From positions 167,154,001-167,218,000 of the forward strand of contig NC_086097.1 of assembly GCF_963921235.1 (NCBI RefSeq): a DNA stretch of 64,000 nucleotides, read 5' to 3'. A program made the translations under genes and the position numbers. Positions 1 through 64,000 of this stretch are shown here, one piece after another. The notes beneath the pieces were generated by a model. The model worked only from the letters and a program-made list of their open reading frames with translations. It did not search any database and had not been told where the DNA came from. This DNA is from Mobula hypostoma (Eukaryota). Each line of letters opens with the position of its first letter. Within the stretch, counting starts at the first letter, position 1.

Positions 1-748
1 TATCACTCCCCCCAGTCCCCTCCTCCTCCTCCTCACCTGCCTATCACTCCCCCAGTCCCCTCCTCCTCCTCCTCACCTGCCTATCACTCACCCCGGTCTC
101 CTCCTCCTCCTCCTCCTCCTCCACTACCTCACCTGCCTATCACTTCCCTGGTCCCCTCCTCCTTCTCACCTGCCTATCACTTCCCTGGTCCCCTCCTCCT
201 TCTCACCTGCCTATCACTCCCCTGGTCCCCTCCTCCTCCTCCTCACCTGCCTATCACTCCCCTGATCTCTCCTCCTCCTCCTCACATGCCTATCACTCCC
301 CCAGTGCCCTCCTCCTCCTCCTCCTCCTCATCTGCCTATCACTCTCCCCAGTCTCCTCCTCCTCCTCCTCACCTTCCTATCACTTCCCCCAGTCCCCTCC
401 TCCTCCTCCTCACCTGCCTATCACTTCCCTTGTCCCCTCCTCCTCCTCCTCCTCCTCACCTGCCTATCAGTCCCCTGGTCCCCTCCTCCTCCTCCTCCTC
501 ACATGCCTATCACTCCCCCCAGTCCCCTCCTCCTCCTCACCTGCCTATCACTCTCCGCAGTCCCCTCCTCCTCCTCACCTGCCTATCACTTCCCCCTGTC
601 CCCTCCTCCTCCTCACCTGCCTATCACTCCTCTCGGTCCCCTCCTCCTCCTCCTCACCTACCTATCACTTCCCCCAGTCCCCTTCTCCTTCTTACCTGCC
701 TATCACTCCCCCCAGTCCCCTTCTCCTTCTTACCTGCCTATCACTCCC
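1..748. repeat. Pyrimidine-rich minisatellite, ~32-45 bp unit CACCTGCCTATCACTCCCCC(C)AGTCCC(CTC)n, truncated by the window start
   Basis: About 20 tandem copies of cacctgcctatcact(c/t)ccc separated by variable (cct)n tracts. The Pro/Ser-rich ORFs 286..1014 and 503..883 are translations of this repeat. Confidence 0.95.
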
Positions 749-1010
749 CCCAGTCCCTTCCTCCTTCCCTTTCTCCTGTGGTCCACTTTCCTTTCCTTCA
801 TCTCCAGCTGTTTACCTTTCCTACCCACCTGGCTTCACTTATCACCTTCCAGCTTGTATCCACCCGACCCCCCAACTTTTTGATTCTGGCTTCTCCCCAC
901 TTCCTTTCCAGTCCGGAGGAGTCTCAGCCCGAAACATCAGCTGTTTGTTCATTTTCATTCATGGTGCCTGACCTGCTGAGTTCCTCCAGCATTTGGTGTG
1001 TGTTGCTCCA
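749..1010 (+). mobile_element. Degenerate Penelope-like (PLE) 3' terminal (pLTR) fragment
   Basis: ccagtccggaggagtctcagcccgaaacatcagctg is a decayed hammerhead motif. It is followed by the cctgacctgctgagttcctccagcatttggtgtg tail shared with other PLE copies in the window. Confidence 0.65.
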
Positions 1011-1137
1011 TTAACCTGCCAGTTTAAACCAGTGCAATCAAGTACATTTGAAAATTACACATAATTAAACATGATAATTTACTAAAACTAAGTAATTTTT
1101 TAAGATTATCACCTGATATAAATCAATCAAGACTCAC

Positions 1138-1200
1138 CCAACTGAGCTGAGCAAGAAAGGCTGTCTTGGAATAATATAACTTGCCTTGCCTTGCCAGATA
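1138..1200 (-). CDS. Candidate 63-nt phase 0-0 internal exon (YLARQGKLYYSKTAFLAQLSW) of an unidentified host gene
   Basis: Minus strand reads gctttctttgtgttaag|TATCTGGCA...CTCAGTTGG|gtgagt: strong donor, pyrimidine tract, AAG acceptor, open frame, non-repetitive context. No homolog recognised. Confidence 0.3.
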
Positions 1201-1829
1201 CTTAACACAAAGAAAGCTTTAATGTAGATCAATCCAAGTGAATTATGGGAGTACTACATTCTATTGAATCACTTTGTAGAGTAGATCTTGTTAAGATGTT
1301 TAAACATTTCGGTCTTTATAAACATTTTTAGCTTAAATTGCAAGTGAAAATCTAGTGTGATTAACAAAATTACTTTGTGATTTTGCTCGTCTTTCAGGAG
1401 AATTGGAGAATCCAATGAAGCTTATACCGATTTAGTTTATTTCTACTAATCAGTTATAGTCATAAACAGCTTTCACACTTGGTCTACATCTCTGGAAGGG
1501 CATACAGCAACTTGATCCAGATGTTATACTAATTGGTGAACTGGCCTCCTTTAACATGTTATAAAATGCAGACATCCCACCTCTTCTGGAAGTTCCGGGA
1601 GTCTCCTGCGTATGGATAGTGGCTCCCTGATGCCCGGAAATTATATACAATATCCCGGAAATAGATTTTTTTGAGCGGGAGAGGGAGAGGGATAGCGAGC
1701 ATCCTGATTGGTCTCTCTTCGTGCCAAGGGTGGTCCCCAACCACCAGGCTGCGAGGAAACAATATGATTTGGCGATATGAAACAATATGAATCAGCTGCA
1801 CCTTTCCTTATTCCCTGTCACGCCCACTG

Positions 1830-2237
1830 TTGAATTTTAATGCATGTGAGGTCATCAGTGACCCAAGACGTGCAAAGGAATGGGTCCGTGACCCACTTGT
1901 GAATGTCCCCGGTGAACCTTCCATGTCAGCGCAGGAAGGAGATCAACTCCTCGAGCTTGCAGATGACGGTGGGCTGAAAAGTATGTTTGACATAACATCT
2001 CTGCCGGCATTCTGGATCAAAGTCAAGGCTAAATATCCTGAGGTAGCCACAAAATCACTGAAAACGTTGCTTCCATTTCCGACATATTTCTGCGAAGCGG
2101 AGTTTTCTGCAATGAATGCAACGAAAACTAAATTGCGGAATAGACTGGACATAAGGACCCTTCGAGTATCGCTGTCTCCCATCACCCCTCGATGGGACCG
2201 TCTTGTTGCACGGAAACAAGCCCGGGGCTCCCACTGA
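1830..2237 (+). pseudogene. hAT (Charlie/Buster) transposase C-terminal fragment
   Basis: LLPFPT(T)YxCExxFS and TKTKxRNRL motifs are present. The N-terminal and most catalytic regions are absent. Confidence 0.85.
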
Positions 2238-2363
2238 TTCAGCGATATTGGTGCGTTGCAATGATTTTATATGTTCACACGAGGAAAATATGTGCTGTGT
2301 ATTTAATATCCAAACGTTACTTAAAATGTTATGATGCTATTGACTTATAAGTGACTTATAATT

Positions 2364-2835
2364 CAGTGGTCCCCAAACTCCGAGCTGCGAAGAATACAGG
2401 GTGGCCGGAACGCACCCAGCACATCTTTAAGAAAAAAGGCGAACAAGCTAATTAATTAGGTGCCACCTGGCACGTAAATGTTGGCCCAGATCAGAGGCGA
2501 TTGCCGATTGCGTCATCTCTGATCTGGGCGGACATTTATGTACTGGGCGGCACCAGTAGAGCTACTAGGACTTGATGTTTCGATCCCTATGGTAAGTTGG
2601 CACTCTCAATGTTGGCAGTGGGTTTGGAATAGTGACAAGGACGGAGGGTAGGTACGTCATCGGGGTCATCAGGTGGGCACCCTCCTTCTTTGATGTTCTG
2701 TTGATAAGCCCACGTCGTCTCCAGAGGCTCAACGGTGCTACCTGGCTTGTTTGTTTCGGCTTTTTTCTTAAAGATGTGCTGGGTGTGTTCTGGCTACCAC
2801 AGCATTCTTTGCGGCCTGGAGGTTTGGGACCACAG
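2364..2835. mobile_element. hAT MITE with long imperfect subterminal inverted repeats
   Basis: CAGTGGTCCCCAAACTCC ... GGAGGTTTGGGACCACAG with an exact 8-bp TSD TTATAATT (2356-2363, 2836-2843). Internal inverted pair cacccagcacatctttaagaaaaaa / ttttttcttaaagatgtgctgggtg. Confidence 0.9.
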
Positions 2836-4648
2836 TTATAATTGACTTATCACCATATTCATGCGAGGAAAATATGCGGTGTGTTTAATATTAAATTCAT
2901 TAGATAACCCCCTTTAGAAATGAAATTGAGTGTATTAGCTGTTTAAAAGTGATTTATAGTTGACATATCACCTATATTCCGGTCATGTTTAACACCCACC
3001 CAAGCCACCCCCCCCCCAACCCCACCCCCCACCCCGGGTCGGCCGGTCTGCGAGAATATTGTCAATATTAAACCAGTCCGCGGTGCAAAACAGGTTGGGG
3101 ACCCCTGATTTAAACTAGCTGGCTGGCTGCCAAGGAGCTAAGCTATTGATTTCCTACGTGATGAGGCCAAACTCCCTGTAGACTTGCTTAAAGTTGTAAT
3201 AGAATAAACATGATTAATATAAGTACATATTTTAATGTCACATTTGCTGCATATACCCAACTTGGTTTACAGATTAGACAAAATCACTAAACAAAGTATT
3301 ACATACACCCTTGGAGGTGGACGGTCGGGGGTGGAATATGGGGTTGCGGGGAGGCGGGGGTGCTACCTCCCTGAAATGAGTTTTTGCAGGATGGGATGTC
3401 TGAAAATGAAGTAGGCCATAATCATAAGGACAATTCTTAAAGCCTTATTTGAGAAGACTCGGTAATTATTGAACAAACTCAGAAAGTCAAATAGCCACTG
3501 CGAAGAAAGAAACAACGTTAATGTCCTAGCTCAAGACCCTTCTGAAACATTAAATCTATTTCTTATTCCACAGATGCTGTCTTAACTTGCTAAGAGTTTC
3601 CATCATTTGCAGTTTTCCTTTGGATGTCCAGCATCCGCAGACTTCATAGTGATTTCCATTTTATGTCCTCTAATATCATCAACAAAGTGACTTGCGTTAG
3701 TTTACAGATGGCTATTCAGAACATCTTTACAAACAGCAACCACTCTTTGCTGCAACACGGAACTCAGTGGGTGGGGCAGCATCTACTATACAGAGTGAAA
3801 CAGACCGTCAACATTTTGTGTCAAGACGCTCCATTTGCATTGAAAAACAGAGGGGAGATGGTATGAAAAGGTGGAGAAAAGGATTGGAGCAAACACTGGC
3901 GGGCGGGCGGGCAGGCAGGCAGGGGTGATAAGCAGTCAGGGGAGAGGAAAGAGGAGATAATGCCAGAAGATGGGAGACAGCAGGGAGAAAACCCTCCACT
4001 CCCTCATCTGTCTATTCCTCCTCCATAAATGTTATGTGGTGTACAGAGTTTCCTTAGATTCTAGTATCTCCTGTCTCTTGTGCCTCAAGCACTTCTTACT
4101 ACTTGCTCCGTGTGGGCTTGGAATAAATCTTCCTGATTACAATCACACTTTGAATAATGTTAATTTCTGTCAGTGACATTTTGTCAAATCAGCACATTTC
4201 CCTCTAATTATTTGGGGAAAAATAACAGCTGTATTAATTTCATTGGTCATAACAAAGCTTTATTCTATTAACCATTTGAATGCTTTCAAAGGCCACCTAC
4301 TATAAAGTACCATACGTCAGTTCTAAAGAATGAGCTTCAATCTATCATTAGACCTTAGTACATATTAGCTTTGATGTTTAAAGTCACAAGATTGTGTAAC
4401 AGTAATCATGTGACTGAAATGTAGCGAGGACACCATAAAACATTAACATTTTTAAAGTTTCAAATGAAAATGTTCCAGTCTTAATTTTCAATCAGGTTTT
4501 ATTTTCCTCAGCAAAGATGGCAATGACTACAGAATGAGAGGTCCAGACACCAATGAGTAAATGAAATATTTCTGATGTATAAGCACTACTACAGTGTCAA
4601 GTTAATCGTATGCCAACGAGACAACTCATTGAATTTTATTTCTGATAA

Positions 4649-7351
4649 CACTGGACGTTTTTTCTCCCAAAGTGCTGCTTCCTCCGAATTTCTTTTGTTT
4701 ATAATAGACTGCTTGAAGCTGAACACAAACATAGTTTCAGACTACTTGTTCCTCCAAATTCCCACGTAATACAATAAATTAACTTTTATTGACTATATTG
4801 CATTTAATTGCATAACATTGCTGGCGCTTTGCAACTAAGCCAAAAATAGTTCGTTGATGATTTTCATTTGTACTCAGTGTCTGAGGCTTCTTGCTTAAGT
4901 GTTCAGCAATAATCAGCCAGCATTGATGGATTCCATTTGCAGTGATAACAGGCAAGACCAGGAACGGTAAAGGCAAGCAGTTGGAGAGATGGGTGGAGCA
5001 TTACTCTGAACTCTTCTCCAGAGAAAACAGCATCTCAGACAGCATGCTGGATATCGTGGAATGCCTGCCTGTCATGGAGGAGATTGATGCGTTTCCGACT
5101 GCCGAAGGGCTGAGTAAAGCCATCGACAGCCTGCCCACTGGGAAGGCACCAGGATTGGATGGCATTCCACCTGTTAAACCACCTGCACGAACTACTGACT
5201 GTGCCAGTGCTGGATAGAGGGAGCAGTACCGCAAGTCATGAGAGACTGCAACATTGTCACCATATACAAGAACAAAGGGGACAGGGGAATCGTTGGGAAG
5301 GTCTTCGCCTGCATGGTCCTGAACAGATTGCAGAAAATAGCCGAAAGGGTATATCCCGAGTCTCAGTGCGGTTTCAGGTCAGATTGACATGTTCTTCTCC
5401 CTTCAACAGCTACAAGAGAAATGCAGAGAGCAAAGACAACCACTCTACATCGCTTTCATTAAATTTACGAAGGCCTTCAATCTCGTGAGCAGAGACGGAC
5501 TGTTCAAAATCCTCACCAGGATTGGTTGTCTCCCGAGGCTCCTCAGGATAGTTCAGTCATTCCACACAGACATGAAGGGCGTCATTCAGTTCGACGGCTC
5601 TTTTTCGGAGGCCTTCAACATTCGCAGCAGTGTGAAGCAGGGCTGTGTGCTTGCCCCCACCCCGTTTGTCATCGTCTTCACAGTCATGCTGAAGCATGCC
5701 TTTGGAACATCAACTGATGGTGTCTACCTCCACACCAGATCGCACGGGAGGTTGTTCAGACTGTCCTGGCTGAGCGCAAAAACCAAGGTTCGTGAAGTAC
5801 TCATCAGGTTGTTTGCAGACGACGTGACACTGGCAACACACTCTGAAGAGCAACTGCAACGCCTCATGGACAGCTTCTCAAGGGCCTGCCAGGACTTCAG
5901 TTTGACCATCAGCCTGAAGAAGACCAACGTGTTGGGCCAAGGCGTTGAGCAACCCCCTGCCATTACCATCAACAACTACGAGCTGGAGGTAGTTCACGAG
6001 TTTACATACCTTGGCTCCACCATCACGGACAGTCTCTCCCTAGACCCCGAGATCAACAGACGGATCGGATGAGCAGCCTCAATATTCGCCAGGCTGACAA
6101 AGAGAGTCTGGGAGAACAGAAAGCTGACGACTCACACCAAGGTGGCAATCTACAGGGCCTGCGTCCTCAGCACACTGCTTTCCGGCAGTGAGACCTGGAG
6201 CCTCTACTACAAACAAGAGCAGCATCTCAACACCTTCCACCTTCGCAGCCTGAGACGCATCCTGGACATCAAGTGGATTGACTGAGTCACCAACAATGAG
6301 GTCCTGGACCACGCCCAGATACCCAGCCTCTTCACCCTGCTCCAACAACGCTGCCTCCGCTGGCTGGGCCACATACACCGCATGTCAGCTGGGAGGATCC
6401 CGAAAGACCTGCTGTATGGGGAACTGGCCTCCGGAAAGAGAGCACAAGGGCAGCCCCATTTTCGTTTCAAAGATGTCTACAAGAGAGACATGAAGTCACT
6501 GAACATGAACGTCAAGAGGTGGGAGGACATTGCAAGTGATCACTCTCACTGGAGGCTGGAACTACGCAGAGGTCTAAAAAGAGAAGAAGAGAAGCTGAGG
6601 CTTGCTGCTGAAGAAAAGCGCACTTGTCGGAAAAACAACACCAAGACAACACTGAAGGACAGCGCCTTCAAGTGCAGTGGCTGCAGCCGAGACTGTCACT
6701 CCCGTGTGGGCCTCTACAGCCACAACAGACGCGGCTCTACCAACACAGACTGAAGCAAGACTTTTCAGGTGCAGATCCATGGTCTCGCGAGACTAACGAA
6801 TGCCACAACTCAACTCAATACCGTTTCTCCATGACCGCAATGCCCTGTTAAACCTTTCACCATCCGCATCATTGACAGTGCTAAGATTTGCAGAGGTGAA
6901 GTCTAAATGGTGCTCTGTAGTTGTGGAGAGCATTTTCAACAACATCTTGGAACACCTTTCATGTGATTTTCTCCAGTCCCACTAAAAATTCTTTGAATTG
7001 CCTGTCATTGATTACCTGTTTGAGTTGCGGACCAACAAAAATTTCTTCCTTAATCTTGGCATCAGTTACTCTAGGAAACATGTCTCTAATTTCAAAATCC
7101 TTGCAGGAAATTTATAGCCTTCTTAAAACCTGTCCTGCCACATAGCATTTGCTCTGCCTACGTATGCCCAGGCATGCCTAGACAAGATAGAAAACCTTCC
7201 AGCTTGCATTGTGGGCAACATTTTAATTGACTTGAACTATGAATTGAAATAACAGATATAGGCACTTCATGGTGATTTTCATAGTTAGCAGCCCAAAATC
7301 CATAAGATATACCCAAAAGTATTCAGGAAATAAGATCTTCGTTATCCAATA
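4649..7351 (-). mobile_element. Chapaev3-like (CMC superfamily) DNA transposon, internally deleted and interrupted by an RTE LINE
   Basis: Manual minus-strand translation of 7082->6818 gives MFPRVTDAKIKEEIFVGPQLKQVINDRQF..EKIT*KVFQDVVEN..NYRA / HLDFTSANLSTVNDADGERF/QGIAVMEKRY. It resumes at 4947->4858 as YHCKWNPSMLADYC*TLKQE..YK*KS. The left end is TAA|CACTGGAC and the decayed right end is ATCCAATA|TAA. The family name is from recalled motifs (KIKEGIFVGPQ, HLDFFPxNLGAVSDEHGERFHQDI, MLADYCW). Confidence 0.75.
4948..6817 (+). mobile_element. 5'-truncated RTE-clade non-LTR retrotransposon (RT plus C-terminus), few disruptions
   Basis: ORFs 4942..5217, 5389..6072 and 6382..6753 give ERWVEHYSELF, KAPGLDGIP, AFIxFTKAF, VKQGCVLAP, LFADD, FTYLGS, RIPKDLLYGEL and a C-terminal CxxC..GLYSHxR finger. 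A 3' hairpin ggtctcgcgagact and a (caact)n tail follow. Confidence 0.93.
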
Positions 7352-7471
7352 TAATTGATGGAAATTGGATAGCCTCAAAATTAGGTTTAATTTTTATTCC
7401 CCATTTTTTCTTTGTGTAATGCTTTAATCCCTCAGTGAAATGAGCGTAAACTACTTGGTCAGTTTCCAGTA

Positions 7472-8531
7472 GATGTTTCAGGCCAAGACCCTTTGTCAGG
7501 ACTAACTGAAGGAAGAGTTAGTAAGAGATTTGAAAGTGGGAGGGGGAGGGGGAGATCCAAAATGATAGGAGAAGACAGGAGGGGGAGGGATGGAGCCAAG
7601 AGCTGGACAGGTGATTGGCAATGGGGATATGAGAGGATCATGGGACAGGAGGTCCGGGGAGAAAGACAGGGGGGAACCAGAGGATGGGCAAGGGGTATAG
7701 TCAGAGGGACAGAGGGAGAAAAAGGAGAGTGAAAGAATGTGTATATAAAAATAAATAATGGATGGGGTACGAGGGGGAGGTGGGGCATTAGCGGAAGTTA
7801 GAGAAGTCGATGTTCATGCCATCAGGTTGGAGACTACCCAGACGGAATATAAGGTGTTGTTCCTCCAACCTGAGTGTGGCTTCATCTTTGCAGTAGAGGA
7901 GGCCGTGGATAGACATGTCAGAATGGGAATGGGATGTCCCATTCTGACATGTCCCACATCCCATTCCCATTCTGACATGTCTATCCACGGCCTCCTCTAC
8001 TGCAAAGATGAAGCCACACTCAGGTTGGAGGAACAACACCTTATATTCCGTCTGGGTAGTCTCCAACCTGATGGCATGAACATCGACTTCTTGAACTTCC
8101 ACTAATGCCCCACCTCCCCCTCGTACCCCATCCGTTATTTATTTTTATACACACATTCTTTCTCTCTCTCTCCTTTTTCTCCTTCTGTCCCTCTGACTAT
8201 ACCCCTTGCCCATCCTCTGGTTCCCCCCCTCCCTTGTCTTTCTTCCCGGACCTCCTGTCCCATGATCCTCTCATATCCCCTTTGCCAATCACCTGTCCAG
8301 CTCTTGGCTCCATCCCTCCCCCTTCTGTCTTCTCCTATCATTTTGGATCTCCCCCTCCCCCTCCCACTTTCAGATCTCTTACTAACTTTTCCTTCAGTTA
8401 GAACTGACGAAAGGTCTCGGCCCGAAACATCGACTGTACCTCTTCCTAGAGATGCCGCCTGGCCTGCTGCGTTCACCAGCAACTTTGATGTGTGTTGCTT
8501 GAATTTCCAGCATCTGTAGAATTCCTGTTGT
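7472..8531. mobile_element. Fold-back Penelope-like element: inverted duplication of the GIY-YIG C-terminus and pLTR
   Basis: Arms 7472-7937 (-) and 7956-8531 (+) are near-identical inverted copies. Both encode HSHSDMSIHGLLYCKDEATLRLEEQHLIFRLGSLQPDGMNIDF (PLE endonuclease C-terminus). 17-bp TSD TTGGTCAGTTTCCAGTA at 7455-7471 and 8532-8548. Confidence 0.9.
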
Positions 8532-11500
8532 TTGGTCAGTTTCCAGTATATTTTTGGTGTTCTGAATATCTATCAGCTTGACTGCAATGATCCCATGACA
8601 ACAGTTATTGTGACAGATTCAGCAATCAGTGTTGGAACCACACCAAAGCAGCAGTGTTTACTGCCTCAGCTGTGCGGACGACACAGCCTCTCTCCTGAAC
8701 TCTTCAAAGCCAATTTGCTCAACAACAGATGTTAATATTGGTCAGAGAAGTTGTAATCAACACTATCTCATCTTGTTTCCAAATGATCTTAGATATTTTA
8801 AGTGAAATAGAACATGCATAATTATGCGAATGCAGTCCCTAAATGAGACTATAATAATTTAGAGAGATTTCTTTTGTGCTGCAAGTGTAAACGTAGATGT
8901 GTCTTGGATAGAGAAAGCAACGTTACTGTTCTGTAGTTTGGCAAAAATGAAACTTAACGTATATCATTTTGAATTAAGGTGATTGTTTATTAGCACGATT
9001 GCTGCAATCTCGTATTGAAAGGGAACCCATGAATCACTGACAAAACCTATGCCCTGTTTTCTCATGCGCACGCTATATTTTAGATCTTTGCTCAATGGCT
9101 GCACGTTCTTGCAGATGGCTGTTGTACTAAGAACTATGATGCCTTTGTAAATGCAAGATAATCTATTCCAGTTTTTTTTTGCTCAAGTGTAATCCTACCA
9201 TTTCAGCCCTGAAAACATCTGGAGCTTGTTAAATTCTATGGCAGGATGCCTAACTTCTGGACCGCGCTCTCTTTTACAACTTTGCCTCCCAAAATACTAT
9301 CCTTGATCAGCAAAAATCTGACAGAGGAAATATAATATTCTTCAAGTATCAACAATTTGATCAGCTTCCACTAAAACTATGAAACTAAACTAGTGTAGAT
9401 TATTTAGAAGTTTGAGATTTATACAAAATGAAAGCTTTGTAATATGCATGAAATGTTAAATAAAATAATCCTTGTAGCATGTATGTGAGACAGTCGTCGG
9501 ATTTCCAAACCTGTATTATGTAATATTATTCCAATACATAATAATGAAAATCAATAAACTGCAGATGCTGTAAATTTGAAGTTAAAAACAGAAAATGCTG
9601 GAAACACTCAAGTCAGTCAGCATGTGTGGAAAGAAAGACTGCTTATGCTTCAGATCTGAGAGAAACACAGGTTAGTTTTCAGCAGGAGGGAAGGTATGGA
9701 GGGATCAGTGGGACAAAGAAAAGATCTCCATTAGGGTGAGGCCAAGTGGGCCAATGAGAGCAGATACCAGTACATTGAACCTCCCTGTCAGTGTAATTTG
9801 GTGTGCAGAGCTGGCTTGGCTATGGAAACTAAATTTTAAAAGTCTGAGCTAAAATGATGACAGACAATAGTGATTAGTTCTGGTACACAGAAAGAACGAC
9901 AGGGCTACATAAAGAGAATTCAAGATCAAATCCAGAAGGTTGCAGTGGGCTTTCTTTCCACATATACTGCTTGACCTGCCAATATTTCTGACATTGTGTT
10001 TTTATTTCAGTTGGATGTAAAACCATCAGCTCATGTGTTATTTGTTTGTGTAAAAATGTATCTACATAAATATTAAACTAATGTCATTACCATGGATGCT
10101 GTTGATTTATAGTTGAACTGTTTCCCATCTTCCATTACTTGGCCCAACCCCATATATGCCTCAAGTAGTTACCAAGAGACTTCTTAAATGTAGTCAAAAA
10201 CTCTGCTTCCAGCACTCTCTCTGGCAGTGTATTCCAGAAACTCACCACTCTCAGGATGAAAATGCCCATTCAGATCATCTCTCACTCTCCCCCGCTCCCC
10301 ACCCCTTTCTCTACCTTTGATTATACAAATGAGTAGCTTGTGCATTGAAGGGAATTGGATAATCTATGGAAACAGGCAAGTTGTTTATCTACATGTGTAG
10401 GTAAGTTTGAAGTCCAGGTAAGTTTGTGACTGGGGTGTGGAAATGGGAATTAGAAATAACTCCAAAATTGAGGTTTTTCAACTGATCAGAATTCGAATCA
10501 GATTATCACACACACGTCGTAAAATTTGTTGTTTTGCTGCAGTAGTATAATGCAAGACATAAAAATTATGACAAGTTATAAACAATAAGCAAATAATGCA
10601 AAAGAATAGCAAAGTACATTTATGGGTCTACAGACCATTCAGAATATAATCTAAATAGTTGAAGAACTGTCTTTTCAGGTAACAACAACCTACTGAAGAA
10701 ACTGAGTGGAGTTTGGACAATCCAGAGTCTACAATATCCAGAGCCTACAACTCTTCAGTGTAGAGAATTTCAGAGATTCACCATCCTCAAAGAGACCCTG
10801 GAGTTTGTGGAGTGGGACTCAAGCACTCAAGTCTTGAACTGAGAGACAAGAGAGATACATCCCAAGCCATAGCTGTCAGCCAACACTCAATCCCTCCCAA
10901 CCAGCAGAAACCTATCAAACAGTTGACGAAAATGCCCAAGTTTCTTATCTGACTATATCTACCATCCTCAGTCAGAGTCAAAGACTCAGATAGCATACAC
11001 AGAAAAAGGCCCTCCAGCCCATCTGGTCCATGCCAACCAAGATGCCCATCTGAACTAATCCCATTAGTCCCTGCATTTGGACCATATCCCTCTAAAGCTT
11101 TCCTACCTGCCCAAGTGTCTTTTAATGTTGTTTATGTACCTGCCTCAACAACTTCCTCTTGCCACTCATTCCATTTATGGATGAGACTCTGGATGAAAAA
11201 GTTAACCCTCAAGTTTGGGTTAAATTTCTTCATCTCTCACCTTAAAACTATGCCTGCTAGCTCTTGCTTCCCCAACCATGGGAACAGGACTGTATGCATT
11301 CACCAGATGACAGCTTGGTCTCCTGATCAGAAAGTTCTAAACAGAGAATCAGTTAGCAGGATTGAAATGAGACACAGGGGTTAAATGCAAACTGTCAAGG
11401 AATTAGGTTTCTCACCATAAACACATCAGATGTTAAGATCTAGGCCAGTTAACTTCATAAAGAATGCATGGTTTAGCTTCCCATGAGACGTACAACGCCT

Positions 11501-11703
11501 GCCTAGATGGCAGGCACAGTAGTACTGTTGGAAGCACTTTCTATTCCCCTCTGAGTGTATACTTCTCCAGAAAAACTGTTGCAAAGACTTTTTAACAGTT
11601 AGCATTTCAACGTTGGTAGCATGTGTTACTGGTTTTCTCATTAAATAAACATTCACAACATGGTATGAGGGAAGCAGTTAAAAGGGGCAGAATTCATAAA
11701 ATA

Positions 11704-12480
11704 CAGTGGATTACAGTTAATTGGAACACACTGGGAGCAGTACATTTTGGCCAATGAAGCAGCTGCCTGAATTAGCCAACGTTTCATTCAAGTAGTTAAA
11801 AAAAAAATTAAAAGACAATCTAATGTTTAACTGAGTAAAAAGTTATAGATTTAAATGAAATACAAAACAAATTAGAACACCTCTAATGCTACCGCAGTAC
11901 GATAAAAATGGGTATTAGTTCCTAATAGTTATTGACGGACGAATTCATCCACTGTACACGGTCATGTATGGGGTGTCCAAGCAGGGTTAGTACATCTGGT
12001 GAAAAGGTTCGTGTCCATTCTGGAGCATCTAGTGCTGATAATAGACTACCTTCATACAATGCTTCTGATGATTGCATCCTCCAAGTCTTCATTTTTATTG
12101 TAACATTCAAGATGATTGTCAATACCTTCAAATTCTTCATAGTGCCTAACTTGTTGAAGTAGTTAAATAATTTCATTTTCCCTCCCTGTTATTTCTGACA
12201 TCTCCAAGCCAGAACGCTTGAAACCGCAGAAGCAAAACAGTTCTGACTTACTGTTTACTTCTAGCTAATTAGCAGTGACAAAAATCACTCTAAACATGGT
12301 GAAGTGTCTAAAGCCACACGAGTTCACACAACTGACACAAGTTAGTAACTGTTCAGCAACAGTCTCCCATTCAAATAAGCAGCATGAAAGAAATTCTGAA
12401 TTAGATGTTGTTCTTTCAGAGTTGTCCCAAATAAGCTGCTGCCCCGATTAACCAATGGATCAATTAATCAGAATTCACTG
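11704..12480 (-). mobile_element. Tigger/pogo-like non-autonomous DNA transposon
   Basis: TA|CAGTGGATTACAGTTAATTGG ... CAATTAATCAGAATTCACTG|TA gives inverted termini with a TA TSD. An acidic Tigger-like C-terminal remnant (YEEFEGIDNHLECYNKNEDLEDAII) lies on the minus strand at ~12060-12145. Confidence 0.75.
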
Positions 12481-12585
12481 TAAGGGATCAATTACAATTT
12501 TTCTTTAAAATACAGATCTGCTGTTATAAAAGTAATTTGCAATATAAACTTATGCAGCATAGATAAGGGGTAACTATGCCATTTA

Positions 12586-14155
12586 CAGAGCCTTGAAAAA
12601 GTATTCAGCTCTCAACCCTTTGTTCACATATGAGTATTACAACCAGGGATTTTGATCAATTTAACTGAGAATTTTTATTTGTGAATCACATGCTTCTTCT
12701 TGCTCAGTTGAGCCCAAAAAAACAGAAAATTATAAAACATGAAAAACTAAAAATTCAAAAAGTGAAAAGTTAGCAGGTCTGCAGTATCCACCCCGCTTGC
12801 TCAGTATCTAGCTCACAGGTTCAAGGGTTCACTTATTATCTAAGTATACATCTCTGAAATTCTTATTCTCCAGATATCCACAAAACCAAGAAAGAAAAGA
12901 ATGGCAGCACAATCATCAACCCTGAAATCTCTCCTCCTCCACACACAAGAAAATTAGAAAGATCAGACGAAAAACACAGAAAACAAAAAAAAAATGCACG
13001 ACTGGGAAAGAAAGTCCAAGTCCACATCCAAAATGCAGAAAACCTGGACAACATTCTCCCTCTCCGTAGCAGAGTGATCCAGCAATAAAATGGCAGGCAG
13101 CTGGTGTTTCAATCTCCCTCGTCGCTTGAATTGGTGAACAATGGAAGCTTTAGTAGGTGAAATAGAGTCAAACTTCAGCTCACAGCTTCTTGCCACAAGG
13201 TTCCCACACGTTGCCTTTACCTTCCAGAATCTGCTCGGTGACTGCACCCAAACGATCTCCAAACTGCAAATCACAGGCTTCAACAGTTCCAGAATCACAT
13301 TCAAGATGAAAAACAAATAAGAAGGTATAAAAGAATTGAAATATACAGTTTCATGATTTACCCAGAAGATGTCAACCAAAGGAGCACTGTACACAGGTGC
13401 CATCGTGAACAGAAGTTGAACCGCCTCTTGTAGCTATTATAGTCAGTATTCTTTTTGGACAAGTCTCTATTAGCTTAGCGCAATGTGGTGGAGCAAGATT
13501 TGCACATTCCTACCTGCAAAATTGCTCAAGCTGTGCCAAGTTAGTTAGGGAGCAGTAGTGGACAGCAATCTTAAGTCTTGCCAGAGATGTTCAATTGGAT
13601 TAAGGTCAGGATCCTGACTGGGCCTCTCAAGGACATCAATTTTCTTTATTTGAAGCCATTCCATGGTTGCTCTGGCAGTATGCTTTGGGTTGATGTCCTT
13701 CTGAAAGACAAACTTCCTCCCCCAGTTTGAGCTTTCTGGTAGAAGCTAGCAGGTCTTTATCCAGGACCCCTCTGTACTTAGCAGTGTTCATCTTCTCATC
13801 AATCCTGACCAGATCTCTAGGCTGTGCTACAGAAAAGCATGATGCTACCTCTACCATACTTTACAGTAAGGATGGTGTTACCGGGCTGATGTGCAGTATT
13901 AGATTTATACCACACGTACTGTTAGAGAAAAAGCATATCCATGCCTGTATAGTCTTTGCAAAACATCACTTAGATGAAACTGTAAAAAATGTGGAAGAAG
14001 GTTTTGTGGTCGGATGAGACTAAAGTGAAAATTAAGCAGTAAATTAAGCGGCATAAATCGAATACTGTGCATCAGCCAGATAACGCCATTCTTATAAAGT
14101 ATGGTGGAGGCAGTATTATACCACAGGGATGCTTTTCAGCAGCAGGGACTGAAAA
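12586..14155. mobile_element. Rearranged Tc1 transposon remnant, interrupted at ~12810-13415 by another repeat
   Basis: Tc1-type terminus TA|CAGAGCCTTGAAAAAGTATTCA. Minus-strand transposase remnant at ~13420-13920 ([25 protein letters not shown]). Plus-strand remnant at ~13950-14155 (VLWSDETK-like and KYGGGSI..GCFSAAG). Confidence 0.75.
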
Positions 14156-17100
14156 TCAGAGTACAAGCCCTTCAGCCTGCAATGTTGTGCCAACCTTTTA
14201 ACTTACTCCAATCTAACCTTTCTCTACCATATATCCTTCCATTTTTCTTTCATCCATGTGCATATCTACAGCTTTTCAAATGTCCCTAATGTATCTGTCT
14301 CTACCACCACTCCTGGCAGGAGTTCCACGCACCCACCACCATTCTGTGTTGAAAAACCTACCACTGACATCCCGTCTATACTTCACTCCAATCAGCTTAA
14401 AAACATGCCCTCTCGTATTAGCCATTGCCACCTGGAAAAATAAAGTCTCTGGCTCTGTGGCTGTTCACTCTATCTATGCCTCTGTCAACTTTTACAGATG
14501 GTGGAGATTGTGGAATCAGATGCAATTGCTATGTTTAAGTAGAATTGAGGCAGACCCTTAAATAGGCAAGGCAAAAGAGGATACAGTCCTAATGCAGGCA
14601 AGTCAGATTGGTGTAGATGGGTGAAGAGGTGATATGTACATGGTGGGTCAAAGGATGTGTTTCAGTGCTGTACAACTCCAGGACAAAAATTAAGTAAAAT
14701 CTCACAATATTACTACAAAACAATGCATAAAAGGTTTTCTAGTTTTTACCATTGACATTCAACTGCTCCCTGATAATTAAGACAGGAAGTAGGCATGGAG
14801 TGGTACTTGCAGACAAAGCTGAAACTGGAGCCTGAACTAAGTGCAGACATTGAGGAGAACTCTAAAGTTTAAAGGAATGATAAATGATCTTGAAATAATT
14901 CTTACACATCTTGACATAATGAAGATTGCAAGGTTGGAGTATCCAGAACTAGCACACAGTGTCAGGGTAAAGTGGCAGCTGTTTTGGGCTAAGATTGAAA
15001 GTTAAAAGTTCAAAAGTAAATTTATTATCAAAGTACATATATGTCACTATACACAACCCTGAGATTCATTTTCTTGCAGCATATTTAGTAAATCGGATAA
15101 TCATAACAGAATCAATGAAAGATCATGCCAACAGGACAGACAAGCAAACAATGTGCAAAAGACAACAAACTGCAAATACAAAAAGGATAATAATAAAGCA
15201 ATTAATATCAAGAACATGAGATGAAGAGTCCTTGAAAGTGAAGAGAAACATTCAGTACATTGTGATCCTATGGAATTATCTAATCCAGGAAGAATGTACA
15301 GTACATAGCATATTCAGGATAAAGGCCAATAGATTTCTATACCAGAGACTCAGGAGACTGCAGAAGCTGGAATCCGGAGCAAAAATATGATTTAGAAAAC
15401 ACTCAAAAAAATTCTAAATGATTCAAGGAAAATGAGGAAAGGCTCATCTGATGTAGTTCAGGCATGCGTTAGTGCCGGGGTAAATCCTGCTCTTAGTTAG
15501 TGCTAAATCTTTTGCTCATATCTTCTTTAATGAATTGGCTATATTACTAATTATGCCCTGAGTTTTAACAGATAAGTGAGCCAAATTAAATCGCAATTGA
15601 GAATAACAGGGACTTAATGAGGAGGAAAGAATTACTGCATGTGCATCTGTCATTCAGTCAAATCAAATATTACCCTGTACTTCATCCACTTGCCTGCCTG
15701 ATCTGCATACCCTTAGCTTACCCTGGTTTCCAAAATCCTATCAATCTCACTCACGAGCATTCTTAATGCTCACACTTCTCTGGGGCAGAGTTCCACTATT
15801 GAAAATATCCCTCAGCTCCATCTTAAATGGATGATTTCACATCTTTCGGACATTGCAATGTACTAAAAATCTATTCATTGCCTTTGTTCATTAGATACTC
15901 TTACCTTAAAGATAAAAAGCACAGACAGTTCACTAGAAATAGTGAATGGAAAGAATGCAGATCCATCACTCCCGGTACACAGTTAGGAAAGGTTTAAAAG
16001 TATATGGATGAACTGGTGGCAAGTGGGATCAGCTCAGGGAGACAACTTAGTTAGCATGGACAAGATGAGCTAGAAGGTCTGTTTCTGGGCTCCCAAACTC
16101 CCTCAGTTCACTCATGTTCCACCACAATCTGTTGAAAATATACTCTATCACTTTAATATAAATTCTTGTTATTCCTTGTGAAAGAAACTAAAATTGTCTT
16201 TCCGTTCAATAGCTGCTGAAGACTCTTTTGTCCTTGTTGAAATAAACTACTCCAGTAGTAACAGCACACTGCCAACAGTTTTACTTCAGAAAAACTAATG
16301 CCTTTATGGACAAATCTCATGGGATGTTTTGGCTATGACTTACAACCCCTTTGAAAATTCAGACTGTGTATTAATTTTCAAGCCATTTGTGTTATTAAAT
16401 ACAAAATACACTGCAAAATGCAAAGGTATTTGTATCCAGCACACATTTTTCAGAAAATGCATGGCAAATAATCTTGAGTGTTGTGATTACCTGGCAACAT
16501 GTCACAGAGCCCAACGATACACTGTCTCAAAGAACCTCTAAATTTAAGAAATCTTGTTTGGAGAAAATTTACTAAATGGTGCTTGGTCTTGATTTTTTTC
16601 AGAGATCAAATTTAAGAAATTTTGCATAATTCTCGGGAGCTGGGAACTGAGTTAATGACATGGAATAACAGAGACTTGACTATGGCAAAAAGAGAAAGCC
16701 TTACATTTTTGTACAGCACCTTGCATGAGCAGAGACTATCCTAATGTGCATTGTGACCAGTGGTTGAAATGGACCCACAGCTGTAAATTCTCATTATGAA
16801 ATGAGTACAGATTATTTTATTTTGTTTAGAGATATAGAATGGAACAAGGCCTTTCATCCAGCAACACATCTATTTAACACTAGACTAAGACAAAACAATT
16901 TACAATGACCAATTAACCTACGACCTGGTACATCTTTGAAATGGGAGGAAATCAGTGCATCCAGGGGAAATGCACCCAGTCCAGGTAGAATATGCAAACT
17001 CCTTTTAAAGAACTTAAGGGCAAAGGACTGGAAGCAGAACCAATTATCAGCTAGAACCTTCCATCCTCATCTTCTCTCCAGTAATGGCAGTTACTGATTA

Positions 17101-18059
17101 GGTCATCAGTGTGGGCATTCTCAACTTTATATCCAATAGGGCAGGTGTCCAAGAAACTGGCCCCTCCACATTAAGAAATGGATCCAATACCTTATGATGC
17201 TAATTTATTTTTTTTAAAGAAAGAAAATTATTTGATGAATTCTAAGAACGGCTTGGCTCACTTCAGTTTCTAGAAATATAAATCAAATGGTTCACTCCAG
17301 TTACTAAAAAATGTACGGGATAAATTTAGGCATTATTGATAAAATAAAGTAATACATTTTTATCTAGTTTCATTTGCTGGGATTTTTAAAGAGGATGGGG
17401 TTATTTGGAAAATGCAATTTGCAATTGCATGGGTAATGAAGTCAGCAAAGCTTCATTTGTAAATTATGTTACGTACAATTCGCTATTTCATTTGGAAAGA
17501 GTGTGTGGAGATTCCACACAGTGGAAGAGTAAAGAACTGATGTTGGACGTTGTGTATTTATAATGATGCAGAAAGACACACAAGAGATTCAGCAGATGCA
17601 TGAAATCTGGCCCAACACACACACAGAATGCTGAAAGTACTCAGCGAGTCAGGCAGGAAAATGAACAGACAGCATCCTGGGCCGAGATCCTTCATTAAGG
17701 TGCAAGTTTAAAACATCGGCTTTTGTTTTCTTCCATAGATGCTCACTACCCGATTTCCTCCAGCATTTTTAGTGTACTGATCCTGATGCAGGAAGATGTG
17801 TCAAAAGAAGAGATGGTACTGTTGCTTGCATTGGAATATCAGCATTAAGGAAGGTCCAGGCCTATGGGAATACAAAGAGGATATCAGAGATGCTTAGTGG
17901 AAGCATCACACTGGAGGTGCAGGAAATGACAGAGGTAAAGGGAACCTGGTGGAATGAACTAGAGAAAGCCCAACATGATTCTGGTAAAAAAAATTACTCA
18001 ATCTGCCCACACCCACTGATTTTCTGACCCTCAGCCTTGCCTCCACATCCCTTATTGAC

Positions 18060-18920
18060 AAGATCACAAGAAAGTAGGTGCAGGATTAGGTCACCTGGCC
18101 TCTCAAGCCTGCCCCACTATTGATATCAGATTAAAACATGTCTCTGCTCCTCTTTGTCAGCTCTCCACAAGCCTCAATTCACCAATCTTTCAAAAATTTA
18201 TCTCTCTTCATCTTAAATACTTCTAATGGACTAGCATTCACAACCCTCTGAGGTAGAGAAGTTCAGAGATTGATCACCCTCTATGCATAAACATTGCTAC
18301 ATACTTCAATTTTAAACATCCCACTGCTTATCTTGTAACCACATCCCCTTGTTTGATACTCTTGTATGAGTCAATACATCACAATAGCTACTGTCAAGCC
18401 CCTTCAGGACCTCTTGTGCATCAATAAGGTCACCCATCAGTCTTCTAATGGAAGGGATGGTAATCATTATGGACACTTAAACTGTCCTACCTCCCTTGAT
18501 TGGACAACCCCTTTCTTCCAGGAATTGACCTGGTGAATCTTCTTTGACTTGCCTCCAGTGCCACTGTTATCCTTGATTATATTGTAGGTGAGGAAATCAA
18601 AACTATGCGTAGAATTCAAGGTGTAGAGCCTCCCCAAAACCCTGCAGAATTGCAATAAAGCCTCCCATTTTTACAAACCAACCCCTTTGCAATAAAGGTC
18701 AAGTGCAGATTTCCTTCTTAATGATCGTCTAGACCTTCCCGCAAATCTTGCACAACTGACGCTCCAGAAGACTTAAGTCACTCAGCGCTTTACTCACTTT
18801 TACTCTCTCTCTCCATTTAAACAATAAACTACCTTTTGATTCCATCCATTGAAGTGCCTGGCCTCACCCTTTCCCACGTTGAGCTCCATTTACCAAGTCT
18901 TTTGCCCAATCACTCAATCT
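18060..18920 (-). mobile_element. Old CR1 LINE 3' fragment
   Basis: Degenerate reverse complement of the CR1 ORF2 C-terminus and 3' UTR, similar to the younger plus-strand copies at 26700-27800. Confidence 0.6.
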
Positions 18921-20203
18921 GTTTTATAAGGCTGCTTGTAATGGGTTTTAATAACCCTTGGCCTCTCTCCCCTATGAACTCTTGGATCCAGCACTGGCCT
19001 TGACTCATCTATCTTCCTTTGTATGTGCTGTGCTAGAACACTGTGGTTAGTGAAATCCTCACATTTTTGTTAGGCTTATTCATCAATGTGCGGCACCTTG
19101 GACTTCAAGCACGATTTAATCTTCAAGCAGCCAACACCCAAAGGATTGGCAGTAAGACACTCGGCAACTAATTAACACCAGTCAGTTCTCTGGCACCAAT
19201 ACTACTTGCAAAGCCAGAGGCAGAAAAGATTAATATAAAGTAATCAATAATTCATTTAATAAAGAATTCAGGAAAACATGTGGTATGCACTACCATAAAA
19301 AGTGGTTGAGGCAAGTGACATAACCGTGCTTAAAGAGAGATTTAAATGTTTAAATGTTCACAGTACAATCATCTAACCACAATTCTTCTGGCTTAGTAAT
19401 AATGTCCTATAATTTGTTGAAGCTCATTTCTGTTTTAATCCCTTAATTTGAAGCTGTCCACTGATGTTTAAGTCATTTATGTGGATAATGATCAACAATA
19501 ATTCCTGTGGAGCACCATTTATTCTTTTCTGTAAGTCTGAGTAACTAAGTATTTTTTTCTGTAACTAAACATTTAAAGAAGTTCTCTGTAACTAACACTT
19601 TTTTCTACACTCTATTGTTTTCCCTTGTACTACAATGCATGTTGTAAAGAAATTATCTGTTTGCAAGGCATACAAAACAAAAATTTTCACTGTAACTCAG
19701 AACATGTTATTGAACAAGAAAGAATGCAAAAAAGATTTACCAGAATGTTTTCTGAACTGGATGAGGTGCAACTTATAGAAGCAGACGACATCATGAGGGG
19801 CATAGAAAAGGTGAAAACACAGTTTTTCCCCAAAGAGAGGATGCTAAATAAAAGGGTATAGGTGTAAGATTAGAGGAGAGAGATTCAAAATGAGACATGG
19901 GAAAAGCTTGTTCACACAAAGTATATGGGCATTTGGACTGAGCTGATGGAAATAGTGGTTAAGGTGGGCGACTGAGTAGCATTTAAAAGCCATCCAAATA
20001 AACACACTGCCGAAATAAATAGCAACACACTGCCGAGGTTCTGCTAAAGGGTTTTGGCCTGAAACGTCTTTTCCTAGATGCTGCCTGGCCTGCTGAGTTC
20101 CTTCAGCATTTTGTGTATGTTGCTTGGATTTCCAGCATCTGTAGATTTTCTCTTGTTTGGATAGGACAGCTTTAGAGGGCAATGGGCTATCGCAGGAAGA
20201 TGG

Positions 20204-20413
20204 CACCACACATAAAAGTTGCTGGTGAACGCAGCAGGCCAGGCAGCATCTCTAGGAAGAGGTGCAGTCGACGTTTCAGGCCGAGACCCAAGGGTCTCGG
20301 CCTGAAACGTCGACCGCACCTCTTCCTAGAGATGCTGCCTGGCCTGCTGCGTTCACCAGCAACTTTTATGTGTGTTGCTTGAATTTCCAGCACCTGCAGA
20401 ATTCCTGTTGTTT
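20204..20413. mobile_element. Short palindromic PLE pLTR insertion
   Basis: 83-bp arms at 20207-20289 and 20292-20374 (one mismatch) around an AA spacer. The right arm continues into the PLE tail. 12-bp direct repeat GCAGGAAGATGG at 20192-20203 and 20414-20425. Confidence 0.9.
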
Positions 20414-20629
20414 GCAGGAAGATGGGACAGTTTCAGAGGACAGTGGGCCAAATGCAGGAAGATGGAACTAGTTTGCTGGGCAACACAGTCGATATGGATG
20501 AGTTGGGCTGTAGGACCCATTTCCACACTGTACGACTCTGTCACAATAATAAAGCAATTTACCAATTTATCCCCAATCTCTACATTGAATTTTATTATCC
20601 AGTGCACCAAGGAAGAATAGTCAAGGAAA

Positions 20630-20790
20630 CTCTCGGTTAGTGCTGCTGCCTCTCAGTTTCAACAAACTTGGTTTGATCCTGACCTCCAGTGCTGCCTGCT
20701 ACCACATTCTCTCTGGGTCCATGATGCTCTAGCCTCTTCCCACATCCCAATGATGTGCTGGTAGGTTAGTAGGCAAACCTTGTTGTGGAT
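20630..20790 (+). mobile_element. V-SINE/HE1-like tRNA-derived SINE (decayed); similar copies at ~23870-24250 (-), ~39640-39800 (-), ~47010-47310 (+), ~54420-54620 (+)
   Basis: tRNA-like head ggttagtgctgctgcctc..ggtttgatcctgacc and V-domain-like ttcccacatcccaatgatgtgctggtaggttag. Confidence 0.6.
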
Positions 20791-22335
20791 TAATAGCTTA
20801 AAAAATGGAGTTGATGAGCATGTGTGAGAAAGAGCACGCTGCAGAAAATAAAAAGAACAAAACATCCACTGGGAATTAGTATTGACCAGATGAGCCAAGT
20901 AGGCTTGTGCAGTAAAGGAACTGCAGATGCTTGAAATCCAAAATAAAAGCAGAAAGTGCCACTATCTCACACACTCTGACCTACCCTTGCATTATACTTC
21001 AACCTAACAACTGCCTGTGGCAACAGTATTAAATTCTTTCCCTAAACTATTGCCCCATTTCTTTCGAGCCTGCCCTCTCCAACCCATGACCCTTAACCAT
21101 GGCTATCTTCTGTTGTTGTCATCCAGTTTCCTCCTCTGCTCTGATCTCCACTTATTTCTTATACAGAGAGCCTTAGAATATTTACCTGCAGGATGTGGTC
21201 AGTGGCTAAAACTGTCAATTTGTGAAATTCCTTTTCCCTGTACATCTACTCAACTATTTTGTCACATTGTAGTATTACACAGCGTGGAAACAAGCCATTC
21301 AACGCAGCCCATCCAAAGCCTCCACAGGTTATTCCTTTACACTTGCTATTTTTATAGAATGCCTTTAGATTTCTGGTGATCCTTCTTCACCTTTTAATTT
21401 CCTTCGTAGGCACCACTTTTTAAACTCATAACAGGCCTCTAAAGCCACAAGTGCCCCATTCATTTTTAATCTTTATCTAACCCTCAATCTCAGTTGACAT
21501 CCAAAGTTCCCTAAACTTATTACCCTTGGTTTAAGAACCTTACAGGAACATATTGGCCTTGAACTCAAGCGATTTCTCTTGTAAACACTTCCTTGATTCC
21601 TGTGATTTCTTGCCAGCAGGCCTATTTTCACCAGATGAGAATATCTGTCTTATTGTTTATGTCATTTCATCCTTATGTGCAGCAATTTTCAGGAGCTAAA
21701 GCCAAATCATTTTACCCTTGAACTCTTTGTGGGATTCTTAAGGAATAAGATGCTTAGACATGGGCTAGACAGGAAATAGCAGAGATTTCAAACCCTCCAC
21801 ACGTACAGACTAATGTGCAACAGATTAAATTTATAAGCAACTAAACACAAACAGTGAGTCCTCTACCCACTTAATCTGTAGTCAGAATGCAGAAGGAAAG
21901 ATACATTGCACCATTATTCACATCCCAGAGAATACTTGAGAATGATGCTGATACATTACCACCTGATGCACATCATAGTTATTGAGAAACTATTTTCATA
22001 ATGTGGTTATCCCTTGTTGAGTTTTATGAGGGCAACTAGGTATCTTTTAACATAATCAGCAGGCTTGAAATATTAGCTTCCCTGTAAACCATACAGAATA
22101 AACAAGCGAAACAAACAGTATTAAGACAATAAGAAGAACGCAGAGTTAGAAAAATGTTCTTGGCTGTAAATCTTCTGAATATATACCCATGGATAAAATA
22201 CTTTTTTGCATAGTAAAACATACTAGTTTCCTGGTCCATGCTTTCCTGCCTGTGAAATTAACAGATTCTAACACGAGGACTGAGAATCTATGTATATGAT
22301 GCTTGTGTTGCTAAAAGTGCAGGAAGAGAACTTCA

Positions 22336-23562
22336 TAGTCATAGTCATACTTTATTGATCCCGGGGGAAATTGGTTTTCGTTACAGTTACACCATAAATA
22401 ATAAATAGTAATAGAACCATAAATAGTTAAATAGTAATATGTGAATTATGCCAGTAAATTATGAAATAAGTCCAGGACCAGCCTATTGGCTCAGGGTGTC
22501 TGACCCTCCAAGGGAGGAGTTGTAAAGTTTGATGGCCACAGGCAGGAATGACTTCCTATGACGCTCTGTGCTGCATCTCAGAGGAATGAGTCTCTGGCTG
22601 AATGTACTCCTGTGCCCACCCAGTACATTATGTAGTGGATGGGAGACATTAACCAAGATGGCATGCAACTTGGACAGCATCCTCTTTTCAGACACCACCG
22701 TCAGAGAGTCCAGTTCCATCCCCACAACATCACTGGCCTTACGAATGAGTTTGTTGATTCTGTTGGCGTCTGCTACCCTCAGCCTGCTGCCCCAGCACAC
22801 AACAGCAAACATGATCGCACTGGCCACCACAGACTCGTAGAACATCCTCAGCATCGTCCGACAGATGTTAAAGGACCTCAGTCTCCTCAGGAAATAGAGA
22901 CGGCTCTGACCCTTCTTGTAGACAGGCTCAGTGTTCTTTGACCAGTCCAGTTTATTGTCAATTCATATCCCCAGGTATTTGTAATCCTCCACCATGTCCA
23001 CACTGACCCCCTGGATGGAAACAGGGGTCACCGGTACCTTAGCTCTCCTCAGGTCTACCACCAGCTCCTTAGTCTTTTTCACATTAAGCTGCAGATAATT
23101 CTGCTCACACCATGTGACAAAGTTTCCTACTGTAGCCCTGTACTCAGCCTCATCTCCCTTGCTGATGAATCCAACTATGGCAAAGTCATCCAAAAACTTC
23201 TGAAGATGACAAGACTCTGTGCAGCAGTTGAAGTCCGAGGTGTAAATGGTGAAGAGAAAAGGAGAGGAGACAGTCCCCTGTGGAGCCCCAGTGCTGCTGA
23301 TCACTCTGTCGGACACACAGTGTTGCAAGCACACGTACTGTGGTCTGCTAATCAGGTAATCAAGAATCCATCACACCAGGAAAGCATCCACCTGCATCGC
23401 TGTCAGCTTCTCCCCCAGCAGAGCAGGGCGGATGGTGTTGAACGTACTGGAGAAGACAAAAAACATGACCCTCACAGTGCTTGCTGGCTTGTCCAGGTGG
23501 GCGTGGATACAGTTCAGCAGGAAGACGATGGCATCCTCAACTCCTAGTCGGGGCTGGTAGGC
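22336..23562 (-). mobile_element. Rex1/Babar non-LTR retrotransposon, 5'-truncated, young
   Basis: Minus-strand ORFs give FAYQPRLGVEDAI, VRVMF..FSSTFNTI, GAPQGTV.SP.LFTIYT, LQKF.DD, LNVKKTKELVVD, YKYLG and FYESVVASAI. A (catagt)n tail sits at ~22334. GAACTTCA is repeated at 22328-22335 and 23563-23570. Confidence 0.92.
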
Positions 23563-26500
23563 GAACTTCACCACAATTACAGGGTGCAGTAGATAGTTAA
23601 AGATTTAATAGCAATTATCACAATGCAAACAGATACAATGAACCTCAGTACAGTATCATGTCCCACAGTTAGTTTCAAATGCAGCATGGGTGCCACACTT
23701 GTTCCACAATGCACACTTTATATTGAGTTATCTCTGTAACTTATGGAATTGTTTCTTTTTAGCAAATAACTGTCTTTGAAATAAGCCCTTCCATCCAGAG
23801 TCTATTCCAATCATCAACTATTCATTTACACTAATCCCAGTTTTAATTCTTTACATTTTCTCATCAGGTTCCACCACTCATGTGCAAAGTTAGGGACCAT
23901 TTACAGTGGCAAATTAACCTATCAATCTTCATGTCTTTGGAATTGAAGAAGAACCAGAGACATAGATTGCCGCAGCAAAGAAACTAGGCCCTTTGATCCA
24001 ACCAGTCTATGCTGACTTAACGCCTGCTTAGTCACACCTACCTGCACATACACCCTGCAAATCCCTCTCATTCACAAACTATTAAAATTCTCTTAAATAT
24101 TACAATTGAAGCCACATCTACTGCATTTGCACTCAAAGGAACCCCACACAGTTACAGGAAGAATGTAGGAATTCCACAGAGACAGCACTTGGGGTCAGAA
24201 CCAAGCCCAGATCACTGGAGTCATGAGGCAGTGGCCCTGTCAGCTGAGCCACAGTGATGCAATAGACAAAGGGTAAGTTTCCTTAAGTAGCAAATTTTAA
24301 AGGAAGCTCTGTAGTTGAGTCTCTACTGGTTGTGACACTGTGTCACCTGTGGAAATGAATCAGTCATATTGTAAAATAATGTAAATGTAATTGTATCTAT
24401 CATTCCATATCCATCATAGGATCTCCTTTGACACTCCTACAAAGCAATATTGTGTGGCAGTCACATTGTACCACGCAGTACACTATTTTTTTTAAAATTC
24501 AAGAGTATCAAGGAACAGAAGTGAGTGCAGTTGATATTACTAAAGAGAAGGTTCTTGGGAAGCTGAAAGGTCTATAGGTAGATAAGCCAACTGAACCAGA
24601 TGGACTACAACACAATGTTCTGAAAAAGGTAGCTGAAGAGTTTGTGGAGGCATTAGTAATGATCTTTCAACAATCATTAGATTCTGGAATGGTTCCAGAG
24701 GACTGGAAAATTGCAAATGTCACTCCACTCCAAGAAGGGAGGGAGGTTGAAGAGAGGAAATTATACGCCAGTTAGCCTGACTTCAGTGGTTGAGAAGATG
24801 TTGGTCCACTATTAAGAACGAGGCTTTGGGGTACTTAGAGGCACATAGAGGCACATGATGAAATCGGCCAAAATAGGCCATGGCTTCCTTAAAAGGAAAT
24901 CTTGCCTGACAAATCTGTTGAAACTCTTTGAGGAAATAAAAGGCAGGGTGGACAAAGGACAGTCAGTGGATATTGTTTACTTGGATTTTCAGAAGGACTT
25001 TGACAAGGTGCCGCACCTGAGGCTGTTTAACAAGATAAGAGCCCATGGTATTACTAGCATGGATAGAAGATTGCCTTTTCTAGGTTGGTTGCCGATGACT
25101 AGTGTTTCACAGGGGTCAGTGTTGGGACCATCCCTTTTCATGTTATATGTGAATAACTTGAATGATGGAATTGATGGCTTTGTGGTCAAGTTTACAGATG
25201 GTACAAAGATGGGTGGAGAGACAGGTGGTATTGACAAAGCAGGGAGTCTGTAGAAGGACTTAGACAGATTGGAAGAATGGGAAAAGAAGTTTCAGATTAA
25301 ATATAGTGCAGGGAATTGTATGGTCTTGCACTTTGGTAGAAGGAATAAAAGTGTAGACTATTTTCTAAATGGCAGAAAATTCAAAAATCAGAGGTGCAAA
25401 GCTTCTTGTACAGAATTCCCTAAAGATTAACTTCTTGGTTGAGTCAGTGGAAAGGAAGGTAAATGCAATGTTAGCATTGACTTTGCGAGGACTAGAATAC
25501 AAGAGCAAGGGTGCAGGGCTGTAAAGAGCAAGGATACAGCGATATAAAGAGCAATTTTACACCCCTTATCTAAGAAAAGTTGTACTGGCATTGGAGAGGG
25601 TACAGAGGAGGCTTACAAGAATAATTCTGGGAATGAAAGGGTTAACATACAAGGAGCCTTTGATGGCTCTGGGCCTGTACTCGCTGAAGTTTGAAAGAAT
25701 GGTGGGGGGTGTTGTAGTGTGTGAAGGATATGGGTGCAGTTACTATTACAAGGGAGAAGGTGCTCAAAAAGCTGAAAACCCTAAAGGTGCATAAATCACC
25801 CAGACCAGATGAACTGCACCCTAGGGTTCTGAAAGGTAGCATTAGAGATGTGGTGGCATTAGAGATGATCTTTCAAAAATCATTGGACTCTGGCATGGTG
25901 CCAGAGGACTGGAAAATTGCAAATGTTACTCCACTCTTTAAGAAAGGAGGAAGGCAGCAGAAAGGAAATTATAGACCAGTTAGCCTGACCAGTTAGTGCT
26001 TGGGAAGATGTTAGAGTCAATTGTTAAGGATGAGGTGATGGAGTACTTGGTGACACAGGACAAGACAAAGGACAAAGATACAGGACAAAGTCAGCATGGT
26101 TTCCTTCAGGGAAAATCCTGCCTGATGAACCGGTTGGAATTCTTTGAGGAGACTACAAGTAGGATAGATAAAGGGGATCAGCAGATGTTGCATATTTGGA
26201 CTTTCAGAAGGCCTTTTACAAGGTACCACACATGAGGCTGCTTACCAAGTTAAGAGCCCATGGCATTACAGGAAAGTTACTAACATTATTAGAGCATTGG
26301 CTGATTGGTAGGAGGCAGCAAGTGGGAATAAAAGGATCCTTTTCTGGTTGGCTGCCAGTGACTAATGTTGTTTTGCAGGGGTCGGTGTTGGGACCACTTC
26401 TTTTTATGTTGTATATAAATGATTTAGATGATGGAACAGATGGCTTTGTTGCCAAGTTTGCAGATAATACAGGGATTGGAGGAGGGGCAGGTAGTGTTGA

Positions 26501-27047
26501 GGAAACAGGTAGGATGCAGAAGTACTTAGACAGATTAGGAGAACGGGCAAGAAAGTGGCAAATGAAATACAATGTTGGAAAATGCATGGTCATGCACATT
26601 GGCAGTAGAAATAAATGTGCAGACTATTTTCTCAACGGGGAGAAAATCCAGGCATCTGAGATGCAGAGGGACTTGGGGGTCCTTGGGTAGAACACCCTGA
26701 AGGTTAATTTGCAGGTTGAGTCAGTGGTGAGGAAGGCAAATGCCAAGTTAGCATTCATTTCAAGAGGTCTAGAATACAAGAGCAAGGATGTGATGCTGAG
26801 GCTTTATAAGACACTGCTGAGGTTTCACCTTGAGTATTGGGTACAGTTTTGGGCTCTTCATCTTAGAAAAGATGTGCTGGCATTGGAGAGGGTCCAGAGG
26901 AGGTTCACAAGGATGATTCCAGGGATGAAAGGGTTATCATACGAGGAATGTTTGATGGCTCTGGGTCGGAATTCAGAAGGATGAGGGGGGAAATCTCATT
27001 AAAACCTTTCAAATGTTGAAAGGCCTAGACAGAGTAGATGTGGAAAG

Positions 27048-27510
27048 CAAACACGAGAAAATCTGCAGATGCTGGAAATTCAAGCAACACACACAAAATG
27101 CTGATGGAGCACAGCAGGCCAGGCAGCATCTATAGGAAGAAGTACAGTCGAAATTTCGAGTTGAGACCCTTCATCAGAACTAATGCAAAAAAGAGATAGT
27201 AAGAGATTTGAAAGTGGGAGGGGGAGGGCGGAGACCCGAAATGATAGGAGAAGACAGGAGGGGGAGGGATGAAGCCAAGAGCTGGGAGGTTAATTGGCAA
27301 AAGGGATACAAGGCTGGAGAAGGGGGAGTATCATGGGATGGAAGGCCTTGGAAGAAAGAAAGGGGGAGGGGAGCACCAGAGGAAGATGGAGAACAGGCAA
27401 GGAGTTATTGTGAGAGGGAAAGAAAGATAGATAAATAAATAATAAATTAAGGATGGGGCAACCATCCCTAATTTATTATTTATTTATACCAGCATTTTGT
27501 GTGTGTTAGT
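27048..27510 (-). mobile_element. PLE pLTR insertion with a short inverted second arm, inside CR1
   Basis: PLE tail and purine-rich UTR on the minus strand, folding back near 27460 (aataaattaaggatgg / ccatccctaatttatt). 13-bp TSD TAGATGTGGAAAG at 27035-27047 and 27511-27523. Confidence 0.85.
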
Positions 27511-27809
27511 TAGATGTGGAAAGGATGTTTCCCATGGTGGGAGAGTCTAGGACAAGAGGGCACAGCCTCAGGGTAGAGGGGCATCCATTCAAAACAGAGA
27601 TTTGGTGAAATTTCTTTAGGCAAAGGGTGGTGAATTTATGGAATTTGTTGCCGCATGCAGCTGTGGAGGCCATGTCGTTGGTTGTATTTAAGGCAGAGAT
27701 TAATAGGTTCTTGATTGGACATGGCATCAAAGGTTACGGGGAGAAGGCCAGGAGCTGGGGTTGAGGAGGAGATAGAAAAAAAAGATCAGTCATGATTGAA
27801 TGGCGGAGC

Positions 27810-28710
27810 AAGCATACAGAGAGGAGGTGCAGCGGCTAACGGACTGGGCCAGAGCCAACAACCTGTCTCCGAATGTAAATAAAACAGAAGAGATGGTTGT
27901 TGACTTCAGGAGAGCACAGAGTGACCACTCTCCGTTAAACATTAACGACTGCTCCGTAGAGATCGTTAAGAGCAGCAAATTTCTTGGTGTTCACCTGACG
28001 GAGAATCTCACCTGGTCCCTCCACACCAGCTCCATAGCCAAGAAAGCCCAGCAGCATCTCTACTTTCTGCGAAGGCTGAGAAAAGTCCATCTCCCACCCC
28101 CCATCCTCACCACATTTTACAGAGGATGTATCGAGAGCATCCTGAGCAGCTGCATCACTGCCTGGTTCAGAAATTGCACCATCTGGGATCGCAAGACCCT
28201 GCAGCGGATAGTGAGGTCAGCTGAGAAGATCATCAGGGTCTCTCTTCCCGCCATTACTGTACAGACATTTACACTACACGCTGTACTCGTAAAGCCAACA
28301 GCATTGTGAACAGCCCCATGCACCCCTCATACAAATACTTCTCCCTCCTGCCAACTAGCAAAAGGTACCAAAGCATTTGGGCTGTCACGACCAGACTGGG
28401 CAACAGTTTCTTCCCCCAAACCATCAGACTCGTTAATACCCAGAGACTAGACTAACATCTACATCATTTATTATTATATTGTAATTTGTCCTCTTCTGTG
28501 CCTATTGCCTTGTTTATTATTTATCGCACTGCCCTGCACTGTTTTGTGCATTTTATGTAGTCCTGTGTAGGTCTGTAGTCTAGTGTCGTTTTGTGTGTTT
28601 CCTGTAGCACCATGGTCCTGGAGGAACGTTGTTTCATTTTTACTGTGTACTGTGCCAGCAGTTTATGGTCGAAATGACAATAAAAAGCCACTTGCCTTGA
28701 CTTGACTTGA
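27810..28710 (+). mobile_element. Rex1/Babar retrotransposon 3' portion inserted in the CR1 3' UTR
   Basis: ORF 27800..28309 ([50 protein letters not shown]). (acttg)n tail at ~28690-28710. Confidence 0.9.
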
Positions 28711-29467
28711 GATAGCCTAATTCTGCTCCTATGTCTTAAGGTCTTATTGAAAAGTCTGGGTAGAGTGGATGTGGGGAAGATGTTTCCTATAGTGGGTGAG
28801 TCTAGGACCAGAGGACACAACCTCAGAATAAGGAGATGTCCATTTAAAACAGAGACGAGGAGAAATTTCTTTCATCAGAGGGTTGTGTATATGTGGAATT
28901 AATTGCCTCAGATGGCTGTGGAGGCCAAGTCACTGAGTTAATTTAAAGTGGAGGTTGATGAATGGTCTTGAATGGTCAGGGTGTCAAAGATTACGAGGAG
29001 AAGACTGGAGAATGGAATTCAGAGGGATAATAAATCAGCCATGATGGAGTGGTGCAGGATACTCGATGGGCTGAATGATTTAATTCTGCTCCTTAGTCTT
29101 GTCAAGTCCCAGCACTATCTTGTAAATTTCTCTGCACTCTTTTAAGCTTATTGCTCTCTTTCCCAAAAGTAGGTGAGCAGATGTATACACAATACCCAAA
29201 ATTCTTATAGCACACGAATAACTGAAGCTGTATATGGCATTGGTGAGCTGAATGTGGGTTATTGTGTGTAGCTTTGCTCACCTAACTTCGGCAAAGATAT
29301 CAGTAAGCTTAAAGAATGCAGAGAAAATTGACAGGGATGTTGCTGGAACTTAAGTTAAAGGGAAAGGTAGAATAGGTTAGCATTTTATTCACTGGAGAAC
29401 AGAAGAATGAGAGATTTTAAATAGAGGTATAAAAAATTATGAGGTATATAAAATCGGGTGAATGTTT

Positions 29468-31205
29468 GGAATCAGAATCAAGTTTAATATCACCGGCAAT
29501 ATCTCATGAAATTTGTTGGTCTGTGGCAGCAGTACATAATAAAAACTATAAATTACAGTAATAAAAAAATTAAATTAATAGTGTGAAAAGGAAAAAAATG
29601 AGGTAGTGTTCAAAGGATAATTATCCATTCAGAAATCTGATGGTGGAGGGGAAGAAACTGATCCTAAAACATTGAATGTCTGTCTTCTGGTTCCTGTACC
29701 TCCTCCTCAATGGTAGCAATGAGATGGGGGCGGGGGGGGGGGCTCTCATTGATGTTCTTAATATCACCTTTTTGAGGCATTATCTTTTGAAGGTGTTCTG
29801 GGTGCTGGTTTGTCTAGTGCCCATGATGGAGCTCGCAAAGTTTTCAACTTTCCACAGCTTTTTTTCAATACTGTGCTGTGGCCCCTCCCTATCAGAAGGT
29901 GATGCAACTAGTTAGAATGTTACCCACCGTACGTATGTAGAAATTTGCGAGCGTCTTTGGTGACATACCAATTCTCCTCAAACTCCTAATGAAACATAGC
30001 TATGGTTGAGTCTTCTTTGTAATTGCAGCAATATGTTGATAGATCTTCAGAGATCTTGACATCCAGGAACTTGAAACTGCTCATCCTTTCCACTGCTGAT
30101 CCTTCGATGAGGACTGGTGTATTCCCTCGACTTCCCCTCCCTGAAGTTCACAATCAATTGCTTGGTCTTACTAACATTAAGTGCAAGGTTGTTGCTGTAA
30201 CAACACTCAATCAGCTGATTTATCTCACTCTTGTGTGCCTTCTCATCGCCATCTAAAATTCTGCCAACAATAGTTGTGCCTTCAGAAATCTATAGATGCC
30301 GTCTAAGCTGTGCCTAGCTACACAATTATGGGTATAGAGAGAGTGTGACAGTGTTGATCATCACTGAGGAGATGTTATTTCTGATTCACACAGAATGTGG
30401 TCTCCCAGTGAAAAAATCAAGGATTCAGTTGCAGAGGGAGGTACAGAGGCCCATGATTTGGAGCTTGTTGATGAGAACTGAAGGTATGATGGCATTGAAT
30501 GCTGAGCTGTAGTCAATAAACAGCAATAGGTATTGCTATTGTCCAGGTGTTCCAAGGCCAAGTGGAGAGCCAGTGAGCATCCGCTGTAGGTCTATTGCGG
30601 CAATAAGCACACTGCCACTGATCCAGGTCCTGTTTAGGCAGGAGCTGATTCTAGCTGTGACCAACCTCTGAACACATTAGCGTGGGTGGCACTGGGTGTA
30701 AGTCATTGAAGCAACTCACCCGGCTCTTCTTGGTCACCGGTAGTATTAGTGCCCTTCTGAAGCAGGTGGAAACCTCTGACTGCAGCAGTGAGAGATTGAA
30801 GACGCTCTTGAACACTACTGCCAGTTGGGTGGCACAGGTTTTCAGAGCCCTCCCAGGTACACCATCAGGAACTGGCTTCACCCTCCTGGAAGATGTTCTG
30901 ATGTCAGCCTCCCAGACAGAGATCAAAGGGTCACCAGATGGTGCAGCGATTTGCACAGGTGTAGTTTTATTCTCTCTTTCAAGGCATGCATAAAAGGCAT
31001 TGAGCTCATCTGGGAGGGAAGCATCTCTGCCATTCATGAGATTAGGTTTCACTTTGTCAGAAGTAGTGGCCTGCAAACCCTGCCAGAGCTGACGTGCATC
31101 TGATTCGGTCTCTAACCTCAACGGAACTGTTTCTTTGCCCTCAAAATAGCCCTCTGCAGGGTTGTACCTGGACATCCGGTGTAGTTCTGAAGGCTGGCTT
31201 TCGCC
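29468..31205 (-). mobile_element. Older Rex1/Babar retrotransposon splitting a CR1 3' fragment (29215-29465, 31205-31500)
   Basis: ORF 30651..31211 (DARQLWQGLQ, SLPDELNAFYA, PDGVPGRALKTCA, PVxKK). An aatcagaatcaagtttaat tail lies at ~29470. Confidence 0.85.
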
Positions 31206-33854
31206 CTTCAAATTGGATGAGACTAGAACTAGAGATCATACATTCAGCACAAAAGGTGAAATATTTAAGGAGAATCTGAGGGGTATCTTCTTCACTCAGA
31301 GGGTAGTGCGAATGTGGAATGAGCTAACAGCAGAAGTGGTAGATACAAGTTCAATTGTAAAGGCTGCAGAGAAGTTTGGATAGGTACATGGAAAGCTATG
31401 GTTCAAATGTAGATAGGTGAAACGAGGCAGAAGACCACACTAACCCTGACTAGATGGGCCAAAGGGCCTAATTCTGTGCTGTGGTGCTCGATGACTTTAG
31501 TTGGCCACATATCCAATATTCTCGGACACCCTCTTTGGACATTGAATCAGAGGAGACAAGCTCAGCATAACTGAATATAACCCAGTTATTCCACGTTTTT
31601 TTGCACCAGCCCACATCTTAAATCTTTTACAATGGCTGCCCTCAATTTTAAAGATCCTCACCAGCCTGGACACATCCTCTTCACCTTACTACCCGGGCAG
31701 AGGTACAGCAGCCTACAGGCCAACAAACAGAGTTTGAGAATGGCTTCTTCCTCTCCACCATCAGATTTCTGAATGGCTCTATAAACCCATCAGCACCACC
31801 TTACTATTCATCTTTTGGCACTTTTTTTTTATAATTTATAGGAATTTTTAATCTGTTGCACTGCACTACTGCCACAAAACAACTTTCACAGCAACACACA
31901 CAAAATTCTGGAGGAACACAGCAACCCGGACACCACAGACGCTGCCTGGCCTGCTGAGCTCCTCCAGCATTTTGTGTGTATTGTTTTGGATTTCCAGCAT
32001 CTGCAGATTTCCTCATGTTTATAATCAGTAATAACAATCCTGATTCTAAATAATTTTAAGTATTTACATTTCAAGTCCAGGCTTCACCTGATAAAAACCC
32101 AAAATAAAAAAAACAGAAAAAAGATTAAACAATTGCAGATCTTATTAAAAAAAACATGTGGACAAACAGCAAATCAAAATATTGTAGCAAGTCTCCTGAT
32201 AAGATCCACTCATATCACACAATGATAAATGCATGTGATGGCAATTCTAAAACAGGGATTATAACTTGACAATGTTCCTGCCATGGATGACTTATAGACT
32301 CATACAGATTTCTACCTTTCAAACTGAAGTTTGCCCACTGAATATTCACAGGGTTAATCTGGTGTACATACACCCATTGAAATCAAAATAAGGAAGATCA
32401 TATTTAGTTTAACCAAGTTATTTTAAATGTTGTAATTGTTTTTAATCATGTAAATGTCTAATTTTTAAACACTTTTTATCATTATTTCATTTATCTTTGA
32501 CAGTATTTCAATTTCTTTACACTGTTCCAATACAATTTTCGATGTTTGAAAGACATTCAGAATGTTAACAAACAAGAGACTGCAGATACTGGAATTGGCA
32601 GCATCCGTGGAAAAGAGGAAAGACATTTTTCTCAGTCCTGATGCTGTATTTTACCCACCCCACCCCCAAAAAAAAAATTGAAATTCCTTCTCCTGGCCCA
32701 CAAATGCTGCTTGACCCACTAAGTTTCCCCAGAAGATTAGCCGTTGCTGCAGAAATACTTGTAGCCATGACTGCCACGGAGCCTGGGGCAGCAGCTTCAT
32801 CAGTTATCAAAACCATTCCTTGGGCTGAACAATGAGCCAACCTTCCAGCAGAAAACTGCACCCAGAACCCCTCTGGGAGAAACCACATGGTCCATGACTC
32901 AATAAGAGACCAGTCTTAGTCTCAGTCTTTATGTAGTGTGACATCTTAACGTCCACTCAACCATCCAAAGGTCAGTCAAGCATCTCACCATATCATTGAG
33001 GGTCACAAAAAAACAATTAGTAATCATGCTTATATTGCAAATCACTTAATTTTAGTTCTCTCCTCCACCCCTTCCCCAGCATTATGAAAAAAGAGAAAAA
33101 TACTCAAAAGTTTGGAATAAATTGTAACAATTTTTCCACTTCACTCATTGACATTTAAAAATGCACATGTCTTTCATTTTGACATGCAGGCCACAATCTC
33201 TGATTCATCCACGAGGCTAACTCCCTCCACACAGTGATGCCTGTGCCAGCAGCTGTGAATAATTACTCTGAAGGCCTGTCTGTGAAAGTTGAAAATGGTC
33301 AGTCTGTTGTTCATTGAGTAGCTCCAGTAATGAAAAATAGAAGTTTCAATTCCATTGATAGTGGAACATTTTTCATAATCAATTGCTAGACTGCATTTTA
33401 TTTCCTCAGACCACTATGACCCTTGGCTGTTGTTTACCAGGCTATTAGTTGAATTATAATTTAACAACTGAGAATTGTCCAGAGGCAAATGCTCAAGGAT
33501 GGCTTAAATTCTCTTGGAAAAAAAAGTGCAACATCTGCATTAAATCTAATGATTTTCTGGCCCATCTTTCTTCAAAGTAGAGAAGCATCTGTGATGGGAA
33601 ATTGGCCGCTGGACACGGTCCTGCGTAAATACTCATATACTACCCATCCTCCAGGTATTAGCTTCTTCTTAATGGAAATATCTACCATTCCCAGATCTAC
33701 ATCAGTCACCCCAAAAACAGAATCATCTTAAATCATGATGGATTGCCCAGAAAAAAAAGTTTCAAGAGGAGCTAAAAACAGGAAGGATACCTCCAGATAA
33801 CCATCACAGTGACTAGCCAGACAAGCCTAGGCTTTATGCAGTGTTAGAGAGTCA

Positions 33855-34090
33855 GTAGTATTGTGGTTGCACCACTTGAATAGGAGTTCAAATCCCTCAA
33901 TGGCAGGAAATGAATTTCAATTAATTAAATAAATTAATTGATTTGAAATTTCATCTAATTGACTTCAGGAAACCCCACCTGGACCTATATTTTATTCCAA
34001 GCCCACAGCAATGCAGTTGACTCTTTACCTCCCTCTGAAATGCCACTTACATCAAGAGCAATCAGGGCGTAACCTTGCTGGTAAATGAGC
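33855..34090 (+). mobile_element. Ancient SINE remnant; a second copy at ~40880-41120 plus ~41800-41875 is split by a CR1
   Basis: gagttcaaatccc (B-box-like) and ccaagcccacagcaatgcagttgactctttacctccctctgaaatg resemble a shark SINE body as I recall it. Highly decayed. Confidence 0.4.
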
Positions 34091-37030
34091 TAACAAACAA
34101 AAGGTGGTAATGTTTGCTTGAATCCAGATTGGAAATGATCTGTGTTTTGGATACATCATTAAAATATCCAATAACGTTTTACTAGCACTAATGGGTTTTT
34201 TCCCCACTTTTTCTGCTTAGTAGGGTTTTTTTATTATCACAAAACGTTTAATCATTAAGATAATGCTTTTTTTCCTTGAGACATTGCAAGTGTTGTTACT
34301 TCGATGTACTCGTGTTACGTTTTTTGAATAATATAATAATAAAAATATTTGAAAAGAAAGAAAAGAGAAGAGCTTTTTACTAGCATATGTCCTTTCTTGA
34401 TTTAAAATGGAGTATGGAGCAATATAGCATGGATAAAGGCCCTTTAGTCCATTTAGTCCATGCTGACTGCAGTGGCCATCCAGTTAGTCCCATTTTCTTG
34501 CGTTCAATCCACATCCTTTCAGGCCACACCAAGTGCGTCTTAAATTATACTACTGCACCCACTTCAACTGCTTCCTCTGGCAGCTCATTCCATACACTCA
34601 CCACCCTTTGCTTCCATTTTAAGTCTTTCCTTTCTCACCCTAAATCTTTGCCACTTGGTTTTGGACTCTGCTACACTAGTGATCCAGATGTTTCTCACGA
34701 TAGGTTCAAGCCAAAAGAAAACAATTTACACAGAGAACGGGTGAGTTCAATGAAGAGTTTTGCCTGAGAACACTGGGAATCACATTCTAGAATCTCGCAA
34801 AACAACAGTTAAGTCGATCTCTGTATGGCTGTCCAAAGAAGAAACTTCAACCCTTGCTTTAAAGAATTAACATAAGAGATGTGCACATCAGCCAAATTAT
34901 TCCTGTCATGTGTTGAAACACCAGTCTGATGGGTGTTTTTCATCTTGTAAAATGATTATTAGTTGCCACATGTGCAATTAGCTTTTATGCTGTGTCATTT
35001 GGCAAAGTCAAAACATGTATTCAGTATTGAGATAGTCCCATAAAGTTATATTGCACTCACGTCACAGAAAGGAACTTCAGCGTTTCCAAAGAAAATACCA
35101 ACTCTGTTTCCCAAAAATCTCATCTGTCAAAACTACTTGGTTGGCTGACCAGCAAGTCAAAATACAAATAAATCTAAATCAAATCGATATAATTAATCAA
35201 AAATAATATAGCAGCAGAATTTTTAAAAACCATTAAAACATGAATGGGACCTCATATAGAAGGGCAAACTTGCTACTAAGGCCCCCAGCTAGTTTTAATC
35301 CCTATATTACTTAAACAAACTTGCATAAACAGTGCAACTTTAGATGTCAAAAAAGCCAAGGCAGTAAATTGAAACGGTATGAAGGAGGGTCCTTCTATGG
35401 TTTGAAAATGCTCACAGACATATTGATATCAACCACAAACAGAAAAATGCTTACACACACAAGTGACAAGAACTTTGTCCATCCTGTTCAGATGTGATTC
35501 AGTCTGTAAGTCCAAAGCAAATTGCTGAGGACACACCTGATATTGGATCAAAGGGCCTCATTCAAATTAGTTTTATGGAATGTAATCATTGTGGCCCAGA
35601 AATAAGCCACTCAACCCATAGAGTTGCTGCCTGTTTGAGCAGTGAAATCCCATCACTTCTGCTTTTCCCCCTTGGTCATCCAAGACTCGATTCGATTCCC
35701 ACTCTTCTTATAATCACTCCCTTCAGCTCATTATTTTGATTCTGTGCCCCACCAATCCTCTCTCTCATTTTTGAATAATCCACCACTGGAAATAGCTTTC
35801 CTATATCTACCCTATCTGCATCACCTGGCCATGTCATCTTCTGAACAATGATCCTCAGTTAAAGGCCCTTGGAGACAGTGAGAAAGTAAAAGAAGAAACC
35901 TTCTGACCATGGTTGGAACCATTCATGAGGCGTGCCATGTTGACTAAGTACCATGGAATCACCCCACCTTTCACATCAGACTCTGTTAGAATTTCTGTGA
36001 TAAGGTAATCAATCAGAACAAATTTGAGACTCAACTAAGGTATAACATTCCTATACTCCCCAGCTTTCATAAAAACTCTCTTGTAATTCCACATCCACAT
36101 TAGTAGATTGTAATTTTGTCCTCCATTTCCAATACATACTATACCCTTCCGTGTCCAAATAATGTTATGTGGTTCTAGTCAGTGCCTTCATTCTTCAACC
36201 CTTTAACTGCCAAGAATTAGAATACAAATTCATGCAAAGCTGTAATAAGAATGTTGGAATTGCCCATCGGAAAGAAGGTCATTAGCTTGAAATGTTGACT
36301 CCACATCTTTCTACACAGGTGCTGCGTGACTCGCTGAGCATTCTTTTAGTCTTTATTATAAACTGAATGTCATTATCATTTGGTCTAAGCACTTACTACA
36401 GTGCAGCATCAGTGATGTGATAAGGATGTTTCCTCTTGTGGAAGAATTTGGAAAATGGGGTCAGTGTTTTTAAAAATAAAAGAGGGTCAGTCATTCATGA
36501 CAGGATAGATATAAAGCTTTTTCTCTGACATTTGTGGCCTTCTTTTGTTGTTAAACCTCTTCTCCAAAAGATGATGGGACTCCAAAAAAAAAGCCAAAAT
36601 GAACTCGATAAGAGAGGATAAAAGGCGACTCTGTGCAGATGGGAAAATTGTAATGAGGTTACAATCAGATCAGCCTTGATTTTATGAAATGATAGTTTAG
36701 GCTCAGCCAACACAAACTTTCAGCAAAATGCAAGTGGCCAGTGAACTCAGTATGTCAGGGAGTATCTGTGGACGCAGGGGCATTGTTGACATTTCAGCTC
36801 AAAATCCTGCCTCAGGACCAAGTGCAAAGGGAAGGAGGTCAATATAAAGCGGTGAGAGGAGGAGTGAATCAGGAGCTGGCAAGAACCCTTCTCCATAACC
36901 TGCATTTGCAGGCCATCTGCCATCTACACTCTCAGTCCTGATGTAGAGTCTTAACCCAAAACTTTGCCTCCACAGATACTATTTAATCTTCAAGTTCTTC
37001 CAGCAGTTTTTATTTCATTCCAGATTACCA

Positions 37031-38545
37031 CATCTACAGTATTGTGTCTACACTCAACAGCATCTACAGTATCGTGTCTACACATTACAACATCTACAGT
37101 GTCGCGTCTACACATTACAGCATCTACAGTATTGCATCCACACTCTGCAACATCTACAGTATCGCGTCCACACTCTGCAGCATCTACAGTATCGCGTCCA
37201 CACTCTACAGCATCTACAGTATCGCGTCCACACTCTACAGCATCTACAGTATCGCGTCCACACTCTACAGCATCTACAGTATCGCGTCCGCACTCTGCAA
37301 CATCTACAGTATCGTGTCCACACTCTGCAACATCGAGTATCGCGTCCACACTCTGCAACATCTACAGTATCGCGTCCACACTCTGCAGCACCTACAGTAT
37401 CGCGTCCACACTCTGCAACATCGAGTATCGCGTCCACACTCTGCAACATCTACAGTATCGCGTCCACACTCTGCAACATCTACAGTATCGCGTCCACACT
37501 CTGCAACATCTACAGTATCGTGTCCACACTCTACAGCATCTACAGTATCGCGTCCACACTCTGCAGCATCTACAGTATCGTGTCCACACTCTGCAGCATC
37601 TACAGTATCGCGTCCACACTCTGCAACATCTACAGTATCGCGTCCACACTCTGCAACATCTACAGTATCGCGTCCACACTCTACAGCATCTACAGTATCG
37701 CGTCCACACTCTGCAACATCGAGTATCGCGTCCACACTCTGCAACATCTACAGTATCGCGTCCACACTCTGCAACATCTACAGTATCGCGTCCACACTCT
37801 ACAGCATCTACAGTATCATATCCACACTCTGCAACATCTACAGTATCGCGTCCACACTCTGCAACATCTACAGTATCGCGTCCACACTCTGCAACATCGA
37901 GTATCGCGACCACACTCTGCAACATCTACAGTATCGTGTCCACACTCTGCAACATCTACAGTATCGCGTCCACACTCTACAGCATCTACAGTATCATATC
38001 CACACTCTGCAACATCGAGTATCGCGTCCACACTCTGCAACATCTACAGTATCGCGTCCACACTCTGCAGCATCTACAGTATCGCGTCCACACTCTACAA
38101 CATCGAGTATCGCGTCCACACTCTGCAACATCTACAGTATCGCGTCCACACTCTGCAGCATCTACAGTATCGCGTCCACACTCTACAACATCTACAGTAT
38201 CGCGTCCACACTCTACAACATCGAGTATCGCGTCCACACTCTGCAACATCTACAGTATCGCGTCCACACTCTGCAGCATCTACAGTATCGCGTCCACACT
38301 CTACAACATCTACAGTATCGCGTCCACACTCTACAACATCGAGTATCGCGTCCACACTCTGCAACATCTACAGTATCGCGTCCACACTCTGCAGCATCTA
38401 CAGTATCGCGTCCACACTCTACAACATCTACAGTATCGCATCCACAGTATCGCGTCTACACTTTACAGCATCTACAGTATCGTGTCTCTCTACAGCATCT
38501 ACAGTATCGCATCTACACATTACAGCATCTACACTATCGTGTCTG
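37031..38545. repeat. 30-bp minisatellite CATCTACAGTATCGCGTCCACACTCT(G/A)CA(A/G), ~50 units, with a 28-bp variant
   Basis: Directly visible tandem array. The 28-bp variant CATCGAGTATCGCGTCC... starts at 37331, 37419, 37717, 37895, 38013, 38101, 38219 and 38337. Confidence 0.97.
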
Positions 38546-38889
38546 CACACAATCTTCACACTTTACTCGCAGTAAGTTCCCCCACATTTCATAGAGTGCG
38601 GTAGTTCCACTTCCAACCTCGCACCGCGCGCCCCCCCCCCCAATCCCCGCAAGCAACTGCTACTTTTGGCTGTGCAAAATAAATCCACCATTTTTCCCAT
38701 TTGTCAGTCTCTCCCTCCCCCTCCAATCCTGTTCAGTATTTTCCACTTTCCCTGTCATCTAACCTCTCATCTTTCTCATTTCCAATCGTCTCACTTCATT
38801 TCCCCAAATAACACGTACACCAAATTCATGAAAGAAGTTATGTATTGAAGTTATCTTTGTATTGTTGGTTTCTAATTATGATTATGATT

Positions 38890-39360
38890 TGGTATGCCAC
38901 CAAAGACTGTTGCAAATGTCTATAGATACGCGGCGGAGAGCATTCTGACTGATTGCATCACCATCTGGTGTGGCGGCCCCAATACACAGGATCACAAGAG
39001 GCTGCAGAGAGTTGCAAACTCAGCCAGGTTCATCTTGGGCACAAGCCTCCCTACCGTCAAGGACATCTTCAAGAGGCAGCACGTCAAGAAGGCAGCATCC
39101 ATCCTCAAAGTCCCTCACCATCTGGGAAATGCCCTCTCTTCATTACTATCAGCGTGGAGGTACAGAAGCCTGAAGACCCACACTCAGTGTTTTAAAACAG
39201 CTTCTAACCCCATGTCATGAATGTTCTGAATGGCCCATGAAGCCACGAACACTACCTCATTTTTCATCTCTTGCACTATTCATAATTTTTATGTCTTTCA
39301 CTGTACAGCTGCAGTAAAACAAATTTCATATGTCAGTGATAATAAACCTGATTCTGATTC
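38890..39360 (+). mobile_element. Rex1/Babar 3' fragment
   Basis: ORF 38894..39220 (YRYAAESILTDCITIW, RLQRV, KKAASILK.PHH, RYRSLKTHT). Tail aataaacctgattctgattc. Confidence 0.8.
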
Positions 39361-41139
39361 TATTCACCTTATTCATGAACACAAGCAAGTGTGTGCCGAC
39401 GATGTTAAAGTTACTTTGTAATGCCTACATGCAAGTTTTCTTTTACTGATTCATAGCTCATGGACGTTATTAGCATGCTAAACTACCCCTGAACTGCATG
39501 CATTAGTCAAACTGCATGGAGACTGCATGTGTTAGTCATACTGCACGGAGACTTGCCCTTCAACCCAACCTTCAGCCACACATTTACACTAATCCAATTC
39601 TAATTTCATTTCTTCATTCTCCCCACATTCTCATCTATTACACTCCCTCCCCCAATTACAGTGGACAACTTATCTACCAACCTGTGTGTATTTGGAATGT
39701 GGGTGGAAACTGGAACACCCCAAGGAAATCTTTGCGGTCAGAGAGAGAAGTGCAAACTCCACGCAGACAGCACTTAAGATCAATATTGAACCCAGGCTGT
39801 GTCTGCTGTCAGGCATTCACTCCATTAGTATTTAAATTCTCTTTTGAAATGTTAGCAATCGCATTATTGGCAACTTGGAATCATATACAAGACACATCCA
39901 GCCCGCACACAGCCAGACTCAGTACCCACACAGGCCCTGTTTTCGGAATTACAACTGTGCTTGCAGGCCACTGCATGAGTCTGACAGCCTTCATTAATAT
40001 GTCTCATACAAGGATGAGCAGGAAGCATGATCACCATGCATTAAGTGTCTGACCACATTTCAGAATTGCTTTTCTGACATAATTCTTTTGCACACATAAA
40101 TGCTGCACTAAATGATAGAATTGAGGCCAATACATGCCAGCTATCAAATTTCCTAAATTTCTTTTCGTGTTTATAAGTGCAAAAAGTTTCTACGACAACT
40201 AATGATGCTTTGCTTCACAGATTATTAACAAAATGATGAGAAATTAATAAAATGTATATTGCAAAGAATTCAGTACAATATTTTGCAAGTAATATTTTCC
40301 ACTCCAGTAAGCCAGCATATTCCCAACAATTGCTCCAATTAGCACCAGTGAATAAAACAAATAAACTGAGTTTGGATTCCCAGAGCCAGCTGCTGTAATG
40401 AATGACACACAAAACAGCTGGATAGAGATATGTGGAAAACTGGTATTGATACTGATCATGGGACACTACACTAGGGGGAAAAGATCCTGAAAACACCTAG
40501 AAAGAAACCATTAATGTACGGGCCACTCCTGAATGAGCTTAAGAGTCAATGACAAAGATCAATTGTCTCTGTTTACACAGCAACACAAAACAATAGTTTC
40601 ATCATGAGTTGGAGACTTTGCCCCTCTAAATGTCCCTCTGCCAGACTTTCTTTCCAATGTCCCAATCTAATTTTTGTGCCTCTTAGCATGATTCAATTGT
40701 TTCTTAGTTAAACCCCTTTGTAGCAAGTGTATTTCAGTCAAAACTTTTGTGCGCTGAACCAACCAGCCCAGTTCTATTGATGCATTTGGGAGACTCAATC
40801 ATTTTATTTAGCTTTTAATGTCCTATTCTGCTGTTTCTTTTAGAACTGAGTATTCTATTTTTAACCAGGGGGGCTGATGAGGTTATTGCTGGCATGGGTA
40901 AATGGTTGTTACTGAACAAGTGATCCACACCCTTAACAATCTGGAGAAGCGAGCTCAAACCCTATCACACAACATTAAGAATTGAAATTCATTTCATTAA
41001 GAAACTCCTCTTAGTAATACTAAAAGTAAAATTGCTGCAATATTACACAAGTTCAACTACTTCATAAAATCTGCTATCCTTATCCCAAATGGCGCGTACG
41101 TGAATCCAGCTCAAGATCCACAATTCGCGACTGAGAGTA

Positions 41140-41790
41140 ACAACACACACAATTTGATAGCATGGCGAAGGTGGCATACAGCATGCGTGCCTTCATCAAT
41201 CAGGGTGTGGAGATTAAAAGTTGCAAGGTCATGTAGTTAATCCACACTTGGAGTCAAGTGTACAGTTCTTATCGCTACATTACAGAGAGGATGTGGAGGC
41301 TTTCAAAATAATGCCGGAGGTTCACCAAGATGTTGCCCAGATTGCGGAATATTACCTAGGAGGTTTGACAAGTTTTGATCATTTTCACTGGAGCACTGGA
41401 GATTGACAAGTAACCTGATAGAAGACATATAGAAGAGGTTGGACAAACTTTGAATGTTTGGGACAGAGATAGGATAGATAGTCAGTCTTTTTCCTCAGGA
41501 TAGAAATGTCAAATGCTAGAGAGTGCAACTTTCAGATGAGAGAAGGAAAGTTTCAAAAAGATTAATATGGTAAGTTTTCTTTGCACAGTAAGTGTTGGGT
41601 ATCTGGAATGTGATACCAGGGGAAGTGAAGGAAGCAGATATGACTGCAACATTTTAAGGGCATTTAAGACAGACACCTGACCAGACACGGAAGTAAGGGA
41701 TATAAACTACATACAGCAAATGTGTCATTTATATTGGCATCATGGTCAGCCAATGGACTCACTCCTATGCTGCACTCTTCTGTATTTTCT
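41140..41790 (+). mobile_element. Decayed CR1 3' fragment
   Basis: PHLESSVQFLSLHYREDV corresponds to the PHLEYCVQFWSP motif, followed by a CR1-like 3' UTR. Confidence 0.7.
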
Positions 41791-43499
41791 ATGAGAAGGC
41801 TCAACAAGTTACTTAGTTCAAGGCTAATTTAAGGATGGGAATTAAATGTTGACTTTGTTGGCAATACCTGCATAAAAATAAAACTATTTCAAAGGCTATT
41901 GAGATCAACAGTGTAAAGAACTGTGGAATGCAACCTGAACAAATGAGTTAGGCCAAGCCTAAACCATTACTTAAAACACTCATGACTAATCTGAGGTAAC
42001 CTCACCTCAAAGTGCCCATCTACCCACAGTAACCTTTCACCCCTTGTTTCTCAAGTTTGTCTTAATTTTTAAAGAAAAAAAAGACTATTCTCACTCTCCT
42101 TTGAAGTGATTACAAAACTAGGCTCTTAAACTTTATGACAGAGTTGCGTTTTACATCTGCTCTGTCATAAATAGGCAAATTATTTTCTAGGTTCTCCCAT
42201 GGGCAAATAGCTCCCCACATCACTAACACTGCACTGCACTAGGGCTTGGAAGAAATTAGAATGAAAATCTATTCATAAGTAAAACAACACAGCACCACAG
42301 TAGAGTAGTGGTTAGTTGTCAAGCCAAGCAGCATCTGTGAAGGCAGAGGCTGAGTTCCTCTTTCAGGCTGATGACCATTTATCTGATGGGCAGCTCCAAC
42401 ATTGTTTATATTCCAATTTGGAGAGGTTTCTGTTTCAACTCATTAATAGTTGTTCTTGCTAATGCTGTCAAACCACTGTTCACTAGTGTTATTAAATTCT
42501 GCTATTCCCATTATGAAAAAAAATTACAATAATTCAAATGTACAGGGGAAAAAAGCAAATAAAATTCTCTCTAATATAAAATAAGGCATTTTGTAAATTA
42601 TTCCTTTGAAAAGGCAAATAAGACATTTTTACTCTAATCATTTAAATAATTCACCATGAAATCCATTTTCAGAAACACATTGAAAAAATATGGATAATGA
42701 TTTCCCTAATTTGACTGCAGTTAAGAGGACAACTTTCATTAATATTGCACTTTATCACCTTTCTTGGAAATGTGTCAAAGCACACTTCAAGTGCAATAAA
42801 ATAAGCTGCCTGTTGTTAAGCAGTTTTGGAAAAACAAAATCCAAATAATGTCTGAAATCCAGAACAAGACACAGATGTCTGAAATAAAGGGAATGCTTAG
42901 CAATTAGTGTGACATTTTGGCTCACTTTCTACAATGCTGAACCATTTCAGGTGGTCAGCATAATCTCTAGTGTGTTTCAATGGTTCAAATTGATAAAAGG
43001 TGTATCGTTCTGATTTTCTACAATTAAATTGGATCCACAGTAATCCACTCATCACTTGTTTGGCAGTGGCAACTCAATAAGCTAGTTTTTGAAAGTAGTA
43101 AAATTAAATGCAAACATTGGCCTGGCCATGTAGGAAGCAGATCAAATCTAGTAATATGTTTGTATGTCTGTTAATTCTGTCACAGGCAGACAAATATTGG
43201 ACCTTTTGTCCATCCATATGTCTTTATCTTTTCCAGATTAAAAAACCTCTGAGCAACCAACCCCTTAGCACCCAAGATATGACCCTCCAATAGGTGAGGA
43301 GACCTCAGCTGCTGTTCCCCTGAATATCTGGCCCCAAAATGCTCTTGAGAAATGGCAGTAATATAAGCAAACAAGAGAGGCAACATGGTTAGCACTGCTG
43401 CTTCACATCTTTAGGCTCAATCCTGACCTCAGGTGCTAGGTGAAGTTGGTGACAGTCTTCTAGTAATAATCCAGGATTTCTAAAACAACCAGCCTTTAG

Positions 43500-44320
43500 G
43501 AAGCATTCTGACTGGTTGCATCACCACCTGGTATGGAGCCTCCAAAGAACAGGATTGCAAAAAGCTGCACCCTCACCACCATCAAGGACATTGTCAAGAG
43601 GCGATGCCTAAAAAAGAAGAAAAAGGACGTCGTGGCTATCCCTCGAGGTCGAGGATGATGGTCTTCGTTCTGTTGATCTACTTATGGGCTCTCAAGTGGC
43701 TTATGAGTCCAATCTTGTCTTTGAAAGTTCTTCCGCATTCAGGACAGGTAGTTCCAGATGGCAGATTGAGCTTTGGTTGTTGCTGCCTCTCTTTCCATTT
43801 TCTTCTCTTTTCTTCTAATTCTACACATTTGTTGGCTTCGAAAGTTGCTGTTCCTTCTCGGATGATGGCTCGCCAGAGTTTCCTGTCCTTGGCATTAGTT
43901 TCCCAATTGTTGACGTTGATGTTACATTTCTTCATGTTGGCTTTTAAGACGTCTTTGAATCTCTTCTTTTGACCACCTCTTTTATGTTTGCCTTCTTTAA
44001 GCTGGGAGTAGAAGATTTGTTTCAGCAAAAGGCAGTATCCACTATGAAGGACCCTCATCATCTGGAACATGCCCTCTTCTCATTACTACAATCAGGAATG
44101 AGGTACAGAATCCTGAAGATACACAGTCAACAATTCAGAAAAAGCTTCTTCCCTATGCCATCAGTTTTCTGAACAGTCCATGAATACTACGTTGTTGCTC
44201 CTTTTATTTGCACTATTTATTTATGTTATAATTGATAGCAATTTTATATCTTTGCAATGCTCTATGTAGAACAACATATTTCATGTCACATAATACAATG
44301 ATAATAAATCAGATTCTGAC
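43500..44320 (+). mobile_element. Rex1/Babar 3' fragment interrupted by an RTE
   Basis: agcattctgactggttgcatcacc...caagaggcgatgcct resumes after the insert as aaaaggcagtatccactatgaaggaccctc. Tail aataaatcagattctgac. Confidence 0.75.
43615..44026 (-). mobile_element. RTE-clade LINE 3' end (second RTE family) with C2H2 finger
   Basis: LKQIFYSQLKEGKHKRGGQKKRFKDVLK...WET.AKDRKLWR...CPECGRTFKDKIGLISHLRAH, followed by the 3' hairpin cctcgacctcgagg. Confidence 0.88.
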
Positions 44321-45022
44321 TCCTTTTCAATCTGTTCCCTATAGCTGATTCCCAACCACGGATAAAAAGACTATGTGCATTGACTACAACTTTCCCCCTC
44401 ATGACCTTATAAACCCTGTAAGATAGGAGCTAACCTCTATATGTACAACTGCAACATAAACCACACATACAAATACTACAAGCCTGCTTCAAGGTCAAAT
44501 GAATTCTTGACAATTGAAAAAAAAATGCCAAGAAAGATTAAAGGTTCATTTTTGTTTGCTTAAATATGAAGCAAATAATCTTACATTTTGGACAACCAAG
44601 TGCTTTATACACCACAATTTAAATTATATAAATCTATCTGGGTTCATTTTACTTGATAGTAACAGCCTTTTTTTCCTTTGTGTTGCCTGGTGGATTACTT
44701 GAGAAAGGATGGAGAGAGAAACCTGGAACCACAGACGGATTAGCCTGACATCTGTAAGAGGGAAAATGCTTAAAACTATTATGCAGCTGGGCACTTGTAA
44801 AGTCTTAGTATGATTGCACAATATCAATATGTATTTATGAAAATTGTTTCTGACAAATCCATTAGTTTCTTGAGGATGAATCTGGCAGGGCAGATAGGAA
44901 GGAACTAGTGGATGTTTTATGTGTTCAATAAGATATGATACATGAGGTTATCACAGGGTTTTAATAAATTAACATAGACAAGCATTTGTTAGAGGGAAGA
45001 AATCTATCAAACCGATGAGCTG

Positions 45023-45523
45023 CTCTCAGTGGCTACTTTATTAGATATTTTCTGATCTTCAGCTGTTACAACATATCCACTCCAAGGTTTGATGAGTTTG
45101 GCATTCAGAAATGCTCTTCTGCACATCACTGTCACCTTCCTGTCAGCTTGAACCAGTCTGATCATTCTCCTCTCACCTCTCTCATTAGCAAGGCACTTTC
45201 ACCAACGGAACTACTGCTCACTGGATTTTTTTTTGTTTATTGCACCACTCTCTAAACTTTGCTGCACTTAAATATCCCAGGAGAACAGCAGTTTCTTAGA
45301 TACTCAAACCACACTGTCTGGCGCTACCAATCATTCCATGGTCATAGTCACTTAGATCACATTTCTTCCCCATTCTGATGTTTGTTCTGAACAACAACTG
45401 AACCTCTTGACCATGTCGGCATGCTTTTATGTATTAGGTCAACTGTTACAGACATGATTGACTTTTTAGATAAGTGTGTGCATTAACAAGGTGCACAGGT
45501 GTACCTAATAAAGTTACTGATTG
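45023..45523. mobile_element. Tc1-derived non-autonomous element
   Basis: Imperfect inverted termini ctctcagtggctactttattag ... ctaataaagttactgattg|TA. Internal sequence resembles the 5' region of a Tc1 on the minus strand. Confidence 0.6.
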
Positions 45524-48299
45524 TATGTAACTATAACTACTAGTGTCTCTCAAAAGTACATGGGCTTCACTGATTTACAATCTATAGCAATTACTTACAT
45601 AGGGAAACTGGTGTAGTATTTCCAAGTTTGCTGCTACTGCAGAAGTGGCAGTGGGAAATAAGACGAGGAGATGTGAACTGTTCGGTACATATTTATTTAA
45701 ATGGCTAGGATGGCATATCTTGGGAAATCTGACCATATTCTTTTGTTAGAAAAAGTAAAATAAAATATGTTTCAAAAGATGAAAAAGAATATATGCTGGC
45801 ATTGAAATGTATATCTGATCTTCATACATTAGGCAAAAAAAAAGCTTGCAATCAGAAAAGCAAAAGATAAAAAAAATTAAACTGGAAATTAAAACTGCAG
45901 ATGCTAGATATCTGAAATAAAAACAGAACATGTTGGAAACACTCAGCAGGTCAGGCAGCATCAGTGTAAGCAGAAACAGAGTTCACATTTCAGGTATTTC
46001 ATATCGTAAATAAACAGTTAAAATATTTATCCTTTATTTTAAAAGTAAGTCTCTTATCTTTTGCGAAACATCGTAGGCCAAAGGGCCAATACTGTGCCGT
46101 AGTATTCTTATCCATGGAAATCTTCAAAACTTTCAAGGTTCTTTGGCAGCTATCGACAGTGCATTACAATCCACAGAAAATAATATTAGGTTTCTCAGGG
46201 ACAAAGAGTTTGCTCAGCAGTACTTATGACTAAGCATGGTCTTTAAAATCAATTACAACTTACAAACATTTCATATTAGGGCTAGTTTTATTTTATGGAG
46301 AATAGTATGCAAAGCCCTAGTTTTATTTTGTCAAAACTTTGATTTCCCTTTATAGCATTGAGAAAGCTGTAAAACGAAGGAAATGCTATACAAAATTATT
46401 AAATGATTAACTGCAAATACAGGACTTCAATACCAGACTCTGCACGTCAGAATCAAGTTTATTATCACTGACTTATATGATGTTAAATTTGTTGTCTTGT
46501 GGCAGCAGTACAGTGCAAAGATACTATAAGTTACAAAATAAATATATAGTGCATAAAAAAGGAATATTGAAGTGGTGTTCCTGGACTGTTCAGAAATCTG
46601 GCAGTAAAGGGGGAAAAACTTGTGCAAATTTTCATTGCATCACTAAGGGGAAAAAAAATAATAATTTCATCTTCATTATAACATAAAAATTCATCCTGCA
46701 TAATCCTGAATCATTTTAACAGGGAATATGCTGGAAACGTACTTCCCTGGCAGGAGAGCCTGGAACAGTAGGTCAAAAATCTCAAAATAAGGCTGAAATA
46801 AGGAGATATATCTTCACTCAAAAAATGGCGGAGACTCCCCAATGACAGGAGCAGCAGTAGTTCATAAAATATGAACTCTCTTAGTCTCTGCTTAAAAAGT
46901 ATGGATTCTGTGGGAATCAGGGATATGAGATTGGAGAGGAAGCCAAGGCAAGGTAAAGGATTTTTCATGGAACTTCTTCTAAATTACATCACTAGATTTC
47001 TACACATTACTCACAGCTGTAGTGACTCACGTTCAATCCTGACCGTTGGTACTGTCTATGTGAAACTTGTATGCTCACCCTGGGCTTCCTTCAGGTGCTC
47101 TGGCTCCCACACAGATTCCAGGGACGTGCAGGGTAGCAGGCTAATTGGACACTGGAAATTTCCCCTAGACTGCAAACATCTTGTAGAATTTCAGAACAGT
47201 TGGAAGGGGGGAAATGTGGGAAGAATAAAACAGGTTTAGTGCAAGAATAGTGTAAATTAGTGTTTGACAGTTGGCCACGACTCGCTGTCACTGGGTTTGT
47301 GTCCTTGCCTTGTGACTCAGCAGAACATACTTTTGATGTATTAGTTCTACATTAGCATTAAGTATTTCTAAATCTGTGCAATGTTTGAACTTTGAATTAA
47401 AACTATCCTAAAATCTCAAAATATGCACCTTTTTGTACTATTAACTACTATCCCAATTCATCTGAAATTGTGCAATTTTGCCTTAAGTATGTAGTTTTCT
47501 TTTTTTTTAATCTCAACCAATAAACATTCATCTCAAACTATAACACTTAAAAAAAAATAAACTGATGGGAACAGATGAGATCATAGTATCCTCAGATTCT
47601 TTCTAAATTTATGCCCGTCTTAAAGTTGTATATTGTCTTTATCATTTGTTGTTGCAAGTCAGAATAGTTTAAACCTGAAATTGATTAAAATTTGCAATTT
47701 TTCCAGCAACTTCACCAAATGTTATAAATCATTGTTAAGATAAAAGATAATTTAAGTGCTGTGTCTGGAACAGATGGTCCTGGTAATAAAACTGCCAACA
47801 ACACAAGGGGAATTTCTCCCTCCTCATTGGAAAGTTCAGTAAAACTCTGATAATCCAGTACCCCTTGAGATTTTGGTGGTGTCGCTCTAAAAGCATTTCT
47901 GGAGTACTAAACGCTACTCCTGTTAGTTCATATTCCAGACCAATGAGTAAGCCATCAGAATTCCCAAACAACCAATTGTCACCTTAGGTCACACACCACC
48001 AGATTCAGGAACAGTTATTCCATTCAGCCATCAGGCTCCTGAACCAGTTTGGATAACTTCACTCACTCCAATATATTGAAATGATTCCACAAACTATGGA
48101 CTCATTTTCAAGGCCTCTACAACTCATGCTCAATACTTTTTTTGTATTTGCACAGTTTGTCTTCTTTTGCACATTGGCTCTTTGTCAATCTTTGTGTGGC
48201 TTTTAATTTATTCTACTGCATTTCTTTGTTCTACTATGAATGCCCACAAGAACATAAATCTCAGGGTAGTATATGGTGACATATACAGACTTTGACAAT

Positions 48300-50148
48300 G
48301 AAACGTGGTCAGGTGTCAGATCTCTCAGTGGGAGAGCATCTTAGAGATAGTGATCACAATTCTATCTCCGTTAACATTGTATTGGAGAGGGATAGAAACA
48401 GACAACTTAGGAAAGCGTTTAATTGGAGTAAGGGGAAATATGAAGCTATCAGGCAGGAACTTGGAAGCATAAATTGGGAACAGATGTTCTCAGGAAAACG
48501 TACAGAACAAATGTGGCAAATGTTCAGGGGATATTTGCATGATGTTCTGCATAGGTACATTCCAATGAGACAGGGAAAGGATGGTAGGGTACAGGAACTG
48601 TGAAGTACAAAGGCTGTTGTAAATCTAGTCAAGAAGAAAAGTAAAGCTTACGAAAGGTTCAAAAAACTAGGTAATGTTAGAGATCTAGAAGATTATAAGG
48701 CTAGCAGGAAGGAGCTTAAGAATGAAATTAGGAGAACCAGAAGGGGCCATGAGAAGGCCTTGGCGGACAGGATTAAGGAAAACCCCAACGCACTCTACAA
48801 GTATGTGAAGAGCAAGAGGATAGGACATGAGAGAATAGGACCAATCAAGTGTGACAGTGGAAAAGTGTGTATGGAATCGGAAGAGATAGCAGAAGTACTT
48901 AATGAATACTTGGTTTCACTATTCACTATGGAAAAGGACATTGGCGATTGTAGGGACGGACTGAAAAGCTTGAGCATGTAGATATTGAGGAAGAGGATGT
49001 GCTGGAGCTTTTGGAAAGCATCAAGTTGGATAAGTCACTGGGACCGGACGAGATGTACCACAGGCTACTGTGGGAGGCAAGGGAGGAGACTGCTGAGTCT
49101 CTGGTGATGATCTTTGCATCATCAATGGGGACAGGAGAGGTTCTGGAGGATTAGAGAGTTGCGGATGTTGTTCCCTTATTCAAGAAAGGGAGTAGAGATA
49201 GCCCAGCAAATTATAGACCAGTGAGTCTTACTTCAGTGGTTGGTAAGTTGATGGAGGAGATCCTAAGAGGCAGGTTTTATGAACATTTGGAGAGGCATAA
49301 TATGATTAGGAATAGTCAGCATGGCTTTGCGAAAGGGCAGGTTTTGCCTTACGAGCCTGATTGAATTTATTGAGAATGTGACTAAATACATTGATGAAGG
49401 TAGAGCAGTAGATGTAGTGTATATGGATTTCAGCAAGGCATTTGATAAAGTACCCCATGCAAGGCTTATTGAGAAAGTAAGGAGGCATGGGATCCAAGGG
49501 GAACTTGCTTTGTGGATCCAGAACTGGCTTGCCCACAGAAGGCAAAGAGTGGTTATAAATGGGTCATATTCTGCATGGAGGTTGGTCAGCAGTGGTGTGC
49601 CTCAGGGATCTGTTCTGGGACTCATACTCTTCGTGATTTTTATAAATGACCTGGATGAGGAAGTGGAGGGGTGGGTTAGTAAATTTGCTGATGACACAAA
49701 TGTTGGGGGTGTTGTGGATAGTGTGGAGGGCTGTCAGAGGTTACAGCGGGACATTGATAGGATGCAAAACTGGGCTGAGAAGTGGCAGATGGAGTTCAAC
49801 CCAGATAAGTGTGAAATGGTTCATTTTGGTAGGTCAAGTATGATGGTAAGACTCTTGGCAGTGTGGAGGATCAGAGGAATCTTGGGGACACTCAAGGCTG
49901 CTGTGCAGGTTGACTCTGTGGTTAAGAAGGCATACATTGGCCTTTATCAATCGTGAGATTGAGTTTAAGAGCTGAGAGGTAATGCTACAGCTATACAGGA
50001 CCCTGGTCAGACCCCACTTGGAGTACTGTGCTTAGTTCTGGTGAGTCTAGGTAATTTCTAAGGTAAGGATATGTTCAGCACAGCTTTGTGGGCCGAAGGG
50101 CTTGTATTGTGCTGTAGGTTTTCCATGTTTTTATGTTTCTATGTTTCT
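48300..50148 (+). mobile_element. CR1 LINE: end of the endonuclease domain through RT, with an internal 3' deletion
   Basis: SDHNSI, IKENP..LYKYVKSKR, YMDFSKAFDKVPH, SGVPQGSVLG, SKFADD and WQMEFNPDKC. (tatgtttc)n tail at ~50120-50148. Inserted in the tail of a Rex1 fragment (47985-48299). Confidence 0.92.
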
Positions 50149-52039
50149 AAATGTACTTCAGATTTTGAATTCCATATGCCGGAAATCTGAAATAAAAGAG
50201 AAAAGCATCTGTGGAGGGAGAAAGAATTCATGATTCACATCAGGAGACTTTACTATAACTTGGAAAGAGGGAAAATGTTGTCTGATATGGGTTGTTGAGA
50301 TGGATTCACTGGATATTTCAAAGAAACTGTCACAAAATGGTAAATTACTAGTTTTCCACTCACAAGTCAACATGAGCCAGGATAAACTTAATTAAAGGGC
50401 AAAACATTATCTTTATTTCATACTAACAGCATCTGCAAAGTCCTGGAAACACTATGCAAGGCAGGTAATGCTTGTGGAGGAGGGAGAAGCAGAGTTAATA
50501 TTTCAGCTGAATGAGCTTTTAAAAGTCCCGGAACCAGGACTTTATCTGTCAGACTGAAACATAACATGGAACATTGAATAGTTACAGCTTGATAAACTGG
50601 TCTATTATTGTAGTGAGGTATAGTGAGAAAATTTTTGCATGCCCTTTATTTCATCATATCGGTGCACTGAGGCAGCACAAAGGAGAAGCAATGGCAGAGT
50701 GCAGGATACAGTGCTAGCCTGGTTGGATTAACGGACTGCACAGGCAAGGATCATGTTCAGGCAGTAGAGATGGTGTTTAATTCAGTATCATGTTCAATGG
50801 GCATATTCCTCTGGTGTACTGTTCTCTGCTCTAACCTCATGTTAAGGGCAGGTAATGTGCTCAGTGAAAAGTGATTCTCTGATGCAACACAAAATTAAAC
50901 GAATGAGCAGCTCAAGGCATATTTGAGGAACATGGAAACAAAATGTGAAAGAGACGCTAATAAATCAGATAATGCTGATCTGCCTTGAGAATTGCGACCA
51001 ACTATCCTCCAACCTGGAGTTTATCCTCCAAACAAACTCTGATCAGGAAGTTAATCTAGAATAATCAGAACCATGTTTATTATCACAAATGTATAGTACA
51101 TCATGAAATTTGTTGGTTTGTGGCAGCAGTACAGGTGAAGAGATAAAAATTACAAAAATACAAAGAAATAAACAGTGCAAGAAAAGAGGAATACCGAGGT
51201 AACGTTCATGGACTTTCAGAAATCTGATGACAGAGGGCAAAAGCTATTTCTAAAACTCTTGGATGCTGAGGGACCTTAATAATGAATGCCACCTTCCTGA
51301 GTAACCGCCCCCCTGAAGATGGTGGGGGAAGAGTTGTGCTCGTGATGGAGCTGGCAGCCTCTTTCAGTCCCTCATATTGCAGCCTCCATTACAGGTGGTG
51401 ACGCAGCCAGTCAGAATGCTCCCTGAAGAAATTTGATAAGTCTTTGGTGTCACATTTTTGCAAAATTGATGGAAATAAAAGCTGAAGACCTACTGACACA
51501 TTGTCACCTAATTTACCTCATGAATTTATAGTCCAGCCCCTACTTCACACTCTCAAGCCTAGAAGGTGGCTCAGTTAATGCCTAAAGCAGCACAGGATGC
51601 TTCAATTTCAATTTCATCAAGCAAGAATCACTCTAGAGATCACAGCATTCTCAAACTGGACCAGGCATTCTTGGTTATAAACCACACCATGTTCCTATCA
51701 TTTACAGGTTTCAGGCCCACACCAAACATCACTATTCATGCGTAGATTTTAGCCACTATCTGCAGCGTGAGAGCAGTAACAAGGTTACTCTTCAATAATG
51801 ATGAGAAGGCCTCCACTAAAAATCACTAAAAGCAACTTCAACTTAATCGGTTTGTATTGACTATAAACAGGACAATGACCTATCATAATAGTGACTCGAG
51901 TAAAATTCTAACAGTAGAAAAAACAAAACAATTTTATGAAATAATTAAAATTAACTTAATTCCTGGCAATTTCACATGTTCAAATGAATCCTGTCAATAA
52001 ATCCTCCTCTTACTCAAAAAGATAGCTTTTTTTCCTCAG

Positions 52040-52465
52040 CAAACATGAGAAAATCTGCAGATGCTGGAATTTCAAGCAACACACATAAAAGTTGCTGGTG
52101 AACGCAGCAGGCCAGGCAGCATCTATGGGAAAAGGTACAGTCAACGTTTCGGGCTGAGACCCTTCGTCAGGACTAACTGAAGGAAGAGTGAGTAAGGGAT
52201 TTGAAAGTGGGAGGGGGAGGGAGAGATCCAAAATGATAGGAGAAGACAGGAGGGGGAGGGATAGAACCAAGAGCTGGACAGGTGATTGGCAAAATGGATA
52301 GGAGAGGATCATGGGACAGGAGGTCCGGGAAGAAAGACAAGGGGGAGGGGGGAAGCCCAGAGGATGGGCAAGGAGTATAGTGAGAGGGACAGAGGGAGAA
52401 AAAGGAGAGAGAGAAAAAGAAAATATATATAATGAATAAATAAATAACGGATGGGGTACAAGGGG
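52040..52465 (-). mobile_element. PLE pLTR/3' UTR copy
   Basis: Near-identical to the reverse complement of 8105-8531; contains a hammerhead motif. Confidence 0.88.
52139..52174 (-). ncRNA. Minimal type I hammerhead ribozyme motif (PLE-associated)
   Basis: Minus strand AGTC-CTGACGA-AGGGTCTCAGCCC-GAAA-CGTT-GACT: stem I AGUC/GACU, CUGANGA and GAAA cores, palindromic ACGU stem III and a GUU cleavage triplet. Confidence 0.65.
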
Positions 52466-54293
52466 TCAAATGTTCATGAGACAACAGCTTAATTGCCTGT
52501 GTAACATTAACCTAGCTACACCAGAAACATAAGTGCCACCTCAGAATCTACAAACCTGCAGTGGAAGCAAGTCACCCTCTGATCCAAGACACTGTCTCAG
52601 ACCAAGCGAAAAAATGTTAAATTTTTATCCAAGAATCCTTCTAAGGCATAGTCTTCGCTGCTACAGTCAGGACCACAAGGTGTATCATGCTTTTATTGTA
52701 AAGCTTTAAATGGTCTCAACATAATCAGAGTAAATCTTTCACTGTGGTGGGTTGTTAATTACTTGGAGATGAGTATCACTTTAGTACAGCTGCAGTTCCA
52801 AACCTTTATCCTAGCACTTTGTAAGTTGTGCAAATAGTAAATGACAGGCTTCAAACACGCACACACAAAATGTCCTTTCCTAGATTCTGTCTTTATAAAT
52901 GCCTGCCTGCATATAATTTTTCAACAAAGGACTACTGCAGTCAATCAACGAGTTCTATACCATAATATATTTTCCATACACTGAGAAGGCAGCTGTTGAC
53001 TGCATCTTTATGAAGGTATCAAATGAATCAACAGAAGTTGTAATACAATGCAGTAACTAAGCAACCTACACAGTTTGACATCAGTTAACATCACACCTCA
53101 TAATTTCGATTTTGGTTTGTATGGAAAGTCTAAGGCTGAGCATTAGCCATCCTTCTGACAGTGTGGGTGGGAAGAAATGCTGTTCCACAAACTATTACCA
53201 CGTACAGCTCACCTGATGCAACCTTCAGGTCAGTCTGTGAACAGGTGATCAGCCCGGCCACTTGTTAAAAGCAAATCAGGCCACTTAATCTAACTGCAGA
53301 TCCACAAACTGACGATCTTCAGTTACATCACATGGGAATGGAAGAGCCAGGCATGGATTCCCATTTGTGTCGGGTTGGGCTGACCCTTTCAAGAGCTCCC
53401 TTAAATATTCTCATTCCGCATAAAAGATTGGGGAACTCATCCTTGGAAGTTATGTACAGAACTGTGGATGCTGCAGATCAGACACAAACAGAGAAAAATT
53501 ACTAAAAATGTTCATCAGGTAAGTCAGCATTCATGGAGAAAGGGACTGGGTTAACAGGGCCAGTTGATGACTTCCCAGCAGAACATTTCATGAAAGCATA
53601 GACCCCAGCGGTTATTCTGTTTCACTTTCTACAGGTATTACCTGACCTGTCAAGCATTACCAACATTTACAAAGTCATCCTGCATCAAGCACAGAGGAAA
53701 ATCAGTCAAATTAAATTTTGCATGCAGAAGATGCTGCAGATTCTGGAATATGGAGTAACAGATAATCCGCTGGTAGAAATGAGCAGGTCAAGCAGCATCT
53801 GTGGGAGGAACTGCTGATGTTGGGACCAAAACCCTGTATGACGACTGAGAGTGGAGACATGATAATCAGTATGGGTAGAAGGGGAACATGAGAAAGGAGT
53901 CCAAGGTAACTGGGGAATTGAGAGGGATGTACAACGTTAAATTATGCTCCGGTCTCTGCAAAATTGTCCTTTAAAAATGACACAAAACAGGAAAATTTGT
54001 AAGCACTTGGCAATGCAATCTATGGGTGAGAAATTATGTCTCCTAGGGCGATCTTGAGCTTCTAGTTATCAGCCACTTCAAAGCTCTACCTCACCTCCAT
54101 TCTGACTTCCCTCTTCAGCCTCCTCATTACTCTGCTGCCTAACTTAGGCTCGAAAACAGCACCATTTCATCTATCTAGACACATTACAGAATTTAAAACA
54201 AAATAAATAAATTAGGAAATTACAATTTTTTCCCTTTCTCCACAAATGTGGTCAAACCTTCTCCATTAAAATTTACTTCTTTATTCTCTAAAT

Positions 54294-54372
54294 CAGGGTT
54301 CCCAACCTGGAGTACACAGACCTCTTGGTTAATGGTAGGGGTCCAAGTCATAAAAAAGTTTGGGAACCCCTG
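54294..54372. mobile_element. 79-bp hAT MITE
   Basis: CAGGGTTCCCAACC ... GTTTGGGAACCCCTG, with a near-perfect 8-bp TSD CTCTAAAT / CTCTAAAC. Confidence 0.8.
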
Positions 54373-54844
54373 CTCTAAACTCTAGATTTGGAAGCAACTG
54401 ATCTCTTTGAACACTTTTGGTCTGTCATATTCAGCTTCCTCCCACATCTCAAAGACGTGTACATTGTTACATTAATCAGCCCTACCAACTGCCCTTGTTG
54501 TAGGGTCTTTAGGTTTTGATGGGAAGGTGAGAAGAGGTTATAACTAAATAGAAAATGGGATTGATCAGTAAGCTAGCAAACTTCTGATGGGCCAAAGCAG
54601 CCTCCTTCTATGCCATTAGGAAACATGAGCTAAATAGGATTGTAAGTATGGTTTTGAATTTCTATTATAAGTGTCAGACATGACCTTATAATTTATTATT
54701 AAAATGTCTGGCAGAAAATGGAAATTCTGAATTAATTGTGTTAAGACCCTGATTTTCCAAGTTAAATCTCCATGTCTTCCAAAAATGGGCTTGTTAATTG
54801 AAAATAAAATTACAAACTTAATTCAAATGGGATTATTTGGCAAG

Positions 54845-56588
54845 CAAAGTGAAAATAAATCCAAAGGGTTTCTACGGTTATGTTAGTGGCAAAAGGATAG
54901 TGAGGGATAAAATTGGTCCCTTGGGAGAATCAGAGTGGACGGCTATGTGTGGAGCCAAAAGGCGGGGGGGGGGCAGATTTTGAACAATTTCTTTTCTTTG
55001 GTATTCACTAAGGAGAAGGATATTGAATTGTGTAAGGTAAAGGAAACACGTAGGGTAGTTATGGAAAGTATGACAATTAAAGAAGAGGAAGTACTGGCAC
55101 TTTTAAGAAACATAAAAGTGGGTAGGTCTCTGGGTCCAGACAAGATATTCCCTAGGACTTTGAGGGAAGTTAGTGTAGAAATAGCAGGGGCACTGACACA
55201 AATATTTCAAATGTCATTAGAAACAGAAATGGTGCCGGAGGATTACCGTATTGCTCATGTAGAGATGGTATATATAATTTTCTGGATAGACAGGGTCTGA
55301 TTAGGAACAGTCAACATGGATTTGTGCGTGCAAGGTCATGTTTGACAAATCTTATTGAATTTTTTGAAGAGGTTACTAAGAAAGTTGACGAGGGTAAAAC
55401 GGTGGATGTTGTCTATATGAACTTCAGTAACGCCTTAGACAAGGTTCCACACGGAAGGTTAGTTAGGAAGGTTCAATCGTTAGGCATTAATATCGAAGTA
55501 GTAAAATGGATTCAGCAGTGGCTAGATGAGAGACACCAGAGAGTAGTGGTGGATAACTGTGTGTCAGATTGGAGGACGGTGTGTAGCGGTGTGCCTCAGG
55601 GATCTGTACTGGGTCCAATGTTGTTTGTCATATATATATATATATCAATGATCTGGATGATGGGGTGGTAAATTGGATTAGTAAGTATTTAGAGGGTGTT
55701 GTGGATGATGAGGTAGGTTTTCAAAACTTGCAGAGAGATTTAGGGCAGTTAGAAGAGTGGGCTGAAAGATGGCAGATGGAGTTTAATGCTGAAAAATGTG
55801 AGGTGATACATTTTGGTAGAACTAATCAAAATAGGACATACATGGTAAATGGTAGGGCATTAAAGAATGCTTTAGAACAGAGGGATCTAGGAATAATGGT
55901 GCATAGTTCCCTGAAGGTGGAATCTCATGTGGATAGGGTGATGAAGAAAGCTTTTGGTTTGCTGGCCTTTATTAATCAGAGCATTGAGTATAGGAGTTGG
56001 GATGTAATGTTGAATTTGTATAGGGCATTGGTAAGGCCAAATCTGGAGTATTGTGTACAGTTCTGGTCACCAAATTCTAGGAAAGGTGTCAATAAAATTG
56101 AGAGAGTACAAAGGAGGTTTACTAAGATGTGCCTGGGTTTGATCTCCTAAGTTACAGAGAAAGGTTGAACAAGTTAGGTCTTTATTCTTTGGAGTGTAGA
56201 AGGTTGAGGGGAAACTTGATAGAGGTGTTTAAAATTATGAGGGGGATTGATAAGAGTTGACGTGGTTAGACTTTTTCCATTGAGAGTGGGGAAGATACAA
56301 ACAAGAGGACATGGGTTGAGAATTAGAGGACAAAAGTTTAGGGGTAACATGAGGGGGAACTTCTCTACTCAGAGAGCGGTAGCTGTGTGGAACGAGCTTC
56401 CAGCAGAAGTGGTTGAGGCAGGTTCGATGTTGTCGTTTAAAGTTAAATTGGATAGATATATGGACAGGAAAGGAATGGAGGGTTATGGGCTGAGTGCAGG
56501 TCGGTGGGCCTAGGATAGGGTAAGAGTTCGGTGCAGACTAGAAGGGCCGAGATGGCCTGTTTCCCTGCTGTAGTTGTTATATGGTTAT
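54845..56588 (+). mobile_element. CR1 LINE, 5'-truncated, RT and complete 3' end
   Basis: ORFs 54935..55300, 55324..55671, 55665..56150 and 56247..56513 (SCLTNLIEFFEEVT, DKVPH, GVPQGSVLGP, RPNLEYCVQFWSP, TRGHGL). gttatatggttata tail. Confidence 0.92.
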
Positions 56589-57948
56589 ACGGGATCCAAG
56601 ACACATAAGCCTGAAAGCATGTACTACCCTGCTCAAGGACAGCTTCTATCGTGCTATTAAAAGACTACTGAACAATCCACTAGCACGATACAGATGGACT
56701 CTTGGCCTCACAATCTACTTCATTATAGTCTTACACTTTGCCATTTGCCTGCACTGCACCTTCTCTGCAACTGTGACATTTGATTCTGCATTCTGTTGTT
56801 GCTTTTCCCCTCTACTGCTATGATGAAATGATCTGTACAGATGGCATTGTGACAATAATAAAACTATTTGGCAAAACTGGTTGAAAACAAGTCACTTACA
56901 ACGTGACCAGCCAGTAAATATATCAGGGTTGGCTCCTTGATAAAGCTCCTGCCAGAAAAGTTAATTGCAAATGATTACATTCATTTAATATCCCTCTTTT
57001 TCCTTTGATCCCAACATCCACAGCTGGCTTGCACACGCCTTTATTCCCTTGTTGCTTTCTCAACTCACTAATTTCTGTACCTCACAACCTTTATATCTGA
57101 GAAAATGATCTCAAACGTACAATCGCCAAAAATTCTGACTCTAATATTGCTCTCAACAAGTTGACATGACCTTAGCACCACAAACATCATTTAGTTAGTT
57201 TTGATTTTCTCATCAGTCTATAGAGAGGCACCTATTCTTCCAGTCACCTGGAACACATTTCAGTGAAGCTCATGAATCGGAAACAATACTCGGCTTCCAT
57301 CTTGGCCCAGTGAGAATTTCCAGTATTTTTTGCTTTTATTTTACATTTCCAACATCTGGGTGTGCTTCCTTTTGCTTTGGAATAAACAAGAGTATATTAA
57401 ATAACATTATTTGGCACAGAAAGTGTGCCAAATGCATGCTTCAGGATGCTGGTGCTGGGAAATGTGAACACTTGGTCTGCTTTTAACAGCCAACTGAAAA
57501 GTAAGTAGTGAAAAGGGAGGATTTTGAAGGGATGGCAATGGTTGCATCTCTCCAGTGCTTTGAGGTGCCAACAGTTGGCCTGCGAACACAGAGAGGGATA
57601 TCGAAAGCCAGAGAGCTTTTCTACCCAGTAGACCAGGAGTTCCAAGTGTGAATCCTTGATCATCAAATAACTGTACACTCAATTAACTGAAGGCTGTGCT
57701 GGCACATTCTACCCAGTATCTACTTTGCTAAGAGCTGGCTCTCAAGATTAAAGAAAAATTGGTCCATGTGTTTCCAAGTTCTCATCATGAAACATAGAGC
57801 AGTGTTGTGCAAGGGGAGGGCAAGAGCACAATTTTGGTATACGTCAAATCCTCTAGTTTCTAGCATCACTGCACTCTAGCTTCAGTGAGGTGGTCAACAA
57901 TGGCTTGGAGCTTCATCCACACACTGTGACTCGACCAACGGGGATCCT

Positions 57949-58119
57949 GGTCTTCTCCTATCATTTTGGATCTCCCCCTCCCCCTCCAACTTTCAAATCC
58001 CTTACTCACTCTTCCTTCAGTTAGTCCTGACGAAGGGTCTCGGCCTGAAACGTCGACTGCACCTCTTCCTATAGATGCTGCTTGGCCTGCTGCGTTCACC
58101 AGCAACTTTGATGTATGTT
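57949..58119 (+). mobile_element. ~170-bp PLE pLTR-only insertion
   Basis: Matches the PLE 3' end at 8328-8495. Flanked by the 9-bp direct repeat GGGGATCCT (57940-57948, 58120-58128). Confidence 0.85.
58023..58058 (+). ncRNA. Minimal type I hammerhead ribozyme motif, best-preserved copy
   Basis: AGTC-CTGACGA-AGG(GTCTCGG)CCT-GAAA-CGTC-GACT: stem I AGUC/GACU, intact CUGACGA and GAAA, stem II AGG/CCU and palindromic ACGU. The GUC triplet predicts a cut after 58054. Confidence 0.75.
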
Positions 58120-58726
58120 GGGGATCCTTTAATCTTAGTTCTGTGTGTGGTCACTCGGGATTAAACATTCATTGTAAAGATTAGCTCCACAACCAAAGGA
58201 AACTTGTTGGAGATGAGGAGAAACATTATAGCAAGTAAGAACTGAGAAAAGTGTTGGGGCAATAATGCAGTCTTGTTTGGCACTGCTCTTAAAGTTATAG
58301 AGAAATACAGCATGGAAGCATGTCCCATATCCTTCTTAATAGAGAAACTGGTTTATTGATTTTACATACGCCCGGGTACAGTGAAAAACGTTGTTTTGCA
58401 TGCTATCCATACAGATCATTTACAGACAAAGTGATCCAAACACCCAAAGCATTTCCTCTCTATATACCTATCCAAATGTCCTCAAAATCTCTTCAATAAC
58501 ATCAATTCAATTGCAGGCACGTTGGTTAACATTCTAGTGTGCATGTTTTTGGGATCAAGGTAACCCCTTATAATTACTATTAGGTTAGATCTGAAAGTTA
58601 TTCTTTCAACCATAAAGTAACCATAGCTACTCATAACCGAATTGTAAATTCAGTCTTCACAAACTGATTAACAATTTCATTGCAATCAGCAGGCACTGGC
58701 AATCTTAATTCACCCATCTCATAGTC

Positions 58727-58917
58727 GAGGGGTCAGCAACCTTTTTGCCTCTGTGGGCCGGATCGCATATTAATGAGCGGACAGTGGGCTAGATAAATGC
58801 CATAAAAAACTTTAAATATGGGAATTAGCCATTTAAATACATCTAGTTAGGTTTTACCTCAAATTAATGAATAATGCATGCTAGAAAATCATTTGTGCTT
58901 AAGGTTGCCTACCCCTG
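58727..58917. mobile_element. hAT MITE
   Basis: GAGGGGTCAGCAACC ... GGTTGCCTACCCCTG with an exact 8-bp TSD TCATAGTC (58719-58726, 58918-58925). Confidence 0.88.
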
Positions 58918-59679
58918 TCATAGTCATTGGACAGTGAGCAAAAAGGAAAAAAAATAGTTTCAGTCAGATTTAATACCCAGCTCTTATTGAAACACCCTGT
59001 TAAAATAGTATTTTTTTTTGTAGAGTCTTAAGATATTTTGAGGTTCACTGAATCATGAGTATGTCTTGTGTGTGTTTAAATAGAATTTTGGAATTAGGTT
59101 CAAATCAAATCCATGCCTACAGAAACAAAAATTGTAAGCTTTTGTGCATCTGCTGCTATTTTGTAGTTGTACTGTGAAGGACTATCTTTAGAGTTTGGGC
59201 AGTCGCTTGCCTGGCATCCAACCAAAAGCAAATTCAAACTTGTCATCCCACAACTACCTGTCAGTTAAGCTAATTTGTTTGGTTGGGCTGCTCACAGTCA
59301 AATTATTGCATGGAATGCCATGTGGAGACAAGATGTTTGGATGTCAGTGGGAGGAAGCAGTAAGAATCTCTCTCCTCCTCCTCCTCTGTGTGTGACTTGT
59401 AACTTTTGTTCGCTGGTCAAGCAGCCACAGAAAGTGGGAGCAGAGGTGGATTTTGACAGCAATGCAAGACGCAAGAGCTAAAAAGTCAGCAAAATAAACA
59501 AATTGCTGGAGGAACTCAGCATGTTAAGTGGTGGAGAGAAATGGACAGTCAACCTTTCAGGTCTGCACGCTCTTCCTCCTCCAAACTTAGTCTCCAAATA
59601 CTTGTTAGCTTTTGCCAGCTTGCCATAACTGAAGACTTTTGAACACATTTTTAACCATTTCTGACAGACATGGAGGTAT

Positions 59680-60200
59680 ACAGCTTTAACCACATGGAAA
59701 CAGGCCCTTCAGGGCAACTGGTCCATGCGGACCAAGATGCCCATCTTAGCAAGTCCAAGTTGCCTGTGTTTGGCCCACATGCCTCCAGACCCTTCCTATC
59801 CACATACCTGTCTGAGTGTCTATTAAATGTTGTTATTGTGCCTACCTCAAAAACTTTGTATCGCAGTTTGTTCCACATATACATTACCTGCTGCTTGAAC
59901 AAATTACACTTCAGGTCCTCTTTAAATCATTCCCCTCTCATCTTAAACCCATGCCCTCTAGCTTATTTTAAAATTCTCTTTCCCTCTGTAAAGTCACATC
60001 TCAGTCTCCTATACTCCAATGTATAAAGTTCTTGCCTGCCCAACCTCTCCATAGCACCTTGGCTCTCTAGTTCTGGCAATGTTCTCATAAAACTTCTTTG
60101 CCCAGCTTAATGACATCTTTCCTATAACAGAAGCTACCAAAACTACACAATACTCCAAGTGCTGCCTCACCATCATCTTGTACAATTGCCGAGTCACAAC
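59680..60200 (-). mobile_element. Decayed CR1 3' fragment
   Basis: Minus-strand LYKMMVRQHLEYCV and WNKL...DRYVDRKGLE segments plus a CR1 3' UTR. Confidence 0.7.
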
Positions 60201-60577
60201 TTTATACTCAGATCCACAGATGTACTGAGTTCCCCCAGCAGATTCTGTGTTGCATTAGATTTCAGCATCTGCAGTCTCCCGTGTCTCCTATTCTCAACGC
60301 CCCGACTGAAAGCCAGTGAACTAAGCACCTTCTTCACCCTGCCTACCTGCTATTTCACTTCCAGGGATCTGCATTGGTATAGGTACTTCTCAATCCTTCT
60401 TTTCTGCAACACTCCTGAGAGTATAACCCCCTTCAGTGTACAAGTCCTGCCCTGGTCAGGAACACTTAAAATTGAGTCAACTAGGTCATGGTGTCTGAGA
60501 GGAATACAGCACCAAAACAGGCCCTTCAGCCATGTCAAACTCTTTGCCCATCTATTCTAATCACATTTGCAGCACGT

Positions 60578-61840
60578 CAGAATCGGGTGTATTATCACTG
60601 GCATGTGATGTGAAATTTGTTAACTTAGCAGCAGCAGTTCAATGCAATACATAATCTAGCAGAGAGAGGAAAACAAAAATAAAATAAAACATAATAATAA
60701 GTAAATCAGTTACATATATTGAATAGATTTTTTTAATGTGCAAAAACAGAAATACTGTATATTAAAAAAAGTGAGGTAGTGTCCAAAGCTTCAATATCCA
60801 CTTGGGAATTGGATGGCAGAGGGGAAGAAGCTGTTCCTGAATCACTGAGTGTGTACTTTCAGGCTTCTGCATCTCCTACCTGATGGTAACAGTGAGAAAA
60901 GGGCATGCGCTGGGTGCTGGAGGTACTTAATAATGGACGCTGCCTTTCTGAGACACTGCGCCCTAAAGATGTCCTGGGTACATTGTAGGCTAGTGCCAAA
61001 GATGCAGTTGACTAGATTTATAATCTTCACACGAGGAAATCTGCAAATGCTGGAATTTCAAGAAACACACATAAAAGTTGCTGGTGAATGCAGCAGGCCA
61101 GGCAGCATCGCTAGGAAGATTTTTCGTCTCACTGACGTTGAGTGCCAGGTTGTTGCTGCGGCACCACTCCACTAGTTGGCATATTTCACTCCTGTCACCA
61201 TCTGAGATTCTACCAACAATGGTTGTATCGTCAGCAAATTTGTAGATGGTATTTGAGCTATGCCTAGCCAAACAGTCATGTACATATAGAGAGTAGAGCA
61301 GTGGGCTAAGCACACACCCCTGAAGTGCTCCAGTGTTGATCGTCAGCAAGGAGGATATGTCATCACCAATCCGCACAGACTGGTCTTGCGGTTAGGAAGT
61401 CGAGGATCCAACTGCAGAGGGAGGTACAGAGGCCCAGGTGCCCAGGTTCTGCAACTTCTCAATCAGGATCGTGGGAATGATGGTATTAAATGCTGAGCTA
61501 TAGTCGATGAACAGCATCCTGACGTAGGTGTTAGTGTTGTCTAGGTGGTCTAAAGCTTTATGGAGAGCCATTGAGATTGCATCTGCCATTGACCTATTAT
61601 GATAATAGGCAAATTACACTGGGTCCAGGTCCTTGCTGAGGCAGGAGTTCAGTCTAGTCATAACCAACCTCTCAAAGCATTTCATCACTGTCGATGTGAG
61701 TGCTACCGGGCAATAGTCATTAAGGCAGCCCACATTATTCTTCTTAGGCACTGGTATAATTGTTGCCTTTTTGAAGCAAGTGGGAACTTCTGCCTGTAGC
61801 AGTGAAAGATTGAAAATGTCCTTGAATACTCCCGCTAGTT
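60578..61840 (-). mobile_element. Rex1/Babar retrotransposon with a PLE tail fragment at ~61028-61117
   Basis: [32 protein letters not shown], NTGAxQGCVLSPLLYSLY, KFADDTTIVG and LFSLLPSGRR. Confidence 0.9.
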
Positions 61841-62059
61841 ATGTCAGTATCCTTCTATGTCTTGCCTCTGAACTACCTGTCTAAATGCCTCTTAAACATA
61901 GTAATTGTATCTGGTTCTACTACCTCCTCAGATAGAGTCCCAGAGATCAAGCACTCCATGTAAATACACTTCCCACTCAGATACATCTTAAAACCCCCTC
62001 TTCACACCTTGTACCCATCCTTCTATTACCTGAAAAAAAATCATTAAAATAATGTAAAA

Positions 62060-62751
62060 TGTAAGGGGGTTTCATCTTTTATGTTACTGTGTAGGCTAAT
62101 TAAAATGGCTTCTTTGTTATGTTATACTTAGGAATGCTTCTTTGTTATGTTAAACACTGAGAAAGTCCTTCCCGCTAGCAGTTTGTTTTGTACTAGCTAT
62201 TGATATGAGGACGAATAACCAATTGGGATAGTTGTTATGGTCTTGGTGTATTTGAAGGTATTGTATGCGCGGGGTTTTGGGGAGAAGGCGGGAGAGAGGG
62301 ACAGAGGATGAACCAGGTGCTGTGAGTCCGCTACCGGGGTCGGACCCCGAGGAGGGCGTTCGGCGAGGAGACGGAGACGGACTCGTGTGGAGCGTCTGGT
62401 TGACCACCGTTGTTGGTCCCGGGCGGCCGGTCGAGGTGGTCCGAGGGGTCGCAGGGTGAAGAAGAAGGATCCCGAGCTCCAACTTTTCTGTGCACGAAGA
62501 GACTGAACTTTGATAAGTGTGGCACCTTTTATTTTCCTTTTATATTTTATTCTCTATTAATTATATAGTTCCAGTAATATCTATAAACTGTAAATCATTT
62601 AATCGTATCTGGTGTATTGTCTGTTATCTGGGCAGGAAGGGGTACATCACACAGCATCTACACAAACTAATTACCCAGTTTGCCGGGGCCGAGGGCTGTT
62701 TCCCTAGACGACAGCGAGCCGAGCGACCCTGAAGCTGGCCGGGGGACTACA
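62060..62751. mobile_element. Solo LTR (Gypsy/Ty3-like), 692 bp
   Basis: Begins TGTAAG and ends CTACA (TG...CA with a short terminal inverted repeat). 4-bp TSD AAAA on both sides, CpG-rich core, and no PBS/PPT or internal ORF adjacent. Confidence 0.75.
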
Positions 62752-64000
62752 AAAATAACAAATAAAATTAACTGTACTTATGAGGCCCACAAAGTTTCAA
62801 TGGCTCCTTTCAAATAAATGCAAGTAAGTGGCTTCTTTCAGTGTTCTGATACCAACTGGATGATTTATCTGATCTTTGTCCCATCTCTATACCCACATCT
62901 GCCCAGCTGTCCGACTCTTGAGTTTACAGAGGTACCCTATATATTTAGGCAAATGTTAAAGGGTCAAATCTCCACTAAATTCTCTAAATAATTATACTTC
63001 AAAAGATTGTTTAATACTTTAGCCCTAGTGGTCTGAGGTGAAATTTATTATTACAATCACACATTATTTAATTATTACTATCACACATGCCCTGGAATTT
63101 TCTCAGGCATTTAGCAATGAAATCTCTTGGATTGGAGTCAATACATCTCCTAAAAGATTCAGACTGAGAAATCTATAATATGCAGCATAAACCACGAAAT
63201 TATGCATAGAAATTGAAATGAAATGGCACAAAAAGGTAGTTAAGAACAAAAAAGGTGAAAGGGATAAAGAAAAAAGATAACAAGATGCTTTATTCCCCAG
63301 AAATATTTGAAATCTGAATAAATGAAACACCATTCTTGTGAAGTTAACTTTCTTTTGACAAGAAGGTTAATTGGCAGTAAATAAGATCTATATAACACGA
63401 GATATCCACACACTTGATTAGACAAACCTGAGAAGTTTAGTGATGGTTAAGTGAAAAATTAGCACAATCTAATGTATGAGACAAGCTAATTTATACAGGC
63501 AGAAGAGATTTAATTTAATTTGGCATCATGTTCAGCACAGACATTGTGGGCAGAAGGGCCTATTCTTGAACTCAATGCCTTGACTAACAAAGGCAAAATT
63601 GTTATATGCTTTCCTTAACAACCTATTGAATTGTGTGACCAGTATATGGTTGAAAAGTAGCAAAAGGGTGGAATAATTTGATCAGCAACTTCCACATATC
63701 CTGCCTCAACTACATGCCTATAGACGCTAGAGGTTGTATTTCATCACTTCTGGTCTTCTTGCGAGGCCACAGTGGAGATGGGACCTCAGGTGCTGTTTCT
63801 ACTGCAGCTCTGATCCCAGATTACCCTAAAGGCCTTTGTTCTAGATAACATTATTGTCATATACAATGAAATTCCTTGTTTGCATAAAGCTCCCAAGAGT
63901 ACAGTATGCATGTTAATAGTACGTATAATAAAGAGTACAAAACAACAGAAAAATGTAAACATTGTAGTGCAAAATAGTGACAGTAGGCTGAATCAAAGGT

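What the first reader, a model, noticed from the sequence alone, without database searches (positions are those of the whole stretch)
57940..58128. Retrozyme-sized PLE insertion carrying an apparently intact minimal hammerhead ribozyme
Seen: a ~170-bp non-coding insert bounded by a 9-bp TSD, containing AGTC-CTGACGA-AGG..CCT-GAAA-CGTC-GACT with all core nucleotides. Established: Penelope-like elements carry minimal type I hammerheads in their pLTRs, whose short palindromic stem III is thought to work as a dimer; animal non-LTR retrozymes are similarly small. Inference: this is a potentially active self-cleaving RNA, and pLTR-only units may be mobilised on their own in this lineage.
Basis: partly seen in the sequence, partly recalled or inferred. 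Interest (0 to 1): 0.7.

Follow-up and report, generated by a model that had tools for sequence, protein, structure and literature searches.

The report
Truncated Penelope retroelement copy with hammerhead
This is a 171-base end-piece of a very common jumping gene (a Penelope-like element) inserted at one site of what is likely a ray's genome; it carries that family's already known minimal self-cutting RNA motif, which is predicted to be inactive on its own, so it is most likely an ordinary dead copy.

Summary
There is a 171-bp insert (57949-58119) between 9-bp repeats, and two related organisms have the empty site. It holds a minimal type I hammerhead with every core base; my descriptor hit 2 sites in the window and none in 300 shuffles.

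The retrozyme reading is not supported. The insert is the 3' part of the pLTR of a Neptune-type Penelope-like element (PLE). A longer copy in the window runs into a GIY-YIG ORF end, 94% identical to a Mobula protein. Across 11 window matches the 5' starts scatter over about 490 bp, while 3' ends pile at two sites about 36 bp apart. That is the known PLE signature of 5' truncation plus two reverse-transcription starts.

The copy is single, has no same-strand partner nearby, closes stem II with G·U, and is predicted to misfold in context. Cleavage was not tested, and no genome-wide end count was possible. Rfam finds no hammerhead here. The scan reached a similar verdict on another genome (e1-9988673). 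Ordinary.

The parts
57940..57948 (+). Left copy of the 9-bp target-site duplication; its last 4 letters (TCCT) also match the family's sequence just upstream of the break (possible 5' microhomology)
   Evidence: single copy at the empty site in X6 and X9
57949..57949 (+). One G not matching the family (untemplated base or substitution) at the 5' junction
57950..58119 (+). 3' part of the pLTR (3' UTR) of a Neptune-type PLE, sense strand; 5'-truncated; ends at the tail-less 3' site (58119/58120, one G shared with the TSD)
   Evidence: 91-94% to longer copies at 8327-8496 and 52078-52247; alignment; coordinates
58008..58020 (+). Pyrimidine tract predicted to pair with 58027-58038, hiding the core and stem II
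   Evidence: pair probability 0.85 here and 0.67 in the 52247 copy; absent in two more mutated copies
58022..58059 (+). Minimal type I hammerhead: stem I 5 bp, core CUGACGA, extra A58034, stem II 58035-58046 closed by G·U, GAAA, no stem III loop
58050..58053 (+). ACGT palindrome (positions 15.1-16.1); can form stem III only between two ribozyme copies
   Evidence: sequence; PMC4209133
58054..58055 (+). Predicted cleavage site, after GUC (C17)
   Evidence: standard hammerhead numbering; not tested
58120..58128 (+). Right copy of the target-site duplication
7455..8548 (.). Reference copy of the parent family: 5'-inverted PLE insertion; ORF C-terminus 7956-8105 (GIY-YIG end), pLTR, hammerhead, tail to about 8535; 17-bp exact flanking repeat
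52040..52472 (-). Longer family copy with tail; the only other site passing the hammerhead descriptor (G10.1-C11.1, GUU triplet)
20192..20425 (.). Head-to-head inverted pair: one arm tail-less, one tailed; 12-bp TSD
27035..27523 (.). Older inverted insertion; short arm ends at the tail-less site; 13-bp TSD
61029..61119 (-). Family copy truncated below the hammerhead, with tail

Best explanation
The insert is the last 171 bases of a Penelope-like element's terminal repeat, most likely left by an ordinary reverse-transcription event that stopped early, and its minimal hammerhead is predicted to be a silent passenger here. SHOWN: an insertion with a 9-bp duplication, absent at this site in two related organisms; sequence continuous with a PLE ORF end in a longer copy; scattered 5' ends and two shared 3' ends among copies; an intact core. 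INFERRED: (1) The RT/GIY-YIG protein of an autonomous Neptune-type element nicked the target with a 9-nt stagger. (2) It began reverse transcription at the tail-less of two internal start sites, about 65 nt below the ribozyme cut site. (3) It copied through the uncut (or re-joined) hammerhead and stopped after about 170 nt, probably annealing to the target by 4 bases of microhomology. (4) In the parent element the hammerhead likely works as a dimer between tandem pLTRs, perhaps with help from the element's protein. This lone copy has no partner in cis and would not cut.
For: Parent element: the ORF end at 7956-8105 is 94% identical to P0001 (Mobula hypostoma). P0001 has a GIY-YIG match (E 0.00046, below Pfam's cut-off), a YIDD RT motif and a linker C-x4-C-x2-C. 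Its full-length relatives carry RT and often GIY-YIG domains. Ends: the 11 of 15 nhmmer matches with E<1e-7 start at reference positions 7956, 7956, 8110, 8179, 8320, 8326, 8404, 8408, 8412, 8431 and 8445. Seven end at 8531-8535, two at 8498-8499, one at 8512 (8499 by BLAST) and one at 8448. Two RT starts 30-40 nt apart, giving an optional tail, are shown for the Anolis PLE (PMC11167929). TSDs of 9, 12, 13 and 17 bp flank four loci. Runs: loose ends at 57950 are short (median 10-12) and spell upstream pLTR sequence (agreement 0.72-0.78) in all 4 runs; at 58120 they are long and mixed (median 255, agreement 0.41-0.44 in X2 and X6). Silence: the active dimer scores -11.5 kcal/mol against -22.0 for two misfolded monomers; stem I probability is 0.08 or less in all 12 context folds; published minimal hammerheads gave no monomer cleavage.
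Against: No whole genome was held, so the end distribution rests on 11 matches in one window and on 24 of 996 loose-end rows. A median loose-end length cannot exclude a minority of copies starting at 57950. One diverged copy (824-1007) starts within 6 nt of the same position by nhmmer (8320), although its likeness continues upstream. Nearest-neighbour energies leave out the tertiary core and proteins; the Anolis PLE hammerhead cut only when protein was added. U11.1 is common in this family (6 of 10 window copies, two of them arms of one insertion), so it is not proof of damage. Five of nine loci searched showed no convincing TSD at first pass; one was found later.
Confidence: 0.86

Rival explanations
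1. The template was a non-autonomous, pLTR-only master (a tandem pLTR array or its circular RNA, a few hundred bases per unit) copied in trans by the PLE protein. This insert would be a truncated copy of that master rather than of a full-length element.
For: 9 of the 11 window matches hold no ORF sequence, and two loci begin just after the stop codon (about 8117 and 8126). Summed depth over the element is five to six orders of magnitude above the flank (the tool warns this is no copy number). A head-to-tail joint 58113 to 58027 has depth 209.6 against about 10 for unique flank in X2 (table 5c). Non-autonomous PLE derivatives are published (PMC8557442 passage; bioRxiv 10.64898/2026.07.22.740005).
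Against: Heavy 5' truncation of full-length PLEs gives the same picture. The 7956-8535 copy, 91% identical to the insert, carries ORF sequence. The partial-tandem joints shown re-enter at varied points (58010, 58024, 58027, 58086), as PLE partial tandems do.
Confidence: 0.09
2. The 171-bp piece is itself a fixed-length retrozyme monomer that self-cleaves, circularises and is mobilised as a unit.
For: Its size is at the low end of animal retrozyme RNAs (about 170-400 nt; PMC7229834). The core is complete, there is a TSD, and retrozymes derive from pLTRs. One Chondrichthyes genome has tandem retrozymes (mean 363 bp).
Against: It is not in tandem. No other close copy starts at its 5' end. No 58119-to-57950 joint appears among the joints shown (15 of 42 in table 5, 12 of 44 in table 5c). 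Its fold is no more stable than shuffles (z -0.10). It has a minimal rather than canonical hammerhead.
Confidence: 0.03
3. This copy cuts a host transcript that reads through it, by pairing in trans with another of the very many family copies.
For: The core is intact. Family sequence is present in contigs of run X18, which is only guessed to be RNA. Copies are very abundant.
Against: Only a 4-bp palindrome and two 5-bp stems hold the dimer, and misfolds are predicted to win. Even cis dimers cleave poorly: 1 of 9 Xenopus dimers was active, and activity was low for Schistosoma. The site is empty in two relatives, so it is not conserved.
Confidence: 0.02

Closest known systems
Endonuclease-bearing Penelope-like elements, Neptune clade: 5'-truncated pLTR copies (PMC8557442; PMC3846280; PMC11167929)
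   Same: pLTR following an RT/GIY-YIG ORF; linker zinc-finger-like motif; 5' truncation; inverted 5' arms; optional tail of about 36 bp; variable TSDs; hammerhead in the pLTR on the sense strand
   Different: A batoid family that I did not find described (searches; Repbase and Dfam could not be checked). This copy holds no ORF sequence.
Minimal hammerheads (min-HHR) of metazoan PLEs (Cervera and De la Pena 2014, PMC4209133)
   Same: Type I, no stem III loop, palindromic 15.2-16.2, extra base between 9 and 10.1, short stem I, mostly single genomic motifs from truncated PLEs
   Different: G10.1·U11.1 instead of the conserved G10.1-C11.1; stem II of 4 bp rather than the 7-8 bp of the Schistosoma examples
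Animal non-LTR retrozymes (PMC7229834; bioRxiv 10.64898/2026.07.22.740005)
   Same: Small, non-coding, type I hammerhead, pLTR-related, TSD longer than 4 bp
   Different: Single copy, not a tandem repeat; ends set by PLE reverse transcription rather than by unit length; no strong self-paired fold; no circular RNA shown

Membership tests
EN+ Penelope-like element (fragment of) | pLTR continuous with a single ORF of RT plus C-terminal GIY-YIG | tested here: met
   Met through the longer copy 7956-8535, P0001 and its full-length relatives; the insert itself has no ORF
EN+ Penelope-like element (fragment of) | Variable 5' truncation with fixed 3' ends | tested here: met
   11 window matches; loose ends. 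One window only, not genome-wide
EN+ Penelope-like element (fragment of) | Optional 30-40-bp tail (two 3' ends) | tested here: met
   3' ends at reference 8498-8499 and 8531-8535; further tail-less arm at 27507
EN+ Penelope-like element (fragment of) | Inverted or partial-tandem pLTR arrangements in the family | tested here: met
   Three inverted insertions in the window
EN+ Penelope-like element (fragment of) | Target-site duplication on insertion | tested here: met
   9 bp; empty site in X6 and X9
Neptune clade | Zinc-finger-like linker between RT and EN | tested here: met
   C-x4-C-x2-C at P0001 residue 236; pattern in 44 of 71 fetched proteins; shared with Nematis
Neptune clade | RT tree placement with named Neptune elements | not tested
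   No named reference RTs held; Neptune chosen because Neptune and Poseidon are the clades reported in vertebrates
Metazoan PLE minimal hammerhead | Complete core, NUH triplet, stems I and II, no stem III loop | tested here: met
Metazoan PLE minimal hammerhead | Palindromic 15.2-16.2 and extra base between 9 and 10.1 | tested here: met
   CG in ACGU; A58034 unpaired
Metazoan PLE minimal hammerhead | G10.1-C11.1 pair (highly conserved, not invariant) | tested here: not met
   G·U in this copy; C in 4 of 10 window copies and in 75% of depth in X9, 20-24% in X2, X6 and X18 (X2 flagged as undercounted)
Metazoan PLE minimal hammerhead | Covariation in the stems | tested here: inconclusive
   9 window copies: 80.8% paired against 14-42% when slid, but no excess over shuffles (255/500 and 369/500); several rows are decayed or poorly aligned
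Metazoan PLE minimal hammerhead | Cleavage as a dimer | not testable with these tools
   needs in vitro transcription
Animal non-LTR retrozyme | Tandem repeat with a hammerhead in each unit | tested here: not met
   single unit; no array at this locus
Animal non-LTR retrozyme | Fixed unit length shared by copies | tested here: not met
   table 7; window-level and partial only
Animal non-LTR retrozyme | Stable self-paired fold of the unit | tested here: not met
   z -0.10 for the linear unit
Animal non-LTR retrozyme | Expressed linear and circular monomer RNA | not testable with these tools
   no raw RNA reads were listed; contigs cannot show RNA ends

The most novel reading that the evidence does not exclude
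In rays this family spreads mainly from non-coding pLTR-only masters, making it a SINE-like, ribozyme-bearing PLE derivative at very high copy number. Its hammerhead is held off by an upstream pyrimidine tract (58008-58020) until the element's protein refolds it.
Probability: 0.09. Interest if true: 0.45.

Novelty: new member of a known kind. Interest (0 to 1): 0.14.

Why it matters
As it stands it matters little: it is one more truncated PLE copy with the hammerhead that all canonical PLE pLTRs are reported to carry. Two modest uses remain. The insertion is present in organism A and absent in B and C, so it is a clean lineage marker. The family is very abundant, with two sharp 3' ends, so it suits genome-wide tests of whether hammerhead cleavage plays any part in PLE transposition, which is still open (PMC11167929 found it dispensable in vitro). 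If pLTR-only masters drive the amplification, it would be a large vertebrate case of the PLE-to-retrozyme transition.

Tried and rejected
Rfam: three scans gave no hammerhead family; the weak PrrB_RsmZ, mir-611, STnc380 and sR43 matches are far below gathering scores and were rejected as chance. No whole genome is held for this window. The metagenome scan with a 19-base core pattern gave 11 loci, all GC-rich (0.58-0.75) and matching only over the pattern, so rejected as chance. Pfam on the two 49-residue ORF ends: nothing, too short. Solved structures for P0001: nothing significant. No RNA holder was listed, and all runs were contigs, so expression, strand and RNA ends could not be examined; zero depth on the unique flanks in X18 is no evidence. 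Position 58054/58055 is not among the 24 loose-end rows shown of 996; this is too partial to use. The A10.1-U11.1 register of stem II was rejected. A 7-bp repeat at the 52040 locus lies inside the tail and was not counted as a TSD. Four weak nhmmer matches (E 1e-4 to 0.11) were left out of the end count. One literature search was swamped by hammerhead sharks. Lunse, Weinberg and Breaker (RNA Biol) is not held. A look-up of earlier findings by sequence gave nothing. I did not identify a host gene around the insert.

Full report
OBSERVATION. The window reads GGGGATCCT at 57940-57948 and again at 58120-58128, with 171 bases between. Public runs confirm an insertion. In X6 (organism B, study P2) a 1527-base contig covers both flanks and skips 180 bases, with 9 letters fitting either side. 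In X9 (organism C, study P3) one contig passes from the left flank to the right flank with nothing between. X2 may be the source of the window and is not independent; it shows both junctions and no empty allele among the rows listed. The flanks differ from organism B at 11 of 665 aligned bases (1.7%). The insert differs from its close window relatives at three private sites (57988, 58082, 58115; 3 of 170), which fits an insertion around or after the A/B split.

THE RIBOZYME MOTIF. Stem I is 58022-58026 with 58055-58059, the core is CUGACGA, GAAA is followed by CGUC, and the predicted cut is C58054/G58055. Stem III has no loop, only the ACGU palindrome. My descriptor found 2 sites in the window and 0 in 300 shuffled windows. 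Rfam finds no hammerhead, which I attribute to the missing stem III (inference). Cervera and De la Pena list an extra base between 9 and 10.1, a G10.1-C11.1 pair and a palindromic 15.2-16.2 as marks of metazoan PLE minimal hammerheads. This copy has the first and third and lacks the second. U at 11.1 is common in the family: 6 of 10 window copies, two being arms of one insertion. C is read in 75% of depth in X9 and 20-24% in the other three runs, X2 being flagged as undercounted. Related families share only 58023-58058 with this one: loose ends with different flanks pile at both edges of stem I in all four runs, and depth peaks over the ribozyme in the three DNA runs. So the motif is conserved at family level. 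Covariation among 9 window copies was inconclusive.

WHAT IT BELONGS TO. The insert matches many places in the window. The longest, 7956-8535, begins with 49 codons that are 94% identical to a Mobula hypostoma protein (P0001) and 81-85% to four Hypanus sabinus proteins (8 of 8 candidates); the host is therefore likely a ray (inference). Three of four of these proteins scanned show a GIY-YIG match below Pfam's cut-off. P0001 has a YIDD RT motif and a cysteine linker, and 63 longer relatives mostly carry an RT domain, many also GIY-YIG. This is the single-ORF PLE layout. The linker motif marks Neptune or Nematis, and Neptune is the one reported in vertebrates; no tree was built. The hammerhead lies on the ORF's strand in the 3' pLTR.

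ENDS. In the coordinates of that copy, the 11 of 15 nhmmer matches with E<1e-7 start at 7956, 7956, 8110, 8179, 8320, 8326 (the finding), 8404, 8408, 8412, 8431 and 8445; two pairs are arms of one insertion each. Seven end at 8531-8535, two at 8498-8499 (the finding and the inverted arm at 20203), one at 8512 (8499 by BLAST) and one at 8448. A further short inverted arm ends at the tail-less site at 27507. The match starting at 8320 is a 73%-identical older copy whose likeness continues upstream. Three insertions are head-to-head inversions, and TSDs of 9, 12, 13 and 17 bp were found at four of nine loci searched. Frangieh et al. showed that the optional 30-40-bp tail is the stretch between two internal RT start sites. 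Craig et al. describe heavy 5' truncation, inverted arms and the tail as general PLE features. In the runs, records reaching 57950 carry short loose ends that spell upstream pLTR sequence, while at 58120 loose ends are long and mixed. Only 24 of 996 rows were shown, so a minority fixed-start subfamily is not excluded. At the 5' junction the target's last four bases equal the family's four bases before the break in two of three copies, followed by one extra G; microhomology at PLE 5' junctions is reported.

HOW IT LIKELY WORKS. The protein of an autonomous element nicks the target and primes at the tail-less site about 65 nt below the ribozyme cut. It copies through an uncut or re-joined hammerhead and stops after about 170 nt; repair leaves the 9-bp duplication. 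All of this is inferred by analogy. The lone ribozyme should be silent. A single Schistosoma minimal hammerhead gave no cleavage and dimers gave little; 1 of 9 Xenopus dimers cleaved; the Anolis one needed protein and was not needed for insertion. Here the other descriptor-positive copy is on the opposite strand, and the same-strand copies lie 37 kb or more away and are broken. The isolated motif is predicted to pair its core G5-G8 with C15.2-C17; two such monomers (-22.0 kcal/mol) beat the active dimer (-11.5). In context, the tract 58008-58020 is predicted to pair with the core and stem II; stem I probability was 0.08 or less in all 12 folds. The same alternative hairpin appears in the 52247 copy but not in two more mutated ones. 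These energies leave out tertiary contacts and proteins.

COMPARISON AND NOVELTY. It works like, and files as, a truncated PLE pLTR copy with a minimal hammerhead. It fails the retrozyme tests that could be run: tandem units, fixed length and stable fold. That retrozymes derive from pLTRs, and that most PLE insertions leave one truncated terminal repeat, is in a 2026 preprint that also includes one chondrichthyan genome. Its supplements were closed and may list this family. Searches for a shark or ray PLE hammerhead paper found none; subscription journals, Repbase and Dfam were not searched.

PAPERS SEEN. bioRxiv 10.64898/2026.07.22.740005: parts 1-3 of 5 (abstract to discussion). PMC4209133: parts 1-2 of 4. 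PMC11167929: parts 1-2 of 4. PMC7229834: part 2 of 6 and passages. PMC8557442, PMC6765202, PMC3846280, PMC6155905 and PMC11300833: passages only. Lunse et al. (RNA Biol): not seen, known only through PMC6765202. No supplements were read. Hammerhead numbering and the NUH rule are from my own knowledge.

VERDICT. A real, well-delimited, lineage-specific insertion with a real ribozyme motif, both of known kinds. Interest 0.14.

Noticed in passing
window 1-1007: A 38-bp minisatellite (1-765) abuts a diverged pLTR copy and matches pLTR sequence at 64%; it likely grew out of a pLTR.
   Followed up: partly
window 58027-58113 (table 5c): A head-to-tail joint from 58113 back to 58027 has depth 209.6 in X2, against about 10 for unique flank; a tandem of about 90 bp that includes the hammerhead may exist elsewhere in organism A.
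   Followed up: no
window 58023-58057 (table 5): A joint going back 35 bases, i.e. a direct duplication of the hammerhead alone, appears in X2, X6 and X9; such a locus could form a natural cis dimer.
   Followed up: no
window 58008-58038: An upstream pyrimidine tract is predicted to pair with the core and stem II in this copy and the 52247 copy; it could be an off-state or a chance fold.
   Followed up: partly
window 58046-58047: C-to-T is frequent at this CpG, while no G-to-A row at 58047 is among the 40 of 63 rows shown; this hints at a source subfamily with U11.1 rather than decay alone.
   Followed up: partly
window 37030-38548: A 30-bp minisatellite of about 48 copies (90% matches) giving long open frames in three frames.
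   Followed up: no
window 7725-8168: Inverted arms of 213 nt at 97% complementarity, 18 nt apart: the inversion point of the reference PLE insertion.
   Followed up: yes
window 58352-58450 and 58253-58318: Two other repeats in the right flank (depth up to about 14,000 and about 100).
   Followed up: no
window 24600-26700, 48300-49960, 54900-56150; 22480-23370, 60990-61840; 5340-6750: Decayed LINE reverse-transcriptase remnants; by recalled likeness CR1-type, L2/Rex-type and RTE-type. The copy at 61029-61119 sits inside one of them.
   Followed up: no
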